Position numbers and translations under genes: made by a program
Shown here: piece after piece, positions 1-64,000 of the stretch
Numbering within the stretch: position 1 is the stretch's first letter
Layout of the letters: each line of letters begins with the position of its first letter
Notes under the pieces: generated by a model
Told to the model about the DNA's origin: nothing
Database searches by the model: none
Seen by the model: the letters and a program-made list of their open reading frames with translations, nothing else
NCBI GenBank assembly: GCA_937892155.1
Contig: CALAUG010000032.1
Span: 1,517-65,516 of the forward strand
Direction of reading: 5' to 3'
Length of the DNA: 64,000 nt
Source of the DNA: an uncultured Bacteroidales bacterium
GTDB taxonomy: Bacteria > Bacteroidota > Bacteroidia > Bacteroidales > UBA1715

Positions 1-1
1 C

Positions 2-391
2 AAAGCGGGATATATTGAGAATCCAAACAACCAGAAATTTCTACCCGATTCATACTATAGCGGGACAGACAAGACGTATTATTGCCTTTTAGAAGACAAT
101 TCCCTTGGTAAATGCGTTTTTAAGATAGATTATTTGGAAAATAGTTCTGCCATAAATGCAAAATTTATCATTGTAAACCCAATTACTTTTATGGGAATTA
201 CAGGGATTTCTCCCAATAATCTTGACATTCAACTTAATGTTAAAAAATATGAAAATACACTACAATTTGTTATACAAATTGTAGCAAAATACCAAACAAT
301 TTCTTTCCTTGAATCAAAACTGGAAAAATCGTTAAACGCCCGTCTTGACGCTTTATACAAGTGGTTCACCGATGAACTTGCAAAGGAGTAA
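2..391 (+). CDS. hypothetical protein, C-terminal part (gene starts upstream of window)
   Basis: The frame of ORF 134..391 stays open back to nt 2 (KAGYIENPNNQKFLPDSYY...). No family recognised. Confidence 0.45.
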   Translation, partial: KAGYIENPNNQKFLPDSYYSGTDKTYYCLLEDNSLGKCVFKIDYLENSSAINAKFIIVNPITFMGITGISPNNLDIQLNVKKYENTLQFVIQIVAKYQTISFLESKLEKSLNARLDALYKWFTDELAKE

Positions 392-529
392 TTAGGAATC
401 CGATATCTGGTTCACAACTTCTATAATTCCAATATACTGACATAATGAGCGAAAGTCATTTGAGTCTTTTTGTTTGGAAAACTTGTAAATTTTAATATAT
501 CTTTGAAGCGAAATATTGAAATTCATACT

Positions 530-1564
530 ATGAGAAAACATTTATTATTTGGATTGGCGTTATCAACGCTTATGGGCATAAGTGCCACAGTTTTTGCACA
601 AGAACCAGTAGTTATGCTTCATCACAATGGTGAACAAACTCCATTTCTTGGTATTGATGGTTTGAAACAAGCCTACGAGGCTGCGGTTGACAACGACACT
701 ATTTATTTACCTGGAGGTTCGTTCAATCAACCATCGGAGTATAAAAAAGGCATTCATATTTATGGAACAGGTATTTTGCCTGATAGTACAAAAGCTACAA
801 CAATTACGACTTTGAACGGTCAAACACGCATACGTACGGGTGCAGACAATTTCCACATAGAAGGTGTTCAAGGCAATTCAACAATTCGGTTTGGAGTAGG
901 CCAAGATACCATTACGCAAGTACGAGTTATTGGTTGTCGATTTACTGGAATAGAAGGAAATACTGCTAGTGATAAAATAACTAACATTCAGTTGGTACAA
1001 TGCATATTCACGGGAGATGTTAATCTTATTAGAATTTCTAATGCAATAATGAGAAATTGTATCATGTCTGGAGGTGGTAGAATTTTAAATTCAAACTACA
1101 ATTTATTTGAAAATAACGTGCTTATCAGTTCTGCATCCAGTTATTCATCTTACAGATACCTGTTTCAAGATAGTAATTTTAATCTTATTCGAAACAATGC
1201 AATGATAGGTGCGGGAGACGGAGGCTTATCGGGCTCTGCAAATTCATTATACAACAATATCAATTGCACTGGTGGAACTGAAAATACAGCAAACGAAAGT
1301 CCTTATACTGTGGCTGCGGAAAACATATTTGTAAACTACGTAAACGCAACATTTTCTTTTGATCAAGATTATCATCTTCAAAATCCTGAAGAATATTTGG
1401 GAACCGATGGAACGCAAGTCGGTATTTATGGTGGTGAATATGCGTGGCCAGATGCAAAGGCTGTGTTGCCATCAAATCCACATATTCGTGAGTTTGATGC
1501 TGCGTCAAATACTGACGAAAGTGGTATGTTGCAAATAAACGTAAAGGTTGGAGCTCAAAACTAA
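530..1564 (+). CDS. secreted right-handed beta-helix repeat protein
   Basis: ATG at 530 gives the signal peptide MRKHLLFGLALSTLMGISATVFAQ. The body has periodic N/G/I-rich turns (MRNCIMSGG, FENNVLISS, IRNNAMIGAG) typical of parallel beta-helix folds. Confidence 0.65.
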   Translation: MRKHLLFGLALSTLMGISATVFAQEPVVMLHHNGEQTPFLGIDGLKQAYEAAVDNDTIYLPGGSFNQPSEYKKGIHIYGTGILPDSTKATTITTLNGQTRIRTGADNFHIEGVQGNSTIRFGVGQDTITQVRVIGCRFTGIEGNTASDKITNIQLVQCIFTGDVNLIRISNAIMRNCIMSGGGRILNSNYNLFENNVLISSASSYSSYRYLFQDSNFNLIRNNAMIGAGDGGLSGSANSLYNNINCTGGTENTANESPYTVAAENIFVNYVNATFSFDQDYHLQNPEEYLGTDGTQVGIYGGEYAWPDAKAVLPSNPHIREFDAASNTDESGMLQINVKVGAQN

Positions 1565-1568
1565 TCCT

Positions 1569-3467
1569 ATGAGATTTCTAAGATGCATAATTGTCGTTCT
1601 TGCCACTTGCTTGACAAGCGCGTATGTGTTTTCTCAAAATGCCATTTCCCAATATCAATATTGGTTTAATGGCGATTTTGAAAATGCTGTGGTTGTGCAA
1701 CAGGAAATGACAAAAAATGTTGACGTTGCTCCAAAAATTGACGCAAGTTCTTTGTCGGAAGGCTTGCACGTGCTGAATATTCGTTTCCAAGATAAAAACG
1801 GCATGTGGAGTGCGGTGAAAAGTCAGTTCTTTGTGAAACCAGCACCGAAAATTGCAAAAGAAAATGCAATGTCTGTTTGCCAGTATTGGATAGATACGGA
1901 TTTTGCAAACGCAATTACTACGGAAACTGCAAACACACAAAATATTGTATTGGACACCAAATTGAATTTTGAAAGTCTAGTTGAAGGTTTGCACGTGCTG
2001 AATATGCGTTTCCAAGATAAAAATGGCGTATGGAGTGCGGTAAAAAGTCAATTTTTCTTGAAACCAACGCAGAAAGTTGCACAAGAAAATGCAATGTCTG
2101 TTTGTCAGTATTGGATAGATACGGATTTTGCAAATGCGGTAACAACGGAATCCACAAACGCACAAGATATTGTATTGGATACAAAATTGAATTTTGAAAG
2201 TCTAGTTGAAGGTTTGCACGTGCTGAATATTCGTTTCCAAGACAAAAACGGCGTGTGGAGTACGGTAAAAAGTCAGTTCTTTGTGAAGAAGGCATATAGA
2301 ACACAAACTGATGAAAAAATTGTTACCTATCAGTATTGGTTTGACAACAATTTTTCCGAAGCAAAAACAATGACTTTGGAAAATGCAAGCAAAAATGTTG
2401 ACTTTGCAGACAATATAGATTGCCGTCGCATTCCAAAAGGTGTTCACTATTTGAATTTCCGCTCTATGGACAATAGTGGAATGTGGAGTAGCGTGGTTAC
2501 CGACACAATTGAGAAAATCTCTTTGCCAATTGCTGATTTTACGTTCGATACACTTGAAATTACGTGTAAATCAATCACTTTGCAATTCAAAGACAATAGT
2601 ATTGATGGCGATGTGCGTCAATGGAATTTTGGCGATGACAGCAGTGTTGACACAAGTCGCAATCCGTCACATACGTTTGCCGAAGGTGAATTTTTTGTGT
2701 CGTTGATGGTGAGCGATACTACATTGAGTAGCGATAGCGCAAAAGCAATTCCACTTGCATTCGAGGAAGAACGATTGTATGAAGAACTTACGGAAACAGC
2801 GTGTGAGTCATTTGTCTGGAATGGAGAAACATTCACAGAATCAAATGATTACGAAAGAACATTTTTAACAGAAAATGGTTGCGATTCCGTTGTTACGCTT
2901 CATTTAACAATCAACAAATCGGTGGAAAATCACATAGAAGAACAAGCGTGCGAATCGTTTGTTTGGGGCAGTGAGGAATATACACTTTCGGGAGATTATA
3001 CGCAGACGCTACAGACTGTAACTGGTTGTGATTCAACAGTTACGTTGCATTTAACAATCAATCATGCAACAGTTTCTGATTTTAGCGAAACGTCATCTCA
3101 ACCATTTGTTTGGAATGGCGTAACATACAACGAAAGTGGCGATTACGTACAGACATTGGAAACACAAACAGGTTGCGACAGCGTTGTTACCTTGCATTTG
3201 ACGATTCAAACAGGAATAGAAAATGTGAATATTGCAAAAATCACAATGTATCCAATTCCGGCAAAAGATTACTTGAATATTGAATCTTCCGAGACAATTA
3301 CATTGATTGAAATTGTAAATACGACAGGACAAGTCCTTAAACGATTTGATGTATCGGGAAAACAGGCACAATGCGATGTGCAATCGTTACTTAATGGTGC
3401 ATATTCTGTTAAGATTTATCTTGACAATGTACCTGAACCAATACAAAAGAAGTTTGTGAAAAACTGA
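1569..3467 (+). CDS. T9SS-secreted multi-repeat surface protein (4 x 75-aa repeats, PKD-like domain, 3 x Cys repeats, C-terminal sorting domain)
   Basis: ATG at 1569 (MRFLRCIIVVLATCL signal) avoids overlap with the preceding gene. A PKD-like stretch is present (WNFGDDSSVDTSRNPSHTFAEGEFFVSLMVSD). The C-terminal ~80 aa (MYPIPAKDYLNIES...YSVKIYL) looks like a Por/T9SS CTD. Confidence 0.8.
   Translation: MRFLRCIIVVLATCLTSAYVFSQNAISQYQYWFNGDFENAVVVQQEMTKNVDVAPKIDASSLSEGLHVLNIRFQDKNGMWSAVKSQFFVKPAPKIAKENAMSVCQYWIDTDFANAITTETANTQNIVLDTKLNFESLVEGLHVLNMRFQDKNGVWSAVKSQFFLKPTQKVAQENAMSVCQYWIDTDFANAVTTESTNAQDIVLDTKLNFESLVEGLHVLNIRFQDKNGVWSTVKSQFFVKKAYRTQTDEKIVTYQYWFDNNFSEAKTMTLENASKNVDFADNIDCRRIPKGVHYLNFRSMDNSGMWSSVVTDTIEKISLPIADFTFDTLEITCKSITLQFKDNSIDGDVRQWNFGDDSSVDTSRNPSHTFAEGEFFVSLMVSDTTLSSDSAKAIPLAFEEERLYEELTETACESFVWNGETFTESNDYERTFLTENGCDSVVTLHLTINKSVENHIEEQACESFVWGSEEYTLSGDYTQTLQTVTGCDSTVTLHLTINHATVSDFSETSSQPFVWNGVTYNESGDYVQTLETQTGCDSVVTLHLTIQTGIENVNIAKITMYPIPAKDYLNIESSETITLIEIVNTTGQVLKRFDVSGKQAQCDVQSLLNGAYSVKIYLDNVPEPIQKKFVKN
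1653..2552 (+). repeat. four in-frame tandem 225-bp (75-aa) repeats; units 2 and 3 are nearly identical at DNA level
   Basis: Unit starts are at 1653, 1878, 2103 and 2328 ((Y/C)QYW(F/I)D..F..A ... EGLHVLN(I/M)RFQDKNG(M/V)WS.VKSQFF). The period is exactly 225 nt. Confidence 0.85.
2802..3209 (+). repeat. three in-frame ~49-aa Cys-containing repeats
   Basis: The motif CESFVW(N/G)..(T/Y)..S(N/G)DY...(L/F).T..GCDS.VTLHLTI(N/Q) occurs three times, with starts near 2802, 2949 and 3102. Confidence 0.8.
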
Positions 3468-3558
3468 TTTATACGATAATTGGATTGCAATGTACAAGTT
3501 AGAATACTAAAATTCAAAACTAATACGTAAATCATTATTAATTAAATTTATATTGACT

Positions 3559-4113
3559 ATGAAAAAGAAATTATTTTATGCCTTAATGGCTGTAATTACA
3601 AGTTTTTCACTTGTAAGTTGTGGTGATGATGAAGATGACAAAACATCTGATTCAAAAATCTTAAAAGAGTTGAAAGACAATCAAGCGTATTGCGATGGGA
3701 AAATCGTTGACTTGGAATACCATTTAGCTGTCCGTCCAGCACAAGTTGATGGCGATTATGTTGATGAAGGAGCTCATTATCTCGATCTCACTAGTGATGA
3801 ATTTAATGCTCGATTAGATCTTGGAACGCCACTTGTAGGTTCGACAATCAATTTGGCTAAACCTTGTCCAGACGTAAAAGAACATCAATTTTCGTTTCGT
3901 TGTGAACAATGTGGCATAGATGTGTATGATAATACAATATATTCAACCATTCAAGACGTTATTTACGAAAATGAATCTTGTTTTTCATCGGGTATGGTGG
4001 TTATAGGTGAAAGTATTAATGAATTCACTTTTACATTGGAAGGAACCATTAAAAATGGTACAGTAATCGCCATTAAAGTAGTTGTGCCAGCAGATGAAAT
4101 TCAGGTATGGTAA
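3559..4113 (+). CDS. lipoprotein, unknown function
   Basis: MKKKLFYALMAVITSFSLVSC lipobox followed by an acidic linker (GDDEDD). No family recognised. Confidence 0.65.
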   Translation: MKKKLFYALMAVITSFSLVSCGDDEDDKTSDSKILKELKDNQAYCDGKIVDLEYHLAVRPAQVDGDYVDEGAHYLDLTSDEFNARLDLGTPLVGSTINLAKPCPDVKEHQFSFRCEQCGIDVYDNTIYSTIQDVIYENESCFSSGMVVIGESINEFTFTLEGTIKNGTVIAIKVVVPADEIQVW

Positions 4114-4140
4114 AATAATAGTGAAGAATTGCATTTTACA

Positions 4141-4172
4141 AAAAAAGGCTCGCCATATTGACGAGCCTTTTT
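4141..4172. terminator. bidirectional rho-independent terminator between convergent genes
   Basis: Stem GGCTCG (4147-4152) pairs with CGAGCC (4162-4167), with an A-run on one side and a T-run on the other. Confidence 0.6.
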
Positions 4173-4188
4173 CATTCTAAAAAAAATC

Positions 4189-4737
4189 TTATTTCTTAAA
4201 ATAGCGGTTGTATAAACCTTGGAAACCTTGTCCGTGACGAGCTTCGTCTTTTGCCATTTCGTGAACAGTGTCGTGAATAGCATCTAAATCTTTCATTTTT
4301 GCATTTTTAGCAATACGCATTTTGTCCTCGCATGCGCCAGCTTCTGCCATCATACGTTTTTCAAGGTTTGTTTTTGTATCCCACACAACATCGCCAAGTA
4401 ATTCTGCAAATTTAGAAGCATGTTCTGCTTCTTCAAATGCGTAGCGTTTGAAAGCTTCTGCAATTTCTGGGTAACCTTCGCGGTCAGCTTGACGACTCAT
4501 AGCCAAGTACATTCCTACTTCAGTGCATTCACCCATGAAATGTGCGTTTAAGTCTTTCTTCATTTCTGCATCACAATCTTTTGCGATACCAATAACGTGT
4601 TCTGTTACAAATGTTAAGCCTGCTTTTTCGTCAGCAACTTTCCATTCTACAATTTGTTTACATTGTGGACAGCGTTCTGGAGCTTCGTCACCTTCGTGAA
4701 CATAGCCACATACTGGACAAATAAATTTTTTTGACAT
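4189..4737 (-). CDS. rbr: rubrerythrin with reversed domain order (N-terminal rubredoxin-like, C-terminal diiron ferritin-like)
   Basis: CPVCGY...CPQCKQ lies at the N-terminus, followed by ExxH diiron motifs (EEAEH, DEARH). Confidence 0.9.
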
Positions 4738-4746
4738 AATTTTTAA

Positions 4747-5172
4747 TTATTTAGTTAAACATAGATTACATATTCCTTTATAGTACATTTGAGTTTCTGT
4801 AATTTTAAAATTCTTTAAAATTACGTTGTCAGATGGATAATCAAACTTTTGCTCAATATCAAAAATTTTTCCACAACAATTGCACATAAAATGTGCGTGT
4901 TGAGTGGGATAACCATCGTAATGAACCATTTTATCGTCTATAAGAATTGATAGAATAGCCCCTTTGGATTCCAGTAATTGCAATGTGTTGTATATTGTTG
5001 TTTTTGAAAGCGTTATCATTTCCTTTGATAGCGCCTCGTAGATTTCATCAATAGCTGGATGAGTTCTATGTTCCAACAAATACTTTAAAATTGCAATTCG
5101 TTGAATCGAAGGTTTTATACCAAAAAAAATCAATCTATCAATCACGTGTTTATTTGTAAGGGCTGTAATCAT
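4747..5172 (-). CDS. Fur-family metalloregulator, PerR-like
   Basis: Start taken at MITALTNKHV. wHTH (IQRIAILKYLLEH) and two CxxC pairs (CNCC, CNLC). Sits 9 nt upstream of rbr in the same orientation. Confidence 0.85.
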   Translation of the reverse strand: MITALTNKHVIDRLIFFGIKPSIQRIAILKYLLEHRTHPAIDEIYEALSKEMITLSKTTIYNTLQLLESKGAILSILIDDKMVHYDGYPTQHAHFMCNCCGKIFDIEQKFDYPSDNVILKNFKITETQMYYKGICNLCLTK

Positions 5173-5193
5173 TATAAATTTGTAATCATTACA
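5164..5193 (-). promoter_or_regulatory. candidate Fur/PerR operator: TGTAATCATTA direct repeat, second copy forming the 6-1-6 palindrome TGTAATcATTACA
   Basis: The palindrome lies at 5181-5193. The first copy (5164-5174) overlaps the proposed start codon at 5170-5172. Confidence 0.4.
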
Positions 5194-5391
5194 AAAATAT
5201 AAAATTTTCAAAGACAAACAAAAGAATGGAATTTTTTTTGTAGCAAATTGAACAGTTTAGGAGATTTTTATTTATTACGAAATTCCAATCACTAATCTCT
5301 ATTTACAACTTTATTATTTGAATATTTAATAAATCCAATACCTTTGCATTGGTTGATTATGGTAATCAACACGATTCAAAAACGGTGTACA

Positions 5392-5805
5392 ATGTTTTGT
5401 ATTACAATAAATTCGCTAGATGAAATTTCCAAAGCGGCTGCAGAATTCAAAGCTGCGATTGGCGACCATAAAGTAATTGCCTTCCACGGAGAAATGGGAG
5501 CTGGTAAAACAACATTTATCAAAGCATTATGTAAAGAATTTGGTGTAACCGACAATGTTTCGAGTCCAACATTTGCAATCATCAACGAATACTTAACTCC
5601 CGACAAATCAACAATTTACCATTTTGATTTATATCGTTTGGAAACCATAGCTGATTTACAAAACATTGGAGCCGAAGATTATTTCTACAGCGGAAGGCTA
5701 TGCCTAATCGAATGGCCAGAAATTGCAAAACCTTTATTGCCTGGCAATGTATTAGACGTTACTATTTCGGTTGCCGAAGACAAGACCAGATGCATTAAAT
5801 TTTAA
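5392..5805 (+). CDS. tsaE: tRNA t6A37 biosynthesis ATPase TsaE
   Basis: P-loop GEMGAGKTTF, ~137 aa, YjeE-like layout. ATG at 5392. Confidence 0.85.
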   Translation: MFCITINSLDEISKAAAEFKAAIGDHKVIAFHGEMGAGKTTFIKALCKEFGVTDNVSSPTFAIINEYLTPDKSTIYHFDLYRLETIADLQNIGAEDYFYSGRLCLIEWPEIAKPLLPGNVLDVTISVAEDKTRCIKF

Positions 5806-5831
5806 GATAAAAGGAGAATCATTCTTACTTC

Positions 5832-7028
5832 TTAACTCTTAACTTTTCTAGATTTCCATTCTATTGGTCTGCACAATGATACCACGGGTATAAAGGTTGT
5901 GTAAAGGAAATACACGCATTGCAACGGTATTGCAAGCCAAACATACGTTTGCGACAAAAACTGTTTTCTTGTTTTCACAAACAAAACAGTATCGCACAAC
6001 AACTTTATCAAAAACAAAAAAACAAAAACTACCAAGGCCTTAAGCATACCGAAACACGACAATAGTGCACTTACCGTAAGTATGAGACAATAAACATACA
6101 CAACACATGCTATAAAAATTGAATCACCATCTTTATAGCCAGTTGCCTTTGATGCCCATCTACAACGTTGACGAAAGAATGCCGTGACAGAATTAGGAAC
6201 ACTTGTTTTTACAGCGGCATCCGCATCAGGAATAAAAAAAACACTATTCTTTTTCAAACGTTTAGCCTTATGCAACAAAAAAACATCATCACCCGAAGCA
6301 AAGTGTCCATTGGTATCGTACGCATCTTTGTAGAAGGATTTTGTAATGCACATATTGGCTCCATTACAACTAAACGGATGACCAACAGCAGCCAAGCCGT
6401 TTTGCACACTAACGATACCTATAAAATCCAAAGCTACGCATTTCTCTATCAACGACGATTGCTCCGTGATTGTTGGAACAACATTTCCAAAATATAAATT
6501 TCCCGAATGCTGCGAAACAAATGACACATACGATTCTATCCAATTTTCCGTAAGTTCACAATCGGCATCGGTAAACAAAATCAATTCACCTTTTGCCCGA
6601 GATAATGCCTGCTGCAAAGCCTGTTTTTTCCCTTGTGACCGTTCATCAGCAGAAAGAACCACAAGATTTTCCATCTGTAATGCACAATCATTTAGAATTT
6701 GCAGTGTTGCATCGGTGGAATGATCATCTATGACAATAATCTCGAAACAATCAGAAGGATATTTTTGTTTATGAAGCAATTGGATTAGCCGTGCAATGCA
6801 ATCTTCTTCGTTGCGAGCGGCCACAACAACAGAGCAAAACGGATATGAACATGGAATTTTGCCTGAATCACTTTGTTTTTTCCACCCTAGAATAGAAAAC
6901 AAAACGATAAACAGATAGCAATACGCAATACAAACGACAAAAATCAGAACTATCATATCAGTGAAAAGCAAACCAGACAAAGATAGAGTTTTAATAGCTA
7001 TTTCATACGATATATGAAATAAAACCAT
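5832..7028 (-). CDS. membrane-bound family 2 glycosyltransferase
   Basis: VVVAARNEE, IVIDDHSTD, TDADC (DxD) and QRCRWA motifs, with an N-terminal TM and C-terminal TM bundle. The start is uncertain (alternative ATG at 6956). Confidence 0.8.
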   Translation of the reverse strand: MVLFHISYEIAIKTLSLSGLLFTDMIVLIFVVCIAYCYLFIVLFSILGWKKQSDSGKIPCSYPFCSVVVAARNEEDCIARLIQLLHKQKYPSDCFEIIVIDDHSTDATLQILNDCALQMENLVVLSADERSQGKKQALQQALSRAKGELILFTDADCELTENWIESYVSFVSQHSGNLYFGNVVPTITEQSSLIEKCVALDFIGIVSVQNGLAAVGHPFSCNGANMCITKSFYKDAYDTNGHFASGDDVFLLHKAKRLKKNSVFFIPDADAAVKTSVPNSVTAFFRQRCRWASKATGYKDGDSIFIACVVYVYCLILTVSALLSCFGMLKALVVFVFLFLIKLLCDTVLFVKTRKQFLSQTYVWLAIPLQCVYFLYTTFIPVVSLCRPIEWKSRKVKS

Positions 7029-7054
7029 ATTTTTGTATAGATTGATTTTTTGGT

Positions 7055-8014
7055 ATGGCAGAACAAATTATATATTTAGACACCGTGGAACCAATTGATA
7101 TTCTTGGCGTACGCAACGAAAAATTTGATGCCATAAAAAAGTTCTTTCCAAAAATAAAAATCATTTCCCGGGGCAACGAAATCCATCTTATTGGAAGCCA
7201 AAAAGAGATAGACAATTTTGAGCGTCAGTTTCAAAAAATTTTAACGCACACACAGCGTTATCACGGCATTTCGTTACAGCAAATACAAGATATTCTTTCA
7301 AATTACGAAGCGAACGAAAGCTTATATGGAAATGAAAATCCAAACAATGAAATTTTATTTTACGGCAACGAAGGGAAGCCAATAAAAGCACGCACCACCA
7401 ACCAAAAGAAAATGGTAGAGAAATGCGTCGAGAACGACTTGGTTTTTGCAATCGGTCCTGCTGGCACAGGAAAAACATACACTGCCGTTGCACTTGCCGT
7501 GAAAGCATTGAAAGACAAAGCAGTGCAACGAATTATTCTCTGTCGACCTGCCGTTGAAGCTGAAGAAAAATTAGGATTTTTGCCAGGCGACATGCGAGAA
7601 AAATTAAATCCGTATTTGCAACCGCTTTATGATGCTTTGCAGGATATGCTGTTGCCACGGAAATTACAGGATTACATTGACACCAACGTGATTCAGATTG
7701 CTCCCCTCGCCTATATGCGTGGACGCACATTGAACAATGCGTTTGTGATTCTTGACGAAGCGCAAAATGCAACGTTAAACCAGCTGAAGATGTTTCTGAC
7801 ACGTATGGGAGAACATGCAAAATTCATTGTAACTGGCGATGTAACTCAAATTGATTTGCCAGACAAAAACAAGTCGGGACTCGCAAAAGCAGTTTCTATG
7901 CTGGAAAAGACTAAAGGCATTGCAACGGTCAACTTCAACGAAAAGGATATAGTGAGACACAGATTGGTATCGCATATTATTGCGGCTTTTGAAAACAACG
8001 AAAAAAATTATTAG
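7055..8014 (+). CDS. phoH: PhoH-family ATPase
   Basis: Walker A GPAGTGKTY and Walker B FVILDEAQN. The full length resembles PhoH/YbeZ. Confidence 0.9.
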   Translation: MAEQIIYLDTVEPIDILGVRNEKFDAIKKFFPKIKIISRGNEIHLIGSQKEIDNFERQFQKILTHTQRYHGISLQQIQDILSNYEANESLYGNENPNNEILFYGNEGKPIKARTTNQKKMVEKCVENDLVFAIGPAGTGKTYTAVALAVKALKDKAVQRIILCRPAVEAEEKLGFLPGDMREKLNPYLQPLYDALQDMLLPRKLQDYIDTNVIQIAPLAYMRGRTLNNAFVILDEAQNATLNQLKMFLTRMGEHAKFIVTGDVTQIDLPDKNKSGLAKAVSMLEKTKGIATVNFNEKDIVRHRLVSHIIAAFENNEKNY

Positions 8015-8038
8015 ATAAATAAATTAAACTGTATTATA

Positions 8039-8992
8039 ATGGACGCTTTAACAAAAACAAATTTTAATTTTCCAGGGCAAACAAGCGTGTACAACGGCAA
8101 AGTTCGTGACGTTTACAGCATTAACGACGACATTCTTGTAATGGTGGCAACCGATCGTATTTCGGCATTTGACGTTATTCTTCCAAAAGGAATTCCATAC
8201 AAAGGTCAGATGTTGAATCAAATTGCGTCAAAATTCCTTGATGAGACAAAAGACATTTGTCCAAACTGGAAACTTGCAAATCCAGACCCAATGGTAACAG
8301 TTGGTTTAAAATGCCAAGGATTTCCTGTAGAAATGATTGTTCGTGCTTATTTATGTGGTAGTGCTTGGAGAGCATACAAAAGTGGCGTTCGTGAACTTTG
8401 TGGTATTAAATTGCCAGAAGGAATGAAGGAAAACCAAAAATTTCCAAAACCAATCATCACTCCTACTACAAAAGCCGAAATTGGAGAACACGACCAAGAT
8501 ATTTCAAAAGAAGAAATTTTAAAACGAGGACTTGTTTCAAAAGAAGATTACGAGGTATTGGAAAAATACACTATGGCCTTATTTGAAAGAGGAACTGAAA
8601 TCGCAGCTAAACGCGGATTGATATTGGTTGACACTAAATATGAATTTGGCAAAAAAGACGGTAAAATCTATTTGATAGACGAAATCCACACTCCCGATTC
8701 TTCCCGCTACTTCTACGCAGAAGGTTACGAAGAACGCTTCGCAAAAGGTGAAGCACAAAAACAACTTTCAAAAGAATTTGTTCGTGAATGGTTAATGGAG
8801 AACGGTTTTCAAGGTAAAGAAGGACAACAAGTTCCAGAAATGACTCCACAAATCGTAACATCAGTCAGCGACCGTTACATTGAATTGTTTGAAAACATAA
8901 CGGGCGACAATTTCGTAAAGAACCGTGGAAGCGAAGGCGATATAGCCGATCGTATCCGCAAAAATGTTGAGAACTATCTCAAAACAATCTAA
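8039..8992 (+). CDS. purC: phosphoribosylaminoimidazole-succinocarboxamide (SAICAR) synthase
   Basis: [16 protein letters not shown] and LVDTKYEFG motifs; long (~317 aa) form. Confidence 0.9.
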
Positions 8993-9065
8993 TACAAGTT
9001 TCTGATGTCGGTAGTTGGTTGCCATAACTGACTACCGGCAACTGAAAACAGATAACTCACCTCCA

Positions 9066-10064
9066 ATGCAAAAAAATCTCGTCGGCACGCAATACACCTA
9101 CTCTTTTGATTTCGTCCTCCCTGACGAAAAAGAGATGCAAAACGACGATTTGGGGTTGTTGTTCCACGGAAAATGCCTACAAACAGGAGCATCGGTAATT
9201 GTACGATATATTAGGAACAAACAACTCATAAAAAGTACCCAACATTTACAATTAGTACGACAAATTTTTCTCGGACTCAACCAAATACACCAAGGTATTG
9301 TACAAACATACGACTGTTTAATTGACGAAGATGGGCTTTATTTCATCCGTGAAGAATTAATTGGTGCCGATTTACAACAGATTGCATTTTCTGGAGATTA
9401 TCCGCACTTACGCAATCAAAAATTCATACTGAAAGTTGGCAGCAAAGTTTGTGAAATTTTAACGGAATTACATAGAAACAAAATTATCAACAGAAGAATA
9501 CAGCCGAGCAATATTTTTTTGGTAGCCAACGATTTAGGACAAATTGACGTAGACAACCCAACCGTAAAATTGCTAAATTTGGAATATGCACAAATCAATG
9601 GTCAAAACATACTTGGGTTTCAAACTATTCCCTACGCAAAATATTATTCCTCGCCAGAGCAAGTTTTACAATGCGGCGTATTAGTAAATGAAACCAGCGA
9701 CATTTACAGCTTAGGAATGACGTTGAATGAATCAATTTCACGCGAACACGTATTTGACAGCGAGAAAGACGACAACAATCTGATACTCAACACACAAGTA
9801 TCTTTTCCATTACATAGGCACCACCGCGTGGATAAAAAAGTATTTCCTCTTTTGTTAAAAGCAACAAGTAAACATATATTCAAAACGCCACCAATGCGTT
9901 ACAATAAAGATTCACGTCTACGTTATTTTTGGAATGCACAAAAGATGAGATATCAGTCTGCAAGTGAAATGCAACAAGCATTAGATGCACTCATACAGGA
10001 ATTGCCAGATGAAAAAGAAAACAAAATCCTAACGAAATTCAAATCGATATTTAGAAGAAGCTAG
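9066..10064 (+). CDS. Hanks-type Ser/Thr kinase-like protein, predicted catalytically dead
   Basis: Kinase subdomains are recognisable (YSSPEQ = APE, SDIYSLGMTL = subdomain IX). However VAIK is VIVRYI, HRDxKPxN is NRRIQPSN, and DFG is NLE. Confidence 0.7.
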   Translation: MQKNLVGTQYTYSFDFVLPDEKEMQNDDLGLLFHGKCLQTGASVIVRYIRNKQLIKSTQHLQLVRQIFLGLNQIHQGIVQTYDCLIDEDGLYFIREELIGADLQQIAFSGDYPHLRNQKFILKVGSKVCEILTELHRNKIINRRIQPSNIFLVANDLGQIDVDNPTVKLLNLEYAQINGQNILGFQTIPYAKYYSSPEQVLQCGVLVNETSDIYSLGMTLNESISREHVFDSEKDDNNLILNTQVSFPLHRHHRVDKKVFPLLLKATSKHIFKTPPMRYNKDSRLRYFWNAQKMRYQSASEMQQALDALIQELPDEKENKILTKFKSIFRRS

Positions 10065-10080
10065 GAAACTGGATTAAAGA

Positions 10081-10107
10081 AAAAAAGCCGAATTTCTTCG
10101 GCTTTTT
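10081..10107. terminator. bidirectional rho-independent terminator
   Basis: GCCGAA (10087-10092), loop tttc, TTCGGC (10097-10102), flanked by an A-run and a T-run. Lies between convergent genes. Confidence 0.65.
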
Positions 10108-10135
10108 CATTTATACATTAAACATTACGCATTCA

Positions 10136-11428
10136 TTATTTTACCTCTACCAAGAAATAATTTTTCTTACCTCTTTGTAGTAAAATATATGCATCGTTCA
10201 ATATTGATTCAGTAGAAATCACCATTTCAAACGAATCTAATTTCGTTTTGTTGATACTCACGCCACCACCTTGAATATTCTTACGAGCTTCGCCTTTACT
10301 TGCAAACACATTCGTTTTTACCGCAAGTAAATCAAGAACTGGGATACCAGCATTTATTTCGTCCTTTGAAACTTGGAACAAAGGAACTCCTTCGAATACA
10401 GACAAGAAGGTTTCTTTATCGAGTTTTTTCAACGAATCGGCAGTAGCATTTCCAAATAAGATATTAGAAGCTTCTACGGCAGCTTCGTAATCTTCCTTGC
10501 TATGAACCATTGTCGTAACTTCTTGAGCAAGACGTTTTTGCAATACGCGCAAATGAGGAGCTTGTTCGTGTTCAGCAATCAAAGAGTCAATTTCTTCTTT
10601 TGGAAGCATTGTAAAAATCTTGATATATCTCTTGGCATCGTCATCGCTTACGTTCATCCAGAATTGGTAGAATTTGTATGGAGATGTGTAGCGACGATCC
10701 AACCAAACATTACCACTTTCGGTCTTTCCAAATTTGCCACCGTCGGCTTTTGTAATCAACGGACAAGTCAAAGCAAAAGCTTCAGTTCCGTTCATACGAC
10801 GAATTAATTCCATACCTGTTGTGATATTTCCCCATTGGTCGGAACCACCCATCTGCAGCTTACAGTTTTTATGTTCGTTCAAATACACGAAATCGTAACC
10901 TTGAAGAAGTTGGTATGTAAATTCCGTAAAACTCATTCCGTCAGAGCATTCGCCATTGAAACGTTTTTTCACAGAATCTTTCGCCATCATATAATTAACG
11001 GTAATCAACTTACCAACATTACGGGCGAAATCAAGGAATGTGTAATCCTTCATCCAATCGTAGTTGTTCACCAATTCCGCCGCGTTTGGCGCATCGCTAT
11101 TAAAATCAAGGAAATGTTCCAACTGAGCTTTAATACAAGAAACATTATGTGCAAGTGTGGCTTCATCCAACAAATTACGTTCTTTTGATTTTCCCGAAGG
11201 ATCACCAATCATTCCAGTTGCACCACCAATCAATGCGATTGGTTTATGTCCACAACGTTGAAAATGACGCAACATCATCACACCGCACAAATGACCAATA
11301 TGTAAAGAATCGGCAGTTGGATCAATACCCAAATAAGCCGTTGTCATTTCTTTCGCAAGTTGTTCCTCGGTTCCTGGCATGATGTCGTGAAGCATGCCTC
11401 TCCATTTCAATTCGTCAATAAAATTCAT
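10136..11428 (-). CDS. tyrS: tyrosine--tRNA ligase
   Basis: HIGH motif (SLHIGHL), KMSKS-type KFGKT, and a C-terminal S4-like domain. Confidence 0.95.
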
Positions 11429-11452
11429 TGCAATTTTTTTTCTTGTTATTAC

Positions 11453-11863
11453 TTATTTGTTGCCGTATGTAAATTCATGCACAGTTTTTATGTCTGGTTT
11501 CGTCTGATACGTTCCTGTAATACGCATTGTTACGTATCCGTCCATTGACATATCTCCAATTTCAGACTCCACACGTTCACACGCAGCAATTATCCTTTTA
11601 TCACTATTGTCATAATTTCCTTTCAGTACAAATTTACCATTACTTTCTACCGTAATGCCATCGATAGCTGCTAAAGCTTCCTCATAAGTATTTTGTATAG
11701 TTGCCCAACGAGACAAATCTCCCATAGAAGAAAGTTGATAATCGAATGTTGCAACTGCATACCATGCTGTTCCTTCATCACTATTATCTTCTTTTTCACA
11801 CGATGCAAATAAAGTCAACGACATCAATACACCTAAAGCAATTTTTAACCAATTCTTTTTCAT
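11453..11863 (-). CDS. lipoprotein, unknown function
   Basis: MKKNWLKIALGVLMSLTLFASC lipobox. Lies 3 nt downstream of the STAS gene. Confidence 0.65.
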   Translation of the reverse strand: MKKNWLKIALGVLMSLTLFASCEKEDNSDEGTAWYAVATFDYQLSSMGDLSRWATIQNTYEEALAAIDGITVESNGKFVLKGNYDNSDKRIIAACERVESEIGDMSMDGYVTMRITGTYQTKPDIKTVHEFTYGNK

Positions 11864-11866
11864 AAT

Positions 11867-12175
11867 CTATTGTATTTTAATAATGTTTGAAAATCCTGTA
11901 ATATCAAAAACCTCCTTAACCTGAGGTTTCATGTGGGTCATAACAAGTTGACCACCATTTGCTGTAACAGTTTTTTGCAAAAGTAAGAAAATACGTAACC
12001 CCTGACTTGACGTATATTCCATATCTGTACAATCCAACTCAATATTTGAAGATTTCAATTCCATTAAAGGAGTTAAATCTTTTTGCATTTGATCTGCATT
12101 TGTTGTATCAACTCTTCCCGTTAATACGACCAATGTTTTTTCACCGTTTTTTGTAATTTTTACATCCATAGTCAC
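11867..12175 (-). CDS. STAS-domain anti-sigma-factor antagonist-like protein
   Basis: SpoIIAA/RsbV-like, ~100 aa, with a conserved phosphorylatable Ser context (MEYTSSQGLRIFL). Its start overlaps the stop of the phosphatase gene by 1 nt. Confidence 0.8.
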   Translation of the reverse strand: MTMDVKITKNGEKTLVVLTGRVDTTNADQMQKDLTPLMELKSSNIELDCTDMEYTSSQGLRIFLLLQKTVTANGGQLVMTHMKPQVKEVFDITGFSNIIKIQ

Positions 12176-13704
12176 TAATTTCCTTTATATTTCACAACAA
12201 CCATTGTAATATCATCCGATTGAGAATTTCCGCCAACAAAGGACGAAAGTTCGTTCTGTACCGTATCAAGTATAATTTGTAAAGATTCGGATTGAGTATC
12301 ATCCAAAACTTTTTGCAAGGCATTCTTGCCGAAAGCCTCCTGATTTACATTAAACGCTTCTGTTACACCATCGGTATAGAGAAATAATGTATCGTCTTTT
12401 TGGAGTTGAACCGTGAAATTCGTAAGACGGATATCATCGGTCACGCCAGCTGGGAAGCCATGAACCCCTTCCAATAGTTCAAAATGTCCATTTTTCGTTA
12501 CAAAAGGATAATCATGTCCCGCGTTTGCCACCTGCATTTCACCTGTCATAATATCAATGATTCCCAACCAAATTGTGACAAAAGTAAGTGTGTCATTATT
12601 TTCACGAATATTGACGTTTACGGCATCGAGTACTGCTTTTGGTGTTTTGTAGATTTTAAGATAACTATCTATCAAAGTTTTAGCTTTCATCATAAGCAAC
12701 GAAGCAGGAACGCCTTTCCCCGCGACATCAGCAATAGTAATAGCCACATGGGTATCATCAACATCAAAATAATTGTAGAAATCGCCACCGACTTCTTTTG
12801 CAGGATGCATTATTGCGCATATTTCAAGATGATTTGACTTATATCCTTGTTCCGGAACGGCAGACAATTGCATACGTTTGGCAACTTCCAAATCGTTGCA
12901 GATATCCCGATGTTTTCGCAATGCCAGTGTCATTGCATTAACACTTTCGGCAACCCTTCCAATTTCATCTTTATTACGTACAGACAATTTTTCGTCTGGT
13001 ATTTCTCCGTGTTCAATTCGTGCAAGATAATCCTCAATTTTTCCTATTGACAGTTTCCAGCCAGACATCAAAATAAAAAACGCAACAATGATTAATAAAA
13101 TTAATCCATACAACAATACGCAATAATTCTTGTTAAGCTGAGCAATATGCTCCTCAACTTCGGAAATATTATGTCCAAGCACTATGCAACCAATCGGTTT
13201 GGAGTTATTTTCAGCATATACAGCCTTATACAAACAATACATCGGCACACCCTGAACATTTGCCGGACCATCAAAAACACCATTTTCATCAAGGGATTTT
13301 GCAACATAGTCTTCTATGTACGTACCAACAATAGATTCACCATTGGCACCTTTGGTGCTGCCCGCAATCCGCAAATATTTTCCGTTTGGTTCACGCATCA
13401 TTGTATAGCACCACGTACCCGTTTTCTGCTTGAAATCCTCAAATGGAGATATATTTGCGTTCTTTTGAGTTCCATCACCAAGGAACACATCACCCACATA
13501 AAACTTGTTATCTTCCACACGCCAATCACCACTACCAAGATAATCCTGCAGAAATAAAATTTCGGTATGTTCCGTATTCACTACATGGAAGTATTCTATT
13601 TTCGTCAATGTTTTACCGACAAGCACCCAGGCACAAACGACGGAAATTGTGCCTAAAAGCAAACAAATCACAACTAATTTGGTGGTAATACTACGAAATC
13701 TCAT
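12175..13704 (-). CDS. membrane sensor PP2C (SpoIIE/RsbU-type) serine phosphatase with HAMP domain
   Basis: Two TMs flank a ~170-aa extracytoplasmic domain. HAMP (DEIGRVAESVNAMTLAL) is present, with PP2C motifs GGDFY, TIADVAGKG, LYTDGVTE and DDITMV. Confidence 0.85.
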   Translation of the reverse strand: MRFRSITTKLVVICLLLGTISVVCAWVLVGKTLTKIEYFHVVNTEHTEILFLQDYLGSGDWRVEDNKFYVGDVFLGDGTQKNANISPFEDFKQKTGTWCYTMMREPNGKYLRIAGSTKGANGESIVGTYIEDYVAKSLDENGVFDGPANVQGVPMYCLYKAVYAENNSKPIGCIVLGHNISEVEEHIAQLNKNYCVLLYGLILLIIVAFFILMSGWKLSIGKIEDYLARIEHGEIPDEKLSVRNKDEIGRVAESVNAMTLALRKHRDICNDLEVAKRMQLSAVPEQGYKSNHLEICAIMHPAKEVGGDFYNYFDVDDTHVAITIADVAGKGVPASLLMMKAKTLIDSYLKIYKTPKAVLDAVNVNIRENNDTLTFVTIWLGIIDIMTGEMQVANAGHDYPFVTKNGHFELLEGVHGFPAGVTDDIRLTNFTVQLQKDDTLFLYTDGVTEAFNVNQEAFGKNALQKVLDDTQSESLQIILDTVQNELSSFVGGNSQSDDITMVVVKYKGN

Positions 13705-13821
13705 ACACTTCTAAAAACACGCAAATATAATGTATTGATAGAATTACACTATTTAATCTAACAAAATAAATGCACAATGAAGGTATCAGTTATCAGGGGA
13801 AAATCTTGGTTATTGATTGAA

Positions 13822-14430
13822 TTATCTGACCTCAACAAATATAAGACTTGCAATTGGTGTTGTGGCACACACACTGACAATATAATTGCCTGTTTGTTTG
13901 ATGGCATTATGCCAACAGATGTTTTGTAATGAAACAGGTTTGTTTTGTTCGAACGGCAACACCGAAAACGATTCCAAAGGGATTGTTATGCCACACCCTA
14001 CGGCTTTAACCAAACTTTCCTTTTGAGTCCACAACGTGTAAAAACGCAGATTTTCATCATCATTCATCCATTCACGTTCTTCCGGAGTAAAAACTTTTTC
14101 GGCGACCAACAAATTTTGGGCTTTTATTTCTTCTATATCAATACCAACAGGATTTTCGTCTTTTACAAGAACTACAAACTTTCCACTATGAGAAACATTG
14201 AATTGTTCACCATTTTTCAAGAACAATTTACCATGTTCATTGGCATATATCTGGGATTCATCTATCGTTGGGAAAACAGTCAGTAATAAGACTCCAACTC
14301 CCAGACTGAGACGTTTCCCTTTTTCAAATTTAAATTTTTGAGATTGAGCATATCGTTGCGGCAACTGTCTCGCAACCGACGTAATCATTTCGTCTGTAAT
14401 GTCGTCAATATTGAGAATATACACGTTCAT
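13822..14430 (-). CDS. 4'-phosphopantetheinyl transferase (Sfp type)
   Basis: GIDIEE and WTQKESLVKAVG motifs; ~200 aa. Confidence 0.8.
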   Translation of the reverse strand: MNVYILNIDDITDEMITSVARQLPQRYAQSQKFKFEKGKRLSLGVGVLLLTVFPTIDESQIYANEHGKLFLKNGEQFNVSHSGKFVVLVKDENPVGIDIEEIKAQNLLVAEKVFTPEEREWMNDDENLRFYTLWTQKESLVKAVGCGITIPLESFSVLPFEQNKPVSLQNICWHNAIKQTGNYIVSVCATTPIASLIFVEVR

Positions 14431-14474
14431 CGTTATGAGTTGTCAGTGCAATTCGGCACGATTATATTGTCCCG

Positions 14475-14795
14475 TTATTCAACTGCCAAAAGTTCGTTCA
14501 GTTTCGTAATAGTAAAAACTTCACGTACATCTTTATTTGCCCCCTTGACAACCACATTACCTTTTCCCGGCATTTTGTCGTATGCCTTAAAAAGCACGCG
14601 TAATCCAGCAGAAGAAATAAAATCCAATTCCGAGAAATCCAAAATCAAATTAGTCATTCCCTCCATTGCTGGCAACAATTCATTTTCAAATGACGATGCT
14701 GTTTGTGAGTTTAGAAACCCAGAAATTTTCACCAATAATTCTGTTCCGTTTATCGTTTTTTGTACATCCATAGTCATTTTATTATATGTTCTCAC
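14475..14795 (-). CDS. STAS-domain anti-sigma-factor antagonist-like protein
   Basis: LDFISSAGLRVLF conserved Ser motif; 106 aa. Overlaps the 3' end of the transporter gene by 14 nt. Confidence 0.8.
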   Translation of the reverse strand: MRTYNKMTMDVQKTINGTELLVKISGFLNSQTASSFENELLPAMEGMTNLILDFSELDFISSAGLRVLFKAYDKMPGKGNVVVKGANKDVREVFTITKLNELLAVE

Positions 14796-16380
14796 GACTT
14801 TTTAGTAAGTCGACATCTATTTTTCCCTGTTTATGTGCCATAAGCAGAACCTCGAGCTGCATACAGTAACCATTTACCGCCGGCAACACATAACCAATAA
14901 ATGTTCCCATTAACACAGCCAACGGATACATATCCATAGAAAGACCACAAATAGAAAACATCAGTGGCATTACCGCAAATGCGCTGCCTGGAATTGGAGG
15001 TGCTGCAATTGCAATAATGATGGAGCTAAACAAAATTAATATTGACGATTCCATAGTAATTGGAACACCGGCAATCTCAGCCAATGGCCAAGGCAACAAT
15101 CCCAAAAATACTGCACCTGATGGCATATATGTTACAATGCTTAATGGGATAGCAAAATCAACAATCTTACCATCTATACCAAATTTATTTTTACAACAGT
15201 TCAAATTTTCCGACAAGGCAGCAATCTGTGAGCTCGTTGAGAGATTTATCATAAGTGTCGGCAACTGTTTCCTAAGCAACAATTTTATTGACACTTTGGT
15301 AACGACTGCTACACGAATCAACAAATAAGCAACAATAATTGCGGAAACACCAAGCCAGATCAATGCCATTTTATATATCTTGGATATTCCTTCAACTTGT
15401 CCGAAAACTAAATTGCAAACACCCAAGAAGACCATAAACGGTAACAAGCGACAAACTAGTTCCATCATCTTGTTGACAATGTTGGAAACCTCAACGCAAA
15501 AAGAATTTACTTTGGCAACACTATTGCCCAAAATCAGCATCACAATGCCAGCAAAAATCGCCATTGCAATTATCTGTAAATCATTATCGATGGTGAACGG
15601 CTGAAGCAAATTATTTGGAATAATATCCAACACCAACTGCAGCAAGGCGGCGAATATACTTTCCGATTCCCCTGATGAATACGAGACGTCATATACCAAT
15701 AGACAAACAACAGTGAAGGAAATAGCTGCGAGCACGTAGGTCAGCATCATATTTTTCAGCAATGAAGAACTTACTTTACCAAAAGAGCTGGTACTCCCCA
15801 TTCCTGTGATACCGGTGAGAACTCCTAGAAAAACTAATGGTGTCGCCAGTGCCGTCATTACAGCCGTTAATTTTGAAAAAATTGGATTAATAATGTTGGT
15901 ATTGATAAAGCTTGCCGCATTCGGGAATCTGCTCATAATACCACAGAACACCAACGCAAAAGCCAACGCTGCCAACATTTTATAAAGCATAGCATTTCGC
16001 GATGGTTTCTTTTCTGCATAAAACGTAACAACATTATATCCACCAGACGAATACGTATATTTCGGCACAAAGTTCATACGCGACAACCAATCATACACAC
16101 CGAACAACTGTTCATTAATCTGCAAAGGATCTACGTGAGAACCTTTTTGACTATACGTAATTACCACCTGATTAAAGCGATTACTCAAACGAACCACACA
16201 AGGTGTTTCCGAACCATACACATCACGATAGCGAAGCAACAATTCCTCCAACTGCAACGACAACTTTGTTTGATTAATAGCTCTCTTACCTGCAATTTCC
16301 ACATACGCATTTTTTAATTCCGTAGCGAAATCACTAATAGTTTCATCGGAGAGGTAAACTGATTTTTCAAACGTTCTCAT
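14782..16380 (-). CDS. dicarboxylate/amino acid:cation symporter (DAACS/SDF) family transporter with ~130-aa N-terminal cytoplasmic extension
   Basis: The C-terminal ~400 aa is polytopic with SDF-like motifs (PLVFLGVLTGITGMG, STSSQIAALSE, PPIPGSAFAV). I could not assign the N-terminal 130 aa to any family. Confidence 0.7.
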   Translation of the reverse strand: MRTFEKSVYLSDETISDFATELKNAYVEIAGKRAINQTKLSLQLEELLLRYRDVYGSETPCVVRLSNRFNQVVITYSQKGSHVDPLQINEQLFGVYDWLSRMNFVPKYTYSSGGYNVVTFYAEKKPSRNAMLYKMLAALAFALVFCGIMSRFPNAASFINTNIINPIFSKLTAVMTALATPLVFLGVLTGITGMGSTSSFGKVSSSLLKNMMLTYVLAAISFTVVCLLVYDVSYSSGESESIFAALLQLVLDIIPNNLLQPFTIDNDLQIIAMAIFAGIVMLILGNSVAKVNSFCVEVSNIVNKMMELVCRLLPFMVFLGVCNLVFGQVEGISKIYKMALIWLGVSAIIVAYLLIRVAVVTKVSIKLLLRKQLPTLMINLSTSSQIAALSENLNCCKNKFGIDGKIVDFAIPLSIVTYMPSGAVFLGLLPWPLAEIAGVPITMESSILILFSSIIIAIAAPPIPGSAFAVMPLMFSICGLSMDMYPLAVLMGTFIGYVLPAVNGYCMQLEVLLMAHKQGKIDVDLLKSRENI

Positions 16381-16512
16381 TTCTTTACGTTATAGGCCAA
16401 AATTTTACGTCGGCAAATATAAATAATGAAGATATAATTTACAAAACTAAATTCCCAAACTGCCTAGGAAACTGACAAGAAATCCGTATATTCGTACGTT
16501 AGTTTTTTGTGT

Positions 16513-17028
16513 ATGAGCAACAAGAATATAGTATTTGACAATTTGCAAGATGCAATCACATACGTGTACAGCACCGCATCAAAATATGCATGCAAAGGTG
16601 TTATCCAGAACATTGGTGGTCCATTTGGAGCAGGTATAATCCTCATCGAAGAACAAACCTTTAGGATAATTTCTATCGCCAGAAACAGCGTTTTAAAGAA
16701 TGGCGACCCAACTTGCCACGCAGAAGTTAACGCCATTCGCCAAGCTTGTAAGAAATTAGGAACACCTTTTCTGCGGAACTGCATATTAGTAACGACAGCT
16801 AAAAGTTGCCCCATGTGTCTTTCTGCCGCTATTTGGGCACAAATCAAGACTATTTATTATTCCGAAAATTACGAAAGTGCAACAGCTGCCGATTTTAAAG
16901 ATGATGCCATAGCTGAATATATCAAGGGGAAAAATTCCACACTCATTAAAGAAGTGCATCTTCAACACAAAGATACCATAAAGCCATTTGAGATATGGAA
17001 TGCAAAAGAAGACAGAATCAACTACTAA
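16513..17028 (+). CDS. zinc-dependent nucleoside/nucleotide deaminase (CDA superfamily, TadA/guanine-deaminase-like)
   Basis: CHAEVNAI and CPMCLSA zinc motifs; ~170 aa. Confidence 0.8.
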   Translation: MSNKNIVFDNLQDAITYVYSTASKYACKGVIQNIGGPFGAGIILIEEQTFRIISIARNSVLKNGDPTCHAEVNAIRQACKKLGTPFLRNCILVTTAKSCPMCLSAAIWAQIKTIYYSENYESATAADFKDDAIAEYIKGKNSTLIKEVHLQHKDTIKPFEIWNAKEDRINY

Positions 17029-17034
17029 TTTCCA

Positions 17035-17850
17035 CTAAACATAAACCATTGCACCACAAGACAGATAATCAAGTTGTCCAGCAAGGTATTGTTTCATCTT
17101 TTTATATGCATCGACACCTGTGCAATGCATAGTATAAAATTGTGTTGTTGTATATGCCCGAAGATACGAACACAGAGTTTCGATAAAATCTGTTTCATCA
17201 GAATCCGACAAATCACTGTGTACCAAATGCATACCAGCAAATACGTGTGTCGGCGTCACTGGGGATTGCTGTATGATATTTACAATCCCAGAGTGGGCAC
17301 AGCCTGCAAGCAAAACAGTCTTTTCTTCCTCGAATATCAATAGATTCTGTTCGTGACAGAAATCGTCGTGTATCATCACACTTGGTCCGAATAACAGTCT
17401 GTTTCCTTTGGGAGTGCAAATGGAACTTTGCACGTCGGAAAACAACAACAGATTATCTGCAATGTGATGATTTGTATTGCAGAAAACTAATCTATCCACA
17501 TCGGAACGAAGCAACACATTTTGATCCAGACCAATATACTTCATACCGTCCTCTTTCTCGGAATAATGGGGTTCAAATGCGCTGTTTGCTATATAAATTT
17601 TTGCCTTAGTATTGAGATTCATAAATGTTTCCAGACCACCGCCATGATCGTAATGTCCGTGAGAAAGCACTGCTACGTCCACATCGGCAATATTGAGTCC
17701 CATTTTTACTGCATTTTCGGCAAACAATGTTCCCTGCCCCATATCGAACAGCACGTTCATTCCATCGTTCAACACGACATACAGACTCAATCCGTGTTCT
17801 ACGGACATTCCGCAGTCTGTTGTATTTTCAACAAGAGAATAAATTTTCAT
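17035..17850 (-). CDS. MBL-fold metallo-hydrolase
   Basis: HxHxDH motif (SHGHYDHGGG); ~270 aa. Confidence 0.8.
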   Translation of the reverse strand: MKIYSLVENTTDCGMSVEHGLSLYVVLNDGMNVLFDMGQGTLFAENAVKMGLNIADVDVAVLSHGHYDHGGGLETFMNLNTKAKIYIANSAFEPHYSEKEDGMKYIGLDQNVLLRSDVDRLVFCNTNHHIADNLLLFSDVQSSICTPKGNRLLFGPSVMIHDDFCHEQNLLIFEEEKTVLLAGCAHSGIVNIIQQSPVTPTHVFAGMHLVHSDLSDSDETDFIETLCSYLRAYTTTQFYTMHCTGVDAYKKMKQYLAGQLDYLSCGAMVYV

Positions 17851-17855
17851 TATGC

Positions 17856-18965
17856 TTATTCTTTATAAAACAGTCGGACTTGGTACAAACGAGGCCACAA
17901 TTTTCCTGTTATATAAAAATTATCGTTTTGAGGATTCCAAGCTATGCCATTCAATACGTCAACACCATCGGACAATTCCTCAGGAAGCAGATTCGAGAAA
18001 TCTATTTGGGCTGCTACTTTTCCATTTGACGGATTAATTTTCACAATTTTATCTGTTTGATACACATTGGCATAAACAAATCCATCAACAAATTCCAGTT
18101 CATTCAAATTTGAAATTGCGCCAAGATTATCAAACACCCCTACTTTCTTTACCAAAGAAAAATCTTTTGGATTATAGAAATACAAAAATTCTGAACCGTC
18201 GCTCATAACTAAATTTGTTCCGTCGTAACACAGTCCCCATCCTTCAGTTTCGTATGAAAAAACACCGATTTTTTCAAACGTGTTCTTGTCATAAATAAAT
18301 CCCGTATTTTCGCGCCAAGTCAACTGAAACAACGAATCGCCAACGACGGTCAAACCTTCCGCAAAATATTTGTCGTCTATTTTCTGTTGTTTGGCAACTG
18401 CACCAGATTTCACATCAACCAAGCGCAGCGAAGACTCTCCATACAAACCGGCACTTTCATAAAATTTCCCTTGCTCGTACTGTAATCCCTGCGTATATGA
18501 TTTCTTATCATGACTGAACGATGCAATTACTTCATAACTCAAATTAGCCGGAACGATATCAGACAAAATTCGAATGGAACGGTTTTGAACTTCCTTTTTC
18601 CCTTTTCTATAGATCTCAAATATGATATTTCTATCGCCCATTGACAAACCCTCGGTCACAAATGTGCATGTTGTCGTTTCGTAACAAGTCTGGTACGTTG
18701 ATTTTAAATCAAAACGAAGAACAACGGAATCAGGAACATATCCTTTTTTTGACGAAAATTCAAACTGAACGGTATCGCCAGCATACAATATTTTATTCTG
18801 AGACGAAGTAACATTGAATTGTTTTCCCTTCTCCTCACAGCCAAACATTAGAAGAATGGCACAAACTACATACAAACAGCGCTTCACAACTAATTCTTTT
18901 TTACAAAAATAACAAACTGCTGAAATTACACACATCATTCTGCATGATGATTTAAAAATTACCAC
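17856..18965 (-). CDS. glutaminyl-peptide cyclotransferase (beta-propeller type) with N-terminal extra domain
   Basis: YTQGLQYEQGKFYESAGLYGESSLRLVD and later blades resemble bacterial/plant glutamine cyclotransferase. The N-terminus is lipoprotein-like (LLMFGC). Start uncertain. Confidence 0.75.
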   Translation of the reverse strand: MVIFKSSCRMMCVISAVCYFCKKELVVKRCLYVVCAILLMFGCEEKGKQFNVTSSQNKILYAGDTVQFEFSSKKGYVPDSVVLRFDLKSTYQTCYETTTCTFVTEGLSMGDRNIIFEIYRKGKKEVQNRSIRILSDIVPANLSYEVIASFSHDKKSYTQGLQYEQGKFYESAGLYGESSLRLVDVKSGAVAKQQKIDDKYFAEGLTVVGDSLFQLTWRENTGFIYDKNTFEKIGVFSYETEGWGLCYDGTNLVMSDGSEFLYFYNPKDFSLVKKVGVFDNLGAISNLNELEFVDGFVYANVYQTDKIVKINPSNGKVAAQIDFSNLLPEELSDGVDVLNGIAWNPQNDNFYITGKLWPRLYQVRLFYKE

Positions 18966-19017
18966 GTTCAGAATATATTTCTATTCCTTTTATGTAATTT
19001 TGTGAGAAACAAGTAAC

Positions 19018-20508
19018 ATGAAGATTTTCTCATCCGAGCAAATGCACAAGGCAGACGCCTACACGATTGAGCACGAGCCCATTACGTCAATCGACCTAAT
19101 GGAACGAGCATCTCAAAAACTTGTTGACGCAGCGCAATGGAACAAACCAAGCAATAACAAAAAACTATTCTACATATTTTGTGGAATTGGGAATAACGGA
19201 GGAGACGGCCTTGCCATTGCGCGAATATTACATCAGCACGGGCACGAGGTGCATGTCAACATTGTTGGCGACCTCGACAAAGCAAGTTCCGACTGTAAAG
19301 AAAATCTATGCCGACTACAGGCACTTGGTTTCACCAATTTCAACAATATAACATCGACGAAGATTGAAGATATTCCTGCAAACGCAATTATCCTTGATGG
19401 CATTTTCGGTTCTGGGTTAAATAGACCTATTACCGGTTTGACTGCACAAATCATAGAAAGAGTAAATTCGCTTCCAAACGAGCGAATTGCGATAGATATT
19501 CCTTCGGGACTATATGCCGACAAACCTGTTGAACAAGATGCAGTTGTTTTCCATGCAGACAAAACATACACTTTTCAAGCGCCGAAGCTACAGTTTTTAT
19601 TTGCAGAAAATGAGCAATACGTCGGACATTTTGAAGTAATAGACATTCAGCTCATTAATCCATTCAACGATGCTGAAGCTCCCGTGCAATTCGTCACCTC
19701 AAAAGACATTCACATACAAAGGCGTCACGATTTTTCCCACAAAGGCACGTTCGGACACGCACTACTCGTGTCTGGAAGCTACGGAAAAATGGGGGCTGCC
19801 ATATTAGCATCACGTTCATGCCTTACAACCGGATGCGGACTACTCACAACGCACGTACCAAGTAGCGGAAATATTATTTTACAAATTGCAGTTCCCGAAG
19901 CAATGACTGACATTGATGAACACGAAAGATGCACGTCATCAATACCACATACGGAAAAATATTCAGCCATTGGCATAGGTCCAGGACTTGGCACCGAACA
20001 GGCAACCATCAACGCAATACGTTCATTCTTGATGAACAATAGCAAGCCAACTGTTATTGATGCCGACGCACTCAACATTATTGCGCAAAACGACGATTTG
20101 TGGAAATACATCAGACCAAACACGATATTAACTCCGCATCCTGGAGAATTTGACAGACTAACGAAGAAACACAAAACCTGCTACGAACGATTTCTTTCAC
20201 AAATAGCATTATCCCAAAAAACATCGTGCGTCATAGTTCTGAAAGGACGCTACACAACCATTACCACGCCAGAAGGAAATATATACTTCAACAGCACAGG
20301 CAACCCCGGAATGGCAACAGCAGGCAGTGGCGATGTTTTAACTGGTATGATAACTTCACTACTTGCCCAAGGCTACGCTCCTATTGAAGCTGCGAAAATT
20401 GGTGTATTTCTGCACGGACAAGCCGGTGACACGTCTGCACTCCGTTCACAAGAAACCGTAACTGCAAGCGACATAATTAATTGCATCAATTTTAACATTG
20501 TATCATAA
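19018..20508 (+). CDS. nnr: bifunctional NAD(P)H-hydrate epimerase / ADP-dependent dehydratase
   Basis: YjeF_N motif GNNGGDG plus a C-terminal carbohydrate-kinase-like domain (GSGDVLTG). Confidence 0.9.
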   Translation: MKIFSSEQMHKADAYTIEHEPITSIDLMERASQKLVDAAQWNKPSNNKKLFYIFCGIGNNGGDGLAIARILHQHGHEVHVNIVGDLDKASSDCKENLCRLQALGFTNFNNITSTKIEDIPANAIILDGIFGSGLNRPITGLTAQIIERVNSLPNERIAIDIPSGLYADKPVEQDAVVFHADKTYTFQAPKLQFLFAENEQYVGHFEVIDIQLINPFNDAEAPVQFVTSKDIHIQRRHDFSHKGTFGHALLVSGSYGKMGAAILASRSCLTTGCGLLTTHVPSSGNIILQIAVPEAMTDIDEHERCTSSIPHTEKYSAIGIGPGLGTEQATINAIRSFLMNNSKPTVIDADALNIIAQNDDLWKYIRPNTILTPHPGEFDRLTKKHKTCYERFLSQIALSQKTSCVIVLKGRYTTITTPEGNIYFNSTGNPGMATAGSGDVLTGMITSLLAQGYAPIEAAKIGVFLHGQAGDTSALRSQETVTASDIINCINFNIVS

Positions 20509-20548
20509 AGAAGTCAATAAAAATTGTACTTTTAACGCAAATTACAAT

Positions 20549-20884
20549 ATGGCAGAATTAGAGGAAAATACAACTAAAAAAATTACTTGGGACGACATAC
20601 GCAGTAAGTTCACAAGTAAGAACATCATCATCGCCATTTTCGTGTTTTTTTTCATTTGGGTTACATTTCTTGACCAAAACAGCCTAATAAAACGCTATCA
20701 AATCATTCAGGAACAAAAAGAACTCATTAATACCAGAAACGACTATCAAAAGAAAATAAAAGAAACTCAAACCGAAATTGAAGCACTCAACACAAAAGAT
20801 TATATAGAAAAAATTGCACGTGAAAAACATCTCATGAAAAAAGAAAACGAAGACGTGTACATTGTAACAACTCCAAATAAATAA
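20549..20884 (+). CDS. septum formation initiator (FtsB/DivIC-like)
   Basis: A single TM (IIIAIFVFFFIWVTFL) followed by a coiled coil. ATG at 20549. Confidence 0.6.
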   Translation: MAELEENTTKKITWDDIRSKFTSKNIIIAIFVFFFIWVTFLDQNSLIKRYQIIQEQKELINTRNDYQKKIKETQTEIEALNTKDYIEKIAREKHLMKKENEDVYIVTTPNK

Positions 20885-20886
20885 TT

Positions 20887-21393
20887 ATGGCATTCAAACA
20901 CATCTCTCCACTTGAAATACAAGAAAACGCGGGTAAAATCATAGGTAAAGACTATATGCTTGTAACTGCAGGAACGAAAGACAAAAGCAACTGTCTTACT
21001 GCCAGCTGGGGTGGCTTGGGATTTATGTGGAACAAGCCTGTTGCGTGCATTGTTATACGTCCTCAGCGGTACACTAAAGAATTTATTGACAGAGAAGAAT
21101 ATTTCACACTATCTTTTTTTGAAGATTCATTCAAACCAATGTTTGCTATATGCGGTTCAAAAAGCGGTAGAGATATAGATAAAATCAAAGAATGCAACCT
21201 CACTCCTTTTGAAACCACAAACGGCTCTATTGCCTACGAACAAGCAAGACTCATTCTTGAATGTAGGAAACTTTATGCAGCACCTTTTTGCACAGAGAGT
21301 TTCATAGACAAATCGATGTTAGTAAACTATAAAGACGGAGACTTCCACGTACAGTATATTGCTGAAATAACAGACTGCTTGATTAGAGATTAG
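20887..21393 (+). CDS. flavin reductase-like FMN-binding split-barrel protein
   Basis: The length and the pattern (LVTAGTKDKSNCLTASWGGLG) are typical of this family. Confidence 0.65.
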   Translation: MAFKHISPLEIQENAGKIIGKDYMLVTAGTKDKSNCLTASWGGLGFMWNKPVACIVIRPQRYTKEFIDREEYFTLSFFEDSFKPMFAICGSKSGRDIDKIKECNLTPFETTNGSIAYEQARLILECRKLYAAPFCTESFIDKSMLVNYKDGDFHVQYIAEITDCLIRD

Positions 21394-21560
21394 TGAAGTA
21401 ATAAAGGTGAAGCTACGATTCATCTTTTTGAATATTGTTTTGTTTTTCTTCTCTTTATTTCGTTTTGTTATATACTTCATATTTTATTGTCACAAAACGC
21501 ACTTTTTTAATCCATTCATAGATTCTTTTTCATATTTTTGCGGCAACCAATCTAAACAAT

Positions 21561-23504
21561 ATGAAAAAGCTTTTAGCCGCAAGTTTCGTGGCATTACTCT
21601 GTTTTCAACACGTTCATGGACAAAGCACAGAATACTACATCACGAGCGATTTAACCGTCAACAAATCGTTGACCATCAATTCCGACTGCATAATTGCAAA
21701 TGGAGCGACACTCATCAACAAGTCGCACATCAGCATAAACGGAACATTGTACATCAACGGGAAACTTACAAACGATGGAACAATTACTGCAACAAATTGT
21801 GTAATCAACAATGGCGAAATTTTTTCAACTGAATACAACAAACTACTCGTCAACGAGCAACTCCATTTTTCAAATGCACGCACTGCATCAAACGACACAA
21901 CGCACATTGTAACATTTGAGGCAAGCGAAACGTACATAGACGACTACACCACCATGGAATCGGCTGAACTGACAACTGGAAATTTAATATTAAACGACAC
22001 ATTGGAATATACAGGAAAACTGGGTGTGAAAAGCGTATTGCACGATTTCATAATCAATGGGAAAGGATTTTTACTGAACACAGACAACGAAAATATCCGT
22101 TTGTATGGCGACGCCTACAATTTTTCGGATATTCCATGCAGGAAAGCAAATTTTGAACTATTCGGATTGGACAACAAGATATACGGAGATTTTTCCTGTT
22201 ACCGATTTGATTTGTCCCCAGAAGCAACATACACAAACCACGGCAACCTAACTGTTACAGAGACATTCCCGACATCTGGAAAGCTTATACAAGCTGAAAA
22301 TGCAACCCTCACAATCAATACCACGACATCACCTGAGATTATTGCAAATGCAACAGGCAATACTATCACATTCACCAGAGGAGGACTACAATATTTGAAC
22401 GTAGAAGAATGCTACAATTTAACCATTTCTAAAAATGGAGAAAACAATCTCCAACTGACCCGCAACACTAAAATAACAAACTCACTAACGCTCAACAAGA
22501 AAAGCTTTGTCGACTGCGACAAATTCAATCTCATTTTTCCGAATGCAGATGAATCTTCCATTATTAGCAGCAACAGCAATGGAATTATTCTCAACAATGG
22601 CACAATCACATTCAACAATCTTGCAGACAGCAAGACCATTGATATTCCAATCTATTCCAACGACGCAAAATTTTGTGGAATTGAAATCACCAATTTATCC
22701 CAATCACCAACGAATATAACTATTGACAGTCTTTTTCAGTTTGTTACCCATCAGGGACATTCTCGAGGTACGCCGTATGATTTCGAATTTGTAAACACGA
22801 CCTGGCACATTTCTTCCGACTGTCAAGCTGCAGAAATTACATTTTCATGGGACGATGAAAACGAACTACCTTTTTTTGACGAAAACAACAGCAATGTCTA
22901 TCATTTTGAACAAGGAAAATGGATAAACACCGAGGCAACGACAAGCGGCAACACCGCTACCGCATTTTTTTCTGCAGATGGTTATTTCAGCATCGGCAAC
23001 GACGTCATTATTTTACCCATACACATTTCTAATTTTTCTTGTACGTCATACGAAAACTACAATAAAATTTATTGGACAAGAGAATCTGGATTTGACAAAG
23101 AACTTGAATTGGAAAAATCTATTGACGGCCTACATTTCTTTAGCCTAAAAAATTACAAGAATTCAAAAGAGCAACTGTATGAATACGAAGATTTTGACGT
23201 GCAAACTGCGAAAACAATATACTACCGTCTCTGCGAAACAGACAAAAACGGCATACAGGAATATTCTTCCATTATCTGCGCGACAAGCCAAAATTCAGAT
23301 AACATAGTCATTAGCGGCAACACTCTACGATACAACAGTCTTGATGAACCACGTTCCATCAAAATGTACGACTTATCGGGGAAGCTACTATATGAAACGC
23401 GCAACAACCCACTGAATATCAATCAAATAAAACAAGGAATATATATCCTTCACATAGAGACAGAAAATATTGAGAAAATATTCAAAGTCACCATTCATTT
23501 TTAG
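21561..23504 (+). CDS. T9SS-secreted surface protein, unknown function
   Basis: Signal peptide MKKLLAASFVALLCFQHVHGQ, an N/T-rich beta-rich body, and a C-terminal sorting domain (IKMYDLSGKLLYE...GIYILHIETE...KVTIHF). Confidence 0.75.
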   Translation: MKKLLAASFVALLCFQHVHGQSTEYYITSDLTVNKSLTINSDCIIANGATLINKSHISINGTLYINGKLTNDGTITATNCVINNGEIFSTEYNKLLVNEQLHFSNARTASNDTTHIVTFEASETYIDDYTTMESAELTTGNLILNDTLEYTGKLGVKSVLHDFIINGKGFLLNTDNENIRLYGDAYNFSDIPCRKANFELFGLDNKIYGDFSCYRFDLSPEATYTNHGNLTVTETFPTSGKLIQAENATLTINTTTSPEIIANATGNTITFTRGGLQYLNVEECYNLTISKNGENNLQLTRNTKITNSLTLNKKSFVDCDKFNLIFPNADESSIISSNSNGIILNNGTITFNNLADSKTIDIPIYSNDAKFCGIEITNLSQSPTNITIDSLFQFVTHQGHSRGTPYDFEFVNTTWHISSDCQAAEITFSWDDENELPFFDENNSNVYHFEQGKWINTEATTSGNTATAFFSADGYFSIGNDVIILPIHISNFSCTSYENYNKIYWTRESGFDKELELEKSIDGLHFFSLKNYKNSKEQLYEYEDFDVQTAKTIYYRLCETDKNGIQEYSSIICATSQNSDNIVISGNTLRYNSLDEPRSIKMYDLSGKLLYETRNNPLNINQIKQGIYILHIETENIEKIFKVTIHF

Positions 23505-23573
23505 ACGAATTGTATTGGTCACAATGTATTTGATATCAATTTAAATGATATATTTGCAAACAAATTTGTTTGT

Positions 23574-24347
23574 ATGAAAAAAGGTATCATTTTTTCTATT
23601 TGTCTTGCTCTGTTAGTAGCAACAAGTTGTACTTCCAGAAAAAACTTGGTTTATATGAACGACCACCCCAAAGGTGACACCGTTATGACATTCAATCAAA
23701 ATGACTTGAGTGTTATTTTGCAGCCAGGTGACGTTGTGTACATCAGAGTGTTGTCTCTTGATAAAGAAACCAGCGCGTTATTCAATCTGGACGTAACCGG
23801 AAGTAACGCGAGCAGCGAAGTTTCAACAGCATTGAAGGGATACACAATTGACAGAGATGGATACATCAGGTTACCTATGATTGATTCCATACACGTCGCA
23901 GGTTTATCAACATTTGCCGCAGAACAAGTGGTTCAAAAAGAGGTTGACAGCTACTTCAAAAACGCAACAGTTATTCTAAAATTATTGAATACTAAAATTT
24001 CAGTATTAGGGGAAGTCAACCGTCCTGGGACATACAGCATTCTCCGCAATAGCATCAACCTTTTTGAAGCTTTAGCGATGGCTGGAGACATCACTGATTA
24101 TGGTGACAGAAAGAGTATTCTTGTAGTTCGTACAATCAACAACGAAAACATTTCTTTCCGAGTCGACCTTACGAAAGAAAGCACAATTTCAACCGAGCAA
24201 TTCTACTTGCTGCCAAACGACATCGTGATTGTTGAACCTCTGCCATTACGGGCATTTCGTTTGAACTCTTCAACAATTTCGTTGGTGTTCAGCGGTTTAA
24301 CAACATTAGTAACGACATTGACATTCTTCCGTACAGTACTTAAATAA
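23574..24347 (+). CDS. polysaccharide export protein (Wza-like, SLBB domain)
   Basis: Lipobox LVATSC, motifs ILQPGDVVYIRV and VLGEVNRPGTY, and an SLBB-like segment. Confidence 0.85.
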   Translation: MKKGIIFSICLALLVATSCTSRKNLVYMNDHPKGDTVMTFNQNDLSVILQPGDVVYIRVLSLDKETSALFNLDVTGSNASSEVSTALKGYTIDRDGYIRLPMIDSIHVAGLSTFAAEQVVQKEVDSYFKNATVILKLLNTKISVLGEVNRPGTYSILRNSINLFEALAMAGDITDYGDRKSILVVRTINNENISFRVDLTKESTISTEQFYLLPNDIVIVEPLPLRAFRLNSSTISLVFSGLTTLVTTLTFFRTVLK

Positions 24348-24354
24348 AAAACTT

Positions 24355-26766
24355 ATGGCTAACGAAATAAACAACGAAGAATTAGACGAAGAAATAGACA
24401 TCATTGCCTACGTTAGACTATTACTTTCGAAATGGTACTGGATTGTCCTTTCCTGTATCATTTGTGGCTTCATCGCGTTTTTTGTAAACCGCTATGCAAC
24501 AAAAGAATTTGAGGCAAGTTCATCCATAATGATTGTTGAAAAAGAAGATGCTCTGGGTAGTATGAGCTCCATTTTACAAGATTTTGGTTCTACGAAAGGA
24601 GGCAAAGCCAATATAGACAACCAAATCGGCATTCTTCAATCGTATTCGTTGGTACGACAGACTTTGGAGAAATTAGACTACAGAATTTCGTATTTCAACC
24701 ATGGTCGTATACACGATGTTGAGATTTATAAAGCCTCACCGTTCTGGGTTGATTTGGACACGAGTTATTTTGACTACGACAACCCTAAGGTATACCAAAA
24801 AGAATTTATTGACGTAAAAATTATTTCCGACGACGAATATCGCCTAACTATTGAACGCGATTCTATTACAATCACGAAGTATATGGTTTGGGGGGAAGAA
24901 TATAAAGATTCCATTTATAAATTCACCCTCCGCAAAGATGAGAATTTCGATATGGACGATTTTAAAGACAATCGTCTGGAATTCCGCTTCCTCATCAACG
25001 ACTATAACTCGTTAACGAAACAATATCAAAAGAATCTTGTTGTTGAAGCTAAATCCAAGCAAGGTACCTTTGTCAATATGACCATACGCGACAATGTGCC
25101 GGAGAAGGCAACCGATTTCCTAAACGGATTGGTTGATGTTTGTATAGAACAGGACTTAGAAACTAAAAACGAGACGTCACGCAAATCGGAAATGTTCATT
25201 AATGAGCAATTGAATCAAATTACCGATTCGCTCATGTTTGCAGAATCTAATTTGGAAGAATTCCGTTCCAACAACAAAATTGTCAATTTGAGTGATGAAG
25301 GTTCGTTACTGTATAAAAAACTTGAAGAACAGGAGAAAAACAAATCTCAACTCGACATCAGCCTTAAATACTACAACTACATTCTTCGTTCCATACAAAC
25401 AAACGACATTCAGGACATAAAAATGCCATCAATCACTGGCATTGACGACCCATTGCTAAAATCACTTATTTCTCAGTTGAATGAGCTCTATACCGAAAAA
25501 CAAGTGCTTATGTATAGTGCCACTCCTGACAACCCGAGTCTGAAAATTGTCAACATGAAAATTGACCAGACAATTACCTCACTTGTGGACAATGTCAATA
25601 GTTTGATTGAGTCAACAAAACTTGAAATCAATGAGGTTAAGAAGGAAATAGAAAAGACAGATCAGGATATTCAACAACTGCCAAGCACGGAGCGCGAATT
25701 AATCAGCATACAACGTAAATTCGATGTTAACAACACTGTGTACAGTTTCTTGCTTCAAAAACGCGCAGAAATTGGTCTGACCAAGGCTGCAAACATTTCC
25801 GACATCAGAATTATTGATTCTGCACGTGCCGAAAATGCAAAACAGTCGTTCCCACAAATGAAACTATTACTATTGATTGCATTATTCCTTGGCATTGGTA
25901 TTCCATGTGCAATTATTATCCTTGTGAACTACTTGGATAACACAATCAAAGAAAAAAGCGATGTTGAAAGCAAGACACAAATTCCTATTATCGGAACTAT
26001 TTTACATAACCATTATACCGACAAAATTCCGGTTAAAACAAAGCCAAAATCATCTATCGCAGAATCATTCCGCGCGATTCGTTCTAATCTTGCATTTTTC
26101 CTGAAAGATACTTCGAAGACGAACGTCATTGCATTAACATCTACTATTTCGGGTGAAGGAAAATCATTTTGTGCTCTAAACCTTGCAGCCATTTTGTCGC
26201 TTATCAACAAAAAAGTATTGATTATCGGATTGGATTTACGAAAACCTCGTTTGGCTGAAATGATTAATGTATCCAATAATATTGGAGTAACAACACATTT
26301 AATTGGTAAAGATTCGTTAGACGATGTTATACTTCATACAGATGTTCAAAATCTTGACGCTATCGTTGCTGGTCCAATACCTCCGAACCCTGCAGAATTA
26401 ATTGAAAGCCCTGAATTTGATACATTTATGAAAGAATGTATCAACAAGGGATATGATTACGTCGTTCTTGATACACCGCCTATTGGTTTAGTTGCCGATA
26501 CCATCGCGATAGCAAAATATGCGGAATGCAACATATTCGTTATGCGACAAAGGTATACGTCTAAAAATTCTATTACGCTCGCAAATTCACTTTATAAAGA
26601 CCAACAGGTTGCGAATTTGAGTATTTTGTTAAATGATATAGAAATTGAGCAGGGATTTGGTTTCGGATATGGAACATACCGTGATAAGAATGCGGGCAAT
26701 GGTTACTATTCCGACGAATATTTGGAAGAAAAGCCTTGGTATAAAAAGATTTTCAAGAAAAAATAA
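24355..26766 (+). CDS. polysaccharide co-polymerase / tyrosine autokinase (Wzc/ExoP-like)
   Basis: Wzz-like N-terminal domain with two TMs, Walker A TSTISGEGKSF, VVLDTPP, and a Tyr-rich tail (GYGTYRDKNAGNGYYSDEY). Confidence 0.85.
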   Translation: MANEINNEELDEEIDIIAYVRLLLSKWYWIVLSCIICGFIAFFVNRYATKEFEASSSIMIVEKEDALGSMSSILQDFGSTKGGKANIDNQIGILQSYSLVRQTLEKLDYRISYFNHGRIHDVEIYKASPFWVDLDTSYFDYDNPKVYQKEFIDVKIISDDEYRLTIERDSITITKYMVWGEEYKDSIYKFTLRKDENFDMDDFKDNRLEFRFLINDYNSLTKQYQKNLVVEAKSKQGTFVNMTIRDNVPEKATDFLNGLVDVCIEQDLETKNETSRKSEMFINEQLNQITDSLMFAESNLEEFRSNNKIVNLSDEGSLLYKKLEEQEKNKSQLDISLKYYNYILRSIQTNDIQDIKMPSITGIDDPLLKSLISQLNELYTEKQVLMYSATPDNPSLKIVNMKIDQTITSLVDNVNSLIESTKLEINEVKKEIEKTDQDIQQLPSTERELISIQRKFDVNNTVYSFLLQKRAEIGLTKAANISDIRIIDSARAENAKQSFPQMKLLLLIALFLGIGIPCAIIILVNYLDNTIKEKSDVESKTQIPIIGTILHNHYTDKIPVKTKPKSSIAESFRAIRSNLAFFLKDTSKTNVIALTSTISGEGKSFCALNLAAILSLINKKVLIIGLDLRKPRLAEMINVSNNIGVTTHLIGKDSLDDVILHTDVQNLDAIVAGPIPPNPAELIESPEFDTFMKECINKGYDYVVLDTPPIGLVADTIAIAKYAECNIFVMRQRYTSKNSITLANSLYKDQQVANLSILLNDIEIEQGFGFGYGTYRDKNAGNGYYSDEYLEEKPWYKKIFKKK

Positions 26767-27731
26767 TGTCAAGCAAACTCCGCATAGTATATATGGGCAA
26801 TCCCGATTTTGCGGTGATGCCTTTGCAATATTTGCTTGAACACAACTACAATGTCGTTTCGGTTGTTACAGGTATAGACAAACCTGCAGGACGAGGTAAA
26901 AAACTAAACGAATCTGCTGTAAAAGTGTATGCGAAAGAGCACAACTTGCCAATTTTGCAACCAGAATCGTTAAAGTCAGAAGACTTTCTCCAAAAATTGA
27001 GAGATTTACAGATTGACCTCATTGTTGTCGTTGCTTTTAAAATGCTTCCCAAAGTTGTCTGGCAAATTCCCACAATCGGAACCATCAACATTCATGCGTC
27101 ACTTCTACCACAATATAGAGGTGCAGCTCCTATTAATTGGGCAATCATCAACGGAGAGACAAAAACTGGCGTGACAAGTTTTCTCATAAACGAAGTCATA
27201 GATACGGGTAATATTTTACTGCAACAAGAAGTTGCCATTACCGACGACGAAACTGTCGGTACGCTGCACGACAAGCTGCAGGTTGCTGGCTCCGAATTAT
27301 TAATACAAACCTTGGAATTACTTGAACGCGGTGAACAACAAGGCATAGCGCAAGAAACTTTGTTTTCCAACGAAGACGAATTAAAACCAGCACCAAAAAT
27401 TTTCAAAGAAACCTGTAAAATTAACTGGAGCGAAAATTCGCAAAAAATAAACAATATTATTAGAGGTTTTTCTCCATATCCCGGTGCATGGACTGTGATT
27501 TCGAAAGACGATACTAATCTGGTATTCAAAATATTTTCTGCAAAAATTGTGTGTGAACAACACAACTATAAGCCAGGCGAAATAATTGTTCATAAAAATA
27601 ATTCTATTTCAATTGCTACACTAGATGGATTCATCCAACCAATTGAGATTCAATTAGAAGGAAAGAAACGAATGAACATTCAGGATTTTTTACGTGGATT
27701 TGCCTTCGAAGGTGCAAGAATCTTGAATTAA
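26766..27731 (+). CDS. fmt: methionyl-tRNA formyltransferase
   Basis: HASLLPQYRGAAPINWAI motif and a C-terminal Fmt domain. Start overlaps the upstream stop by 1 nt. Confidence 0.9.
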   Translation: MSSKLRIVYMGNPDFAVMPLQYLLEHNYNVVSVVTGIDKPAGRGKKLNESAVKVYAKEHNLPILQPESLKSEDFLQKLRDLQIDLIVVVAFKMLPKVVWQIPTIGTINIHASLLPQYRGAAPINWAIINGETKTGVTSFLINEVIDTGNILLQQEVAITDDETVGTLHDKLQVAGSELLIQTLELLERGEQQGIAQETLFSNEDELKPAPKIFKETCKINWSENSQKINNIIRGFSPYPGAWTVISKDDTNLVFKIFSAKIVCEQHNYKPGEIIVHKNNSISIATLDGFIQPIEIQLEGKKRMNIQDFLRGFAFEGARILN

Positions 27732-27825
27732 AGTTACTTTTCAACAATCATCAAACAACGGCGTGTTTATATTTTAGACTTTGCCAAATGGTAGAGTTGC
27801 TTATTTTTGTATAAAAATTTTAGCG

Positions 27826-29394
27826 ATGGCAAATACAAATAATCAAAGGGAAAAAATCATAAAAATTGATTTCGCTGGAAAAATTCCGCCTCACTCAGCT
27901 ATTCTGGAAGAAACTGTCCTGGGACAGTTAATGATTAGCGAAGATGCATATTCTGACGTTATGAACTTACTGAAGAAAGAAGTCTTTTTTGTTCCAAAAC
28001 ATCAGGATATTTTCCAAGCTATGGAAGATATTGCCAAAGCAAATGCTCCTATCACATTGGTTACAGTGATAGAAAAACTGCAGGAAAACGAAAAACTTGA
28101 AGGTGTTGGCGGCACGTCGTTCATTTCGGAACTAACAATGAAAGTGTCGTCTGCTGCAAATATTGAATACAACGCGAAACTGCTCGTTCAGAAACAAATA
28201 CAACGAGATTTAATCAAAGCATCCGCTATTATAACGGATAAAGCCTACGATCCAGCTTGTCAGCTGAACGAATTGACAGACCTTGCAGAAAAAGAAATCA
28301 TAAAAGTAACAGACAAGAACCTACAGAAAAGGCAAATAGTTGACATTAAAGACGCAGCAAACGATGTATTCCAGCACGTTCTCATTGCAAGAGACGCAAA
28401 GAGAGACCTCACTGGCGTACCGACTGGTTTTTCAGGTCTTGACCGTATTACGTCGGGCTGGCAACCTGGCAACATGATTGTCTTAGCTGCACGTCCAGGT
28501 ATGGGAAAAACTGCATTCGTACTTTCTATGATTCTCAACATGTCGAAACTGGCCGACACAACACATCCACAAGGCTACCCCGTTGGCATGTTCTCTTTGG
28601 AAATGAGCTGCGAACAATTGGCCACCCGTTTACTTGTAGGAGAATCAAGAATAGAACAAATAAAACTTCAAAAAGGTGCCATTAATGATACCGAATTGGA
28701 ACGATTATCAAATGTAAGAGATGCTTTGTCACAAGCGCCAATATACTTAGACGATACTCCAGGACTAAATATATATGAATTCCGTTCAAAATGCCGCCGA
28801 ATGAAAGAACGCTATAAAGTTGAATGTATCATAGTTGATTACCTACAATTGATGAGTGCCGGAAGTTCACTTCCACGTGAACAAGAAGTAAGTACCATTT
28901 CACGACAAATAAAATCAGTTGCGATGGAATTAAAGGTTCCCATTATTGCACTATCACAGTTGAACCGTGGTGTTGAAGGACGTACCGGTACCGACAAACG
29001 TCCACGTCTATCCGACTTGCGTGAATCGGGAGCCATAGAACAGGATGCCGATATGGTTATGTTCATCCACCGTGAATCGAAAGCTACGGGACAAACAACC
29101 GACAAAGATGGTAACGACATAACGAGAGATGCACAAATTATTATTGCCAAGAACAGACATGGTTCCAGCGGCGACGTGAATTTGGAATTCATTGGTGAAT
29201 ACATGAAATTCCAAGATCCTGCAACAAGTCCTACGAATCCAAATGCATTTAAATTTCAGACGGACGAAGGAGATAGTGCCATCGATGTGCCATCTTCTTT
29301 AGGAAACAGCAACATGTCGTTGTTTGAACGGACACCACAAGATACAGGATCACCATTTTCTAATGCTGGACTATCAAACACAGAAGCTTTTTGA
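27826..29394 (+). CDS. dnaB: replicative DNA helicase
   Basis: PPHSAILEETVLG N-terminal motif, Walker A ARPGMGKTAF, DYLQLM, and SQLNR. ATG at 27826. Confidence 0.95.
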   Translation: MANTNNQREKIIKIDFAGKIPPHSAILEETVLGQLMISEDAYSDVMNLLKKEVFFVPKHQDIFQAMEDIAKANAPITLVTVIEKLQENEKLEGVGGTSFISELTMKVSSAANIEYNAKLLVQKQIQRDLIKASAIITDKAYDPACQLNELTDLAEKEIIKVTDKNLQKRQIVDIKDAANDVFQHVLIARDAKRDLTGVPTGFSGLDRITSGWQPGNMIVLAARPGMGKTAFVLSMILNMSKLADTTHPQGYPVGMFSLEMSCEQLATRLLVGESRIEQIKLQKGAINDTELERLSNVRDALSQAPIYLDDTPGLNIYEFRSKCRRMKERYKVECIIVDYLQLMSAGSSLPREQEVSTISRQIKSVAMELKVPIIALSQLNRGVEGRTGTDKRPRLSDLRESGAIEQDADMVMFIHRESKATGQTTDKDGNDITRDAQIIIAKNRHGSSGDVNLEFIGEYMKFQDPATSPTNPNAFKFQTDEGDSAIDVPSSLGNSNMSLFERTPQDTGSPFSNAGLSNTEAF

Positions 29395-30650
29395 TGAAGA
29401 AATTGCTTTCCATAGTTTTTGTAGCACTCATCTGCCAACAAGCTGCAGCTTTTGGTTTTTTGATTCCAATGGACAATACCCAAAAGAACCACCTGAAAGC
29501 GTATGGCATCGCCTACTGGGTTCTGCAGAACAACGTAACGATTGACTGGCTGCTCAACTATAGAGGCGGTAGTTTTCTCATTGAATACAATCCCGACATT
29601 AAAAACGAATGTGATATTCGCGGCGTTTCGTACGAAATTATTGCCGACGTAAAAGTTTCGTCCATTTTGGCAGAAGTTTCTTCGGACGATGTAAACATGG
29701 ACGCCGTGAAACTTGAAAAAGCACCGAAAATGGCGGTATATTCTCCCAAAGACAAGCTGCCATGGGACGACGCCGTTACCCTCGCCCTCACCTATGCCGA
29801 AATTCCGTACACGGTGATTTATGATGCGGAAATTATAAAAGGAGAACTATCCAAATACGATTGGCTCCACATGCACCACGAAGATTTTACAGGACAATAC
29901 GGAAAATTTTATGCAAGCTACAAAAACGCACAATGGTATAAAGACCAACAACGAAATGCCGAAGCTGAAGCAAAATCCTTTGGATTTTCCAAAGTGTCGG
30001 ATTTAAAACTTTTTGTGGCAAAAACTATTAAAGCATACGTCGAAAATGGAGGATTCTTATTCGCAATGTGCTCTGGCACAGATTCTTTCGATATTGCCCT
30101 TGCTGCCGAAGGAGTTGACATCTGCGAAAGCATGTTCGACGGTGATCCCGCAGATTCTCAGGCACAATCTAAACTTGATTACTCTAAATGTCTGGCGTTC
30201 CAGAATTTCACCCTGCGAAAAAATCCACTGGAATATGAATATTCCGACATTGATGTAACCGAAAGCCGCAAAGTGAATGAAAATGCTGATTTCTTCACCT
30301 TATTTGAATTCTCTGCGAAATGGGATCCCGTACCGACAATGTTGTGCCAGAATCATACAAACATCATCCGTGGATTTATGGGACAAACTACAGCCTTTAA
30401 CGAAGATTTGCTGAAACCAACAACGACCGTTATGGGTGAACTGAAATCTGCAAAAGAAGCAAAATACATTCACGGAACATTCGGTAAAGGAACGTGGACA
30501 TTCTACGGCGGTCATGACCCCGAAGATTTCCGCCACTACGTCGGTGACGAGCCAACCAATCTCGACAATCATAAAAATTCCGCAGGCTACCGACTCATCC
30601 TCAACAACGTACTCTTCCCTGCAGCAAAAAAGAAAAAACAAAAGACGTAA
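29391..30650 (+). CDS. conserved secreted hypothetical protein
   Basis: Signal peptide MMKKLLSIVFVALICQQAAA and a K-rich tail. A possible nucleophile-elbow-like segment (FLFAMCSG) is tentative. The ATGA overlap with dnaB suggests core, not accessory, status. Confidence 0.55.
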   Translation: MMKKLLSIVFVALICQQAAAFGFLIPMDNTQKNHLKAYGIAYWVLQNNVTIDWLLNYRGGSFLIEYNPDIKNECDIRGVSYEIIADVKVSSILAEVSSDDVNMDAVKLEKAPKMAVYSPKDKLPWDDAVTLALTYAEIPYTVIYDAEIIKGELSKYDWLHMHHEDFTGQYGKFYASYKNAQWYKDQQRNAEAEAKSFGFSKVSDLKLFVAKTIKAYVENGGFLFAMCSGTDSFDIALAAEGVDICESMFDGDPADSQAQSKLDYSKCLAFQNFTLRKNPLEYEYSDIDVTESRKVNENADFFTLFEFSAKWDPVPTMLCQNHTNIIRGFMGQTTAFNEDLLKPTTTVMGELKSAKEAKYIHGTFGKGTWTFYGGHDPEDFRHYVGDEPTNLDNHKNSAGYRLILNNVLFPAAKKKKQKT

Positions 30651-30653
30651 TAG

Positions 30654-30929
30654 GATTTTGGAAGACAAAAGTTAGAAGTAAAACAGACTCGAAAAAATAT
30701 CTCGGTAATAGGAGGAACAATACCTACAATATCGCAAGAAAAAATAATGAATTATGCATTGCCATTATCATCGGTAGATGTACAAAGACAGATAAATTCA
30801 TTCATTGAAAAAAAATGTGAGCCAATTGATGCAGCAATAAAAAATCAAAAAAAACAAATAGTTCTTCTTCAAGAACGTAAACAGATATTGATAAACGAAG
30901 TGGTAACAGGTAAAGTGAAGGTATTATAA
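30654..30929 (+). pseudogene. hsdS: type I restriction specificity subunit (HsdS) C-terminal remnant
   Basis: The frame is open from 30654 (…ISVIGGTIPTISQEKIMNYALPLSSVDVQRQINSFIEKK...LQERKQILINEVVTGKVKVL). This gives the end of a target-recognition domain plus a conserved C-terminal coiled coil. The N-terminal ~300 aa are missing. Confidence 0.6.
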
Positions 30930-30945
30930 TTAAAATTTAACAAAT

Positions 30946-31986
30946 ATGATAAAGCATATAGAAATACAAGGTTTAAATGGTAATAGAGGTGATAGTTTGG
31001 TTTATGACTTTAACAGTGATTTAAATATTTTTACTGGACAAAATGGGTGTGGTAAAACAACATTATTAAAAATATTATGGTATATATGTAGTGGCAATAT
31101 TAATTGTTTGCTACAAGAAGTAGTATTTCACTACATAAAATTAGAAACAGATAAGCACAAATTTGAAATTGGTCAAGTTAACGGTAAATTTAAAATTCAA
31201 ATTGACGATAATGTTTTCACCCCAACTCAAGAGGCAATATCTCTAAGAATACAGATAAGAGAATTTTGCAAGAATTTCGCGGCAATATCAGGGAAAACTT
31301 TATTTTTTCCAACTTTTAGAAGAATTGAAGGTGGATTTTCAATGGGAATGCAAGAGATGGGAATTTCGCAATCTACAGTGAATGATTCACTAAGAAAATT
31401 GTCAGATTCATTGTCTTCTGAAAATCATAAATTTATAGCTTCTGTATCTACGAATGATATTGAAAACTTATTAAAGTTTGAGTACGCAGATATATCAAAA
31501 TATTTAAATGATTTACAAAAAAATCAATTTAGCAAAATTAGACATCTAATCAAGAATGGAAAGACTTCAAAAGAAAATAAGTTAAACCAAATAGAGCAAG
31601 AAATTGCAAAAACTGATGAGTTGTTTCAAGAAAAACTACAACCCTTTTCAGTTCTTGACAAACACGTAAAAACAATATATAAAGATAAAGGTATAAATGT
31701 TTCTCCTTTAGTGTTAGGAAACGAAACAAAACCTATCGTTTCTGATAAATTGTCTGCGGGAGAAAAACAAATGTTGAGTTTTTTGTGCTATAATACATTT
31801 TATCGTGATTGTATTATTTTTATAGATGAACCAGAACTAAGTTTGCATATAGATTGGCAAAGAAAATTAATACCCGTTTTAGTAAATCAACGTTCAGGAA
31901 ATCAATTCTTTATAGCAACACATAGTCCTTTTATATATTCTGTTTATCCAGATAAGGAAATAATATTGGACAGAGATCAAAAGTAA
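30946..31986 (+). CDS. ABC/SMC-like AAA ATPase, PARIS AriA-like
   Basis: Walker A GQNGCGKTT, signature-like LSAGEKQMLSF, Walker B IIFIDEPELSLH, and H-loop IATHSP. Followed after 5 nt by a DUF4435-like gene. Confidence 0.7.
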   Translation: MIKHIEIQGLNGNRGDSLVYDFNSDLNIFTGQNGCGKTTLLKILWYICSGNINCLLQEVVFHYIKLETDKHKFEIGQVNGKFKIQIDDNVFTPTQEAISLRIQIREFCKNFAAISGKTLFFPTFRRIEGGFSMGMQEMGISQSTVNDSLRKLSDSLSSENHKFIASVSTNDIENLLKFEYADISKYLNDLQKNQFSKIRHLIKNGKTSKENKLNQIEQEIAKTDELFQEKLQPFSVLDKHVKTIYKDKGINVSPLVLGNETKPIVSDKLSAGEKQMLSFLCYNTFYRDCIIFIDEPELSLHIDWQRKLIPVLVNQRSGNQFFIATHSPFIYSVYPDKEIILDRDQK

Positions 31987-31991
31987 TAAGC

Positions 31992-32726
31992 ATGAAAACG
32001 TACACAAAAAATGAGATTATTGCTATAATAAATCATTCATATTCGCCTGTTATTCTAGTAGAAGGGAAAGATGACAAAATGATATATAGGTTGATATTGG
32101 AAAGTTTAGGTTTCGAAGATGCTATTATTTCAACCTCGGGTTGTAATCTCTTAAGAGAAATTTATAAGGAGAAAGATAAGTTAACAAACAAAAAGGTCAT
32201 TTTCATAACAGATAAGGATATGTATGTTTATTCTAATATTCCTAAACAATATGATGAAATCATATTCACGAAAGGTTATAGTATCGAAAATGATTTGTTT
32301 CAAGGTTTCTCTTTTCTAAATTTTTTTAAAAATAAAGATAATGAGAGGTATAAAAAAGCACTTAAATCTTTCCTTTGCTATTATGCTTGTGAATTCGAAA
32401 AATTCAAAAATGGTGAGGAATATAAGTTAGATTTAAGTCCTTTTCAAATTTTAAACCATAAGGATGGTAGTTTTAAGTTGTTGACAAACAAACTGCAATC
32501 ATACAAGGCACCACGTCATGGGACAATTGAATATCTAGAAAAAGATTATGACTTATTAATTCGTGGTCATTCATTGTTTGCATTATTACACATGATATTA
32601 TCGTTTAAAGGTCGTACTCCAACGTATAAAGAAAATCAAATATATGAAATGTGTTATTCCTCATATAAAAGTCAAGCTATAAAAGATTTAGAGGCGACAA
32701 TTAAGGAAAGGTATTCAAAATTATGA
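31992..32726 (+). CDS. DUF4435/Toprim-like nuclease, PARIS AriB-like
   Basis: Toprim-type acidic motifs are present: ILVEGKDD (E24) and FITDKD (D73xD75). Size ~244 aa, tightly linked to the ATPase. Confidence 0.6.
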   Translation: MKTYTKNEIIAIINHSYSPVILVEGKDDKMIYRLILESLGFEDAIISTSGCNLLREIYKEKDKLTNKKVIFITDKDMYVYSNIPKQYDEIIFTKGYSIENDLFQGFSFLNFFKNKDNERYKKALKSFLCYYACEFEKFKNGEEYKLDLSPFQILNHKDGSFKLLTNKLQSYKAPRHGTIEYLEKDYDLLIRGHSLFALLHMILSFKGRTPTYKENQIYEMCYSSYKSQAIKDLEATIKERYSKL

Positions 32727-32812
32727 TTAATTTTATTTCATCAGACGAACGGGCATTCGAAGCATTAATAGAAAAAAACTTTGTGGGCAGTAAAACAACG
32801 TGGTTTATCTGA
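32723..32812 (+). pseudogene. 29-codon remnant of a gene start (probably hsdR N-terminus), copy A
   Basis: MINFISSDERAFEALIEKNFVGSKTTWFI*. It is homologous at DNA and protein level to 34791-34863, and overlaps the stop of the preceding gene. Confidence 0.4.
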
Positions 32813-32884
32813 AATAAGTATGCGACTAAGAAGAAGCAAGGATAGGAAAATTAGAAAGCTGGAGGGTTGCAAATAAAAAAATAC

Positions 32885-32892
32885 TATTTTTG
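32885..32892 (+). promoter_or_regulatory. candidate Bacteroidota -7 promoter box (TATTTTTG)
   Basis: Matches the TAnnTTTG consensus, 28 nt upstream of the ATG at 32920. Confidence 0.3.
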
Positions 32893-32919
32893 CAATTAAA
32901 GTAGTAAAAGTTCATTGTT

Positions 32920-34188
32920 ATGAAATTGAAAATCTCAAATCTCGGCCCTATTGATTCAATGGTAATCGATATGTCGAAACCTTTTTTCCTTTTTGCTGGC
33001 GACAATAGTACGGGGAAGACGTATGCCGCAACATTCCTTTACACTTTAATCAAAGTAATTTCCTTCTATATAGATCCTCGTGGCCTACATGAAATACAAA
33101 GAATTGAAAACAATATTGAAGGAGAATTGAATGCCGATGAGTTATACGATGCTCTAGATGAATTGCTCAAGAATCGACAGGAATACATTCTAAAGTACAT
33201 GAATTTGAGTATTCCAGCAGATTCGTTTAAATGTGTAATTGTAACCTCAAGAAAAGAATGGAAAGAGGAATTGTTTAAAAAATCGGTATCTGTTTGGTCT
33301 AATTATATCGTAAAAAAAACAAATTCCTACGGGTATCATCTTGAATTGCATGTAGCGGGCGAAAGTTATCTGTCGTTGGCGCAATCTTGGATGATAACTT
33401 CTTTGTTTTTTGATGGTATTATTGGAGCTCAGATGTTTACTGCAGAACGTAGTGGAATCTATACTTTCAGCAAGGAATTGTCCGTGGGACGACTTAGAAA
33501 CCCTGATGAACGACTCAATGCTCGATACCCAAGACCAATTGCGGATGGATTGGCGGATGCGGCTGATTTGGCGAATAAAACGAAAAACACTTTTAGAAAT
33601 GGCGCTTTTGCTGAAGAAATTGAAAACATGATTTTGCATGGCAATCTTACTGTTTCTGAAGAAGGTGAGGTTTTGTATCACGTTTCTAATGGTACTGAAC
33701 TCGGGTTCAATGAATCATCATCAGCTATCAAAACTTTGGCTCCATTGGTGTTTTATTTACGCCATTCTGCTGGTCAGTACAACATTCTATTTGTGGATGA
33801 ACCGGAGTTAAACCTTCACCCGAAGAATCAAATACTATTGGCTAGGATCTTCGTTAAGATGATAAATGCTGGATTGAGGTTGGTTATCAGTACCCATAGC
33901 GACTACATCATTCGCGAAATCAACAATATGATTATGGCGGATGGATTGGATAAAGCTAGTGACAAGATTTTGATGGAAAAAGGATATGACAAAAGTCTAT
34001 GTTTGTCGCAAGACAAATTTGCACCCTATCTATTTGAAAAGAATACCAAAGGAAAAGTGAGGGTTACTCCGCTTGAGGTGGATCGATATGGATTCAATAT
34101 GCCGTCTATCGATGATGCCATTAATAATCAGAATGAAGTGACGAACACCTTTTATGAAGTTTTGAAATACGACCACTCAAACGACTAA
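32920..34188 (+). CDS. ABC-type AAA ATPase (AAA_15/AAA_21-like)
   Basis: Walker A GDNSTGKTY, Q-loop-like FTAERSG, signature-like SSSAIKTL, Walker B ILFVDEPELNLHP, and H-loop STHSD. Confidence 0.8.
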   Translation: MKLKISNLGPIDSMVIDMSKPFFLFAGDNSTGKTYAATFLYTLIKVISFYIDPRGLHEIQRIENNIEGELNADELYDALDELLKNRQEYILKYMNLSIPADSFKCVIVTSRKEWKEELFKKSVSVWSNYIVKKTNSYGYHLELHVAGESYLSLAQSWMITSLFFDGIIGAQMFTAERSGIYTFSKELSVGRLRNPDERLNARYPRPIADGLADAADLANKTKNTFRNGAFAEEIENMILHGNLTVSEEGEVLYHVSNGTELGFNESSSAIKTLAPLVFYLRHSAGQYNILFVDEPELNLHPKNQILLARIFVKMINAGLRLVISTHSDYIIREINNMIMADGLDKASDKILMEKGYDKSLCLSQDKFAPYLFEKNTKGKVRVTPLEVDRYGFNMPSIDDAINNQNEVTNTFYEVLKYDHSND

Positions 34189-34191
34189 GTT

Positions 34192-34782
34192 ATGCAATAC
34201 ATTGATTATCTTGAATGGATTCTAAACTCAAATTTCTTGCAAAACGGGAAAGATGCTTTGACTATGATAGAACCAGCAGATGCTGAAAATCCAGAACAAA
34301 GGGTGAATATAAAAATTGCAACCAATGCCATTTCAAGTATGAAACTTTATCGTTTTAACAACCTTACAGAAAATGATAAAGTACTGTTCCCTTTCTTTAA
34401 TCAATCCACAATTGAGCCTACGGCACCACGTGGATTGAACAGTTTTTGTGATTATATATTATTGGTACAGCATGATAACGGTCTGTTTGTTTTTTTCTTG
34501 GAAATGAAGCGTGGTAGACATGAGGATGCAACGAAACAAATTGAAGCATCTTCTTTGTTTTTCGATTATGTTCTTCGTTCTGCGGAACGAATAAAAGAGG
34601 AGAATGGCTCTTCTGATTTTGATGTCAATCAAGTTCAGTATCGTAGGATTGTCATCAATAAAACTTACAGTAATAAGAGGATAACAAAAGACAAAGATAT
34701 TGAAGACTTTGATTTGAACTCAACTATGCTTCATAAATGTTATGATGAATTCCGCCCCATTGCATATTGTAAGCGCAACTAA
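34192..34782 (+). CDS. hypothetical protein with PD-(D/E)xK nuclease-like signature
   Basis: D87 (CDYILLV), 16 residues, then E104-M-K106 (FVFFLEMKRG). The gap from the ATPase gene is 3 nt. No named family recognised. Confidence 0.5.
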   Translation: MQYIDYLEWILNSNFLQNGKDALTMIEPADAENPEQRVNIKIATNAISSMKLYRFNNLTENDKVLFPFFNQSTIEPTAPRGLNSFCDYILLVQHDNGLFVFFLEMKRGRHEDATKQIEASSLFFDYVLRSAERIKEENGSSDFDVNQVQYRRIVINKTYSNKRITKDKDIEDFDLNSTMLHKCYDEFRPIAYCKRN

Positions 34783-34790
34783 ATCAATAT

Positions 34791-34865
34791 ATGGCTATGC
34801 CTTTATCCAAAACCGACGAACAAGCCTTCGAGGCATTAATTGAAAAAGCACTTGTTGGCAGTAGC
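34791..34865 (+). pseudogene. ~25-codon remnant of a gene start (probably hsdR N-terminus), copy B
   Basis: MAMPLSKTDEQAFEALIEKALVGSS. Beyond ~34865 the sequence is the antisense of the 34836..36005 gene. Confidence 0.45.
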
Positions 34866-36005
34866 CGAGTTGAACGTGGAACCCGAAATGCCGTCGCCTT
34901 GCCACGTTCCGCCTGTCGGTGTGGCTTGCAAGGATACAGTTTCACCTTTTGCAATCTCCGAAACGGTTGGTGAAATTTGAACCTCTGTGCTTGGTGCAAC
35001 CGTTACAACACCATTGACGAACGTAACGGTTGGTTCTTCACCATCGCCAGAACCTGTATATTCAAAACTTATAGGCGTAATGTCAGATGTTCCCGATTCC
35101 AACGCCTTGAAACGTAACGTACCAATGTTGCCACCTCTGAATCCTGTTCCATTTCCTATGCTGACAATTGCACTTACCATTCCATTGCCACAATCTTTGA
35201 AACGAACAAAGTTTGATTGGGAATTTACTCCTTCAAGTTGGAGAACAGACGAATTATAGCGTACCGAGAAAAACATACTGTTTACACAATAGCATTCCAC
35301 ATCGGACATTGAAAGTGCGACATCAAAAACATCGTTTTGACATACCGACTTGTTTTCAGCCGAAATAACCATTTCGCATTGCTGCGGTTGTGGGCAGTCG
35401 CCAACAGGAGCGACGTACGGATGCAGACAATTATATGAAACGCACCCCTCTCCGTTTTGGGCACATACAACCATATTTCCTGCAACGCCGTGGAAATCAA
35501 CAACGGCTGTATTGCCACTTTGCGACACCAATGTGTTACCTTCGGGAACCGTCCACGTGAAAGATTGCGCGTTGTTTGCCGTTGCCGTATAAACCACTCC
35601 TTTTTGCTCTAAACATACTGCACCCCAACCTGTTGGACCATCAACAGAAACCATAGTAGGGCGAATGTTCTTTGCTATTTCTTTTATGCTTGTTCGCAAA
35701 ACAGAGTTTCCGTCACGTTCTGTAACACGCAATATAACCGTTCCTGTACCTTCTGTAAAACGAACTGTTACAGAATTCCCTATTGCTGTTTTCGAAGGAT
35801 TAAAATCTGCGCCGCCTTCTATTGACCATTCATATACAACGTTTGAAGAAGATGCTAAAACTTCATACTGCAGGTAATCAATAGAAGAGATTGATTCCTT
35901 ACAATCTGTTGGTAAACCTATTATCTCGAGGTTCTGGGCATACGAACAAACCACCGCCAAAAGTAGTGCGACGATTGTAATTCCTATTTTATTTCTATAC
36001 CTCAT
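34836..36005 (-). CDS. secreted surface protein, cohesin-like and Big-like domains, C-terminally truncated at a rearrangement junction
   Basis: Signal peptide MRYRNKIGITIVALLLAVVCSYAQ. The cohesin-like stretch (FDVALSMSD...FFSVRYNSSVLQLEGV...GTLRFKALESG) is a tentative call. The last 9 codons and the stop are supplied by the antisense of the hsdR-like remnant. Confidence 0.55.
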   Translation of the reverse strand: MRYRNKIGITIVALLLAVVCSYAQNLEIIGLPTDCKESISSIDYLQYEVLASSSNVVYEWSIEGGADFNPSKTAIGNSVTVRFTEGTGTVILRVTERDGNSVLRTSIKEIAKNIRPTMVSVDGPTGWGAVCLEQKGVVYTATANNAQSFTWTVPEGNTLVSQSGNTAVVDFHGVAGNMVVCAQNGEGCVSYNCLHPYVAPVGDCPQPQQCEMVISAENKSVCQNDVFDVALSMSDVECYCVNSMFFSVRYNSSVLQLEGVNSQSNFVRFKDCGNGMVSAIVSIGNGTGFRGGNIGTLRFKALESGTSDITPISFEYTGSGDGEEPTVTFVNGVVTVAPSTEVQISPTVSEIAKGETVSLQATPTGGTWQGDGISGSTFNSATANKCFFN

Positions 36006-36018
36006 TGTTTTTCTTCTT

Positions 36019-38424
36019 TTATCTCACCACAACTTTTTCTATTTGTGTTCCGCAATGCACAAAATACGTACCCGATGGCATGGAAACATTATTTTGCACC
36101 TTTTGCCCTGCCACATTGTATATTGCATATTCCTCACAACTGCATTCTATTTTTCCGTTTACAACACGGATTTGAATATCATCTGCAGAAACAGGGTCTA
36201 TGGCACTGCCCCCATTGTTTACTATAAACTCTTGGCTTTGCACTGTTTCAAATATTTCATCGTCTTCTGGCACTACTTTTATTATATAATTTGCTTCTAT
36301 GCTTTTCGGTAATGTTATAGAAAATGGTTCTCCCGATTTTATTTCTATTTTTTCATTTACTACAATAGAAGAGCCATTTACTTGTTCCACCAAAACCTTT
36401 GCGGTATAAGTTTGATTATCTGCATTGCTTATGGAGCATTGGATTGTGCCGTTTTCTTGCTTTTCAAATGAATATTCTAAGGTTTTTACCTTACGAATAC
36501 CTTTATATATTCTAAGCATATTACCAATGGTGGGAATTCCATAAATTACATTATTGTCAGCCTTTGAAATTTTTTCAATAGGTGGATATTGTGAGACACT
36601 CTCTTCATACCATGTTTCTCCACCATCTATGGAAACAAGTACTGTATCATTGGGATAATCCAGAGCATCTGACAATGATGGAATTACCAACGTGTCTTTA
36701 GAATAAACCAACAAAGTTGAATACGTATACGCAGGAGCATAATACTCACTCCCTTGCCAAACCTTTTTGAAATTGTATTCAGTAGTATCGCAAGTATATA
36801 CATGTCCATTAATTCTATCCATCAATATCCATTTCCCATCATGAAAAGCCGTGTTAATCCAAGCAATTCTATTTACGTTATCTTCAGAAACAAGCGAAAA
36901 TGTCAACCTTTTTTCAGAATTAACGTTTGCCAATAATATTGTCTTTGAATCATCATTTGGGAATAACCCAATATGCTTGTTTGCAAAGCAACCGTTTGCT
37001 AAATCTCCACCATAATTGTAAAAATCCATACTGATGTTGAATATATTCTCCCACGTATTGCCACCATCGAGGGTTTGAAATAAATCTATGTCATCATAAA
37101 CATATCCAAAACTTTCTGTGAAAAACTGCATATTTCTCGCTATTGTTCCCGATAACATGTTCATATTTTTCCCAACCCACGATTCACCGCCATCTCGAGA
37201 TATGAACAAACTATCTGTACTTGTCATATATATAACATCATTAGGGAAAAACTGCATCTTGTATAATGTGGTATTGAAATCTTTGTAATCCCATGTTTTA
37301 CCGCCATTTGAGGAATAAAACAACCTACCATTTTTTGTACCTATTATAAAAATCTCGTTCTTGGATTTTACGAATATGTCTTTCCCTTCCATGTTCCCTT
37401 TGTATATATATGAATAACGAGTGTTATTTAGGGCTGTGGTTGTCACATCTGTGGGTGGTGTGTATGTTTCTTTTGTAAACTGCCATGTCCGCATACTATC
37501 AGTGGATATTATTTTATTATTATCAATATCATATCCTCCCGAAACAGTAGCCCAAACCTTACCGTTTCCTAAATCATACATAGACTTGGGAACATTATAA
37601 TATGCAATAACACCATTACCCCAATCATACATGTTTATTATTCGACAACGTTCCAATGTTTTGCTTATTTGACTTGATACAGTTAAAATAATGTATCCGT
37701 TTTCAAATTGAAACAAGTGTTTTGGTGTAATTCTAAGTTGTTCGGCTTTCCATGTCATTCCGCCATCTTTTGTCACACTATAGCCTACATTTGCAAAGAC
37801 ATATCCTAACTGATTGTTTACAAACGCCATATAAAAAGTTTTACTTTGTGGTAAAACTTCTTGGGAAAAAACATCATTTGTTGTCAAAGCCCATTTTTCT
37901 CCGTAATCTGAACTTTTATATATGGCAACTTTGTTTGAACTCGTGTCAAGCACAGTCAGAAACACGGTTTGTTCATCGCTCCATGCCGTTGTAACAATTT
38001 TATCAGATTCTTTCAACTCTAACAATGAAGAAGTCCACGAATTGCCACCATCTACAGTGTAAAGCACGTTGTTAATATATTTTCCATTTTCGTTAGATAC
38101 AGAAGCGAAAATTCCGTGAAGAGAATCTTTGGCAAATTTAAATGCCAAAGGTTGATATGAAACTTCATCTAATTTTGTAATTACATCTAACTTTTGCCCC
38201 TTTAGACTATATGTTTGTTCCCATGTCTTTCCCGTGTCAGATGACATTGCAAGCCAGCCTTCTTTTGTAGCAACGACAACATTTCCACCTTTTGTACTCA
38301 CAGATTGAGCAATTGTCATACTGAAATCGTCTGGGGTAATATCTTTCCATTCATACTCAAATATTTGAGAGTATAGTACACACGACATTATTGTCGTGAT
38401 AAATAAAGCGACAATCTTTTTCAT
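36019..38424 (-). CDS. T9SS-secreted BNR/Asp-box beta-propeller repeat protein
   Basis: At least nine Asp-box motifs (SSDTGKTW, TVDGGNSW, SSDYGEKW, TKDGGMTW, SSNGGKTW, SRDGGESW, TLDGGNTW, SIDGGETW and others) and a C-terminal sorting domain (IYNVAGQKV...GTYFVHCG...KVVVR). Confidence 0.8.
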   Translation of the reverse strand: MKKIVALFITTIMSCVLYSQIFEYEWKDITPDDFSMTIAQSVSTKGGNVVVATKEGWLAMSSDTGKTWEQTYSLKGQKLDVITKLDEVSYQPLAFKFAKDSLHGIFASVSNENGKYINNVLYTVDGGNSWTSSLLELKESDKIVTTAWSDEQTVFLTVLDTSSNKVAIYKSSDYGEKWALTTNDVFSQEVLPQSKTFYMAFVNNQLGYVFANVGYSVTKDGGMTWKAEQLRITPKHLFQFENGYIILTVSSQISKTLERCRIINMYDWGNGVIAYYNVPKSMYDLGNGKVWATVSGGYDIDNNKIISTDSMRTWQFTKETYTPPTDVTTTALNNTRYSYIYKGNMEGKDIFVKSKNEIFIIGTKNGRLFYSSNGGKTWDYKDFNTTLYKMQFFPNDVIYMTSTDSLFISRDGGESWVGKNMNMLSGTIARNMQFFTESFGYVYDDIDLFQTLDGGNTWENIFNISMDFYNYGGDLANGCFANKHIGLFPNDDSKTILLANVNSEKRLTFSLVSEDNVNRIAWINTAFHDGKWILMDRINGHVYTCDTTEYNFKKVWQGSEYYAPAYTYSTLLVYSKDTLVIPSLSDALDYPNDTVLVSIDGGETWYEESVSQYPPIEKISKADNNVIYGIPTIGNMLRIYKGIRKVKTLEYSFEKQENGTIQCSISNADNQTYTAKVLVEQVNGSSIVVNEKIEIKSGEPFSITLPKSIEANYIIKVVPEDDEIFETVQSQEFIVNNGGSAIDPVSADDIQIRVVNGKIECSCEEYAIYNVAGQKVQNNVSMPSGTYFVHCGTQIEKVVVR

Positions 38425-38428
38425 AGCA

Positions 38429-38860
38429 TTAATTATTTTGGTTGTTTTGACAATTAGTTTGCTCCAATATCAGTTCTGCCAATCTATCAATATCGGCATT
38501 ATTGACAACGCCGTCTTTATTTATATCGGCATTATCAAGAAAACAACCATTAAGCGTATAGGTTGTTCCGCCACAATTAGTCTGAATTGTTATCGTAAAC
38601 CCTCCATCAGAAGAAGGTTGTAATGTTGCGCCCTCTTGTACATATCCTTTCAGAGCGTCTAAATCTTCCAAAGAATAACCGGGCTTACCATCTATTCGAA
38701 TCGGACGTTTCTCGTCTTGTGCATTATACTCCTCCTCTTTTATAAAAACACCCGAAGAGAATGATGTTGGTACGGTGTTGTGTACCATTCTAAAAATCAA
38801 AGGACTTTTGTTTTCCTTGTTTCTGTACCGAGAATCCAATACCAAATTGATTGTAGCCAT
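38429..38860 (-). CDS. chimeric ORF: tyrosine-integrase Arm DNA-binding domain remnant fused to a dockerin/EF-hand-like loop
   Basis: The N-terminus MATINLVLDSRYRNKENKSPLIFRMVHN...SSGVFIKEEEY resembles Bacteroidota integrase N-termini, and no catalytic domain follows. The C-terminus carries DINKDGVVNNADIDRLAELIL. Confidence 0.45.
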   Translation of the reverse strand: MATINLVLDSRYRNKENKSPLIFRMVHNTVPTSFSSGVFIKEEEYNAQDEKRPIRIDGKPGYSLEDLDALKGYVQEGATLQPSSDGGFTITIQTNCGGTTYTLNGCFLDNADINKDGVVNNADIDRLAELILEQTNCQNNQNN

Positions 38861-39008
38861 AATTTTACAGTTTCGTTAATTTGACAATTTTTCGCAAGTT
38901 TTTTCGGTTTACGCCTATTTACGTTATTTTACATAAATTTCTCTAACCTGCTCACACACAAAGATATACATAAAAATTGGATTATTTTCAAGAAAAGGCA
39001 AAAAAAAA

Positions 39009-39032
39009 GCACTCACAAATTTTTGTAAGTGC
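39009..39032 (-). terminator. rho-independent terminator after the tRNA operon
   Basis: On the minus strand: GCACTTACA, loop, TGTGAGTGC, followed by a T8 run (A-run 39001-39008 on the plus strand). Confidence 0.5.
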
Positions 39033-39045
39033 TTGTCTATCAATG

Positions 39046-39118
39046 AGCGGGAAACGAGACTCGAACCCGCGACCCTTAGCTTGGAGGGCTAATGCTCTAC
39101 CAACTGAGCTACTCCCGC
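39046..39118 (-). tRNA. tRNA-Gly (anticodon UCC)
   Basis: Hand-folded cloverleaf: acceptor GCGGGAG/TTCCCGC, D arm GCTC/GAGC, anticodon stem TTAGC/GCTAA with loop CCTCCAA, T arm GCGGG-TTCGAGT-CTCGT. Position 33 reads C. CCA is not encoded. Confidence 0.8.
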
Positions 39119-39120
39119 AT

Positions 39121-39204
39121 TGGTGGGAGTGGGTGGACTCGAACCACCGAAGTCATAGACGGCAGATTTACAGTCTGCTCTCGTTGCCGCTGGAGAACAC
39201 TCCC
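39121..39204 (-). tRNA. tRNA-Tyr (anticodon GUA)
   Basis: Acceptor GGGAGTG/CACTCCC, anticodon loop CTGTAAA, long variable arm, T arm GGTGG-TTCGAGT-CCACC. CCA is encoded. Confidence 0.85.
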
Positions 39205-39208
39205 TAAG

Positions 39209-39282
39209 AGCCTCTTGTCGGATTCGAACCAACGACCCCGAGATTACAAATCACGTGCTCTGGCCAACTGAGCTAAAGAGGC
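39209..39282 (-). tRNA. tRNA-Thr (anticodon UGU)
   Basis: Acceptor GCCTCTT/AAGAGGC, anticodon loop TTTGTAA, T arm GTTGG-TTCGAAT-CCGAC. Confidence 0.85.
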
Positions 39283-39323
39283 AAACTTTTATGTTAAAGA
39301 ACTATGCTTTTCAAAAAGCAGTG

Positions 39324-39331
39324 CAAATATA
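39324..39331 (-). promoter_or_regulatory. candidate -7 promoter box (TATATTTG) for the tRNA operon
   Basis: On the minus strand it matches TAnnTTTG, ~42 nt upstream of tRNA-Thr. Confidence 0.3.
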
Positions 39332-39465
39332 CAACTTTTTATATTCGTGTCAAGACTTACAAAAATTTTTAATACTTTTTTTCGTGGATTCCTCCTTAAT
39401 CTCTAGCCTTTACCATCTCATCTCTAAATTTATTTATGTATTTTCGCACGCGAAAAGTTACGGAT

Positions 39466-41052
39466 ATGGATTCTGAAGCTCTTATTTCGATAGTTGATTG
39501 CCGAATTGAAGGCAACGAAAAAACGTTTGTGCCAAGTCTTTCTTGGCAAATGAACCAAGGCGAAGCATGGCTTGTGATTGGGCCGAATGGTGGCGGCAAA
39601 GCCGATTTTGTGAATGCCCTTGCGAGAAAAATGTCGTTCGTGCCGAATTCCGTTGGTGAATCGCAGGGCTCGTTCTCGTCGGTTTTTGGCGATTCTGTCG
39701 AAATGGTTTCTTTGGAACGCGCTGCTAAATTAATTGAGGAGGAACGCAACAACGACGAGAGCGACTATGTTGAAGGTGGCGTTGATATAGGAAGAACTGG
39801 CCGAAGATTTATTACCGAAGGTGTTCTTGGACCGCTAAAAAAAAGCGACGAACTGCCGCAATGGGCAAACGAACTCGACACGCATTTCGCCATACAATTG
39901 TGCGGCATACAAAAAATCCTCGACCGCGGACTTAAATATATGTCAACTGGAGAAATTAGAAGGACATTGCTTGCTCGCGCATTGGTTTCTGGTAAGAAAT
40001 TGTTGGTTTTGAGCGACCCGTTTGCTGGACTCGATGCCGAAAGTCGTAAGATTTTGTTCGATTTCTTCGCAACCATTGTAAACGCCCAGCAAAAAGGCGA
40101 TTCGGAATATCCACACATTGTATTATGTATGGAACGTTGGCACGAAATTCCTGAATCAATCAGCAATGTTTTGGAATTTACCAACAAAGAAGTGTCGTTT
40201 TGTGGTTCAAAAAATGACTATGTACAACGTTTGAAAAGCAAACAAACACAAAACGACAATGAAAAAGCGGCAAAAAAAGAAGAATTGTCGTCGTCGCTAA
40301 CTGCAGCAATAGAAAACACAGCGCCACTCAAACAAGAGACTTCAGAGGAAGAAGAGCTTCTTGTAGAAATGAACCATGTCAATGTCGGTTGGGGCGACCA
40401 TCAAGTTTTGATTGACTTGAACTGGAAACTGAAAAAAGGCGAGCATTGGTTGGTTCGTGGTCCTAACGGTTCGGGGAAAACTACATTTTTGGAATTAATA
40501 ACCGGCGACAATATGCAGGTTTATTGTAACGACGTACGTTTGTTCGGCAAAAAACGTGGCTCTGGAGAATCCATCTGGGAAATCAAACAAAAACTCGGTA
40601 TTGTATCATATCGTCTTCATGTGGAGTATAGAATGGTTGGTGGAACAAACCTCCGCAATCTAATCATTTCCGGCTTCCGCGACTCCATTGGATTGTACGG
40701 CGCACCTACAGGTGTCGAAATTGCCATAGCCGACAAATGGCTTGCGCTTGGTGGATTTGCTGGTCGTGAACGCGAATTATTCCGCGACTTGAGTTATGGC
40801 GAACAACGTGCAATGTTGATTCTTCGTTCTGTTGTGAAATGTCCACCAATATTGATATTGGACGAGCCATGCCACGGACTTGACGAAGAATACCGCGAAA
40901 AAATCCTTCATCTTTTGGAATTAATCGCCGAAAAAGGAACTACCACAATGCTTCACGTAACCCACGATCCAACTGAACGCCTGACTTGCGAAAAGCACGT
41001 ATTGGAATTGTGTCCGGGAGAAACACCGATGTATAGAGTTAGTTGTCTGTAG
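39466..41052 (+). CDS. ABC ATPase with duplicated nucleotide-binding domains (ModF-like), no adjacent permease
   Basis: NBD1: GPNGGGKADF, LSTGEIRRTLLARAL, LSDPFAGLD. NBD2: GPNGSGKTTF, LSYGEQRAMLILR, ILDEPCHGLD. Confidence 0.8.
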   Translation: MDSEALISIVDCRIEGNEKTFVPSLSWQMNQGEAWLVIGPNGGGKADFVNALARKMSFVPNSVGESQGSFSSVFGDSVEMVSLERAAKLIEEERNNDESDYVEGGVDIGRTGRRFITEGVLGPLKKSDELPQWANELDTHFAIQLCGIQKILDRGLKYMSTGEIRRTLLARALVSGKKLLVLSDPFAGLDAESRKILFDFFATIVNAQQKGDSEYPHIVLCMERWHEIPESISNVLEFTNKEVSFCGSKNDYVQRLKSKQTQNDNEKAAKKEELSSSLTAAIENTAPLKQETSEEEELLVEMNHVNVGWGDHQVLIDLNWKLKKGEHWLVRGPNGSGKTTFLELITGDNMQVYCNDVRLFGKKRGSGESIWEIKQKLGIVSYRLHVEYRMVGGTNLRNLIISGFRDSIGLYGAPTGVEIAIADKWLALGGFAGRERELFRDLSYGEQRAMLILRSVVKCPPILILDEPCHGLDEEYREKILHLLELIAEKGTTTMLHVTHDPTERLTCEKHVLELCPGETPMYRVSCL

Positions 41053-41165
41053 AAAGTATAGATTGTGTATTTATCGTTTTTTACAACGAAACAAACAACA
41101 CGTCACAGAAAACAGATTACTCTTATCAACACTTGTTCATATTCTACGTGAAATTTTTAGCGCGG

Positions 41166-41180
41166 TACGTGTAACACGTA
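41166..41180. promoter_or_regulatory. perfect 7-1-7 palindrome TACGTGTaACACGTA, candidate operator upstream of the DASS transporter gene
   Basis: An extra half-site TACGTG lies at 41145-41150. A TAnnTTTG-type box (TACATTTG) lies at 41194-41201, and the ATG at 41257. Confidence 0.4.
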
Positions 41181-41256
41181 AATACTTTTTCTTTACATTT
41201 GCGTGGCTTTTGGGGAGGTGTGCCTTAAAAGTAAAGTTTAACAAAAATAAATTTTT

Positions 41257-42729
41257 ATGGATTTAAAAAAGATTATAGGTTTATTAGTAACCTTCGCCAT
41301 CACGGTGACTATCTGGGCGCTTCCAACGGATGTGTTCGGGATTGAAAATTTAACAGTTGTACAACAGCGTGTGATTGCCATGTTCGTTATGGCTGCATTG
41401 CTTTGGATTTTCGAACCAATTCCTAACTGGACAACATCAGTATTAATTATTGTACTTTCGTTGTTGACAGTTTCAAACAAAGGTATTGGGTATTTCTGCA
41501 ACCCTGACGCTGGTCAATTGGTTAAATACACTGATATTATGTCAGCATTCGCCGATCCTGTTGTTATGTTGTTCTTGGGCGGTTTCGTGTTGGCAATTAT
41601 GGCATCAAAATATGGATTGGATGTAACTTTGGCAAGAATCCTTTTGAAACCTTTCGGAAAAAATCCTCGTATGGTTCTTCTTGGTTTCTTGGTAGTAATT
41701 GCCGTATTCTCAATGTTTATGAGTAACACAGCAACAGCAGCAATGATGTTGGCTTTCTTGGCACCAGTGCTTGCAGTGCTTCCAAGCGATGATAAAGGAA
41801 AAATCGGATTGTCGTTGGCAATTCCTGTAGCTGCAAACCTTGGTGGTATTGGTACACCAATCGGTACACCTCCTAATGCAACAGCTGTGAAATTCTTGGC
41901 TGAAGCAGGTTGCGAAGTTTCTTTCGGCGACTGGGCAATTAGAATGATTCCTTACGTAATTATCATGATTTTGTTTGCATGGGTTATACTACAATTATTC
42001 TTCCCATTCAAATCGAAGGAAGTTGTTTTGGAAATCAAAGGAAACGAACGTAAGACAGACTGGAAAACATACGTAGTTTGGATTACATTCATCGGTACAA
42101 TCTTGTTGTGGGCTACAGAAAAACTTACAGGTATCAACTCTAACGTAGTAGCATTGATTCCACTTGCAGTTCTTACTTGTACGGGTATTTTCGGAAAAGA
42201 AGACATCAAGGAAATAAACTGGACAGTGCTTTGGTTGGTAGCCGGTGGTTTCGCATTGGGAACATGTTTACAAGGAACTGGTTTGGCAAAAGTTCTTATC
42301 GACGCCATTCCATTCGGAACAATGGGTGTTGTACTTGTATTCATCATCGCTGGTTTGGTTTGCTACTTCTTGTCGAACTTCATCAGCAACTCTGCAACAG
42401 CAGCATTGTTGATTCCAATCTTGATTGTGGTTGCCGAAGCAATGGCTGATCCTGCTGCAGCAAGCCACGATACATTCATGTCGTTGGGCGGAACACACGC
42501 AATGATTTCATTCATCGCAGTTTGTGCATCAATCGCAATGTTGTTCCCAATTTCAACTCCACCGAATGCAATCGCTGCATCAACAGGTTTGGTTGAAACT
42601 AAGGATATGGCTAAAGTTGGTATCATAATTGGTGTTGTAGGTTTTATTTTGGGATATTTCTGGTTGACAACAATCTTCCCATTTGAACAGACAGCCGAAG
42701 TTGCTCAAACGGTAGCAGCAACATTATAA
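41257..42729 (+). CDS. DASS/SLC13-family sodium-coupled anion (di/tricarboxylate or sulfate) symporter
   Basis: Duplicated SNT-type motifs (MSNTATAAMMLAF and SNSATAALLIPI); polytopic, ~490 aa. Confidence 0.85.
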   Translation: MDLKKIIGLLVTFAITVTIWALPTDVFGIENLTVVQQRVIAMFVMAALLWIFEPIPNWTTSVLIIVLSLLTVSNKGIGYFCNPDAGQLVKYTDIMSAFADPVVMLFLGGFVLAIMASKYGLDVTLARILLKPFGKNPRMVLLGFLVVIAVFSMFMSNTATAAMMLAFLAPVLAVLPSDDKGKIGLSLAIPVAANLGGIGTPIGTPPNATAVKFLAEAGCEVSFGDWAIRMIPYVIIMILFAWVILQLFFPFKSKEVVLEIKGNERKTDWKTYVVWITFIGTILLWATEKLTGINSNVVALIPLAVLTCTGIFGKEDIKEINWTVLWLVAGGFALGTCLQGTGLAKVLIDAIPFGTMGVVLVFIIAGLVCYFLSNFISNSATAALLIPILIVVAEAMADPAAASHDTFMSLGGTHAMISFIAVCASIAMLFPISTPPNAIAASTGLVETKDMAKVGIIIGVVGFILGYFWLTTIFPFEQTAEVAQTVAATL

Positions 42730-42747
42730 TTAGAATAAACAATAAAA

Positions 42748-42777
42748 GGGGAACTCAAAAGGTTCCCCTTTCTTTTT
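42748..42777 (+). terminator. rho-independent terminator
   Basis: GGGGAAC (42748-42754), 7-nt loop, GTTCCCC (42762-42768), then TTTCTTTTT. Confidence 0.6.
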
Positions 42778-42787
42778 AATACACAGT

Positions 42788-44161
42788 ATGAATAAATTTA
42801 TATGTTTGACAGCAGCTTCCCTTTTAGCAGGAAGTGTTTCGTTCGCTCAAGAAGAAAAGCCAGCACCAAAAGCTGAATTAAAATGGTATGGTTTTGTCCG
42901 CAACTACTTCACATTCGACACACGTGAAAGTAAAGCCGGAACCGACGAATTGTATTATTATTTGCCTTTAGACGAATCAATTCAAGCAGACGGAACCGAC
43001 ATTAACCAACATCCAACAATGAAATGGAGCGCAATCACTTCACGTCTTGGTTTGGACGTAAAGAACTACAAAATAGGCGATAATATGGAAGTTGGTGCAA
43101 AAATAGAAGCTGACTTTTACAGTGGCGTAAGTGGTGTTACCGGAACGGCACAATTCCGTCTTCGTCAAGCATATACGACATTGAACTGGAAAGATAAAAG
43201 TGATAACAAATATGGTTTGAAAGTTGGTCAGGCTTGGCATCCAATGGCAGCCGACATGGTTCACAGCACGAACTTGGAAATTGGTGTTCCATTTGGACCA
43301 TTCAGCCGTACTCCGCAAATTACATTTGATTATACACCAGGAAAATTCTCCCTTACTGCATCGGCTCTTTGGCAAATGCAATATACATCAGGCGGACCAG
43401 AAGGTGCTTCTGCAAACTACATTAAATATAGCAATATCCCAGAATTTTATTTAGGTGTTAATTTCAAAGGAGACAATGGATTCCTTGCACGCATCGGTGT
43501 TGACATGCTAAACATCAAGCCACGCTACAAAGGAACAGCAGAAATGCTAAAAGGTTCTGACACAATCTCGTACACTGCATTGGTTGACGACAAAATAACA
43601 ACAATTTCTCCATTTGTGTACGTACAATACAAGAAAAACGATTTCGAAATCAAAGCCAAAAGTATCTATGCTGAAGCTGGCGAGCACATGAATTTGAATG
43701 GTGGCTACGGCGTTTCTGCAAAATACGACGGACTTGGTGAAGATGGACATTGGGAATATACTCCGACAAGAGTTTCTTCTTCGTGGGTTAGTTTAACCTA
43801 TGGTAAGAAGTGGCAAGGAATATTCTTCGCTGGCTACGCAAAGAATTTCGGCACGAAAGACGAACTTGCTGTTGACTATACCGACAGCGAAGGAAAAACG
43901 TACGCAAACAAGGCTAACAACTATTTGGCAAAAAACACATACGAGAATGTTAATTCTATGTGGCGAATTGCTCCCGGAATAGTTCGCAACTGGAATAAAC
44001 TTGCTCTTTCTTTTGAATGGCAAATCACTTCTGTTGAATATGGAACATTCTTTAAGCAAGACGGCGTTTCTTACGTCAGTGCTAAAAATGGTCTTGCAGA
44101 AGATAAAACTCACTGGATTACAAACCATCGTTTGCAAATGATGTTGAAATATAGTTTCTAA
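42788..44161 (+). CDS. outer-membrane beta-barrel porin-like protein
   Basis: Signal peptide MNKFICLTAASLLAGSVSFAQ, alternating beta-strand pattern, and a C-terminal ...MLKYSF. Confidence 0.6.
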   Translation: MNKFICLTAASLLAGSVSFAQEEKPAPKAELKWYGFVRNYFTFDTRESKAGTDELYYYLPLDESIQADGTDINQHPTMKWSAITSRLGLDVKNYKIGDNMEVGAKIEADFYSGVSGVTGTAQFRLRQAYTTLNWKDKSDNKYGLKVGQAWHPMAADMVHSTNLEIGVPFGPFSRTPQITFDYTPGKFSLTASALWQMQYTSGGPEGASANYIKYSNIPEFYLGVNFKGDNGFLARIGVDMLNIKPRYKGTAEMLKGSDTISYTALVDDKITTISPFVYVQYKKNDFEIKAKSIYAEAGEHMNLNGGYGVSAKYDGLGEDGHWEYTPTRVSSSWVSLTYGKKWQGIFFAGYAKNFGTKDELAVDYTDSEGKTYANKANNYLAKNTYENVNSMWRIAPGIVRNWNKLALSFEWQITSVEYGTFFKQDGVSYVSAKNGLAEDKTHWITNHRLQMMLKYSF

Positions 44162-44991
44162 TGCAGCTCGGAAAGAAAAATACTCTTACTGTTCTCCGTA
44201 AAGTTGATTTCGGTTTTTATCTTGATGCGCAAGAATACGACAGCGTTTTATTACCGAAACGCTATGCTCCTGAAAATCTACAGGAAGGCGACGAAATAGA
44301 AGTATTTATTTATCTTGATTCCGAAGACAGAATTATTGCGACAACAGAAACTCCCCTTGCAGAAATCGGCGATTTTGCCTATTTGACAGTTAAAGAAGTA
44401 AACAAATTCGGCGCTTACCTTGACTGGGGGTTACCAAAAGATTTGTTTGTTCCATACCGCGAGCAAAAACTTCGGATGACAGCAGGAAAACAATATTGGG
44501 TCTACGTATATCTTGACAAGGACACAGACCGAATTGCAGCATCTGCAAAGATTGACAAGTATTTAGACCAATATAATCCACCCTATTACGAAGGCGACGA
44601 AGTATCAATACAAATTCATTCCAAAACCGATTTGGGAACAAAAGTCATCGTCGACAAAATGTATTGGGGCATTATTTACGAAAACGAGATTTTTACAAAT
44701 CTCACAGTCGGTGAAACCAGAATTGGCTATATCAAAAAAATTCGCGAAGATTTAAAATTAGACATAAGTCTTTCTAAATCAGGATATTTAAATAAAATTT
44801 CCGATATAGAATCTACCATACTTGAGGCTTTGAACGCAAACAATGGTTTTCTGCCATTACACGACAAAAGTTCATCGGATGAAATAAAGGAGGCAATCAA
44901 TATGAGCAAAAAATCGTTCAAAATGGCGATTGGCGGACTTTACAAATCGGGGAAAATATCTCTTGAAGATAACGGAATCAGACTGAAATGA
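44161..44991 (+). CDS. S1-domain RNA-binding protein (CvfB/YitL family)
   Basis: Repeated S1-like modules (FGFYLD, FGAYLDWGLPKDLFV) and a C-terminal wHTH-like tail. Confidence 0.7.
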   Translation: MQLGKKNTLTVLRKVDFGFYLDAQEYDSVLLPKRYAPENLQEGDEIEVFIYLDSEDRIIATTETPLAEIGDFAYLTVKEVNKFGAYLDWGLPKDLFVPYREQKLRMTAGKQYWVYVYLDKDTDRIAASAKIDKYLDQYNPPYYEGDEVSIQIHSKTDLGTKVIVDKMYWGIIYENEIFTNLTVGETRIGYIKKIREDLKLDISLSKSGYLNKISDIESTILEALNANNGFLPLHDKSSSDEIKEAINMSKKSFKMAIGGLYKSGKISLEDNGIRLK

Positions 44992-45971
44992 AAATTGGTT
45001 CTATAGAATTCGACAAATATCCTGTGTTTGCCGCACCTATGGAAGACGTGAGCGAACCATCGTTCCGGTATATGTGCAAAAAATACGGTGCCGATCTACT
45101 CTACTCCGAATTTGCGGCAAGCGACGCCATCGTGCGCTCTATCAAACAGACAATGAGAAAAGTCACAAGCTACGAATACGAACGCCCATTCGTGGTACAG
45201 ATATTTGGTAAAGATCCACGAGTAATGGCCGATGCAGCTAAAATTGTAGAGTCTGAATTCAAACCTGATATTATTGACATCAATTTTGGCTGTCCCGTGA
45301 AAAAAATCGCTGGCAAAGGCGCTGGTTCGGGCTTATTACGAAACATTCCCTTAATGGTAGAGATTGCAAAATCTGTTGTTAACGCTGTTTCTACACCTGT
45401 CACGGCAAAGACACGTCTTGGTTGGGATTCCGACGACAAACCGATAATAAGCGTTGCTGAGCAGCTTCAAGACGTTGGCATACAAGCCCTTACAATACAC
45501 GGACGTACTCGGGCACAAATGTACACCGGCGAAGCGGACTGGACACTCATAGGCGAAGTGAAACGCAATCCACGTATGCACATTCCTATCATAGGCAACG
45601 GTGATATTGATTCTCCACAAAAAGCAAAAGAAGCATTCGACAACTTCGGCGTAGACGCCATTATGATTGGACGTGCAAGTATTGGAGCACCGTGGATTTT
45701 CAAGCACGTAAAACATTATCTCAACACAGGAGAACTGTTACCAGAGCCGACCATCAAAGAACAAGTTGAAGTCATTAAAGAATCTATGCTAAAATCCGTC
45801 GAATTTATGGGATTGCCCGGCGGTGTAATTCACATGCGCCGTCAATTTGCACGGACATTCAAAGGATTGGAGAACTTCAGGGATACAAGAATCAAACTTC
45901 TCAATCTCAGCGACTTACAAGAAACTTTGAATTTACTTGATGAAATTGCCGAAAAATGGGGCAACAATTAA
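44988..45971 (+). CDS. dusB: tRNA-dihydrouridine synthase
   Basis: APMEDVS, DINFGCP, HGRTRAQMY and IGNGDI motifs. Confidence 0.9.
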   Translation: MKIGSIEFDKYPVFAAPMEDVSEPSFRYMCKKYGADLLYSEFAASDAIVRSIKQTMRKVTSYEYERPFVVQIFGKDPRVMADAAKIVESEFKPDIIDINFGCPVKKIAGKGAGSGLLRNIPLMVEIAKSVVNAVSTPVTAKTRLGWDSDDKPIISVAEQLQDVGIQALTIHGRTRAQMYTGEADWTLIGEVKRNPRMHIPIIGNGDIDSPQKAKEAFDNFGVDAIMIGRASIGAPWIFKHVKHYLNTGELLPEPTIKEQVEVIKESMLKSVEFMGLPGGVIHMRRQFARTFKGLENFRDTRIKLLNLSDLQETLNLLDEIAEKWGNN

Positions 45972-46029
45972 ATTACATCGTTCCTTTTTCCAAATCATTT
46001 TGTACCTTTGAGCATCAAAAACACAGATA

Positions 46030-46671
46030 ATGAAAATTAAGCAGTTTGTATTCAATCATTTTGGCGAAAACACATACGTAGTCATTGACGAAACGACCTC
46101 ATCCTGCGCCATTATTGACCCTGGATGTTTCCGTGAAACAGAAAAACAGACGCTTGTTTCGTTTTTCAAAAGTAACAATTTAGTTCCCGACAAAATTTTG
46201 TTTACTCACTGCCACGTTGATCATACGTTTGGCGCACATTTTCTTTTAGAAGAATATCCGCTTATTCAAACATACGCACATCAAAGCGAACAACATTTCA
46301 TTGATACTGCTGTTGAACAGGCCGAGAGTTTTGGGGTTACAATTGATCAACCGCCAGCAATTGCACACTATGTGTATGATGGACAAACAATCACTATCGG
46401 AGCGCTTGAATTCAAAGTAATTTGCACGCCTGGTCATTCGCTCGGCTGCGTATGCTATTACAATAAAGAAAACAATATTTTATTTTCTGGTGACACGCTT
46501 TTCGCAAACAGCGTAGGTCGCACCGATTTGTACGGAAGCAGCCATCTATCTTTGATGAACTCCATACAAGAAAAACTTATGGTTCTACCCGAGAACACAG
46601 ACGTGCTGCCGGGACACGGACCAAGTACGACCATAGGGGAAGAAAAAAACACAAATCCATATATCCAATGA
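46030..46671 (+). CDS. MBL-fold metallo-hydrolase (glyoxalase II-like)
   Basis: THCHVDH, TPGHS and GDTLF motifs. Confidence 0.8.
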   Translation: MKIKQFVFNHFGENTYVVIDETTSSCAIIDPGCFRETEKQTLVSFFKSNNLVPDKILFTHCHVDHTFGAHFLLEEYPLIQTYAHQSEQHFIDTAVEQAESFGVTIDQPPAIAHYVYDGQTITIGALEFKVICTPGHSLGCVCYYNKENNILFSGDTLFANSVGRTDLYGSSHLSLMNSIQEKLMVLPENTDVLPGHGPSTTIGEEKNTNPYIQ

Positions 46672-47360
46672 AAAGAATTTTAAGTATTGAAACCGCAACA
46701 ACCGTCTGTTCCGTAGCAATACACGAGGACAACGAATGTATTGCACTCAAGGAAATCAATGAGCCCAATGCTCATTCCGAAAAATTAACCGTACTTATAG
46801 AACAGTTACTCAACGAACGAAATCTGCAAATCGCCGACTTTAATGCAATTGCACTAAGCAAAGGTCCTGGGTCATATACAGGTCTTCGTATTGGCGCATC
46901 AGTGGCAAAAGGGCTTTGTTATGCCTGTAAATTGCCGTTAATCACCGTTGATACGTTAAAGGCATTGGCTTTATCGTGCAAGAATAAAGTTCAGAATAAT
47001 GCCCCCGAAGTAATCTATATGCCAATGATTGACGCACGCAGAATGGAAGTATATACTTCATTGTGGAACAACCAATTACAAAACATTCAAGACACTCACG
47101 CATTGGTTGTTACATACGAGGCAAAAGCATCGTTTGAACCAACAAAGCACTACTATCTTTGTGGTGACGGAAGTTCAAAATGCCGAGAAACACTTGAGAG
47201 TGGTAACATTACCTTCGTTGACAATATTGATGCAACAGCAAAAACCATAGGCGATTTAGCCTGCGAACTGTACGACAAACAAGAATTTGCCGACGTTGCT
47301 TATTTTGAGCCCTTCTATCTCAAAGAATTTCAAGCCACAACGCCTAAGAAATTGATATAG
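46668..47360 (+). CDS. tsaB: tRNA t6A37 biosynthesis protein TsaB
   Basis: ILSIETAT..CSVA and GPGSYTGLRIG motifs. Confidence 0.85.
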   Translation: MKRILSIETATTVCSVAIHEDNECIALKEINEPNAHSEKLTVLIEQLLNERNLQIADFNAIALSKGPGSYTGLRIGASVAKGLCYACKLPLITVDTLKALALSCKNKVQNNAPEVIYMPMIDARRMEVYTSLWNNQLQNIQDTHALVVTYEAKASFEPTKHYYLCGDGSSKCRETLESGNITFVDNIDATAKTIGDLACELYDKQEFADVAYFEPFYLKEFQATTPKKLI

Positions 47361-48644
47361 ATGACAGAAGCTTTTTTGCAGTATGTCTGGCAACATCAGT
47401 TGATGTGCCTGGACAAACTATATACGACCGATAAGGAAGAAATTTCCATTATCAAGATTGGTACATTCAACAGAAATGCAGGTCCCGATTTTTTAAATGC
47501 AAAAATAAAAATTGGCAACACAATTTGGGCTGGCGATGTAGAAATACACATAAAATCAAGCGATTGGTATGTTCATCAACATCACAAAAATCCTGTATAT
47601 AATAGTGTTATATTGCACGCAGTTGCCTCGTTTGACAAAGACGTTTATTCCGAAAACGGACATAAAATTCCTACGCTTCTCATTCCAATTTTGCCACAGA
47701 TATCATACAATTATATGACGTTCAGCAATATACAAGAATGTATCAAATGTGGGAACCAATTAACAAATATTGACACCAGCCGAATCAATATGTTTATAGA
47801 ACGATTGGTTGCGGAACGATTTGAACAAAAAGCATTACATATTTTTGAGTTTTACAATGCGACCAACCACAACTGGGAAGAAACGCTCTATCAACAACTT
47901 GCAAGAAATTTTGGCAGTAACACCAACAGCGAGGCTTTTGAAGCATTGGCACAAAGTCTCCCTCTGCATATCATAGAAAAGCATAAAGACAATGCCTTTC
48001 AAATAGAAGCCCTATTATTCGGACAAGCAAATGTATGGAGCAACAACGCCGATGAATATGAGACAAGGCTCAAACAAGAATACCAGTTTCTACAAAAAAA
48101 ATACAGCCTCACTCCTATTAGTTCTACCGTATGGAAATTTGCGAAAATGCGGCCCCGTAATTTTCCAACTATACGCATAGCTCAATTTGCACGATTGCTA
48201 TTTTGCAAACAGCATATAACCTCAAAAATATTAGAAATAAAGACGGTAGAAACGATGAGAGCTCTATTTCTCTGTTCTGCCGATGAATATTGGGAAACAC
48301 ATTTTTCGTTTAGCAAAGAATCTCCCAAGCACAACACAGATATAGGCAGACAAAGCATAGACACGATTTTAATAAATACCGTCATTCCATTTCTGTTTGC
48401 TTATGGAAAAGAGCATCAAAACGAAAACATAAAAGAACGGGCATACAATTTTCTTATGAAACTTCCACCAGAAAAAAATGCAATCATTTCGAAATGGGAA
48501 CAATATGGTTTACAAGTGACAAATGCATTAGAAAGTCAAGGATTGATACAACTATACAATAACTACTGCACTGAGAAAAATTGCTTTCACTGCCCTATTG
48601 GACACATAATCTTAAAATTAAATCCTATAACAAAAACATATTGA
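47361..48644 (+). CDS. DUF2851-family protein
   Basis: The N-terminus EAFLQYVWQHQ...NRNAGPDFLNAKIKIGN..WAGDVEIHIKSSDWYVHQHH matches my recollection of this family. Confidence 0.65.
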   Translation: MTEAFLQYVWQHQLMCLDKLYTTDKEEISIIKIGTFNRNAGPDFLNAKIKIGNTIWAGDVEIHIKSSDWYVHQHHKNPVYNSVILHAVASFDKDVYSENGHKIPTLLIPILPQISYNYMTFSNIQECIKCGNQLTNIDTSRINMFIERLVAERFEQKALHIFEFYNATNHNWEETLYQQLARNFGSNTNSEAFEALAQSLPLHIIEKHKDNAFQIEALLFGQANVWSNNADEYETRLKQEYQFLQKKYSLTPISSTVWKFAKMRPRNFPTIRIAQFARLLFCKQHITSKILEIKTVETMRALFLCSADEYWETHFSFSKESPKHNTDIGRQSIDTILINTVIPFLFAYGKEHQNENIKERAYNFLMKLPPEKNAIISKWEQYGLQVTNALESQGLIQLYNNYCTEKNCFHCPIGHIILKLNPITKTY

Positions 48645-48712
48645 CTCATTAATTTTTTACAAATTCTTAATCACGAAACACTAATCTCGTATCTTTGTTT
48701 AAAATAAACGAC

Positions 48713-49162
48713 ATGCGTTTCAGACTTTGTTTCATCACAGTGCTCATATTATTCAGTACTTCCTGTGGGAAGCACGAAAATCCTGTACCAGTAACGAGTT
48801 TGAATTACAAAGTGTTAAGCATTGAAAGCGATGCCCGTTACGGAAATTTACGCGTTGCGGGAGGATCGGCAATACTACAAACGGGTAATATGTGTGCTGG
48901 TTACAACTGCAACGGCGTAGTGGTGTATAGAGTCAAGACAACTGGAGAATATGACGATTTTAAAGTATTTGACAGAACCTGCCCAAACGAAGTGAGCTCG
49001 TGTGCAATGGAAATAAATCCAGCATTTCCGTATGTGCTCTACTGCCCTTGCTGCGGTTCGGAATTCAACATGGAAGGTAATTATATGGAAAAAGGTCCTG
49101 CAAATTATCCACTACGAGAATTTGATTGCGACTTTTACGATGGAGATTTAAGAATCTATTAA
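48713..49162 (+). CDS. lipoprotein, Cys-rich C-terminal domain
   Basis: MRFRLCFITVLILFSTSC lipobox. CPNE...CPCCGSEF is reminiscent of Rieske-like folds, but the His ligands are not evident. Confidence 0.55.
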   Translation: MRFRLCFITVLILFSTSCGKHENPVPVTSLNYKVLSIESDARYGNLRVAGGSAILQTGNMCAGYNCNGVVVYRVKTTGEYDDFKVFDRTCPNEVSSCAMEINPAFPYVLYCPCCGSEFNMEGNYMEKGPANYPLREFDCDFYDGDLRIY

Positions 49163-49180
49163 TCACAAAAAACTAAAATC

Positions 49181-49642
49181 ATGAATACAAAACACATTAT
49201 CTCATTGTTAATCATGTCGTTCGTCTGTGCAACCATTTCTTTTGCACAGGAAGAAAACGGATACATTAAAGTTGAAGGTAAAAAAACAGTTTACTATAGT
49301 CAGGCTGGTAAAATAGTCTGCTACGACAAATATGACGAAAAACGCGGTGCTACAATTCACTACGACGCGACGAACAAAGAAATCGGCTACGCAAAAGTTG
49401 ACAAAAGAACCCACAAAACAATCAACTACGACAAGTCAGGCGGCGTAATCAATTACACAAAGATAAAAGACAGAAAAACGTACCGCTACGATAGAGACGA
49501 CAATTGTCTCGGTTATTACAAGACTGACACAAGAGCGAAAAAGACTATATATTATAACTGCGACAACGTGGAACAAGCATACTCAAAAGCAAAAAATGGG
49601 AAAACAATCCTTTACGGAGAATTCCCATATATTGGCTGGTAA
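49181..49642 (+). CDS. secreted K/Y-rich repeat protein
   Basis: Signal peptide, then a reiterated short motif (K.T..YD / YYK.D). Confidence 0.5.
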   Translation: MNTKHIISLLIMSFVCATISFAQEENGYIKVEGKKTVYYSQAGKIVCYDKYDEKRGATIHYDATNKEIGYAKVDKRTHKTINYDKSGGVINYTKIKDRKTYRYDRDDNCLGYYKTDTRAKKTIYYNCDNVEQAYSKAKNGKTILYGEFPYIGW

Positions 49643-49693
49643 AAATAAGTTGTCAGAATTGAAAATCCCGTTTATTATTCCTAAATCCTAATT

Positions 49694-50620
49694 CTACAAT
49701 CTGATTGGATATTTCAAAAAATGTTCATTCAGCATTTCCTGTGGGATAATAGTCTTAATTCCCTCAGCAAGGATATTCAACATTCGTTCACGTACAAAAT
49801 CTTTTCTCACAAAGAATGAAACATTTCTATATAGTTTCGGATTCACAATCGGACGGATATTTTCACGATACGATTCGCGCAATAATTTCAAATGCATTTC
49901 CGGTATCGTAGTAAAACCTCCATTTTCATCCACAATCATCATTAAAGTTGGAATATTGCTTGCCTCGTATATTGAAGAGTGGTCCAATTCCATATCGCAG
50001 ATTTGAGGAGCCTGCAACTGCAAATTAATATTCGACTTCAATCCCCACAAATGTTCGCGTGGCATAGTCTGCACGTCTATTTCCTTTTGTTGGAAGAGTG
50101 GCGATTTGGGAGAAACATACATATAGAAATTTTCTCTATACAACGGTATTTCCAACAAATCATCTGGTGGATGTGGAAGCGACATAATCGCCACATCTAT
50201 TTCCGCCCTCTGTAATTTTGCAATCGTTTCATCTCTCAAACATTCCGATGCGTGTATCAATATATCGGGATGATGATCTTTCAAATATTTGAACAACTTA
50301 GGCGTAATGTACGGCGCAATAGTCGGAGTAATACACAAACGAATTTCACCTACCTCGCATTTTCGCTCTGTCAACACCAATTCCTCCATTTGACGTACAT
50401 TATATAAAACAACTTTCGCCTGAGCAATAAGTTTTTCTCCAATAAGCGTTGGACGAACTGGACGGCTATTTCTATCAAAAATCACCACATCGAGTTCCGA
50501 TTCCAATTTTTGAATCAACGTGCTTAATGTAGATTGGGTGACATCGCACGATTCGGCAGCCAAGACAAATGTTTTGTATTTATCTACTGCAACTATATAT
50601 TCTAACTGTTGTAATGTCAT
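49694..50620 (-). CDS. LysR-family transcriptional regulator
   Basis: N-terminal HTH (MTLQQLEYIVAVDKYKTFVLAAESCDVTQSTLSTLIQKLE) plus a LysR substrate-binding domain. Confidence 0.85.
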   Translation of the reverse strand: MTLQQLEYIVAVDKYKTFVLAAESCDVTQSTLSTLIQKLESELDVVIFDRNSRPVRPTLIGEKLIAQAKVVLYNVRQMEELVLTERKCEVGEIRLCITPTIAPYITPKLFKYLKDHHPDILIHASECLRDETIAKLQRAEIDVAIMSLPHPPDDLLEIPLYRENFYMYVSPKSPLFQQKEIDVQTMPREHLWGLKSNINLQLQAPQICDMELDHSSIYEASNIPTLMMIVDENGGFTTIPEMHLKLLRESYRENIRPIVNPKLYRNVSFFVRKDFVRERMLNILAEGIKTIIPQEMLNEHFLKYPIRL

Positions 50621-50712
50621 ATCACTTATTATTTATGTAACTGATAGCAATTATCAAATATATTAAAAATATCTATACTATATTTCTTAAAAATCCTATA
50701 CGGCTGATTGTG

Positions 50713-51237
50713 TTACTTTTGAGAGACCCATATTAATTTATCGGTATCGTAGCCTCGCTCTTTGGCAATTGTCAAAACTTTCTCCTGAGCATTGGGTTCC
50801 ATCTGCGGAGTTCTATTCAAAATCCACAGATATTTATCGTTGCTACTTCCTATTAGGACATAGTCGTAGTCGGGCGACAGATACAGCACATTATAATCGG
50901 AATAGAACCACAGGAAAAATGACACTTCCAATTGTCCTGGCACAGCATCATTAGGACGACGTGCTTTACCGACAGACTGTTTGAATTTACCATTAAAATC
51001 CTTCTTGTATCCCGAATTCACAACTTTCACAGTTCCGTCAGGCTGAATGGTATAATCGGCGGTGCAGCCAACCAATCCACGTTCAAAACTATGGTCAAAA
51101 CGTGCTATTTCGTACCATTTTCCCATAAAACGTTCCAAATCAAGTTCAGGAACTGTCGTCGTATCAATTGTTGAACGACATGCAGAGCAGCTCATTATCG
51201 ATGCTCCACAAATTAAACTCACTAACATCTTTTTCAT
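50713..51237 (-). CDS. blc: bacterial lipocalin (Blc-like outer-membrane lipoprotein)
   Basis: Lipobox IMSCSAC and the GKWYEIAR lipocalin motif. Confidence 0.85.
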   Translation of the reverse strand: MKKMLVSLICGASIMSCSACRSTIDTTTVPELDLERFMGKWYEIARFDHSFERGLVGCTADYTIQPDGTVKVVNSGYKKDFNGKFKQSVGKARRPNDAVPGQLEVSFFLWFYSDYNVLYLSPDYDYVLIGSSNDKYLWILNRTPQMEPNAQEKVLTIAKERGYDTDKLIWVSQK

Positions 51238-51466
51238 AATAATAGATTTTTGATTTTACTATTTTACACATTCGCCGTATAGGATTTTTTAAAACCGAGG
51301 TAAAAGTAACATGCCACACATATCCATCCAATCTATTTAAAAGAATATACTATTGATAAAAAAGATAATAAACATTCAACAATCCACGCTCTTTATTCCC
51401 GATTCACATTTTCATTATGAATTGTCCATTATATTTAGTACTTTCGCGGAAATAAAATTTACAACT

Positions 51467-51898
51467 ATGAACTCATTCGTAAAAATTGCCTCTTTTATAG
51501 GCGTAGCAATCCTGTCATTAACTGCGTGTGCGCAGAAAAGTGTGATTACCGAAAATGATTTGAAACCAGAATCGCAATCATTTTTAAAGGAATATTTTCC
51601 AAACAATCCTGTTTCATACATCATTTTGGACTCCGACAAAGATTACGATGTAACATTGAACACTGGCATTAAGGTTGAATTTGATAGAAAAGGCGCATGG
51701 GAAAGTGTTGACTGCGCATTAAGTCCAGTTCCTAACGGCATCATTCCTGCAAAAATTTCAAATTATATTTCACAAAAATTTCCAAATCAATTCGTTACTG
51801 AAATCTCCAAAGAATTCAACGGATACGATGTAGAATTAAACAATGGTTTGGAGTTAGAATTTTCAAGCGACGGAGAATTTAAGAGAATAGACGATTAG
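51467..51898 (+). CDS. PepSY-like beta-lactamase-inhibitor-fold protein
   Basis: Signal/lipobox (SLTAC) and duplicated motifs (KVEFDRKGAWESVD, ELEFSSDGEFKRID). Confidence 0.6.
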   Translation: MNSFVKIASFIGVAILSLTACAQKSVITENDLKPESQSFLKEYFPNNPVSYIILDSDKDYDVTLNTGIKVEFDRKGAWESVDCALSPVPNGIIPAKISNYISQKFPNQFVTEISKEFNGYDVELNNGLELEFSSDGEFKRIDD

Positions 51899-51910
51899 AC
51901 ATATTCCATC

Positions 51911-52702
51911 ATGGGCTTCTTGCTATCAATAACAGATAGATTTCCAATCGCCAACATTCCCGATTTATTAGGATTGTACCATAACAATCCTCTTGGGTTA
52001 ACCCACGAGGCGCAGCTTCTCATCATATTTCTTTTGGTAGAAGTTATGGCCGTTTTCAACTTTTTTATCAGAAAACGCGACAAAGCACAATTCTATCCTA
52101 TTGTGTATGTACTTCTTGCTTTATCATTGCTTGCAGTTTTCTATTATTGTTTCCAGACTAAATTGCCGGAAATCACATTAAATATGAGAGACCACAGCAT
52201 ACACAAACCTTGTATCGGTTGGTTCTGCCAGCACGAAATCGTCGGCTGGGGCTGGGCTATCGTCGGTATTGCAGCTCTCACCCACGTTACATACAGTCTT
52301 TTATGCGCAGTCCTGCAAGTTTCCGCACAATTGTACGTGGAAGCAAACTACGCCGAAGGTAAAAAATGGAAAGAATGGAAAGGTATTTTATATGCCTTAG
52401 TGTTTGGTATTGCGGTTGTTGGTATCAGTTCACGAAGCAACTACATTTTTTCTTCGTGGGTATTGTGCATTGTACTCGCATTACTTATTTTGGTCGTAAT
52501 TATCAAAATCATTCTCGACACAAAACGAATGAAAAAGCCTTTGATAGCACTGCTTATCGGGGTTTTGTTTTTCATAGGAGTGATTGCAACAATTATGCTC
52601 ATACTTGACTGTTTTAGAGGATTACTATTCTTCGTCATCATATTCTTAGTTGTGTTCATCAGCGCCAAGGCAAGCAAGAAAAAACCAGCAAATAAACTTT
52701 GA
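51911..52702 (+). CDS. integral membrane protein, unknown function
   Basis: About six hydrophobic segments. No family recognised; start uncertain. Confidence 0.45.
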   Translation: MGFLLSITDRFPIANIPDLLGLYHNNPLGLTHEAQLLIIFLLVEVMAVFNFFIRKRDKAQFYPIVYVLLALSLLAVFYYCFQTKLPEITLNMRDHSIHKPCIGWFCQHEIVGWGWAIVGIAALTHVTYSLLCAVLQVSAQLYVEANYAEGKKWKEWKGILYALVFGIAVVGISSRSNYIFSSWVLCIVLALLILVVIIKIILDTKRMKKPLIALLIGVLFFIGVIATIMLILDCFRGLLFFVIIFLVVFISAKASKKKPANKL

Positions 52703-52844
52703 TTACTGGTTCCAATATTTTGCTTCTTTGACCAAGGAGTACATCATTACATTTTAATCTCAATTTTTGTCATTTCAACCGAATTGAATGCGAGAATTTC
52801 AAATTCTATTGTTGTTTTGCAGACGAATTGATATATCATCAAAT

Positions 52845-54416
52845 ATGGGAAAGATTGGAAACATGGCAGTGACCCTTCTATTACTGATTGGCACTGCGTT
52901 TTCGGCACAAGCACAACTAATATTGGTACTATCCTTGGATGAGTGCCGGGATCTTGCTCTTGAAAATAACAAACAATTAAAAATAGCTCAGGAAGAAATT
53001 AACAAAGCTGGCTACGATAAAAAATCTGCATTTGCCAACTATCTTCCAAAAGTTTCTGTTTCTGGTATTTACGCATATAATAACCAAGACATACAGTTAC
53101 TAAGCGACGAACAAGACGAGGCCTTACGAAATCTCGGGACAAGCATTGGCACTGAATTAGGAGGTTCATTACAACAAATGCAACAAAACGCAATGAGCAC
53201 CATTCAACAGGTGCTTGCAAATCCAGCAGCCGATCCTGCACTGGCAACGCTTGTGGCATCAAGTCCAACTGTACAATCTATCCTACAAAAAATACAAACT
53301 ACCGACCTTGCCAGCACACTTGCTCCTACCGCCGCATCTATGAATGCACTTGGAGGAGATTTAGCCGACAACTTTATGCTTGACACAAGAAACGTCTTCG
53401 CTGGAATTATTTCAGTACAGGAACCATTATTTCTCGGCGGAAAGATTGTTACCTACAACAAAATCGCAGCTGCTAAGAAAGAATTAGAGGCTACAAAATA
53501 TACTTCCGAAGAGTTTGAAACATTGGTTGCAACCGACAAATTGTATTGGCAAATCGTTTCGCTTACCAACAAATTAAAACTGACACAAAAATATGTAGAA
53601 TTACTGCAAACAATGTCGAACAACGTCGAGAAAATGGCTAAGGAAGGTATCGCGACAATGTCGGACAAACTTGCAGTGAAAGTTAAATTAAATCAGGCAG
53701 AAACCACACTATTGAAAGTAGAAAACGGCCTTGCACTGTCAAAAATGCTTCTATGCCAACATTGCGGCATCGATATGAACACAAACCTATCTCTTGCCGA
53801 CGAAACACTTGAAAATGTTGAAGTTTCAGAAACAACTCCTCACTATACTGAAGATGACATAGTAGCGAACAGACCAGAACTTAAAAGTTTAAGCCTTGCA
53901 ACCGAGATTTACAAGCAAAATGTAAATCTTACCCGTTCTGAGTATTTACCAACCATTGCAGCGTTTGGAAACTATGTAATTTCTAATCCATCATGCTCCA
54001 ACGGATTTCAAAATGAATTTGACGGATTCTGGAACGTAGGTGTAGTTGCTAAAATTCCTATTCTCCAATGGGGCGAAGGCACAAACAAAATCCGGAAAGC
54101 AAAAGCTGATGCAAAAATTGCTGAATATAAGTTAGAAGACAGCAAGGAAAAAATCATGCTACAAGTCAATCAATATGAACGTCAAATAGAAGAAGCAAAA
54201 TCGTACGTTAAAATGGCAGAAGAAAAAATGTCGGATGCTGAAGAGAACCTCCGCATGGCAACTCTCGGATTTGACGAAGGAGTTATAGCTTCATCGGTGC
54301 TAAACGAAGCTCAAACAGCATGGCTTCAAGCTCACTCCGACTATATTGACGCAAAAATCGACTGGATTATGGCCAAAGTATATTTACAAAAAGCAGCAGG
54401 TATGTTAAATAAATAA
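52845..54416 (+). CDS. TolC-family outer-membrane efflux protein
   Basis: Signal peptide, and two OEP-like repeats with coiled-coil heptads (LSLDECRDLALENNKQLKIAQEEI ...). Confidence 0.85.
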   Translation: MGKIGNMAVTLLLLIGTAFSAQAQLILVLSLDECRDLALENNKQLKIAQEEINKAGYDKKSAFANYLPKVSVSGIYAYNNQDIQLLSDEQDEALRNLGTSIGTELGGSLQQMQQNAMSTIQQVLANPAADPALATLVASSPTVQSILQKIQTTDLASTLAPTAASMNALGGDLADNFMLDTRNVFAGIISVQEPLFLGGKIVTYNKIAAAKKELEATKYTSEEFETLVATDKLYWQIVSLTNKLKLTQKYVELLQTMSNNVEKMAKEGIATMSDKLAVKVKLNQAETTLLKVENGLALSKMLLCQHCGIDMNTNLSLADETLENVEVSETTPHYTEDDIVANRPELKSLSLATEIYKQNVNLTRSEYLPTIAAFGNYVISNPSCSNGFQNEFDGFWNVGVVAKIPILQWGEGTNKIRKAKADAKIAEYKLEDSKEKIMLQVNQYERQIEEAKSYVKMAEEKMSDAEENLRMATLGFDEGVIASSVLNEAQTAWLQAHSDYIDAKIDWIMAKVYLQKAAGMLNK

Positions 54417-54428
54417 AACTTATTCGGT

Positions 54429-55427
54429 ATGGCAACAGATAGACAACAGACAATAAACACTTTTGCAGCATTAGGAGTTTTAGCGATTATTCTCGGTGCA
54501 GTTTGCGTAATTGGTATTCTTACCTTTGGTAAAACCGACGAAATTATTCAAGGACAAGCAGAAGCAAATGAATATAGAGTTTCCAGTAAAGTTCCTGGAC
54601 GTATTTTGGAATTCAGGGTACACGAAGGTCAGAAAGTAAAGGCAGGCGATACACTTGCTATTATCGAAGCTCCCGAAGTTGAGGCAAAAATGGCACAAGC
54701 AGAAGCTGTAAAAACAGCTGCCGAAGCCCAAAACACTAAAGCAGAAAAAGGTGCGCGCCGCGAACAAATACAAGCAGCCTACGAAATGTGGCAAAAAGCA
54801 AAAACGGGAAGAGAAATCACTGAAAAATCATACAACCGTATTAGCAACCTTTTTAAAGAAGGGGTTGTTAGTGAACAGAAATACGACGAAGTAAAAGCTC
54901 AATACGATGCTGCTATTTCTACCGAAAATGCAGCAAAAGCACAATATACCTTGGCAGTAAAGGGTGCTCAGGCAGAAGATAAGGAAATGGCTGCAGCACA
55001 AGTAAAACAAGCAGAAGGTGTTGTTGCCGAAGTAACATCGTATGTAAACGAAACCATCTTAACGGCTTACGCCGACGGAGATGTCACAGAGATTTATCCT
55101 CACATCGGAGAATTAGTTGGAACCGGCGCTCCAATTATGTCAATCGCAATGCTGAACGACATGTGGGCTACATTCAACGTGCGTGAAGACTATCTTAAAT
55201 CTATTAGAATAGGAAGCGAATTTGAAGCATACATTCCTGCTCTTGACACAACAGCAACTATGCGCATTGATTTTATGAAAGATTTAGGCGACTACGCTGC
55301 ATGGAAAGCAACCAAACAATCTGGTCAATATGATTTAAAGACATTTGAAGTTCGTGCTGTAACGACATCAAATATTGCTGGATTACGTCCAGGGATGACT
55401 GTTTTATATAAAATCAACGAAAAATAA
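54429..55427 (+). CDS. HlyD-family periplasmic adaptor subunit
   Basis: N-terminal TM, lipoyl-like motif (VKAGDTLAIIE), long alpha-hairpin, and a beta-barrel C-terminus. Confidence 0.85.
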   Translation: MATDRQQTINTFAALGVLAIILGAVCVIGILTFGKTDEIIQGQAEANEYRVSSKVPGRILEFRVHEGQKVKAGDTLAIIEAPEVEAKMAQAEAVKTAAEAQNTKAEKGARREQIQAAYEMWQKAKTGREITEKSYNRISNLFKEGVVSEQKYDEVKAQYDAAISTENAAKAQYTLAVKGAQAEDKEMAAAQVKQAEGVVAEVTSYVNETILTAYADGDVTEIYPHIGELVGTGAPIMSIAMLNDMWATFNVREDYLKSIRIGSEFEAYIPALDTTATMRIDFMKDLGDYAAWKATKQSGQYDLKTFEVRAVTTSNIAGLRPGMTVLYKINEK

Positions 55428-55442
55428 ATTAATCTTCTGTCT

Positions 55443-56612
55443 ATGCTGAATGGCAGTATGATACTATCGGTGGCAAAACGGGAAGTAAAGCGTTTACTAT
55501 CCCGCCCCGTATATATTTTCTCTATGGTGTTGACACCGCTATTCGGCTACATATTTTTCACCACACTGATGCAGGACGGTCTTCCGAACGACTTGCCCGC
55601 CGGTGTTGTTGATGCCGACAACACATCGGTATCCAGACAGATTATTAGAAATCTTGACGCTTTTCAACAGACAAAAATAGTTGAGAATTATGAGAATTTT
55701 GCCAAAGCACGTGAAGCAATGCAACGTGGCGAAATATACTCAATTTACTATATTCCAGAGGGCACGACGCGTGAAGCACTTGCCAGTAAGCAACCGACAA
55801 TTTCATTCTATACATCAGCATCATATCTGGTTCCAGCATCTTTGGAATACCGCGATATGAAAATGATGTCGGAATATGCTTCCGGAGCTATTGCACGAAG
55901 CACGCTATACGCCAAAGGATACACGGAAGATCAGGCTATGGCAATGTTGCAGCCAGTAAAAATGGAAATGCACGCCGTTCATAACCCTGCACTGAATTAT
56001 TCCATTTACCTATCAAATTCTCTACTTCCAGCCCTGTTAATGCTTCTGATTTTTCAAGTAACTATCTTCTCAATTTATTCCGAATTGAAAGAAGAAACAT
56101 CAAAAGAATGGCTCGCAATGACTGGAAACAACATCTATAAAGCGGTGATTGGCAAATTGTTGCCTCAATTTGTCATTTGGGTACTGATGGGATTTGCCTA
56201 CCTAATTATTCTCTACGGATACTGGCATTTTCCATTATATAGCGGTTTATTACCAATGATAGTGTTGATGATAGTGTTCGTGGTTGTCTGTCAATGGTTT
56301 GGCGTATTTTTGTGCGGTGCCGTTCCTTCACTTCGTTGGGCTTTGAGTTTAGCAACACTATGGGGAGTTTTGTCATTTCCTATCTGCGGTTTTTCTTTTC
56401 CACAAATGGCATTTCCACCCGCACTCAAAGGACTGTCATATCTATTCCCAATGCGCTATTATTTCCTAATTTATGTAGACCAGGCTCTTAACGGCATTTC
56501 TTTCGGATATACGTGGCTGTACTACGTACTGCTGCTGTCCTTCCTCATATTACCAATATTCGTGATGGGACGACTGAAGAAATTCCTGCTGGAATATCAT
56601 TATCAAATATAA
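55443..56612 (+). CDS. ABC-2 type transporter permease
   Basis: N-terminal TM, ~150-aa external loop, and five C-terminal TMs (YbhS/YhhJ-like). Confidence 0.8.
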   Translation: MLNGSMILSVAKREVKRLLSRPVYIFSMVLTPLFGYIFFTTLMQDGLPNDLPAGVVDADNTSVSRQIIRNLDAFQQTKIVENYENFAKAREAMQRGEIYSIYYIPEGTTREALASKQPTISFYTSASYLVPASLEYRDMKMMSEYASGAIARSTLYAKGYTEDQAMAMLQPVKMEMHAVHNPALNYSIYLSNSLLPALLMLLIFQVTIFSIYSELKEETSKEWLAMTGNNIYKAVIGKLLPQFVIWVLMGFAYLIILYGYWHFPLYSGLLPMIVLMIVFVVVCQWFGVFLCGAVPSLRWALSLATLWGVLSFPICGFSFPQMAFPPALKGLSYLFPMRYYFLIYVDQALNGISFGYTWLYYVLLLSFLILPIFVMGRLKKFLLEYHYQI

Positions 56613-56616
56613 CAGT

Positions 56617-57774
56617 ATGAAGTGGATGTTTAACATATTGGATGTGTGGAGACACGAATTTTTCCGTTCATTGAAAGATGAAGGAGTTCTTGTCTTTTTC
56701 CTTATTGTTCCTCTATTGTATCCACTGCTCTATGCATATTTGTACAATAATGAAGCTGTGCGCGAAGTTCCAACCGTTGTTGTTGACAACAGCCATTCAA
56801 GTGCCAGCCGCGAATTTCTCCGTAATGTTGATGCAAGCGGCGATGTAAAAATTATAGGACATTGCGCCGATTTTTTGGAAGCACAGGAACTCATTCGCAA
56901 CCACAAGGCATATTGCCTTATCTATGTTCCAGATAATTTTCATAAAAACATTCTCGAAGGCAAACAGGCAATCGTTGAATTATATAGCGATATGAGCGGA
57001 TTATTGTATTACAAAGCTGTACTCAGTTCCTGTACTGAAGTGTCGCTTGCAATGAATCAGGACATAAAAACGCAGCGATTGGTCGGCGCCACCAAAGAAC
57101 AGGCTGATGCGTTTGCTTATCCTATTAAATATGAATACGTTCCACTTTTTAATACGCAAAGTGGTTTTGCCACATTTATCATTCCCGCAGTCCTCATAAT
57201 GATTATCCAACAGACATTACTCCTCGGCGTTGGAATGCTTATGGGCGACGAAAGAGAAAAACGGCAGAAAGGAATCTTATATGGTCATCTTGTTGAAAGA
57301 AAACCTATAGAAATATTATTAGGAAAAGCAGCTGCGTATTTCGGCATTTACATGCTCATTGCGGCATACCTTATCTGCATTCCCAACTTTTTCGGACTGA
57401 TACACATTTGGCAATGGAAAACTCTACTGGCATTTATGTTTCCGTTGGTCCTCGACTGCGTATTTTTCAGTATGGCCATATCGACATTTGCCCGCGACCG
57501 TGAGGTATTTATCGTACTTTTTGTCTGTATGTCCGTTCCGTTGTTATTTATGTCTGGTATATCGTGGCCGGCTACAGCCATACCTTCGGTATGGAAAGCC
57601 CTATCGTACGCATTCCCGTCAACCTTCGGCATAAACGGATTTGTACGAATCACAGAAATGGGCGCACTTATTCAGGATGTGCAATTTGAATTAATTGCTT
57701 TGTGGATTCAAGTTTTTGTCTTTTTCGCTGCCACATGGATTTTGTATAGAAAGAGATACAAAAATAATGAGTAA
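56617..57774 (+). CDS. ABC-2 type transporter permease
   Basis: Paralog of the preceding gene with the same topology. Confidence 0.8.
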   Translation: MKWMFNILDVWRHEFFRSLKDEGVLVFFLIVPLLYPLLYAYLYNNEAVREVPTVVVDNSHSSASREFLRNVDASGDVKIIGHCADFLEAQELIRNHKAYCLIYVPDNFHKNILEGKQAIVELYSDMSGLLYYKAVLSSCTEVSLAMNQDIKTQRLVGATKEQADAFAYPIKYEYVPLFNTQSGFATFIIPAVLIMIIQQTLLLGVGMLMGDEREKRQKGILYGHLVERKPIEILLGKAAAYFGIYMLIAAYLICIPNFFGLIHIWQWKTLLAFMFPLVLDCVFFSMAISTFARDREVFIVLFVCMSVPLLFMSGISWPATAIPSVWKALSYAFPSTFGINGFVRITEMGALIQDVQFELIALWIQVFVFFAATWILYRKRYKNNE

Positions 57775-57895
57775 TTACATCTACCCATTAATTCCTAAAT
57801 AACGCATGGGAACTTGTAGAATTTTTCGTTGAAACCTATGTTTTTGTTACAACAATTTATCTCAATCAAATATTTATACGATTCGGCAAACTTTT

Positions 57896-59395
57896 TTATT
57901 GAAATAGTTTCTTAAAACAGTTGATTCCCTCTTCCAAATTTGCTATTATATCCGCGGCTATTTCATCGGGATCAGGAAGATTATCCAAATCTGTTAGGCT
58001 TTTGTCTTTTAACCAGAATATATCCAGGTTAGTTTTATCGCGCGCTATTACCTCATCGTAGGTAAACTTACGCCAACGGCCTTCTGGATTTTCTTCGCTC
58101 CAAGTCTCGGTACGCACATGTCTATTCTCTGGATTATAGCATTTTATAAAGTCTGACAAATCTTCGAAAGTCAACGGAGATTTCTTTAACGTATGATGAA
58201 TATTGGTGCGGTAGTCGTAAATCCAAATATCCTTGGTCTGCACTTCCTTGCTTGCTGGTTTATTATCGAAAAACAACACATTTGCCTTCACGCCATTTGC
58301 ATAGAAAATTCCTGTAGGCAATCGCAAAATTGTGTGCAAATCTGTGGTTTTCATAAGTTGCTTGCGAATCTCCTCGCCCGCTCCTCCTTCGAACAACACA
58401 TTATCTGGCAATACAACTGCAGCTTGTCCATTGATTTTCATCAAGGTTTTGATATGTTGCAAGAAATTCAACTGTTTGTTGGAAGTTGTTTCCCAGAAAT
58501 CCTGACGGTTATAACTCAAATCCTCTTTTTCTATTTCTCCATCTTCGTTGGTAATTGTTATGCTACTTTTCTTTCCAAACGGTGGATTTGTTAGCACATA
58601 ATCGTAACGATTGCCATTGTCAGCCACTAAGGCATCGTTTGGAGAAATAAAATCTTCGCTATCCAACTCGCCTATGTTGTGCAAATACAAATTCATCAAA
58701 CATAAACGGCGGGTATTTGCAACAATTTCGTTTCCGAAGAAGGTTTTCTTCTTCAAGAACTGTTTTTCGTCTTTGTTTAATGATTGTCCTGCCAGATAAT
58801 CGTACGAAGCAAGGAAGAAACCACCGGTTCCACAAGCCGGATCGATAATGGTTTTCTGTGGCTTAGGACGAACGCATTCCACCATCGCCTTTATCAAAGC
58901 ACGAGGTGTAAAATACTGACCTGCTCCACTCTTGGTATCTTCGGCATTTTTCTCCAACAAGCCTTCGTAGATTTTACCCTTAATATCGGAGCCCATCAAT
59001 GACCAATTCTCCTTATTAATCATTTCGATTACTCGAAGCAATTTTGCTGGATCCTGAATCTTATTCTGGCTCTTGGTATAGATTTGTCCAAGCATACCTT
59101 TTTCGGTTGCCAAACTACGAAGCATTTGAACATAATATGCTTCAAGTTCCGCACCACGTTTGCTTGTAAGCGTTTCCCAATCGCACATTTCACCATCTGG
59201 AAGTTCCTTACCTTCGGCATCTTTTACGCGTGGAAATTTCAAACCTTTGTTGTATGGCGGTTTGTTCATCTCATCTGCCATTTTCAAGAAAAGCAGATAG
59301 GTGATTTGTTCCAAATAATCACCATAACTCACACCATCGTCGCGCAGCACATTGGCCATATTCCAAATTTTCGAAATGATTGTTGATTCTGTCAT
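57896..59395 (-). CDS. hsdM: type I restriction-modification system methyltransferase subunit
   Basis: HsdM N-terminal domain (IWNMANVLRD), motif I DPACGTGGF, and motif IV NPPFGKK. Confidence 0.9.
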   Translation of the reverse strand: MTESTIISKIWNMANVLRDDGVSYGDYLEQITYLLFLKMADEMNKPPYNKGLKFPRVKDAEGKELPDGEMCDWETLTSKRGAELEAYYVQMLRSLATEKGMLGQIYTKSQNKIQDPAKLLRVIEMINKENWSLMGSDIKGKIYEGLLEKNAEDTKSGAGQYFTPRALIKAMVECVRPKPQKTIIDPACGTGGFFLASYDYLAGQSLNKDEKQFLKKKTFFGNEIVANTRRLCLMNLYLHNIGELDSEDFISPNDALVADNGNRYDYVLTNPPFGKKSSITITNEDGEIEKEDLSYNRQDFWETTSNKQLNFLQHIKTLMKINGQAAVVLPDNVLFEGGAGEEIRKQLMKTTDLHTILRLPTGIFYANGVKANVLFFDNKPASKEVQTKDIWIYDYRTNIHHTLKKSPLTFEDLSDFIKCYNPENRHVRTETWSEENPEGRWRKFTYDEVIARDKTNLDIFWLKDKSLTDLDNLPDPDEIAADIIANLEEGINCFKKLFQ

Positions 59396-59411
59396 AATTG
59401 AAAATTGAAAA

Positions 59412-60179
59412 TTATATTTCTATATGTTTTGATCTGCTAAAATTATTGCAAATATGTTCATTATTGCATACATATCCCAATTGATTACTGATGATTTTTG
59501 TTTTACCTATCACGAGATCCAAATTTCTATGAGAATGCCCATAAATCCAATAATCAATGTCGGCATCTGCAATGTATTCTCCTAATTCACATGCAAAGGC
59601 ACCATTTATTTGATTGCCTTGAAACTCTTTTGCGACAACAGAATAGGTTGGCAGATGATGCGTCAACACTATTTTATTTCTTGCAGTACTTTCTTTTATC
59701 GCATTTTTAATAAATGTTATGCATTTTTCATTTTCAGCATTAAAAGCATCAGCAGTCAATCTGTATTTCCCATTTCTAATCCTATAGAAATCACTTACGC
59801 CGTGTTCGGTAGCATAAAAATCAACAGGGTTAATGTGTCCCCATAGTGTTGAAACAATTACATCCAATCCGGGGAATCGCACAACGGAATTATAGTAAAA
59901 ATGGACATTGTGCCTGATTTCGCCTATTAGTCCATCCTTCAAACTGGAGATATCATAATATTGATATAGTTCGTGATTACCTATGCAAACAACCACTTCT
60001 TGATAGTTTCTTGAAGCCCAATCCCAAAAGAAATGATTTTCATATTCGGGCGTATTCAAGTAAGCTGTATCACCAGCCATCAAAAGAATATCACCAGAAA
60101 CCTCTATTGGATATTTCTTGAGATATTCAGAATTCTCCTTAAATTCCAAATGTAAATCGCTCAGGTACTGAATTTTCAT
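59412..60179 (-). CDS. calcineurin-like metallophosphoesterase
   Basis: SDLHLE, GDTAY, GNHE, THH and GHSH motifs. ATGA overlap with the upstream NTase gene; lies 16 nt upstream of hsdM. Confidence 0.8.
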   Translation of the reverse strand: MKIQYLSDLHLEFKENSEYLKKYPIEVSGDILLMAGDTAYLNTPEYENHFFWDWASRNYQEVVVCIGNHELYQYYDISSLKDGLIGEIRHNVHFYYNSVVRFPGLDVIVSTLWGHINPVDFYATEHGVSDFYRIRNGKYRLTADAFNAENEKCITFIKNAIKESTARNKIVLTHHLPTYSVVAKEFQGNQINGAFACELGEYIADADIDYWIYGHSHRNLDLVIGKTKIISNQLGYVCNNEHICNNFSRSKHIEI

Positions 60180-60964
60180 TTTTCCAACACGAATAGTTCG
60201 TCCAGCAAATTTAAATACTCAGTTATTGCCTCGGGCGGAACAGACATTGATTGTGCCAAAACTTGTGGAGAGTCCTGATGAATCCGTCTCATTTCCGAAA
60301 CAAATTCCACAGCGTCCCCAAAGATGGAATGACACACTGAAACTGGTCCTATTGCCTTACCCGTCGCCATTAGGTTGAGGATATCACGACGATGTTTCAA
60401 AATATCATCTGAATGAACGGTTTTTCCTTCTTTTTTGTCTTTGCTTAAATTTAGGAAAGCACGCATTTTCAGGGCAATCAAGGCGATTTCATCAGCCATT
60501 CTCAACCCCTCACGGATTTCGCTGTGGGCAATCGTAAAATCATATAAATCCTTGTCCATAACAATGGAGGAAAGACTGTATTGTCCGCCATTAGCCGAGA
60601 TGGGTTCAATCCGTATGTTTTGAGGTTCAAGTAATCGCTCCGCTTGAGAAGCCAGCAATTCAATCTGCCAAGGAAAACCCTCTTGTGAGGGATGATTAAA
60701 ACGATACAAAGCATAGACAATTTTGCCAACGCTGTTTTCCCTTTTTCCAATTGAATAGCCACCATTATGAATAAACTGCCAAAAATCGCTGAGGAAATCA
60801 CGGGTAATATTGTCAACGATGACAATCAAATCTATATCTTTGGTCACATGGCGTGTCCGTCCAGTATCAGCCAGGCAAACCTCGCAAGCAGTTCCTCCTA
60901 TGACAATGAAGTTATCTATATGGTCTTGCATTGCCTCCCTAAATATTTCATATCCCGTTACCAT
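60176..60964 (-). CDS. Pol-beta-fold nucleotidyltransferase, AbiEii/AbiGii toxin-like
   Basis: VIGGTACEVCL (hGG[ST]) and TKDIDLIV (DxD), with a later K..A...KHRRD segment. Its start overlaps the upstream gene by 7 nt (ATGGTAA). Confidence 0.55.
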   Translation of the reverse strand: MVTGYEIFREAMQDHIDNFIVIGGTACEVCLADTGRTRHVTKDIDLIVIVDNITRDFLSDFWQFIHNGGYSIGKRENSVGKIVYALYRFNHPSQEGFPWQIELLASQAERLLEPQNIRIEPISANGGQYSLSSIVMDKDLYDFTIAHSEIREGLRMADEIALIALKMRAFLNLSKDKKEGKTVHSDDILKHRRDILNLMATGKAIGPVSVCHSIFGDAVEFVSEMRRIHQDSPQVLAQSMSVPPEAITEYLNLLDELFVLEK

Positions 60965-61908
60965 AGCTTCTTCATCATTGTTTCGACTTCTTTTTCAATT
61001 CTTGGGTCATCCGTTTCTTTCAGGCTTAGAGCCAAGGATATTTTGTCCACAGTTTGCATATCGGATTCAATGGGATGATATTTCCAGCATTCAATTTTAT
61101 ATTGTCCTTCAATTGGATTCAAATTTTTGAAGTTTTCATTATCTTTTCCTCTGTTGAAGGATTTTGTTTCTAAAGCGTAGGTTATCAACTCGTCCGAATT
61201 TATCATAGTGAATTTGGATAAGGCACTCACGCCAGCCAACCAAAGACCTTGCGTGTTTTTTATTTCGTCGCAGTACCATACCGACTGCACGGGATTAATC
61301 AAAAAACTTTGTGAACGGGCGAGCAATTGTTCTTTTGATTCAGGAAAAACCAAATGCTTAAATCGCTGGTCATCAATTTCAATTTCACACAATTTCAATC
61401 CAAGGAGGACTTTGATGGCGCGCGTAACCGTTGTGTATTGCAAATGCGTAGCAGCAGCGATTTCACTTGCGGTTAGATGGGTCAAGTTTTCCTTCTGCAA
61501 ATGATAGAGTAACAAATATTGAGCTGTTGAAGTAAGAGTTTTGTATTGTTTGGAGCCTACCGACTTTGAATTAATGATTATTGATGGCAGATAGGCATAT
61601 TTGTTGCTAACGATGAAAAACACGTTTTTCTCCGCCAAACGCATACGCAGGTAATAGGGAATATCGTCAAATACAAAAACTGCAACTTCGCCCATCATAA
61701 GTCCAATGCGGTCAGACAAATAGCGTAACTGCTTGGGTGTAAAATTCTGTTGGACTGATTGTTGCAGCAACAGCAAAGACTGCCCATTATATTCAGAACG
61801 GGCGACATTGAAAAAAATCCAGACATCTGGAGGGAGATTTTTCTGTTTCAATTCAGTTGTTGAAACAAGGCTTACATCCAAAGCTTTGTTAAATATTTTC
61901 ACTTCCAT
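60958..61908 (-). CDS. wHTH protein, AbiEi antitoxin-like, with an extra ~120-aa N-terminal domain
   Basis: Central HTH (LTASEIAAATHLQYTTVTRAIKVL) followed by a C-terminal domain (LAGVSALSKFTMINSDE...). Its position and translational coupling fit a cognate regulator or antitoxin. Confidence 0.45.
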   Translation of the reverse strand: MEVKIFNKALDVSLVSTTELKQKNLPPDVWIFFNVARSEYNGQSLLLLQQSVQQNFTPKQLRYLSDRIGLMMGEVAVFVFDDIPYYLRMRLAEKNVFFIVSNKYAYLPSIIINSKSVGSKQYKTLTSTAQYLLLYHLQKENLTHLTASEIAAATHLQYTTVTRAIKVLLGLKLCEIEIDDQRFKHLVFPESKEQLLARSQSFLINPVQSVWYCDEIKNTQGLWLAGVSALSKFTMINSDELITYALETKSFNRGKDNENFKNLNPIEGQYKIECWKYHPIESDMQTVDKISLALSLKETDDPRIEKEVETMMKKLW

Positions 61909-61918
61909 ATTTTCAATA

Positions 61919-61959
61919 ATTTTGCACTATTTTCATACACATTGAAAACAGTGCAAAAT
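61919..61959. promoter_or_regulatory. 16-nt inverted repeat (15/16 match) immediately upstream of the wHTH gene, candidate autoregulatory operator
   Basis: ATTTTGCACTATTTTC (61919-61934) and GAAAACAGTGCAAAAT (61944-61959), with a 9-nt spacer. The left arm lies 11 nt from the ATG at 61908. Confidence 0.45.
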
Positions 61960-62037
61960 AGCAATAATATTTTGATTATCAACATAAGCCCCAAAATTTT
62001 TTAACTACATTTATAAGTCAAACAGCTTATAAATTCA

Positions 62038-63255
62038 TTACACCAGCTCTCCGCTAAACGCTTTTTTCAGAATGCTCTGCCTCAATGCCTCGGCTTGTTG
62101 CAACGATTGTTCGATGCTGGCTTCGACAAGCTCAGCCTGCGACAATCGGGTTTCGATTTCTTGGACTATACGTTGCTGCTCGGGAAGAGACGGAAGGGGA
62201 AATGGGATTTGTTTAATAATACCAATGTTTAAAACATCCATCGTTGTCCCACTAGCATTGATTTTGTAAAAAGATTTCACTTTAGAACTTTCAAAATAAT
62301 ATTTGAAAAATTTTGCATCATAGATTTGTTGGTTCAAAGTTATCTTTATTAAACGAGGATTTATAATTCCTTCTTTAACACCTTTAGGAAGTATTAAAAC
62401 CTTACCTACAGTACCAACTAGACTAATCAAAATATCACCTTCCTGTATTTTACAAGATTCAAGTTCTTTATATTTAGTCTCATCAACATAATAATTACCA
62501 ATAAATGGATTACCATTTATAACCTGCTCTTGACCATATATTTTATATCCTTTTTCGACATAACAATCTTTTTTTAATGCAGATCCAAAAGGTCCTGCTT
62601 TTAAAGCATTTTTCCCCTTTTCTATTATATCAATAATATTTACAATAGGCCATTCTTGTTTAGTCAAGCAATCATTCAGCACCGCTTGCCTATAAACTTT
62701 TAATTGTAGCTGTGCGGTTTTCAGTTTTTCCACGCCTTTGTCCAACTCGGCAAAGAGGGATTCTATACGGGTTACTATGGCGCGCTGGGTAGCGAGAGGG
62801 GGAAGAGTTACTTCATATTCTTTCAGCCACTCCGTACTCATATTTTTCTGAGCAATTCCTTTTGAAGAGTCTATACAATCTTTTTCAAAAGAATCAGTAT
62901 TAAATAAATGAAATAAATACTGCAAAGAAACAAGGCTTTTGTCTTTTACCCGAAGACATCCAACTCGCTGATTTAATGCAGCAGGAAGAAGTTCTTCATT
63001 CAAAATCCCCACTCGTCCGACATTTCCCGTTAATGAAATCAATAAATCACCTTTCTTCAGAACATATTTTTTCAGTTCTTCTTGTGTTTCAATCGGATAA
63101 AATTGTGGTTCTTCGTCAATTACAAAACCTTTTTTGACATTTGTAATTCTAATAACTCTCAATCCATCAGAAACATAATTAGAACTCTTGAATGCAAAAC
63201 CATTCAAGATATCACATATTTCGCCGAGTTTGTATGTTGGATAAGAGCTATTCAT
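62038..63255 (-). CDS. hsdS: type I restriction-modification system specificity subunit
   Basis: Two target-recognition domains are separated by conserved helices (LPPLATQRAIVTRIESLFAELD; LPSLPEQQRIVQEIETRLSQAE). Confidence 0.85.
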   Translation of the reverse strand: MNSSYPTYKLGEICDILNGFAFKSSNYVSDGLRVIRITNVKKGFVIDEEPQFYPIETQEELKKYVLKKGDLLISLTGNVGRVGILNEELLPAALNQRVGCLRVKDKSLVSLQYLFHLFNTDSFEKDCIDSSKGIAQKNMSTEWLKEYEVTLPPLATQRAIVTRIESLFAELDKGVEKLKTAQLQLKVYRQAVLNDCLTKQEWPIVNIIDIIEKGKNALKAGPFGSALKKDCYVEKGYKIYGQEQVINGNPFIGNYYVDETKYKELESCKIQEGDILISLVGTVGKVLILPKGVKEGIINPRLIKITLNQQIYDAKFFKYYFESSKVKSFYKINASGTTMDVLNIGIIKQIPFPLPSLPEQQRIVQEIETRLSQAELVEASIEQSLQQAEALRQSILKKAFSGELV

Positions 63256-63829
63256 TGCGTATTCCCTTTAAATTATAAATAAGACTAATTCCACCTATAA
63301 ACATCTCTGTTTTTGTCTTATCATCAACTTTTACCGCCAATTCATGAGTTATATGGTTTCTCAAAACCTTAAACGCACAACAAAATTGAAAAGAATCTTC
63401 TTCAATCCACGAGTGTTCTTTTGCATATTCAAGCAATTTATGAAATGTTGGTATTTTAGTGTTTTCTTGATTCTCTTGGACAAATCTATCTTTCAATAAA
63501 TTTTCAATAATTTTTGCAAGTTTTTGCAATGCCCCCTCATCATCACCAATAGTAATTAATTTTTCTATTGAATATAATTCCTCAGCAACCTTTTCATCAA
63601 CTCCTTTATACTGGACTCTCAAATTTACGATCAATTGCTTTATCGGCTCGGGCAAATCTTGCTGATGTAACTTCAAATATTCATCAAGCAACACCAAAAT
63701 ATCTTTTTTTTGCTTTTGATTTATAGCCTTTAACTTCTGGTTTTCCTGATATTTGTTATAGCCAAATGCTATTCCAAAAACAGCTAACAAGCCAACACAT
63801 ACAAATAATATGGTTTCTTTTTTATTCAT
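63248..63829 (-). CDS. membrane-anchored HEPN-like (DUF4145-like) protein
   Basis: N-terminal TM (ILFVCVGLLAVFGIAFG), coiled-coil linker, and a C-terminal Rx4H motif (LRNHITHE, R157/H162). Its stop overlaps the hsdS start by 8 nt. Confidence 0.5.
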   Translation of the reverse strand: MNKKETILFVCVGLLAVFGIAFGYNKYQENQKLKAINQKQKKDILVLLDEYLKLHQQDLPEPIKQLIVNLRVQYKGVDEKVAEELYSIEKLITIGDDEGALQKLAKIIENLLKDRFVQENQENTKIPTFHKLLEYAKEHSWIEEDSFQFCCAFKVLRNHITHELAVKVDDKTKTEMFIGGISLIYNLKGIRNE

Positions 63830-64000
63830 TTATATTTTCAAGATTATTTCAAACCCCGCACCCATACCATATGCCCTTTTTTTCTCTTCGACATGATTTC
63901 CACACCGACAACCAGCCCCCATATTTGCACTTGAGCCTGTACTATTTAATTGTACTAATCCACAAGAAACATAGTTTTGGAATTCCTCTCTAGTATATGG
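63830..64000 (-). CDS. hypothetical protein, C-terminal 56 aa (gene starts beyond window end)
   Basis: Open minus-strand frame ...PYTREEFQNYVSCGLVQLNSTGSSANMGAGCRCGNHVEEKKRAYGMGAGFEIILKI. It ends at a TAA immediately adjacent to the next ATG. Confidence 0.3.
   Translation of the reverse strand, partial: PYTREEFQNYVSCGLVQLNSTGSSANMGAGCRCGNHVEEKKRAYGMGAGFEIILKI

Follow-up and report, generated by a model that had tools for sequence, protein, structure and literature searches.

The two adjacent genes analysed here, A and B, very probably form a PD-T4-4-family anti-phage module, in which an ATPase would gate a nuclease and the infection would be aborted as in WonAB. They are located in a window of 64,000 nucleotides from an uncultured Bacteroidales bacterium (GCA_937892155.1, contig CALAUG010000032.1, positions 1,517 to 65,516). 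Based on profile and sequence comparison, the pair is assigned to the PD-T4-4/WonAB-type family as a divergent Bacteroidales member, representing a distant subclade. The preliminary description correctly reported two genes on the same strand with a gap of 3 nt; together they constitute an operon of 1863 bp. The coordinates of the features are listed in Table 1.

Table 1. Gene pair A–B, its motifs and its flanking sequences (positions in the window)
Feature	Position	Strand	Description
HsdS C-terminal remnant	30708–30929	+	Type I specificity subunit; PADLOC Specificity_I 5e-16
PARIS-like pair	30946–32726	+	Separate system; AriA-like 30946–31986, AriB-like/DUF4435 31992–32726
hsdR 5'-end remnant 1	32723–32812	+	29-codon ORF MINFISSDERAFEALIEKNFVGS...; ATG overlaps the stop codon of the AriB-like gene
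Possible Bacteroidetes-type -7 box	32885–32892	+	TATTTTTG, 28 nt before the start of A; weak match
Gene A	32920–34188	+	422 aa; OLD/PtuA-class ABC ATPase, PD-T4-4_A family member
Walker A/P-loop of A	32998–33021	+	G27-DNSTG-K33-T34; G27, G32, K33 and T34 invariant (44 homologs)
Hypervariable insert of A	33055–33414	+	Residues 46–165, from Walker A to AER177xG; putative sensor region
FTAERSG of A	33436–33456	+	Residues 173–179 at the Q-loop position; R177 and G179 invariant, A175 and E176 at least 90% conserved
ABC signature through Walker B of A	33715–33807	+	S266–L273 through I289–E296 (D293, E294); conserved motifs
H-loop of A	33889–33903	+	S-T-H326-S-D; T325, H326 and S327 invariant (44 homologs)
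C-terminal extension of A	33925–34185	+	Residues 336–422, after the H-loop; putative docking surface for B
Gene B	34192–34782	+	196 aa; predicted PD-(D/E)xK-type nuclease, PD-T4-4_B family member
Predicted catalytic core of B	34450–34539	+	D87 34450–34452, E104 34501–34503, K106 34507–34509, Q116 34537–34539
hsdR 5'-end remnant 2	34791–34877	+	MAMPLSKTDEQAFEALIEKALVGS...; homology stops after about 30 codons

The pair had been described as unnamed, with B belonging to no family and the whole to no named system. Both proteins, in fact, score as PD-T4-4 in PADLOC. A matches the PD-T4-4_A model PDLC04033 with an E-value of 9.5e-62 (207.7 bits; residues 1–412 on model positions 1–455 of 460) and the model PDLC04032 with 1.9e-40. 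B matches the PD-T4-4_B model PDLC04037 with 4.5e-13 (residues 3–177 on model positions 5–168 of 190, 86% of the model), besides three further PD-T4-4_B sub-models with weaker E-values. In the wider B family, 69 of 70 members match PDLC04037 as well, the best E-value being 6.8e-45. PD-T4-4 was found in E. coli ECOR58, where its defence was validated experimentally; it is entered as "ATPase, nuclease" in the list of Vassallo 2022, whose supplement gives an operon of 1973 bp. Published work treats it as a pair of a P-loop/ABC ATPase and a PD-(D/E)xK protein related to WonAB.

The founder proteins from ECOR58 are RCO57999.1 and RCO57988.1. Homology was measured here against a proxy for them, a pair on an E. 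albertii plasmid, which scores 2.2e-258 and 5.2e-107 on the PADLOC PD-T4-4 models. Such Escherichia-type pairs were found by tblastn of A against a plasmid collection, while tblastn of B and of a Methylobacter homolog against plasmid and phage collections found nothing. A is 33% identical to the E. albertii A protein over 207 aa, in the C-terminal half only (E = 4e-26). Pairwise, the two B proteins are 23% identical over 66 aa (E = 3e-4). In an hhalign comparison of the B profile with the E. albertii B, the D, (D/E)xK and Q positions coincide, and the probability is 95.6% (E = 1.3e-8). At the aligned site the Escherichia-type B has DxK, an allowed variant of (D/E)xK, and the B of the window has ExK. 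The best-fitting models are PDLC04032 and PDLC04035 for the Escherichia-type pairs, and PDLC04033 and PDLC04037 for the window pair.

A and B are obligate neighbours. Their linkage was counted in 21 loci, 13 from Bacteroidales and 8 for four distant homologs of B in other contexts and phyla; the related loci were retrieved with a closer set of 15 sequences. In all 13 Bacteroidales loci B directly follows A, and in seven of the eight distant loci the gene directly before B encodes an AAA_15/AAA_21 ATPase; the two genes overlap by 4–13 nt in the distant loci. This conserved neighbourhood, which the preliminary description had named as a point to check, is found in 20 of the 21 loci; in the one other locus (L018) the family of the upstream gene product is unrecorded. 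The same order, A before B, is seen on plasmids of E. coli and E. albertii.

What surrounds the pair is a decayed type I restriction-modification (R-M) locus. The HsdS remnant is 49% identical to residues 351–423 of HsdS from a related locus, L002, by tblastn. The pair had been placed directly behind a PARIS-like pair and between two remnants of one gene start, and both observations are right. The two upstream ORFs match AriA models (8e-28) and AAA_21, and AriB (4e-11) and DUF4435, respectively. Each remnant corresponds to the 5' end of a type I hsdR gene, with tblastn identities to the L002 HsdR of 58% over 26 aa at its N-terminus for remnant 1 and of 71% over 34 aa for remnant 2. They can be aligned to each other at the DNA level, and duplicated hsdR starts are seen in L001 as well as in the window. 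The GC content is 0.38 in the PD-T4-4-like pair compared with 0.28–0.29 in the PARIS-like pair.

In related rumen Bacteroidales, the pair is located between intact hsdS and hsdR genes. Among the 13 close relatives, hsd sequence adjoins the pair in 12, and in nine the pair lies between hsdS and hsdR-start sequence. The hsdR gene begins about 12 nt after B in the close relatives. In 10 loci (L001–L004, L006–L008 and L010–L012) its start occupies the place that remnant 2 has in the window, and it encodes 1046–1060 aa when intact; in L011 it is cut off by the contig end. The hsd operons carrying the pair in these relatives also hold ApeA-like and PDC-S31 genes. In L014–L016, the pair adjoins CBASS and AbiTii and is outside any hsd locus, and the members from Fibrobacter and Bizionia are likewise outside hsd loci. 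The suspected occurrence beside defence genes is thus real, the neighbours being hsd, ApeA-like, PDC-S31, AbiTii, CBASS and PARIS-like genes.

A gene of ~1233 aa recurs in the same embedded position of related loci. It shows no match to Pfam and, where tested, none to PADLOC. As a candidate for novelty it outranks the A–B pair.

An island linked to tRNA genes, as also suggested earlier, finds no support. The tRNA cluster at 39045–39282 is 4.2 kb off, beyond three unrelated genes for cell-surface proteins. No integrase is present, and no tRNA-derived repeat of at least 13 nt was found.

It can be speculated that the junction of hsdS and hsdR is a recombination hotspot. Cassettes (PD-T4-4-like, PARIS-like, ApeA-like, PDC-S31 and the ~1233-aa gene) would be swapped via the conserved 5' end of hsdR, and the duplicated hsdR starts would be scars of these swaps. 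The Bacteroidales PD-T4-4 clade would then reside at this one hotspot, and the pair might, in addition, serve as a PrrC-like, RNA-targeting back-up when R-M is inhibited. This reading as a whole is rather unlikely.

The location also raises the idea that the pair is a PrrC-like guard of type I R-M, functionally dependent on the Hsd complex, held inactive by it and firing when a phage anti-restriction protein disables Hsd. The frequency of hsd neighbours and of hsdS/hsdR-start flanks among the close relatives fits this idea, since the inside of the type I hsd locus is the classical place of prrC in EcoprrI. It is also in line with the relatives, which seem not to degrade DNA, so that an RNA target is suggested. 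However, the distant members in Fibrobacter, Bizionia and L014–L016 have no hsd context, and Escherichia-type pairs function where hsd is absent, on small plasmids or an ICE. Only remnants of hsdS and hsdR are left in the window, yet both ORFs are intact. Besides, the same junction houses unrelated cassettes (ApeA-like, PDC-S31 and PARIS-like), which a recombination hotspot explains better. A guard of Hsd is therefore improbable.

A and B might alternatively be a non-functional relic in a decaying locus, the flanking hsdS and hsdR having been cut down to remnants. L010 carries a disrupted homolog of the A gene, and only a weak promoter-like box precedes A. Promoters were sought by the Bacteroidetes consensus and not that of sigma-70, from which Bacteroidetes promoters deviate. 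Within 32727–32919, TAnnTTTG has a single match, TATTTTTG, which is a consensus match and a putative promoter element only; no canonical -33 TTTG was found upstream of A in the same interval. Against decay, both ORFs are full length in comparison with their homologs (A, 422 aa versus 422–429 aa; B, 196 aa versus 194–197 aa), and all invariant catalytic residues are kept in the window copies. A protein identical to A is present in public data (P0078). That A and B are real conserved genes and not chance ORFs is clear from their conserved motifs and many homologs: A has 3611 matches at E ≤ 1e-5, and the homologs of B fall into 601 clusters at 50% identity (E ≤ 1e-3). A dead copy is an unlikely explanation.

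The full set of ABC-ATPase motifs claimed for A is present. GDNSTGKT is at residues 27–34, FTAERSG at 173–179, SSSAIKTL at 266–273, ILFVDEPE at 289–296, LNLHP at 297–301 and STHSD at 324–328. Their key residues, including S267, K271, D293, E294, P295 and E296, are invariant across 44 homologs with identities down to 36%. The assignment to the AAA_15/AAA_21 class is supported by Pfam (AAA_15, 6e-23; AAA_21, 1e-12). The AF2 model of A (pLDDT 85.6, pTM 0.86) has an ABC fold of the OLD/PtuA class; its top Foldseek matches are the retron Eco8 effector, PtuA, Rad50 and SMC heads, with E-values from 7e-10 to 1e-7. The sequence search of PDB with A matched UvrA weakly and nothing else, and that of PHROGs matched unannotated phage ATPase families.

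Two regions of A stand out from the ATPase core. The insert at residues 46–165 has a conservation of 0.35–0.67, compared with 0.8–0.94 in the core, and across 11 close loci it is 36–70% identical where the core is 86–99% identical. Based on the literature on inserts of ABC ATPases, this region is likely the sensor of infection. The other region is the C-terminal extension, which can be aligned with the C-terminus of Escherichia-type PD-T4-4_A. Among the regions of A, its identity tracks the identity of B best, a correlation that is suggestive only (r = 0.70, n = 11 loci).

B is predicted to be a nuclease of the PD-(D/E)xK restriction fold, on the grounds of its motif, its topology and the enrichment of PD-(D/E)xK proteins among weak structural matches. 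The nuclease signature noticed earlier is present: CDYILLV carries D87, and FLEMKRG carries E104 and K106. These three residues are invariant in 28 homologs of B, and among 70 diverse sequences, with identities down to 23%, D87, E104, K106 and Q116 are the sole invariant columns. E27 is possibly a further catalytic residue. In the AF2 model of B (pLDDT 88.2, pTM 0.87), D87 opens the strand 88–94, ExK closes the strand 97–106, and Q116 is in the helix 113–134, which is followed by a strand. The topology of the core in the model is beta-beta-alpha-beta, of the restriction-fold type. The model thereby supports the proposed fold by its topology, but not by a significant structural match: Foldseek against PDB and BFVD gave no match at E ≤ 1e-3, with TM-scores about 0.25–0.30. 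The weak matches are mostly PD-(D/E)xK proteins, namely HamA, BsmI, Shedu, N.BspD6I, Can2, UL24 and VRR-NUC.

Among the sequence libraries tried, PADLOC alone names B, as Pfam and NCBIfam gave no match. When 70 B-family sequences were scanned against Pfam with permissive settings, only two weak matches to PDDEXK_9 and one weak AHJR-like match appeared. The PDB search with the profile of B found nothing even at E ≤ 10, and PHROGs gave no match to B. These results, together with the lack of DNA cleavage by EcPD-T4-4 in vitro, could be taken to mean that B is not a nuclease, that its D...ExK serves structure or ligand binding in an adaptor, and that the ATPase acts with another effector. This is very unlikely. 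The residues that never vary among the 70 sequences are limited to D, E, K and Q, and their placement on a beta-beta-alpha core is the expected one; the Escherichia-type B replaces ExK with the allowed variant. Moreover, K71A of WonB loses both defence and toxicity, and the weak structural matches are dominated by restriction-fold nucleases.

The proposed mechanism draws on the relatives. PD-T4-4 protects E. coli against phage, and EcPD-T4-4 forms a higher-order complex and cut none of 11 DNA substrates in vitro. Defence by WonAB requires both genes and both active sites. It is a lysis-independent abortive infection, in which translation is inhibited and genomic DNA stays intact. Mutation of K34, R182, E300 or H333 of WonA abolishes defence, and K71A of WonB abolishes defence and toxicity. 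Overproduction of WonB is toxic, and this toxicity requires WonA and its ATPase activity. In the AlphaFold3 model of WonAB, WonB sits on the dimerised C-terminal extensions of WonA.

[quoted passage not shown] The insert at residues 46–165 would sense infection, and the binding or hydrolysis of ATP by A would then license B, whose nuclease activity would stop the development of the phage. As in WonAB, the outcome would be abortive infection with translation shut-off. The target would be a structured RNA (tRNA or rRNA) and not bulk DNA, an idea based on two relatives in which the DNA results were negative. In this scheme the assembly of A with B, the gating of activation by ATP, the abortive outcome and the targeting of RNA are all read across from relatives, and since WonB (16 kDa) is smaller than B (196 aa), the transfer from WonAB is an analogy only.

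An addiction or toxin-antitoxin role in stabilising the island, with B as toxin and A as antitoxin and no dedicated anti-phage role, is highly improbable: Pfam does annotate AAA_21 as "putative AbiEii toxin, Type IV TA system", WonB is toxic on overproduction and the module persists in a decayed locus, but the dependence of WonB toxicity on WonA and its ATPase activity rules out simple antitoxin sequestration for WonAB, phage protection was measured for both PD-T4-4 and WonAB, and the hypervariable insert of A fits a sensor in an arms race.

Standard tools for defence annotation would label the pair as PD-T4-4, and the architecture as well as the kinship with WonAB are already published. With the present data, the family reaches into Bacteroidales of rumen and gut, where its natural variants are well sampled. 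The hypervariable insert of A and the strict D/E/K/Q core of B could help to direct studies of sensing and substrate. The locus is also a clear case of ABC-ATPase defence cassettes stacked at the hsdS–hsdR junction, where duplicated hsdR starts appear as footprints of turnover.

Among known systems, Gabija and OLD differ from the pair in that Toprim is fused in GajA and OLD, whereas A, with 422 aa, contains no Toprim region. The GajA and Old models cover only residues ~216–339 of A (1e-9 to 1e-6). Septu PtuAB and the OLD-like effector of retron Eco8 are, among solved structures, the closest to the A model (probability 1.0), with TM-scores of 0.33–0.40 because the inserts differ. They resemble the pair as ABC ATPases controlling a nuclease. 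However, the nuclease PtuB is of the HNH type, and neither HNH nor PtuB models match B; the PtuA models match A weakly (about 5e-10) in the C-terminal part. The Eco8 effector is a fused Toprim, and no retron or reverse transcriptase is present at the A–B pair.

PrrC and RloC share with the pair an ABC-ATPase-based abortive module inside an hsd operon, and an RNA target is suspected for the relatives of the pair. PrrC, in contrast, carries its anticodon-nuclease domain fused to the ATPase in one polypeptide, whereas the predicted nuclease here is separate and of the restriction-fold type. The family of A–B extends to sites outside hsd loci. The best 25 PADLOC matches listed for A include no model named for PrrC.

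The pair had further been likened to PARIS with a swapped effector. The architectural analogy stands. In both systems an ABC ATPase of the OLD family, the sensor in PARIS, is followed by a separate small nuclease effector, and both are found in defence hotspots. As a family assignment, the idea is rejected. The best AriA match of A is 8.5e-24 and covers only residues 227–331, compared with 9.5e-62 over the full length for PD-T4-4_A. The likeness between A and the neighbouring AriA-like protein is limited to Walker A and to Walker B through the H-loop. B has no match to DUF4435, Toprim or AriB, whereas the neighbouring ORF 31992–32726 matches AriB.

PD-T4-4 shares with the window pair the adjacent, co-directional arrangement of an ATPase of about 420–480 aa followed by a PD-(D/E)xK protein of about 190–210 aa. 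One difference is in the location: the Escherichia-type pairs are on an ICE or a plasmid, and the window pair is at a type I R-M junction of rumen/gut Bacteroidales. The authors of WonAB state that PD-T4-4 is similar to it (PMC12137116). The "OLD-ABC ATPase + novel REase" operon of a 2020 survey of ABC ATPases is a related family, as that survey is cited in PMC12137116. WonAB is borne by a prophage (the Vibrio cholerae WASA-1 prophage; AWB73975.1, AWB73976.1), and WonB is about 16 kDa, while B has an extra beta-rich part at the N-terminus. Both WonAB and the window pair combine an OLD-type ABC ATPase with a small, divergent PD-(D/E)xK nuclease, predicted in the case of B, and both ATPases have a C-terminal extension. 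The published essential residues of WonA, K34, R182, E300 and H333, have K33, R177, E294 and H326 of A as positional counterparts.

The two ORFs on which the preliminary description had based an unnamed two-gene candidate defence system are found exactly where it placed them, separated by 3 nt and spanning 1863 bp. They encode A, an ABC ATPase, and B, a predicted nuclease of the PD-(D/E)xK type. All motifs quoted for A are found in the protein, and B contains CDYILLV (D87) and FLEMKRG (E104 and K106). Across 44 homologs of A, down to 36% identity, the invariant residues are G27, G32, K33, T34, R177, G179, S267, K271, D293, E294, P295, E296, P301, T325, H326, and S327; D87, E104, and K106 of B are invariant across 28 homologs. 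At E ≤ 1e-5, the databases contain 3611 relatives of A, one of them identical in sequence, and a profile search with the B family returns 601 clusters (50% identity level) at E ≤ 1e-3. Both are real, conserved genes. The window copy might nevertheless be a relic, although both ORFs are full length and all key residues are kept.

Coordinates of features in the window and in related loci (nucleotides, or residues of A where indicated)
Sequence	Position	Strand	Feature
Window	30708–30929		HsdS (type I specificity subunit) C-terminal fragment, remnant
Window	30946–32726		PARIS-like pair: AriA-like AAA_21 ATPase (346 aa), AriB-like DUF4435 protein (244 aa)
Window	32723–32812		hsdR 5' end 1, directly behind PARIS-like pair
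Window	32920–34188	+	A, ORF, 422 aa
Window	33055–33414		Insert of A (residues 46–165)
Window	34192–34782	+	B, ORF, 196 aa
Window	34791–34877		hsdR 5' end 2, directly behind B
Window	34836–38860	-	Cell-surface-type genes: PKD-like + cohesin (389 aa); BNR/sortilin repeats (801 aa); weak sub-threshold dockerin-like match (143 aa)
Window	62038–63255	-	405-aa ORF
A	27–34 (residues)		GDNSTGKT
A	173–179 (residues)		FTAERSG
A	266–273 (residues)		SSSAIKTL
A	289–296 (residues)		ILFVDEPE
A	297–301 (residues)		LNLHP
A	324–328 (residues)		STHSD
L001	8603–8662, 10119–10199		Duplicated hsdR starts
L001	8716–10122		468-aa gene between B and hsdR
L002	2947–6648		1233–1243 aa ORF
L004	2925–6626		1233–1243 aa ORF
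L006	2942–6643		1233–1243 aa ORF
L007	2916–6623		1233–1243 aa ORF
L010	3010–6741		1233–1243 aa ORF
L011	2909–6619		1233–1243 aa ORF
L010	6859–7976		Broken A homolog
L015	6278–12136		PD-T4-4-like pair and further defence genes
L022	1352–3350		Escherichia-type PD-T4-4 pair
L023	2089–4171		Escherichia-type PD-T4-4 pair

Pfam finds AAA_15 and AAA_21 in A and no match in B, and NCBIfam gives only sub-threshold matches for A and none for B. In PADLOC, A matches PD-T4-4_A (PDLC04033, 9.5e-62) over its entire length, and B matches PD-T4-4_B (PDLC04037, 4.5e-13; residues 3–177 against model positions 5–168 of 190). PDC-M47A and PDC-M47B, two related candidate models, rank second. PDLC04037 is matched by 69 of 70 diverse B-family members (best E 6.8e-45), and therefore the B family found here is PD-T4-4_B of PADLOC. 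A functional selection yielded PD-T4-4 from E. coli ECOR58, where it is a validated system with the entry "ATPase, nuclease"; its two CDS span 1973 bp, slightly more than the window pair. Later papers describe it as a P-loop/ABC ATPase with a PD-(D/E)xK nuclease, and as kin of Vibrio cholerae WonAB and of the "OLD-ABC ATPase + novel REase" operon of the 2020 ABC ATPase survey. The pair thus scores as a named system through both proteins, which refutes the claim that it is unnamed; the functional reading in the preliminary description was right. On sequence grounds, the window pair is best regarded as a Bacteroidales member of the known, already modelled PD-T4-4 family, new as a member.

Thirteen related loci (L001–L013) were found through B in species-representative genomes, all of them rumen or gut Bacteroidales MAGs, and an A homolog lies directly upstream of B in every one. 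Four distant B homologs (28–36% identity) occur in eight places, including Fibrobacter sp., Bizionia (Flavobacteriia), and metagenome contigs. In seven of these places a 459–464 aa AAA_15/AAA_21 gene lies directly upstream and overlaps B by 4 or 8 nt; in the eighth, the 1.5-kb contig L018, the upstream product is truncated and its family is not on record. The neighbourhood is therefore conserved, a point the preliminary description had proposed to check. In L015, a metagenomic context among the distant loci, AbiTii comes next to the pair, together with a DUF4062 protein and the patatin, SMODS cyclase, E1/E2, and JAB genes of a CBASS operon, all behind the pair; this is a typical defence island. 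In the Bacteroidales locus L010, the A homolog is broken into two tblastn segments with just a 250-aa ORF, and is probably a pseudogene; B and hsdR are intact.

In the Bacteroidales loci, the pair is usually inserted within a type I R-M operon, with hsdS on one side and hsdR on the other. The order in L002 is HsdS, an ApeA-like HEPN protein, a 1233-aa protein, A, B, and a 1060-aa HsdR beginning right behind B. Further cassettes at this junction match PDC-S58/ApeA and PDC-S31. The ORF of 1233–1243 aa recurs directly upstream of the A gene within the hsdS-hsdR interval; Pfam on the L002 copy and PADLOC on the L004 copy gave no match, and this could be an embedded defence gene that has yet to be characterised. 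In the window, hsdM and an intact hsdS are absent upstream of the HsdS fragment. The type I R-M system formerly framing the cassettes is decayed, and its genes are now remnants. The "two remnants of the same gene start" seen from the sequence correspond to two hsdR 5' ends; each cassette precedes an hsdR start. L001 likewise has duplicated hsdR starts, here around a different cassette, the 468-aa gene, whose C-terminal ~80 residues match CARF/Csa3/CasR-type PADLOC models (2e-8). Such duplications look like the scar of cassette turnover or exchange through recombination at the hsdS-hsdR junction. The GC content is 0.28–0.29 in the PARIS-like pair, 0.38 in the PD-T4-4-like pair, and 0.37–0.43 in the surroundings, which suggests that the PARIS-like pair was acquired more recently than the PD-T4-4-like one.

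From its position in the relatives, the pair could be taken for a guard of the R-M system akin to PrrC. This idea is weakened by family members outside hsd loci, by the many unrelated cassettes at the same junction, and by the intactness of both window ORFs although hsd is lost. More interesting than the pair itself are two by-products: the hsdS-hsdR cassette hotspot, where hsdR starts are duplicated, and the unannotated gene of ~1233 aa that recurs in the related loci.

The tRNA-linked island is not borne out. The tRNA cluster is 4.2 kb off, behind the cohesin/PKD, BNR, and dockerin genes, and there is neither an integrase nor a tRNA-derived repeat of 13 nt or more. Apart from this link, the original observation is confirmed. 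The three cell-surface-type genes fill the stretch from the defence genes to the tRNA cluster, and cohesin and dockerin modules are notable for a Bacteroidales genome. Near the window end, the 405-aa ORF shows a weak likeness to the L002 HsdS (21% over 317 aa, E 4e-6) and may be part of a second type I R-M system.

The model of A is confident (pLDDT 85.6, pTM 0.86). Its nearest solved structures are OLD/PtuA-class ABC ATPases (the retron Eco8 effector, and PtuA of Septu and retrons), followed by Rad50 and SMC heads. The E-values are 7e-10 to 1e-7, and the TM-scores are only 0.33–0.40, a reflection of different inserts. The insert of A is the least conserved region of the whole protein: against 11 close loci its identity is 36–70%, versus 86–99% for the ATPase core. 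This fits a putative fast-evolving sensor insert. Compared with L001–L013, A is a mosaic in the conservation of insert and core, and the identities of A and B are discordant (71% and 91% in L001, 84% and 63% in L006). The pattern suggests that the insert has undergone recombination or has diversified rapidly. Identity of the C-terminal extension (336–422) tracks B identity best (r=0.70, n=11, with two influential points), so that co-variation with B is only suggestive. It agrees with the AlphaFold3 model of WonAB, in which WonB is docked on the dimerised WonA C-terminal extensions.

The model of B is also confident (pLDDT 88.2, pTM 0.87). D87 opens strand 88–94, E104-x-K106 closes strand 97–106, Q116 lies in helix 113–134, and strand 148–157 follows; this is the predicted beta-beta-alpha-beta part of the restriction-endonuclease core. 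Among 70 sequences, down to 23% identity, D87, E104, K106, and Q116 are the sole invariant columns, and E27 is conserved in at least 90%. Foldseek of the model against PDB and BFVD gave no significant matches; the weak ones fall mainly on proteins of the restriction fold (HamA, BsmI, Shedu, N.BspD6I, Can2, UL24, VRR-NUC, and ERCC4). Motif and topology in the model thus support the fold well but do not prove it, which accords with the "novel version" of the fold described in the literature. Given the conservation pattern, it is unlikely that B is a non-nuclease.

Experiments on relatives show that EcPD-T4-4 forms higher-order complexes, yet none of 11 DNA substrates was cleaved by it in vitro. 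Both genes and both active sites are required in WonAB, which acts once phage DNA replication has begun, by lysis-independent abortive infection. Translation is shut down with genomic DNA intact, and rRNA or tRNA was suggested by its authors as the target. Based on these experiments, the favoured reading is that A and B would form a nuclease complex, gated by ATP, whose action aborts infection, possibly through cleavage of a structured RNA. For this locus, everything past the anatomy is inferred by analogy with these relatives. A plain toxin-antitoxin module is contradicted by the genetics of WonAB, where WonB toxicity depends on WonA and its ATPase activity. K34, R182, E300, and H333 of WonA, each needed for defence, are the positional counterparts of K33, R177, E294, and H326 of A.

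In tblastn against plasmids, A finds Escherichia and Klebsiella plasmids with an ATPase followed by a ~200-aa hypothetical protein. The pair of an E. albertii plasmid scores 2.2e-258 (PDLC04032) and 5.2e-107 (PDLC04035), and therefore stands for the Escherichia type; it was used as reference in place of the ECOR58 founder proteins. Escherichia-type pairs are present on an E. albertii conjugative plasmid (L023) and on pSCU-105-5, a 4.8 kb Col plasmid of E. coli (L022). On such tiny Col-type plasmids they are a big share of the cargo, and small Klebsiella plasmids carry ATPase matches too. Their annotation is merely "AAA family ATPase" and "hypothetical protein". The C-terminal 207 residues of A, which take in the post-H-loop extension, are 33% identical to the E. 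albertii ATPase (E 4e-26). B shares 23% identity with its counterpart over a 66-residue core (pairwise E 3e-4), and hhalign of the B-family profile gives a probability of 95.6% (E 1.3e-8), pairing CDYIL with CDLVL, ELK with DQK, and QL.AS with QLENS. The Escherichia type corresponds to sub-models 04032 and 04035, whereas the window pair corresponds to 04033 and 04037. At the position of ExK in the Bacteroidales clade, Escherichia-type B proteins have DxK. Based on these alignments and the differing sub-models, the window pair can be placed as a distant sister subclade of the Escherichia type.

Follow-up and report, generated by a model that had tools for sequence, protein, structure and literature searches.

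A candidate AbiE/MenAT-type toxin-antitoxin cassette with a metallophosphoesterase gene lies inside a type I restriction-modification operon of an uncultured Bacteroidales bacterium

AbiE, described from Lactococcus lactis and Streptococcus agalactiae, acts in phage defense or as a toxin-antitoxin pair. Its two-gene core encodes a winged helix-turn-helix (wHTH) protein followed by a DUF1814-type nucleotidyltransferase (NTase); inverted repeats precede the upstream gene, and the NTase active site is made up of an RxT-x-DxD motif, a lysine, and an aspartate. MenAT1 and MenAT3 of Mycobacterium tuberculosis are type VII toxin-antitoxin systems whose toxins are NTases of tRNA 3' ends. The antitoxins control auto-phosphorylation of the toxins at equivalent positions (MenT1 T39, MenT3 S78, and AbiEii T65), and PstP or SaSTP can remove the phosphate in vitro; the authors who described this left open what part phosphatases play in toxin re-activation in vivo. 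The conserved residues of the MenT1 NTase fold are T39, D41/D43, K137, and D152, and a T39A variant stays active. tRNAs extended by MenT3 are trimmed by RNase PH and the CCA-adding enzyme. Toxin or abortive-infection modules are also found among the hsd genes of type I restriction-modification (R-M) operons, as for PrrC in EcoprrI and DarTG2 (with RptR), where the island has its own repressor and is controlled through palindromic or repeat operators.

A further point of comparison is the enzymology of RNA repair. RNA end-healing metallophosphoesterases include the phosphatase domain of Clostridium thermocellum Pnkp and lambda phosphatase, which has 2',3'-cyclic phosphodiesterase activity, and T4 Pnk/Rnl1 is a tRNA repair pathway.

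Here, we describe a three-gene cassette in a 64,000-nucleotide stretch of DNA from an uncultured Bacteroidales bacterium (the window). We judge it somewhat more probable than its negation that these genes form a divergent toxin-antitoxin (abortive-infection) module of the AbiE/MenAT type that is mobile, has an accessory phosphoesterase acting on RNA ends, and has come to sit within a type I R-M operon. Along the minus strand, hsdS is followed by a 129-nt spacer, three genes that we call W (316 aa), N (262 aa), and P (255 aa), a 16-nt gap, and hsdM. The features are as follows, with spacer, overlaps, and gap read directly from the sequence.

62038 to 63255, minus strand: hsdS, type I R-M specificity subunit (Pfam Methylase_S, 3e-36; PADLOC Specificity_I, 4e-69)
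61909 to 62037, minus strand: 129-nt spacer between hsdS and W, with an operator-like palindrome
61919 to 61959, unstranded: operator-like palindrome ATTTTGCACTGTTTTCA-N7-TGAAAATAGTGCAAAAT (minus-strand reading), 10 nt before the ATG of W
60958 to 61908, minus strand: W, 316-aa three-domain protein, presumed antitoxin and autorepressor
60958 to 60964, minus strand: 7-nt W/N overlap ATGGTAA (W ends in Trp-stop, N begins Met-Val)
60176 to 60964, minus strand: N, 262-aa AbiEii/MenT-type nucleotidyltransferase, presumed toxin
60830 to 60850, minus strand: N active-site loop H39-V40-T41-K42-D43-I44-D45 (RxT-x-DxD motif), codons checked by hand
60176 to 60179, minus strand: 4-nt N/P overlap ATGA
59412 to 60179, minus strand: P, 255-aa calcineurin-like metallophosphoesterase, accessory third component
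59396 to 59411, minus strand: 16-nt gap between P and hsdM
57896 to 59395, minus strand: hsdM, type I R-M methyltransferase subunit, downstream of the cassette (Pfam N6_Mtase, 1e-69, and HsdM_N; PADLOC MTase_I, 1e-191)

The gene coordinates, both overlaps, and the 16 nt between the end of P and the hsdM start codon all agree with an earlier note made on this DNA. W, N, and P are real genes, each with hundreds of conserved homologs. The 7-nt and 4-nt overlaps are features of the family and indicate translational coupling, and transcription probably continues from the cassette into hsdM, since the gap spans only 16 nt and no terminator-like site was found in it. A search of the 129-nt spacer for a strict Bacteroides-type TTTG/TAnnTTTG promoter returned none; an internal promoter is nonetheless presumed to lie there. 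The host operon is of type I: hsdM and hsdS are in the window, which has no hsdR, and hsdR lies upstream in a sister contig (L082).

Judged from its sequence, N is a distant NTase of the AbiEii/MenT type, weak by Pfam. It scored 15.3 bits (E = 0.02) against Pfam AbiEii (PF08843), under the gathering cut-off of 22.5, and neither PADLOC, its AbiE models included, nor NCBIfam gave a match, which distinguishes the cassette from AbiE. Its family is large (755 clusters at E ≤ 1e-30); 16 of 34 relatives matched PF08843 at E ≤ 0.1 (best, 4.3e-6), and weak matches to DUF6036, NTP_transf_2, and DUF2204 also occurred among relatives. A structure model of N (pLDDT 86) had MenT1 (8rr5/8an4) as its best structural match in a Foldseek search of the PDB (probability 0.99 to 1.0; E = 6e-3), followed by MenT3/TglT. 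The resemblance is remote: identity to MenT is only 14 to 15%, TM-scores to MenT structures are only 0.32 to 0.51 (0.4 to 0.5 for MenT1), and the C-terminal helical region of N is longer than that of MenT1. An hhalign comparison of the N family with canonical AbiEii gave an E value of 8.6e-4 over 169 columns, yet a probability of 24%, with GG, RxTxDxD, K, and D in register. The earlier note had read N as an AbiEii-like NTase with the motifs GGTA and DIDL; both are present, within IGGTAC and TKDIDL, and the assignment is borne out, weakly by Pfam and with Foldseek and hhalign in agreement.

The active site of N is strictly conserved. Residues T41, D43, D45, E102, K166, and D194 were invariant in 125/125 relatives, and position 39, a histidine in the window protein, was arginine in 120/125. 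As in AbiE, the set comprises RxT-x-DxD, K, and D; its counterparts in the alignment to canonical AbiEii were RPT-L-DID, K182, and the KDFFD motif. T41 was in register with the phospho-acceptor T39 of MenT1 (R37-F38-T39-R40-D41xD43), so that N and MenAT share a candidate acceptor threonine two residues before DxD. Because MenT1 T39A remains active, strict conservation of this threonine fits a regulatory acceptor.

An AlphaFold model of W (pLDDT 89) has an N-terminal alpha/beta domain (about aa 1 to 110; 61579 to 61908), a MarR-like wHTH (about aa 127 to 190; 61339 to 61530), and a C-terminal alpha/beta domain (about aa 205 to 316; 60961 to 61296). The sole Foldseek matches of this model were MarR-family wHTH proteins, and Pfam MarR_2 matched at E = 9e-5, under its cut-off, in line with the central wHTH and additional N-terminal domain proposed in the earlier note. 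Its further proposal of an AbiEi-like C-terminal domain found no support. Among 18 W relatives searched at E ≤ 1, none matched the AbiEi_1, AbiEi_3, or AbiEi_4 Pfam models, and only MarR-type HTH models were found. Comparisons of W with canonical AbiEi by hhalign gave E values of 0.54, 0.12, and 0.11, and the aligned part was confined to a 15-column SAL/SAW patch. Whereas AbiEi has an N-terminal wHTH and a single C-terminal domain, W has its wHTH in the middle, with a 110-aa domain before it and a 112-aa domain after it. Sequence searches detected no PDB relatives of these two orphan flanking domains, and no homology of W to AbiEi, MenA1, or any solved antitoxin was detectable. An unrelated W is not unexpected, because MenAT-type antitoxins are structurally diverse. 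W is presumed to be an antitoxin from gene order and analogy.

The inverted repeat that the earlier note placed at the start of W is present and is conserved as an operator-like palindrome across the family. Its 17-nt arms (61919 to 61935 and 61943 to 61959) are complementary at 16/17 positions (94%) and enclose a 7-nt loop. In 30 shuffles of the 130-nt region upstream of W, the best repeat reached 7.5 matched pairs on average and never more than 11, compared with the 16 observed. A TTGCA-N-TGCAA palindrome stood upstream of W in 22/117 representative loci but in only 5/22,640 control windows, and a relaxed form in 45/117 representative loci versus 29/22,640 control windows. Across the family, it precedes the start codon of W by 2 to 26 nt, and at loci in which P is the first gene (P-W-N) it lies between P and W. 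AbiEi antitoxins likewise have inverted repeats in their own promoters (autoregulation), and the palindrome presumably serves as an operator-like binding site for W.

By its sequence, P is a catalytically intact calcineurin-like metallophosphoesterase, as the earlier note had it. It matched Pfam Metallophos (PF00149) at 1.5e-15 (58.6 bits; cut-off, 21.5), contains the motifs SDLHLE, GDTAY, GNHE, and GHSH, and keeps metal ligands (D8, H10, D37, N68, H69, H174, H215, and H217) that are conserved in 89 to 91 of 91 relatives. Two uncharacterized metallophosphoesterase families, for neither of which a partnership with AbiE-type pairs is described, resemble it: phrog_1649, matched at full length (1.9e-38 over residues 1 to 243), and the PADLOC candidate PDC-S10, for which the match (7e-10) is confined to the N-terminal half. 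PDC-S10 was also matched by each of the 30 P relatives tested (best, 1.6e-15); PADLOC PDC candidates derive from genes embedded within defense systems. Sequence searches from P found no phosphatases in the PDB, and its weak sequence neighbors were generic phosphodiesterase-type enzymes (MPPED2, 6UNC, CpdA-like, and acc_ester). With the RNA end-healing enzymes, P shares superfamily motifs and no further detectable sequence relationship. By analogy, both may pair a metallophosphoesterase with a nucleotidyl-transfer enzyme on RNA ends, but N is a Pol-beta-fold NTase rather than a covalent ligase.

The W-N pair was universal across 133 non-redundant loci, with W and N adjacent wherever the sequence sufficed and overlapping by ATGGTAR (ATGGTAA or ATGGTAG) in 72/108 representative loci. 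The locus sets are "best 80" samples, not random ones. P adjoined W-N, upstream or downstream, in 63/80 informative non-redundant loci, so the triad is strongly co-conserved, and its usual translationally coupled metallophosphoesterase separates the cassette from AbiE. The overlap between N and P was ATGA in 32/70 loci and 1 nt in 13/70. P is frequent but not the obligate third member that the earlier note took it to be, because the P family was not adjacent to W-N in 17/80 informative loci. One locus (L247) had a divergent Metallophos gene in the P slot, and at least 7 loci had stand-alone W-N pairs with a convergent downstream gene. Most W-N-P loci lie in conjugative transposons, prophages, or other islands; the carriers include conjugative-transposon genes and prophages, and the neighbors include CBASS, SAVED, AbiTii, GmrSD, SIR2-STAND, and Fic genes.

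The P family also occurs apart from W-N. As with W-N, it flanks bona fide AbiEi_4/AbiEii pairs, in Bacteroidales prophages; of 22 loci, 14 were ordered P-Ei-Eii and 2 Ei-Eii-P, and one contig carried W-N-P-AbiEi-AbiEii in a row. The P genes of canonical AbiE pairs nest within the W-N-P clade. Of 80 P loci, 14 had neither W nor N; since 3 of these carried canonical AbiEi/AbiEii, 11/80 were without an AbiE-type NTase. Other contexts included an AAA_14/DUF4143 ATPase, a second small Metallophos gene, and a C5 methyltransferase. Full-length relatives were found in 146 phage genomes; they share family-specific residues such as D[FY], and S7, TLW, D130, HHP, N192, W211, N232, and GY were kept in 10 to 12 of 12 phage homologs. 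As a point in common with RNA end healing and T4 Pnk/Rnl1, phage P relatives can sit beside ligase or tRNA genes: they adjoin DNA ligase in 121Q and pEa47, are near RNA ligase in Cr30, and lie within tRNA clusters in Kikimora and CcrColossus. This association is anecdotal, since it held for only about 6 of the 12 phages inspected, several of them mutually related. These contexts, the separate NinI-like protein phosphatase of 121Q, and the trimming of MenT3-extended tRNAs by RNase PH and the CCA-adding enzyme point to a substrate of P that is probably generic or a nucleic acid. The occurrence of one family with ordinary AbiE pairs and in lytic phages makes P a concrete candidate for the resetting or re-arming of AbiE-type toxins.

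In the reading that we favor, the W-N pair most likely works like AbiE/MenAT, with a similar role in phage defense or as a toxin-antitoxin system by analogy. N would add nucleotides to tRNA 3' ends and so block translation. W would bind the palindrome of about 35 to 41 bp just upstream of its own start codon, as the conserved site suggests, acting as repressor of the W-N(-P, -hsdM) unit; it would also neutralize N, most probably by inducing auto-phosphorylation of Thr41, as MenA1, MenA3, and AbiEi do for their toxins. In the least certain step, P would trim or heal RNA (tRNA) 3' ends modified by N-type toxins, as an enzymatic reset or second antidote that makes growth arrest reversible. Such an activity would explain how a single P family can partner two distinct AbiEii-type toxins, why P occurs without any NTase, and why close relatives are found in lytic phages beside ligase and tRNA genes, where they might act in counter-defense. 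Against a repair role, the weak sequence neighbors of P are generic phosphodiesterase-type enzymes, the ligase and tRNA association is anecdotal, and an enzyme of this kind co-expressed with N would blunt the toxin during infection.

P could act in RNA 3'-end processing or in toxin dephosphorylation. In the second case, which we regard as possible but doubtful, P would be the cognate phosphatase of N: N phosphorylated on Thr41 under W would form an inactive stockpile that P rapidly re-arms once infection disables W. The antitoxin-controlled phosphorylation of MenT1, MenT3, and AbiEii, its reversal in vitro by PstP/SaSTP, and the open in vivo role of phosphatases all make room for such an enzyme; N has the same RxT-x-DxD loop (Thr invariant in 125/125), which both P partners, N and canonical AbiEii, share, and Ser/Thr protein phosphatases are among the members of the metallophosphoesterase superfamily. 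However, PPP-type Ser/Thr protein phosphatases bear the signature GDxHG plus GDxVDRG, and P has SDLHLE and AGDTAY at those positions. The known dephosphorylating enzymes are of PP2C type rather than metallophosphoesterases, and MenAT operons, unlike the cassette, have no phosphatase gene; there, PstP, a cellular PP2C enzyme, is credited with dephosphorylation. Moreover, it is not evident why phages, 146 genomes of which carry the family, should switch on an Abi toxin, phage 121Q has a separate NinI-like protein phosphatase, and 11/80 P loci lack both kinds of NTase partner. If true, this would make the cassette the first toxin-antitoxin-reactivator (three-part type VII) system and would answer, genetically, how AbiEii/MenT toxins regain activity in vivo after phosphorylation; in Bacteroidales prophages, the P family would do the same for canonical AbiE pairs. 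It is quite improbable that P has no biochemical tie to N and is an independent, PDC-S10-like single-gene defense protein or effector (a nuclease or nucleotide/cyclic-nucleotide phosphodiesterase) that co-travels in defense islands. The match of 30/30 relatives to PDC-S10, a candidate from defense-embedded genes, the other contexts of P, and the 17/80 W-N pairs without the P family would fit this. Yet the PDC-S10 match is limited to the N-terminal half of P, P overlaps N by ATGA or 1 nt in 45/70 loci and adjoins two AbiE-type pair families in both orders, and in L247 a divergent Metallophos gene fills its slot.

That the cassette is no toxin system at all, W being an ordinary MarR regulator and N a small-molecule nucleotidyltransferase (e.g., antibiotic-modifying) on mobile elements, is highly improbable. 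Carriage by conjugative transposons, the sub-gathering AbiEii score of N, and the weak DUF6036, NTP_transf_2, and DUF2204 matches are compatible with it, but the MenT toxins are the best structural matches of N, the whole MenT/AbiEii motif set is invariant, the overlap with the wHTH partner is fixed and accompanied by a putatively autoregulatory palindrome, and defense genes are neighbors. The nesting between hsdM and hsdS bears on a different proposal, that the cassette is wired to R-M as PrrC is to EcoprrI, firing as a back-up once the type I enzyme has been disabled by an anti-restriction protein of a phage, or else stabilizing the operon as an addiction module, with the embedding as part of the mechanism. 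The nesting pointed out in the earlier note recurs: it is found in the window lineage, Empedobacter, L094, and 5/7 informative P-W-N loci, the last with hsdM-P and N-hsdS spaced by 0 to 13 nt or overlapping. Type I R-M operons house the module in at least three arrangements; the nesting arose repeatedly, in independent lineages, and puts one methyltransferase-subunit gene downstream of the module. PrrC and DarTG2 are precedents for embedding in such operons. We nevertheless consider the proposal improbable: only 3/45 informative W-N-P loci (the clade of the window) are next to hsd genes, most of them being in conjugative transposons, prophages, or other islands, and no sequence feature ties W, N, or P to Hsd proteins. 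The cassette also differs from PrrC and DarTG2 in that its toxin is unrelated to theirs (an anticodon nuclease and a DNA ADP-ribosyltransferase, respectively), it splits hsdS from hsdM, and most of its relatives have no R-M link.

The hsdS gene upstream of the cassette has a 5' target-recognition part unlike that of the sister contigs L081 to L083, with which identity of 95 to 98% is limited to the 3' end, from about position 62196.

The cassette between hsdS and hsdM of this type I restriction-modification (R-M) operon is real, and it is an AbiE/MenAT-type module that is missed by current models. It consists of three genes, referred to here by their products: W, a winged helix-turn-helix (wHTH) protein presumed to act as antitoxin and autorepressor; N, a nucleotidyltransferase (NTase) of the AbiEii/MenT type and the presumed toxin; and P, a calcineurin-like metallophosphoesterase. 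The cassette has a three-domain regulator, a family-wide operator, and a recurrent phosphoesterase that is common to canonical AbiE pairs and lytic phages. The position of the cassette and the overlaps of its genes, as described in the earlier note, were borne out by the coordinates read from the sequence, with W and N sharing ATGGTAA and N and P sharing ATGA. The inverted repeat reported at the start of W was likewise confirmed; its 16 paired positions well exceed those in shuffles of the 130-nt region upstream of W, which had a mean of 7.5 and a maximum of 11.

Features of the R-M locus in the window
63248-63829, minus strand: 193-aa open reading frame (ORF) with a weak DUF4145 match (E = 0.045), overlapping the hsdS start by 8 nt
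62038-63255, minus strand: hsdS, unambiguous
129 nt, minus strand: spacer between hsdS and W
61919-61935 and 61943-61959: arms of the inverted repeat upstream of W, 16 of 17 positions complementary
60958-61908, minus strand: W, 316 aa
60176-60964, minus strand: N, 262 aa
59412-60179, minus strand: P, 255 aa
16 nt, minus strand: gap between P and hsdM
57896-59395, minus strand: hsdM, unambiguous

The hsdR gene lies beyond the limits of the window and was found in the sister contig L082. The locus carries no compositional sign of insertion, with a GC content (0.34 to 0.43) that matches its flanks. A strict scan of the locus for Bacteroides promoters gave no match, an Rfam scan returned nothing real, and sigma-70 and terminator scans were uninformative. 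An efflux-type operon unrelated to the cassette (52788-57774, plus strand), which encodes OEP/TolC-like and HlyD-like proteins and two ABC-2 permeases, converges on hsdM.

N falls short of the Pfam AbiEii cut-off (E = 0.02); among its relatives, 16 of 34 match Pfam AbiEii and 12 of 34 match DUF6036. Comparison by hhalign with aligned bona fide AbiEii proteins gave an E value of 8.6e-4, with the GG, RxT-x-DxD, Lys, and Asp elements in register. The best PDB matches to the AlphaFold model of N (pLDDT 86) were the Mycobacterium tuberculosis toxins MenT1 and then MenT3/TglT (probability 0.99 to 1.0, with modest TM-scores), and searching PDB sequences with the profile of N returned spurious estrogen receptor matches only. 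The earlier AbiE-like reading of N and of the W-N pair appears to be right in function and architecture. Residues T41, D43, D45, E102, K166, and D194 are invariant across 125 nonredundant relatives, and T41 is in register with T39 of MenT1. The MenT and AbiEii papers give S78 of MenT3 and T65 of AbiEii as the equivalent acceptors, and all three residues are auto-phosphorylated under antitoxin control. T25, the threonine of the IGGT motif, was dropped as a candidate phospho-acceptor, since MenT1 numbering puts the acceptor two residues before DxD, at T41. The N family comprises 755 clusters (50% identity) at an E value of ≤1e-30. The W-N pair, though common, escapes the AbiE models (the Pfam cut-off and PADLOC) and is therefore missed by censuses of Bacteroidota defense systems. 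A few N-family representatives (P0105, P0107, P0172, and P0224) have C-terminal extensions of ~190 aa with no recognizable domain, and one carries a C-terminal MarR-like wHTH and may be an N-regulator fusion.

The AlphaFold model of W (pLDDT 89) has three domains, of which only the central one (~aa 127 to 190), a MarR-type winged helix, is recognizable. Foldseek searches against the PDB and BFVD, together with PDB sequence profiles of the full-length protein, its C-terminal 117 aa, and its N-terminal 114 aa, recognized the MarR-like wHTH alone, and the profile searches detected no relatives of the N- and C-terminal domains. The homology to AbiEi that had been proposed for W was rejected, as similarity to AbiEi was non-significant in all three hhalign comparisons. 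In many loci, the W start codon is preceded, at a distance of 2 to 26 nt, by a palindrome of the form TTGCAY..TCA-N7-TGA..RTGCAA. Its strict form was present in 22 of 117 W upstream regions versus 5 of 22,640 control windows, and a relaxed form was present in 45 of 117 versus 29 of 22,640; its inner positions co-vary between loci. Where the gene order is P-W-N, the palindrome is located between P and W, and the regulated unit is therefore W-N. The conservation of this site supports autoregulation by W, which would bind to it.

We collected 254 loci of N relatives from genomes, IMG/VR, metagenomes, and exact-match contigs, which formed 133 clusters at 90% identity; gene order was counted in the 80 clusters flanked by 900 nt or more on each side. 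W adjoins N in every locus where the sequence suffices, and the W/N and N/P overlaps are traits of the whole family. The order was W-N-P in 53 of the 80 clusters, P-W-N in 10, and W-N only in 17, fractions that are descriptive because the sets of loci were sampled by similarity rank. W-N is thus the core, and P is a frequent but optional partner rather than the obligate third member that had been claimed. At least 7 of the 17 W-N-only loci are true stand-alone pairs; elsewhere in this set, a divergent Metallophos gene occupies the P slot (L247) or a 1,107-aa gene lies between N and P (L073). The flanks of the cassette are hypervariable and include integrases, conjugative-transposon genes, prophages, and defense genes (CBASS, SAVED, AbiTii, GmrSD, SIR2-STAND, and Fic). 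The conjugative-transposon flank genes are identical across Bacteroides, Leyella, and Prevotella. In loci L034 to L041, an identical W-N-P cassette occurs in these different genera beside the same neighbors (Toprim primase, HTH_17, AAA_25, DUF4134, and TraG), which points to a recent spread by means of a conjugative transposon.

P belongs to the Metallophos family, and all of its metal ligands are kept in 89 to 91 of 91 relatives. Its match to phrog_1649 spans the entire protein, and that to the PADLOC candidate PDC-S10 is confined to the N-terminal half. Sequence searches of the PDB gave only weak matches to 6UNC and MPPED2, which provide little information on substrate. Literature searches on an AbiE-plus-phosphoesterase system, DS-9, and PDC-S10 yielded no relevant reports, nor did the supplementary material of the "embedded defences" preprint contain matching text. 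A scan of IMG/VR with the P alignment yielded 235 relatives; among the best 80, 64 were in W-N-P loci, 2 were in N-P loci at a contig end, and 14 were without W or N. In 3 of these 14, canonical AbiEi_4 and AbiEii genes (Pfam E values of 4e-9 and 1e-48) come directly after P, and a phage tape-measure gene is adjacent. Scanning with that canonical AbiEii recovered 22 loci, which were arranged as P-AbiEi-AbiEii (14 loci), as AbiEi-AbiEii-P with a 4-nt overlap (2 loci), or without P (6 loci). In one viral contig (L095, 7054-11062; IMG/VR UViG_3300045988_180191), W, N, P, AbiEi, and AbiEii are consecutive, so that P lies between two AbiE-type pairs. In a phylogeny of P, the genes that accompany canonical pairs fall inside the W-N-P clade; P thus serves AbiE-type toxins as a shared and exchangeable accessory. 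Loci with P and no NTase include L324 to L329 (3417-6095), where P is coupled to a shorter second Metallophos gene and a 437-aa unknown protein; L330 and L332 (2630-4762), where it is coupled to an AAA_14/DUF4143 ATPase; and the 387-kb viral contig L255 (1689-5451), where it is coupled to a C5 DNA methyltransferase and two unknown proteins.

Among phages, 146 genomes also encode members of the P family; most are those of T4-like and jumbo lytic phages, and the phage proteins have family-specific residues and metal ligands in common with P. We inspected the neighbors of 12 of these relatives. A DNA ligase is encoded just upstream of the P relative in two related jumbo phages, an RNA ligase is encoded 200 nt downstream in Cr30, and the P relative lies within a tRNA gene cluster in the two related Caulobacterales phages Kikimora and CcrColossus. 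In the T4-like Acinetobacter phage AB1I1M-1 (L362), rIIA and rIIB flank the P homologue (2501-3238); this locus is known to counter abortive infection. The genome of phage 121Q additionally has a gene for a separate, NinI-like protein phosphatase.

What P does, like every other mechanistic step beyond sequence and context, can only be inferred. The recently described off-switch of AbiE/MenAT toxins is antitoxin-induced auto-phosphorylation; PP2C phosphatases can dephosphorylate both phospho-AbiEii and phospho-MenT3, and phosphatases have been proposed to take part in re-activation. P could thus be a phosphatase that re-arms the toxin, which the invariant Thr41 of N would fit. The case for an RNA-end role is that P is present in lytic phages and at loci lacking an NTase, that it has no signature motifs of PPP phosphatases, and that its phage relatives neighbor ligase or tRNA genes. 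Taken together with the known trimming of MenT3-extended tRNAs by RNase PH and the CCA-adding enzyme, these points make processing or repair of RNA 3' ends the more economical single explanation for P. We rank this role first of the two, with toxin re-arming a close second. In either case, a dedicated phosphoesterase that is genetically coupled to two kinds of AbiE-type pair, and whose family occurs in many lytic phages, gives a direct handle on the re-activation of, or recovery from, AbiE/MenAT toxins: P may re-arm the toxin or may undo its RNA damage. If it undoes RNA damage, the phage copies would represent a new class of counter-defense.

Wherever the N protein of the window recurs exactly, it lies in the same R-M operon, which itself varies between contigs. 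Its general order is hsdR, an accessory gene, hsdS, W-N-P, sometimes a Schlafen-like gene, and hsdM, and the hsdS recognition domains are exchanged between contigs. The triad, hsdM, and the hsdS 3' end are 95 to 98% identical between the window and its sister contigs L081 to L083, whereas the hsdS target-recognition regions (62196-63255 in the window) are unrelated except for a conserved ~130-nt segment, indicating specificity-domain swapping. In the sister contigs, a DUF1016/YhcG-type gene replaces the 193-aa ORF between hsdR and hsdS, a position that looks like a second variable accessory slot of the operon. L081 has a Schlafen-AlbA_2/HATPase_c_4 gene between P and hsdM (6108-7827), together with a duplicated 45-aa HsdM N-terminal fragment, which resembles the trace left by a recombination-mediated insertion into this operon.

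Embedding of defense modules has precedents in PrrC, DarTG2, and "guilt by embedding." Distant relatives show nesting too: among P-W-N loci, hsdM-P and N-hsdS abut or overlap in 5 of the 7 that are informative, and L094 has the order hsdM, W-N, a 196-aa gene, and hsdS. By contrast, only 3 of 45 W-N-P loci adjoin hsd genes. Nesting between hsdM and hsdS is recurrent and probably favored, but it is dispensable for function. The repeated splitting of hsdM and hsdS by this module offers a clean natural case for studying the co-regulation of embedded modules with R-M genes. In Empedobacter tilapiae (L089, 2466-10140), a single operon contains hsdM, a CD-NTase, E2, P-W-N, hsdS, AbiTii, SAVED, and hsdR; several modules are nested here, and the CBASS parts (CD-NTase and E2-like) are separated by other inserts.
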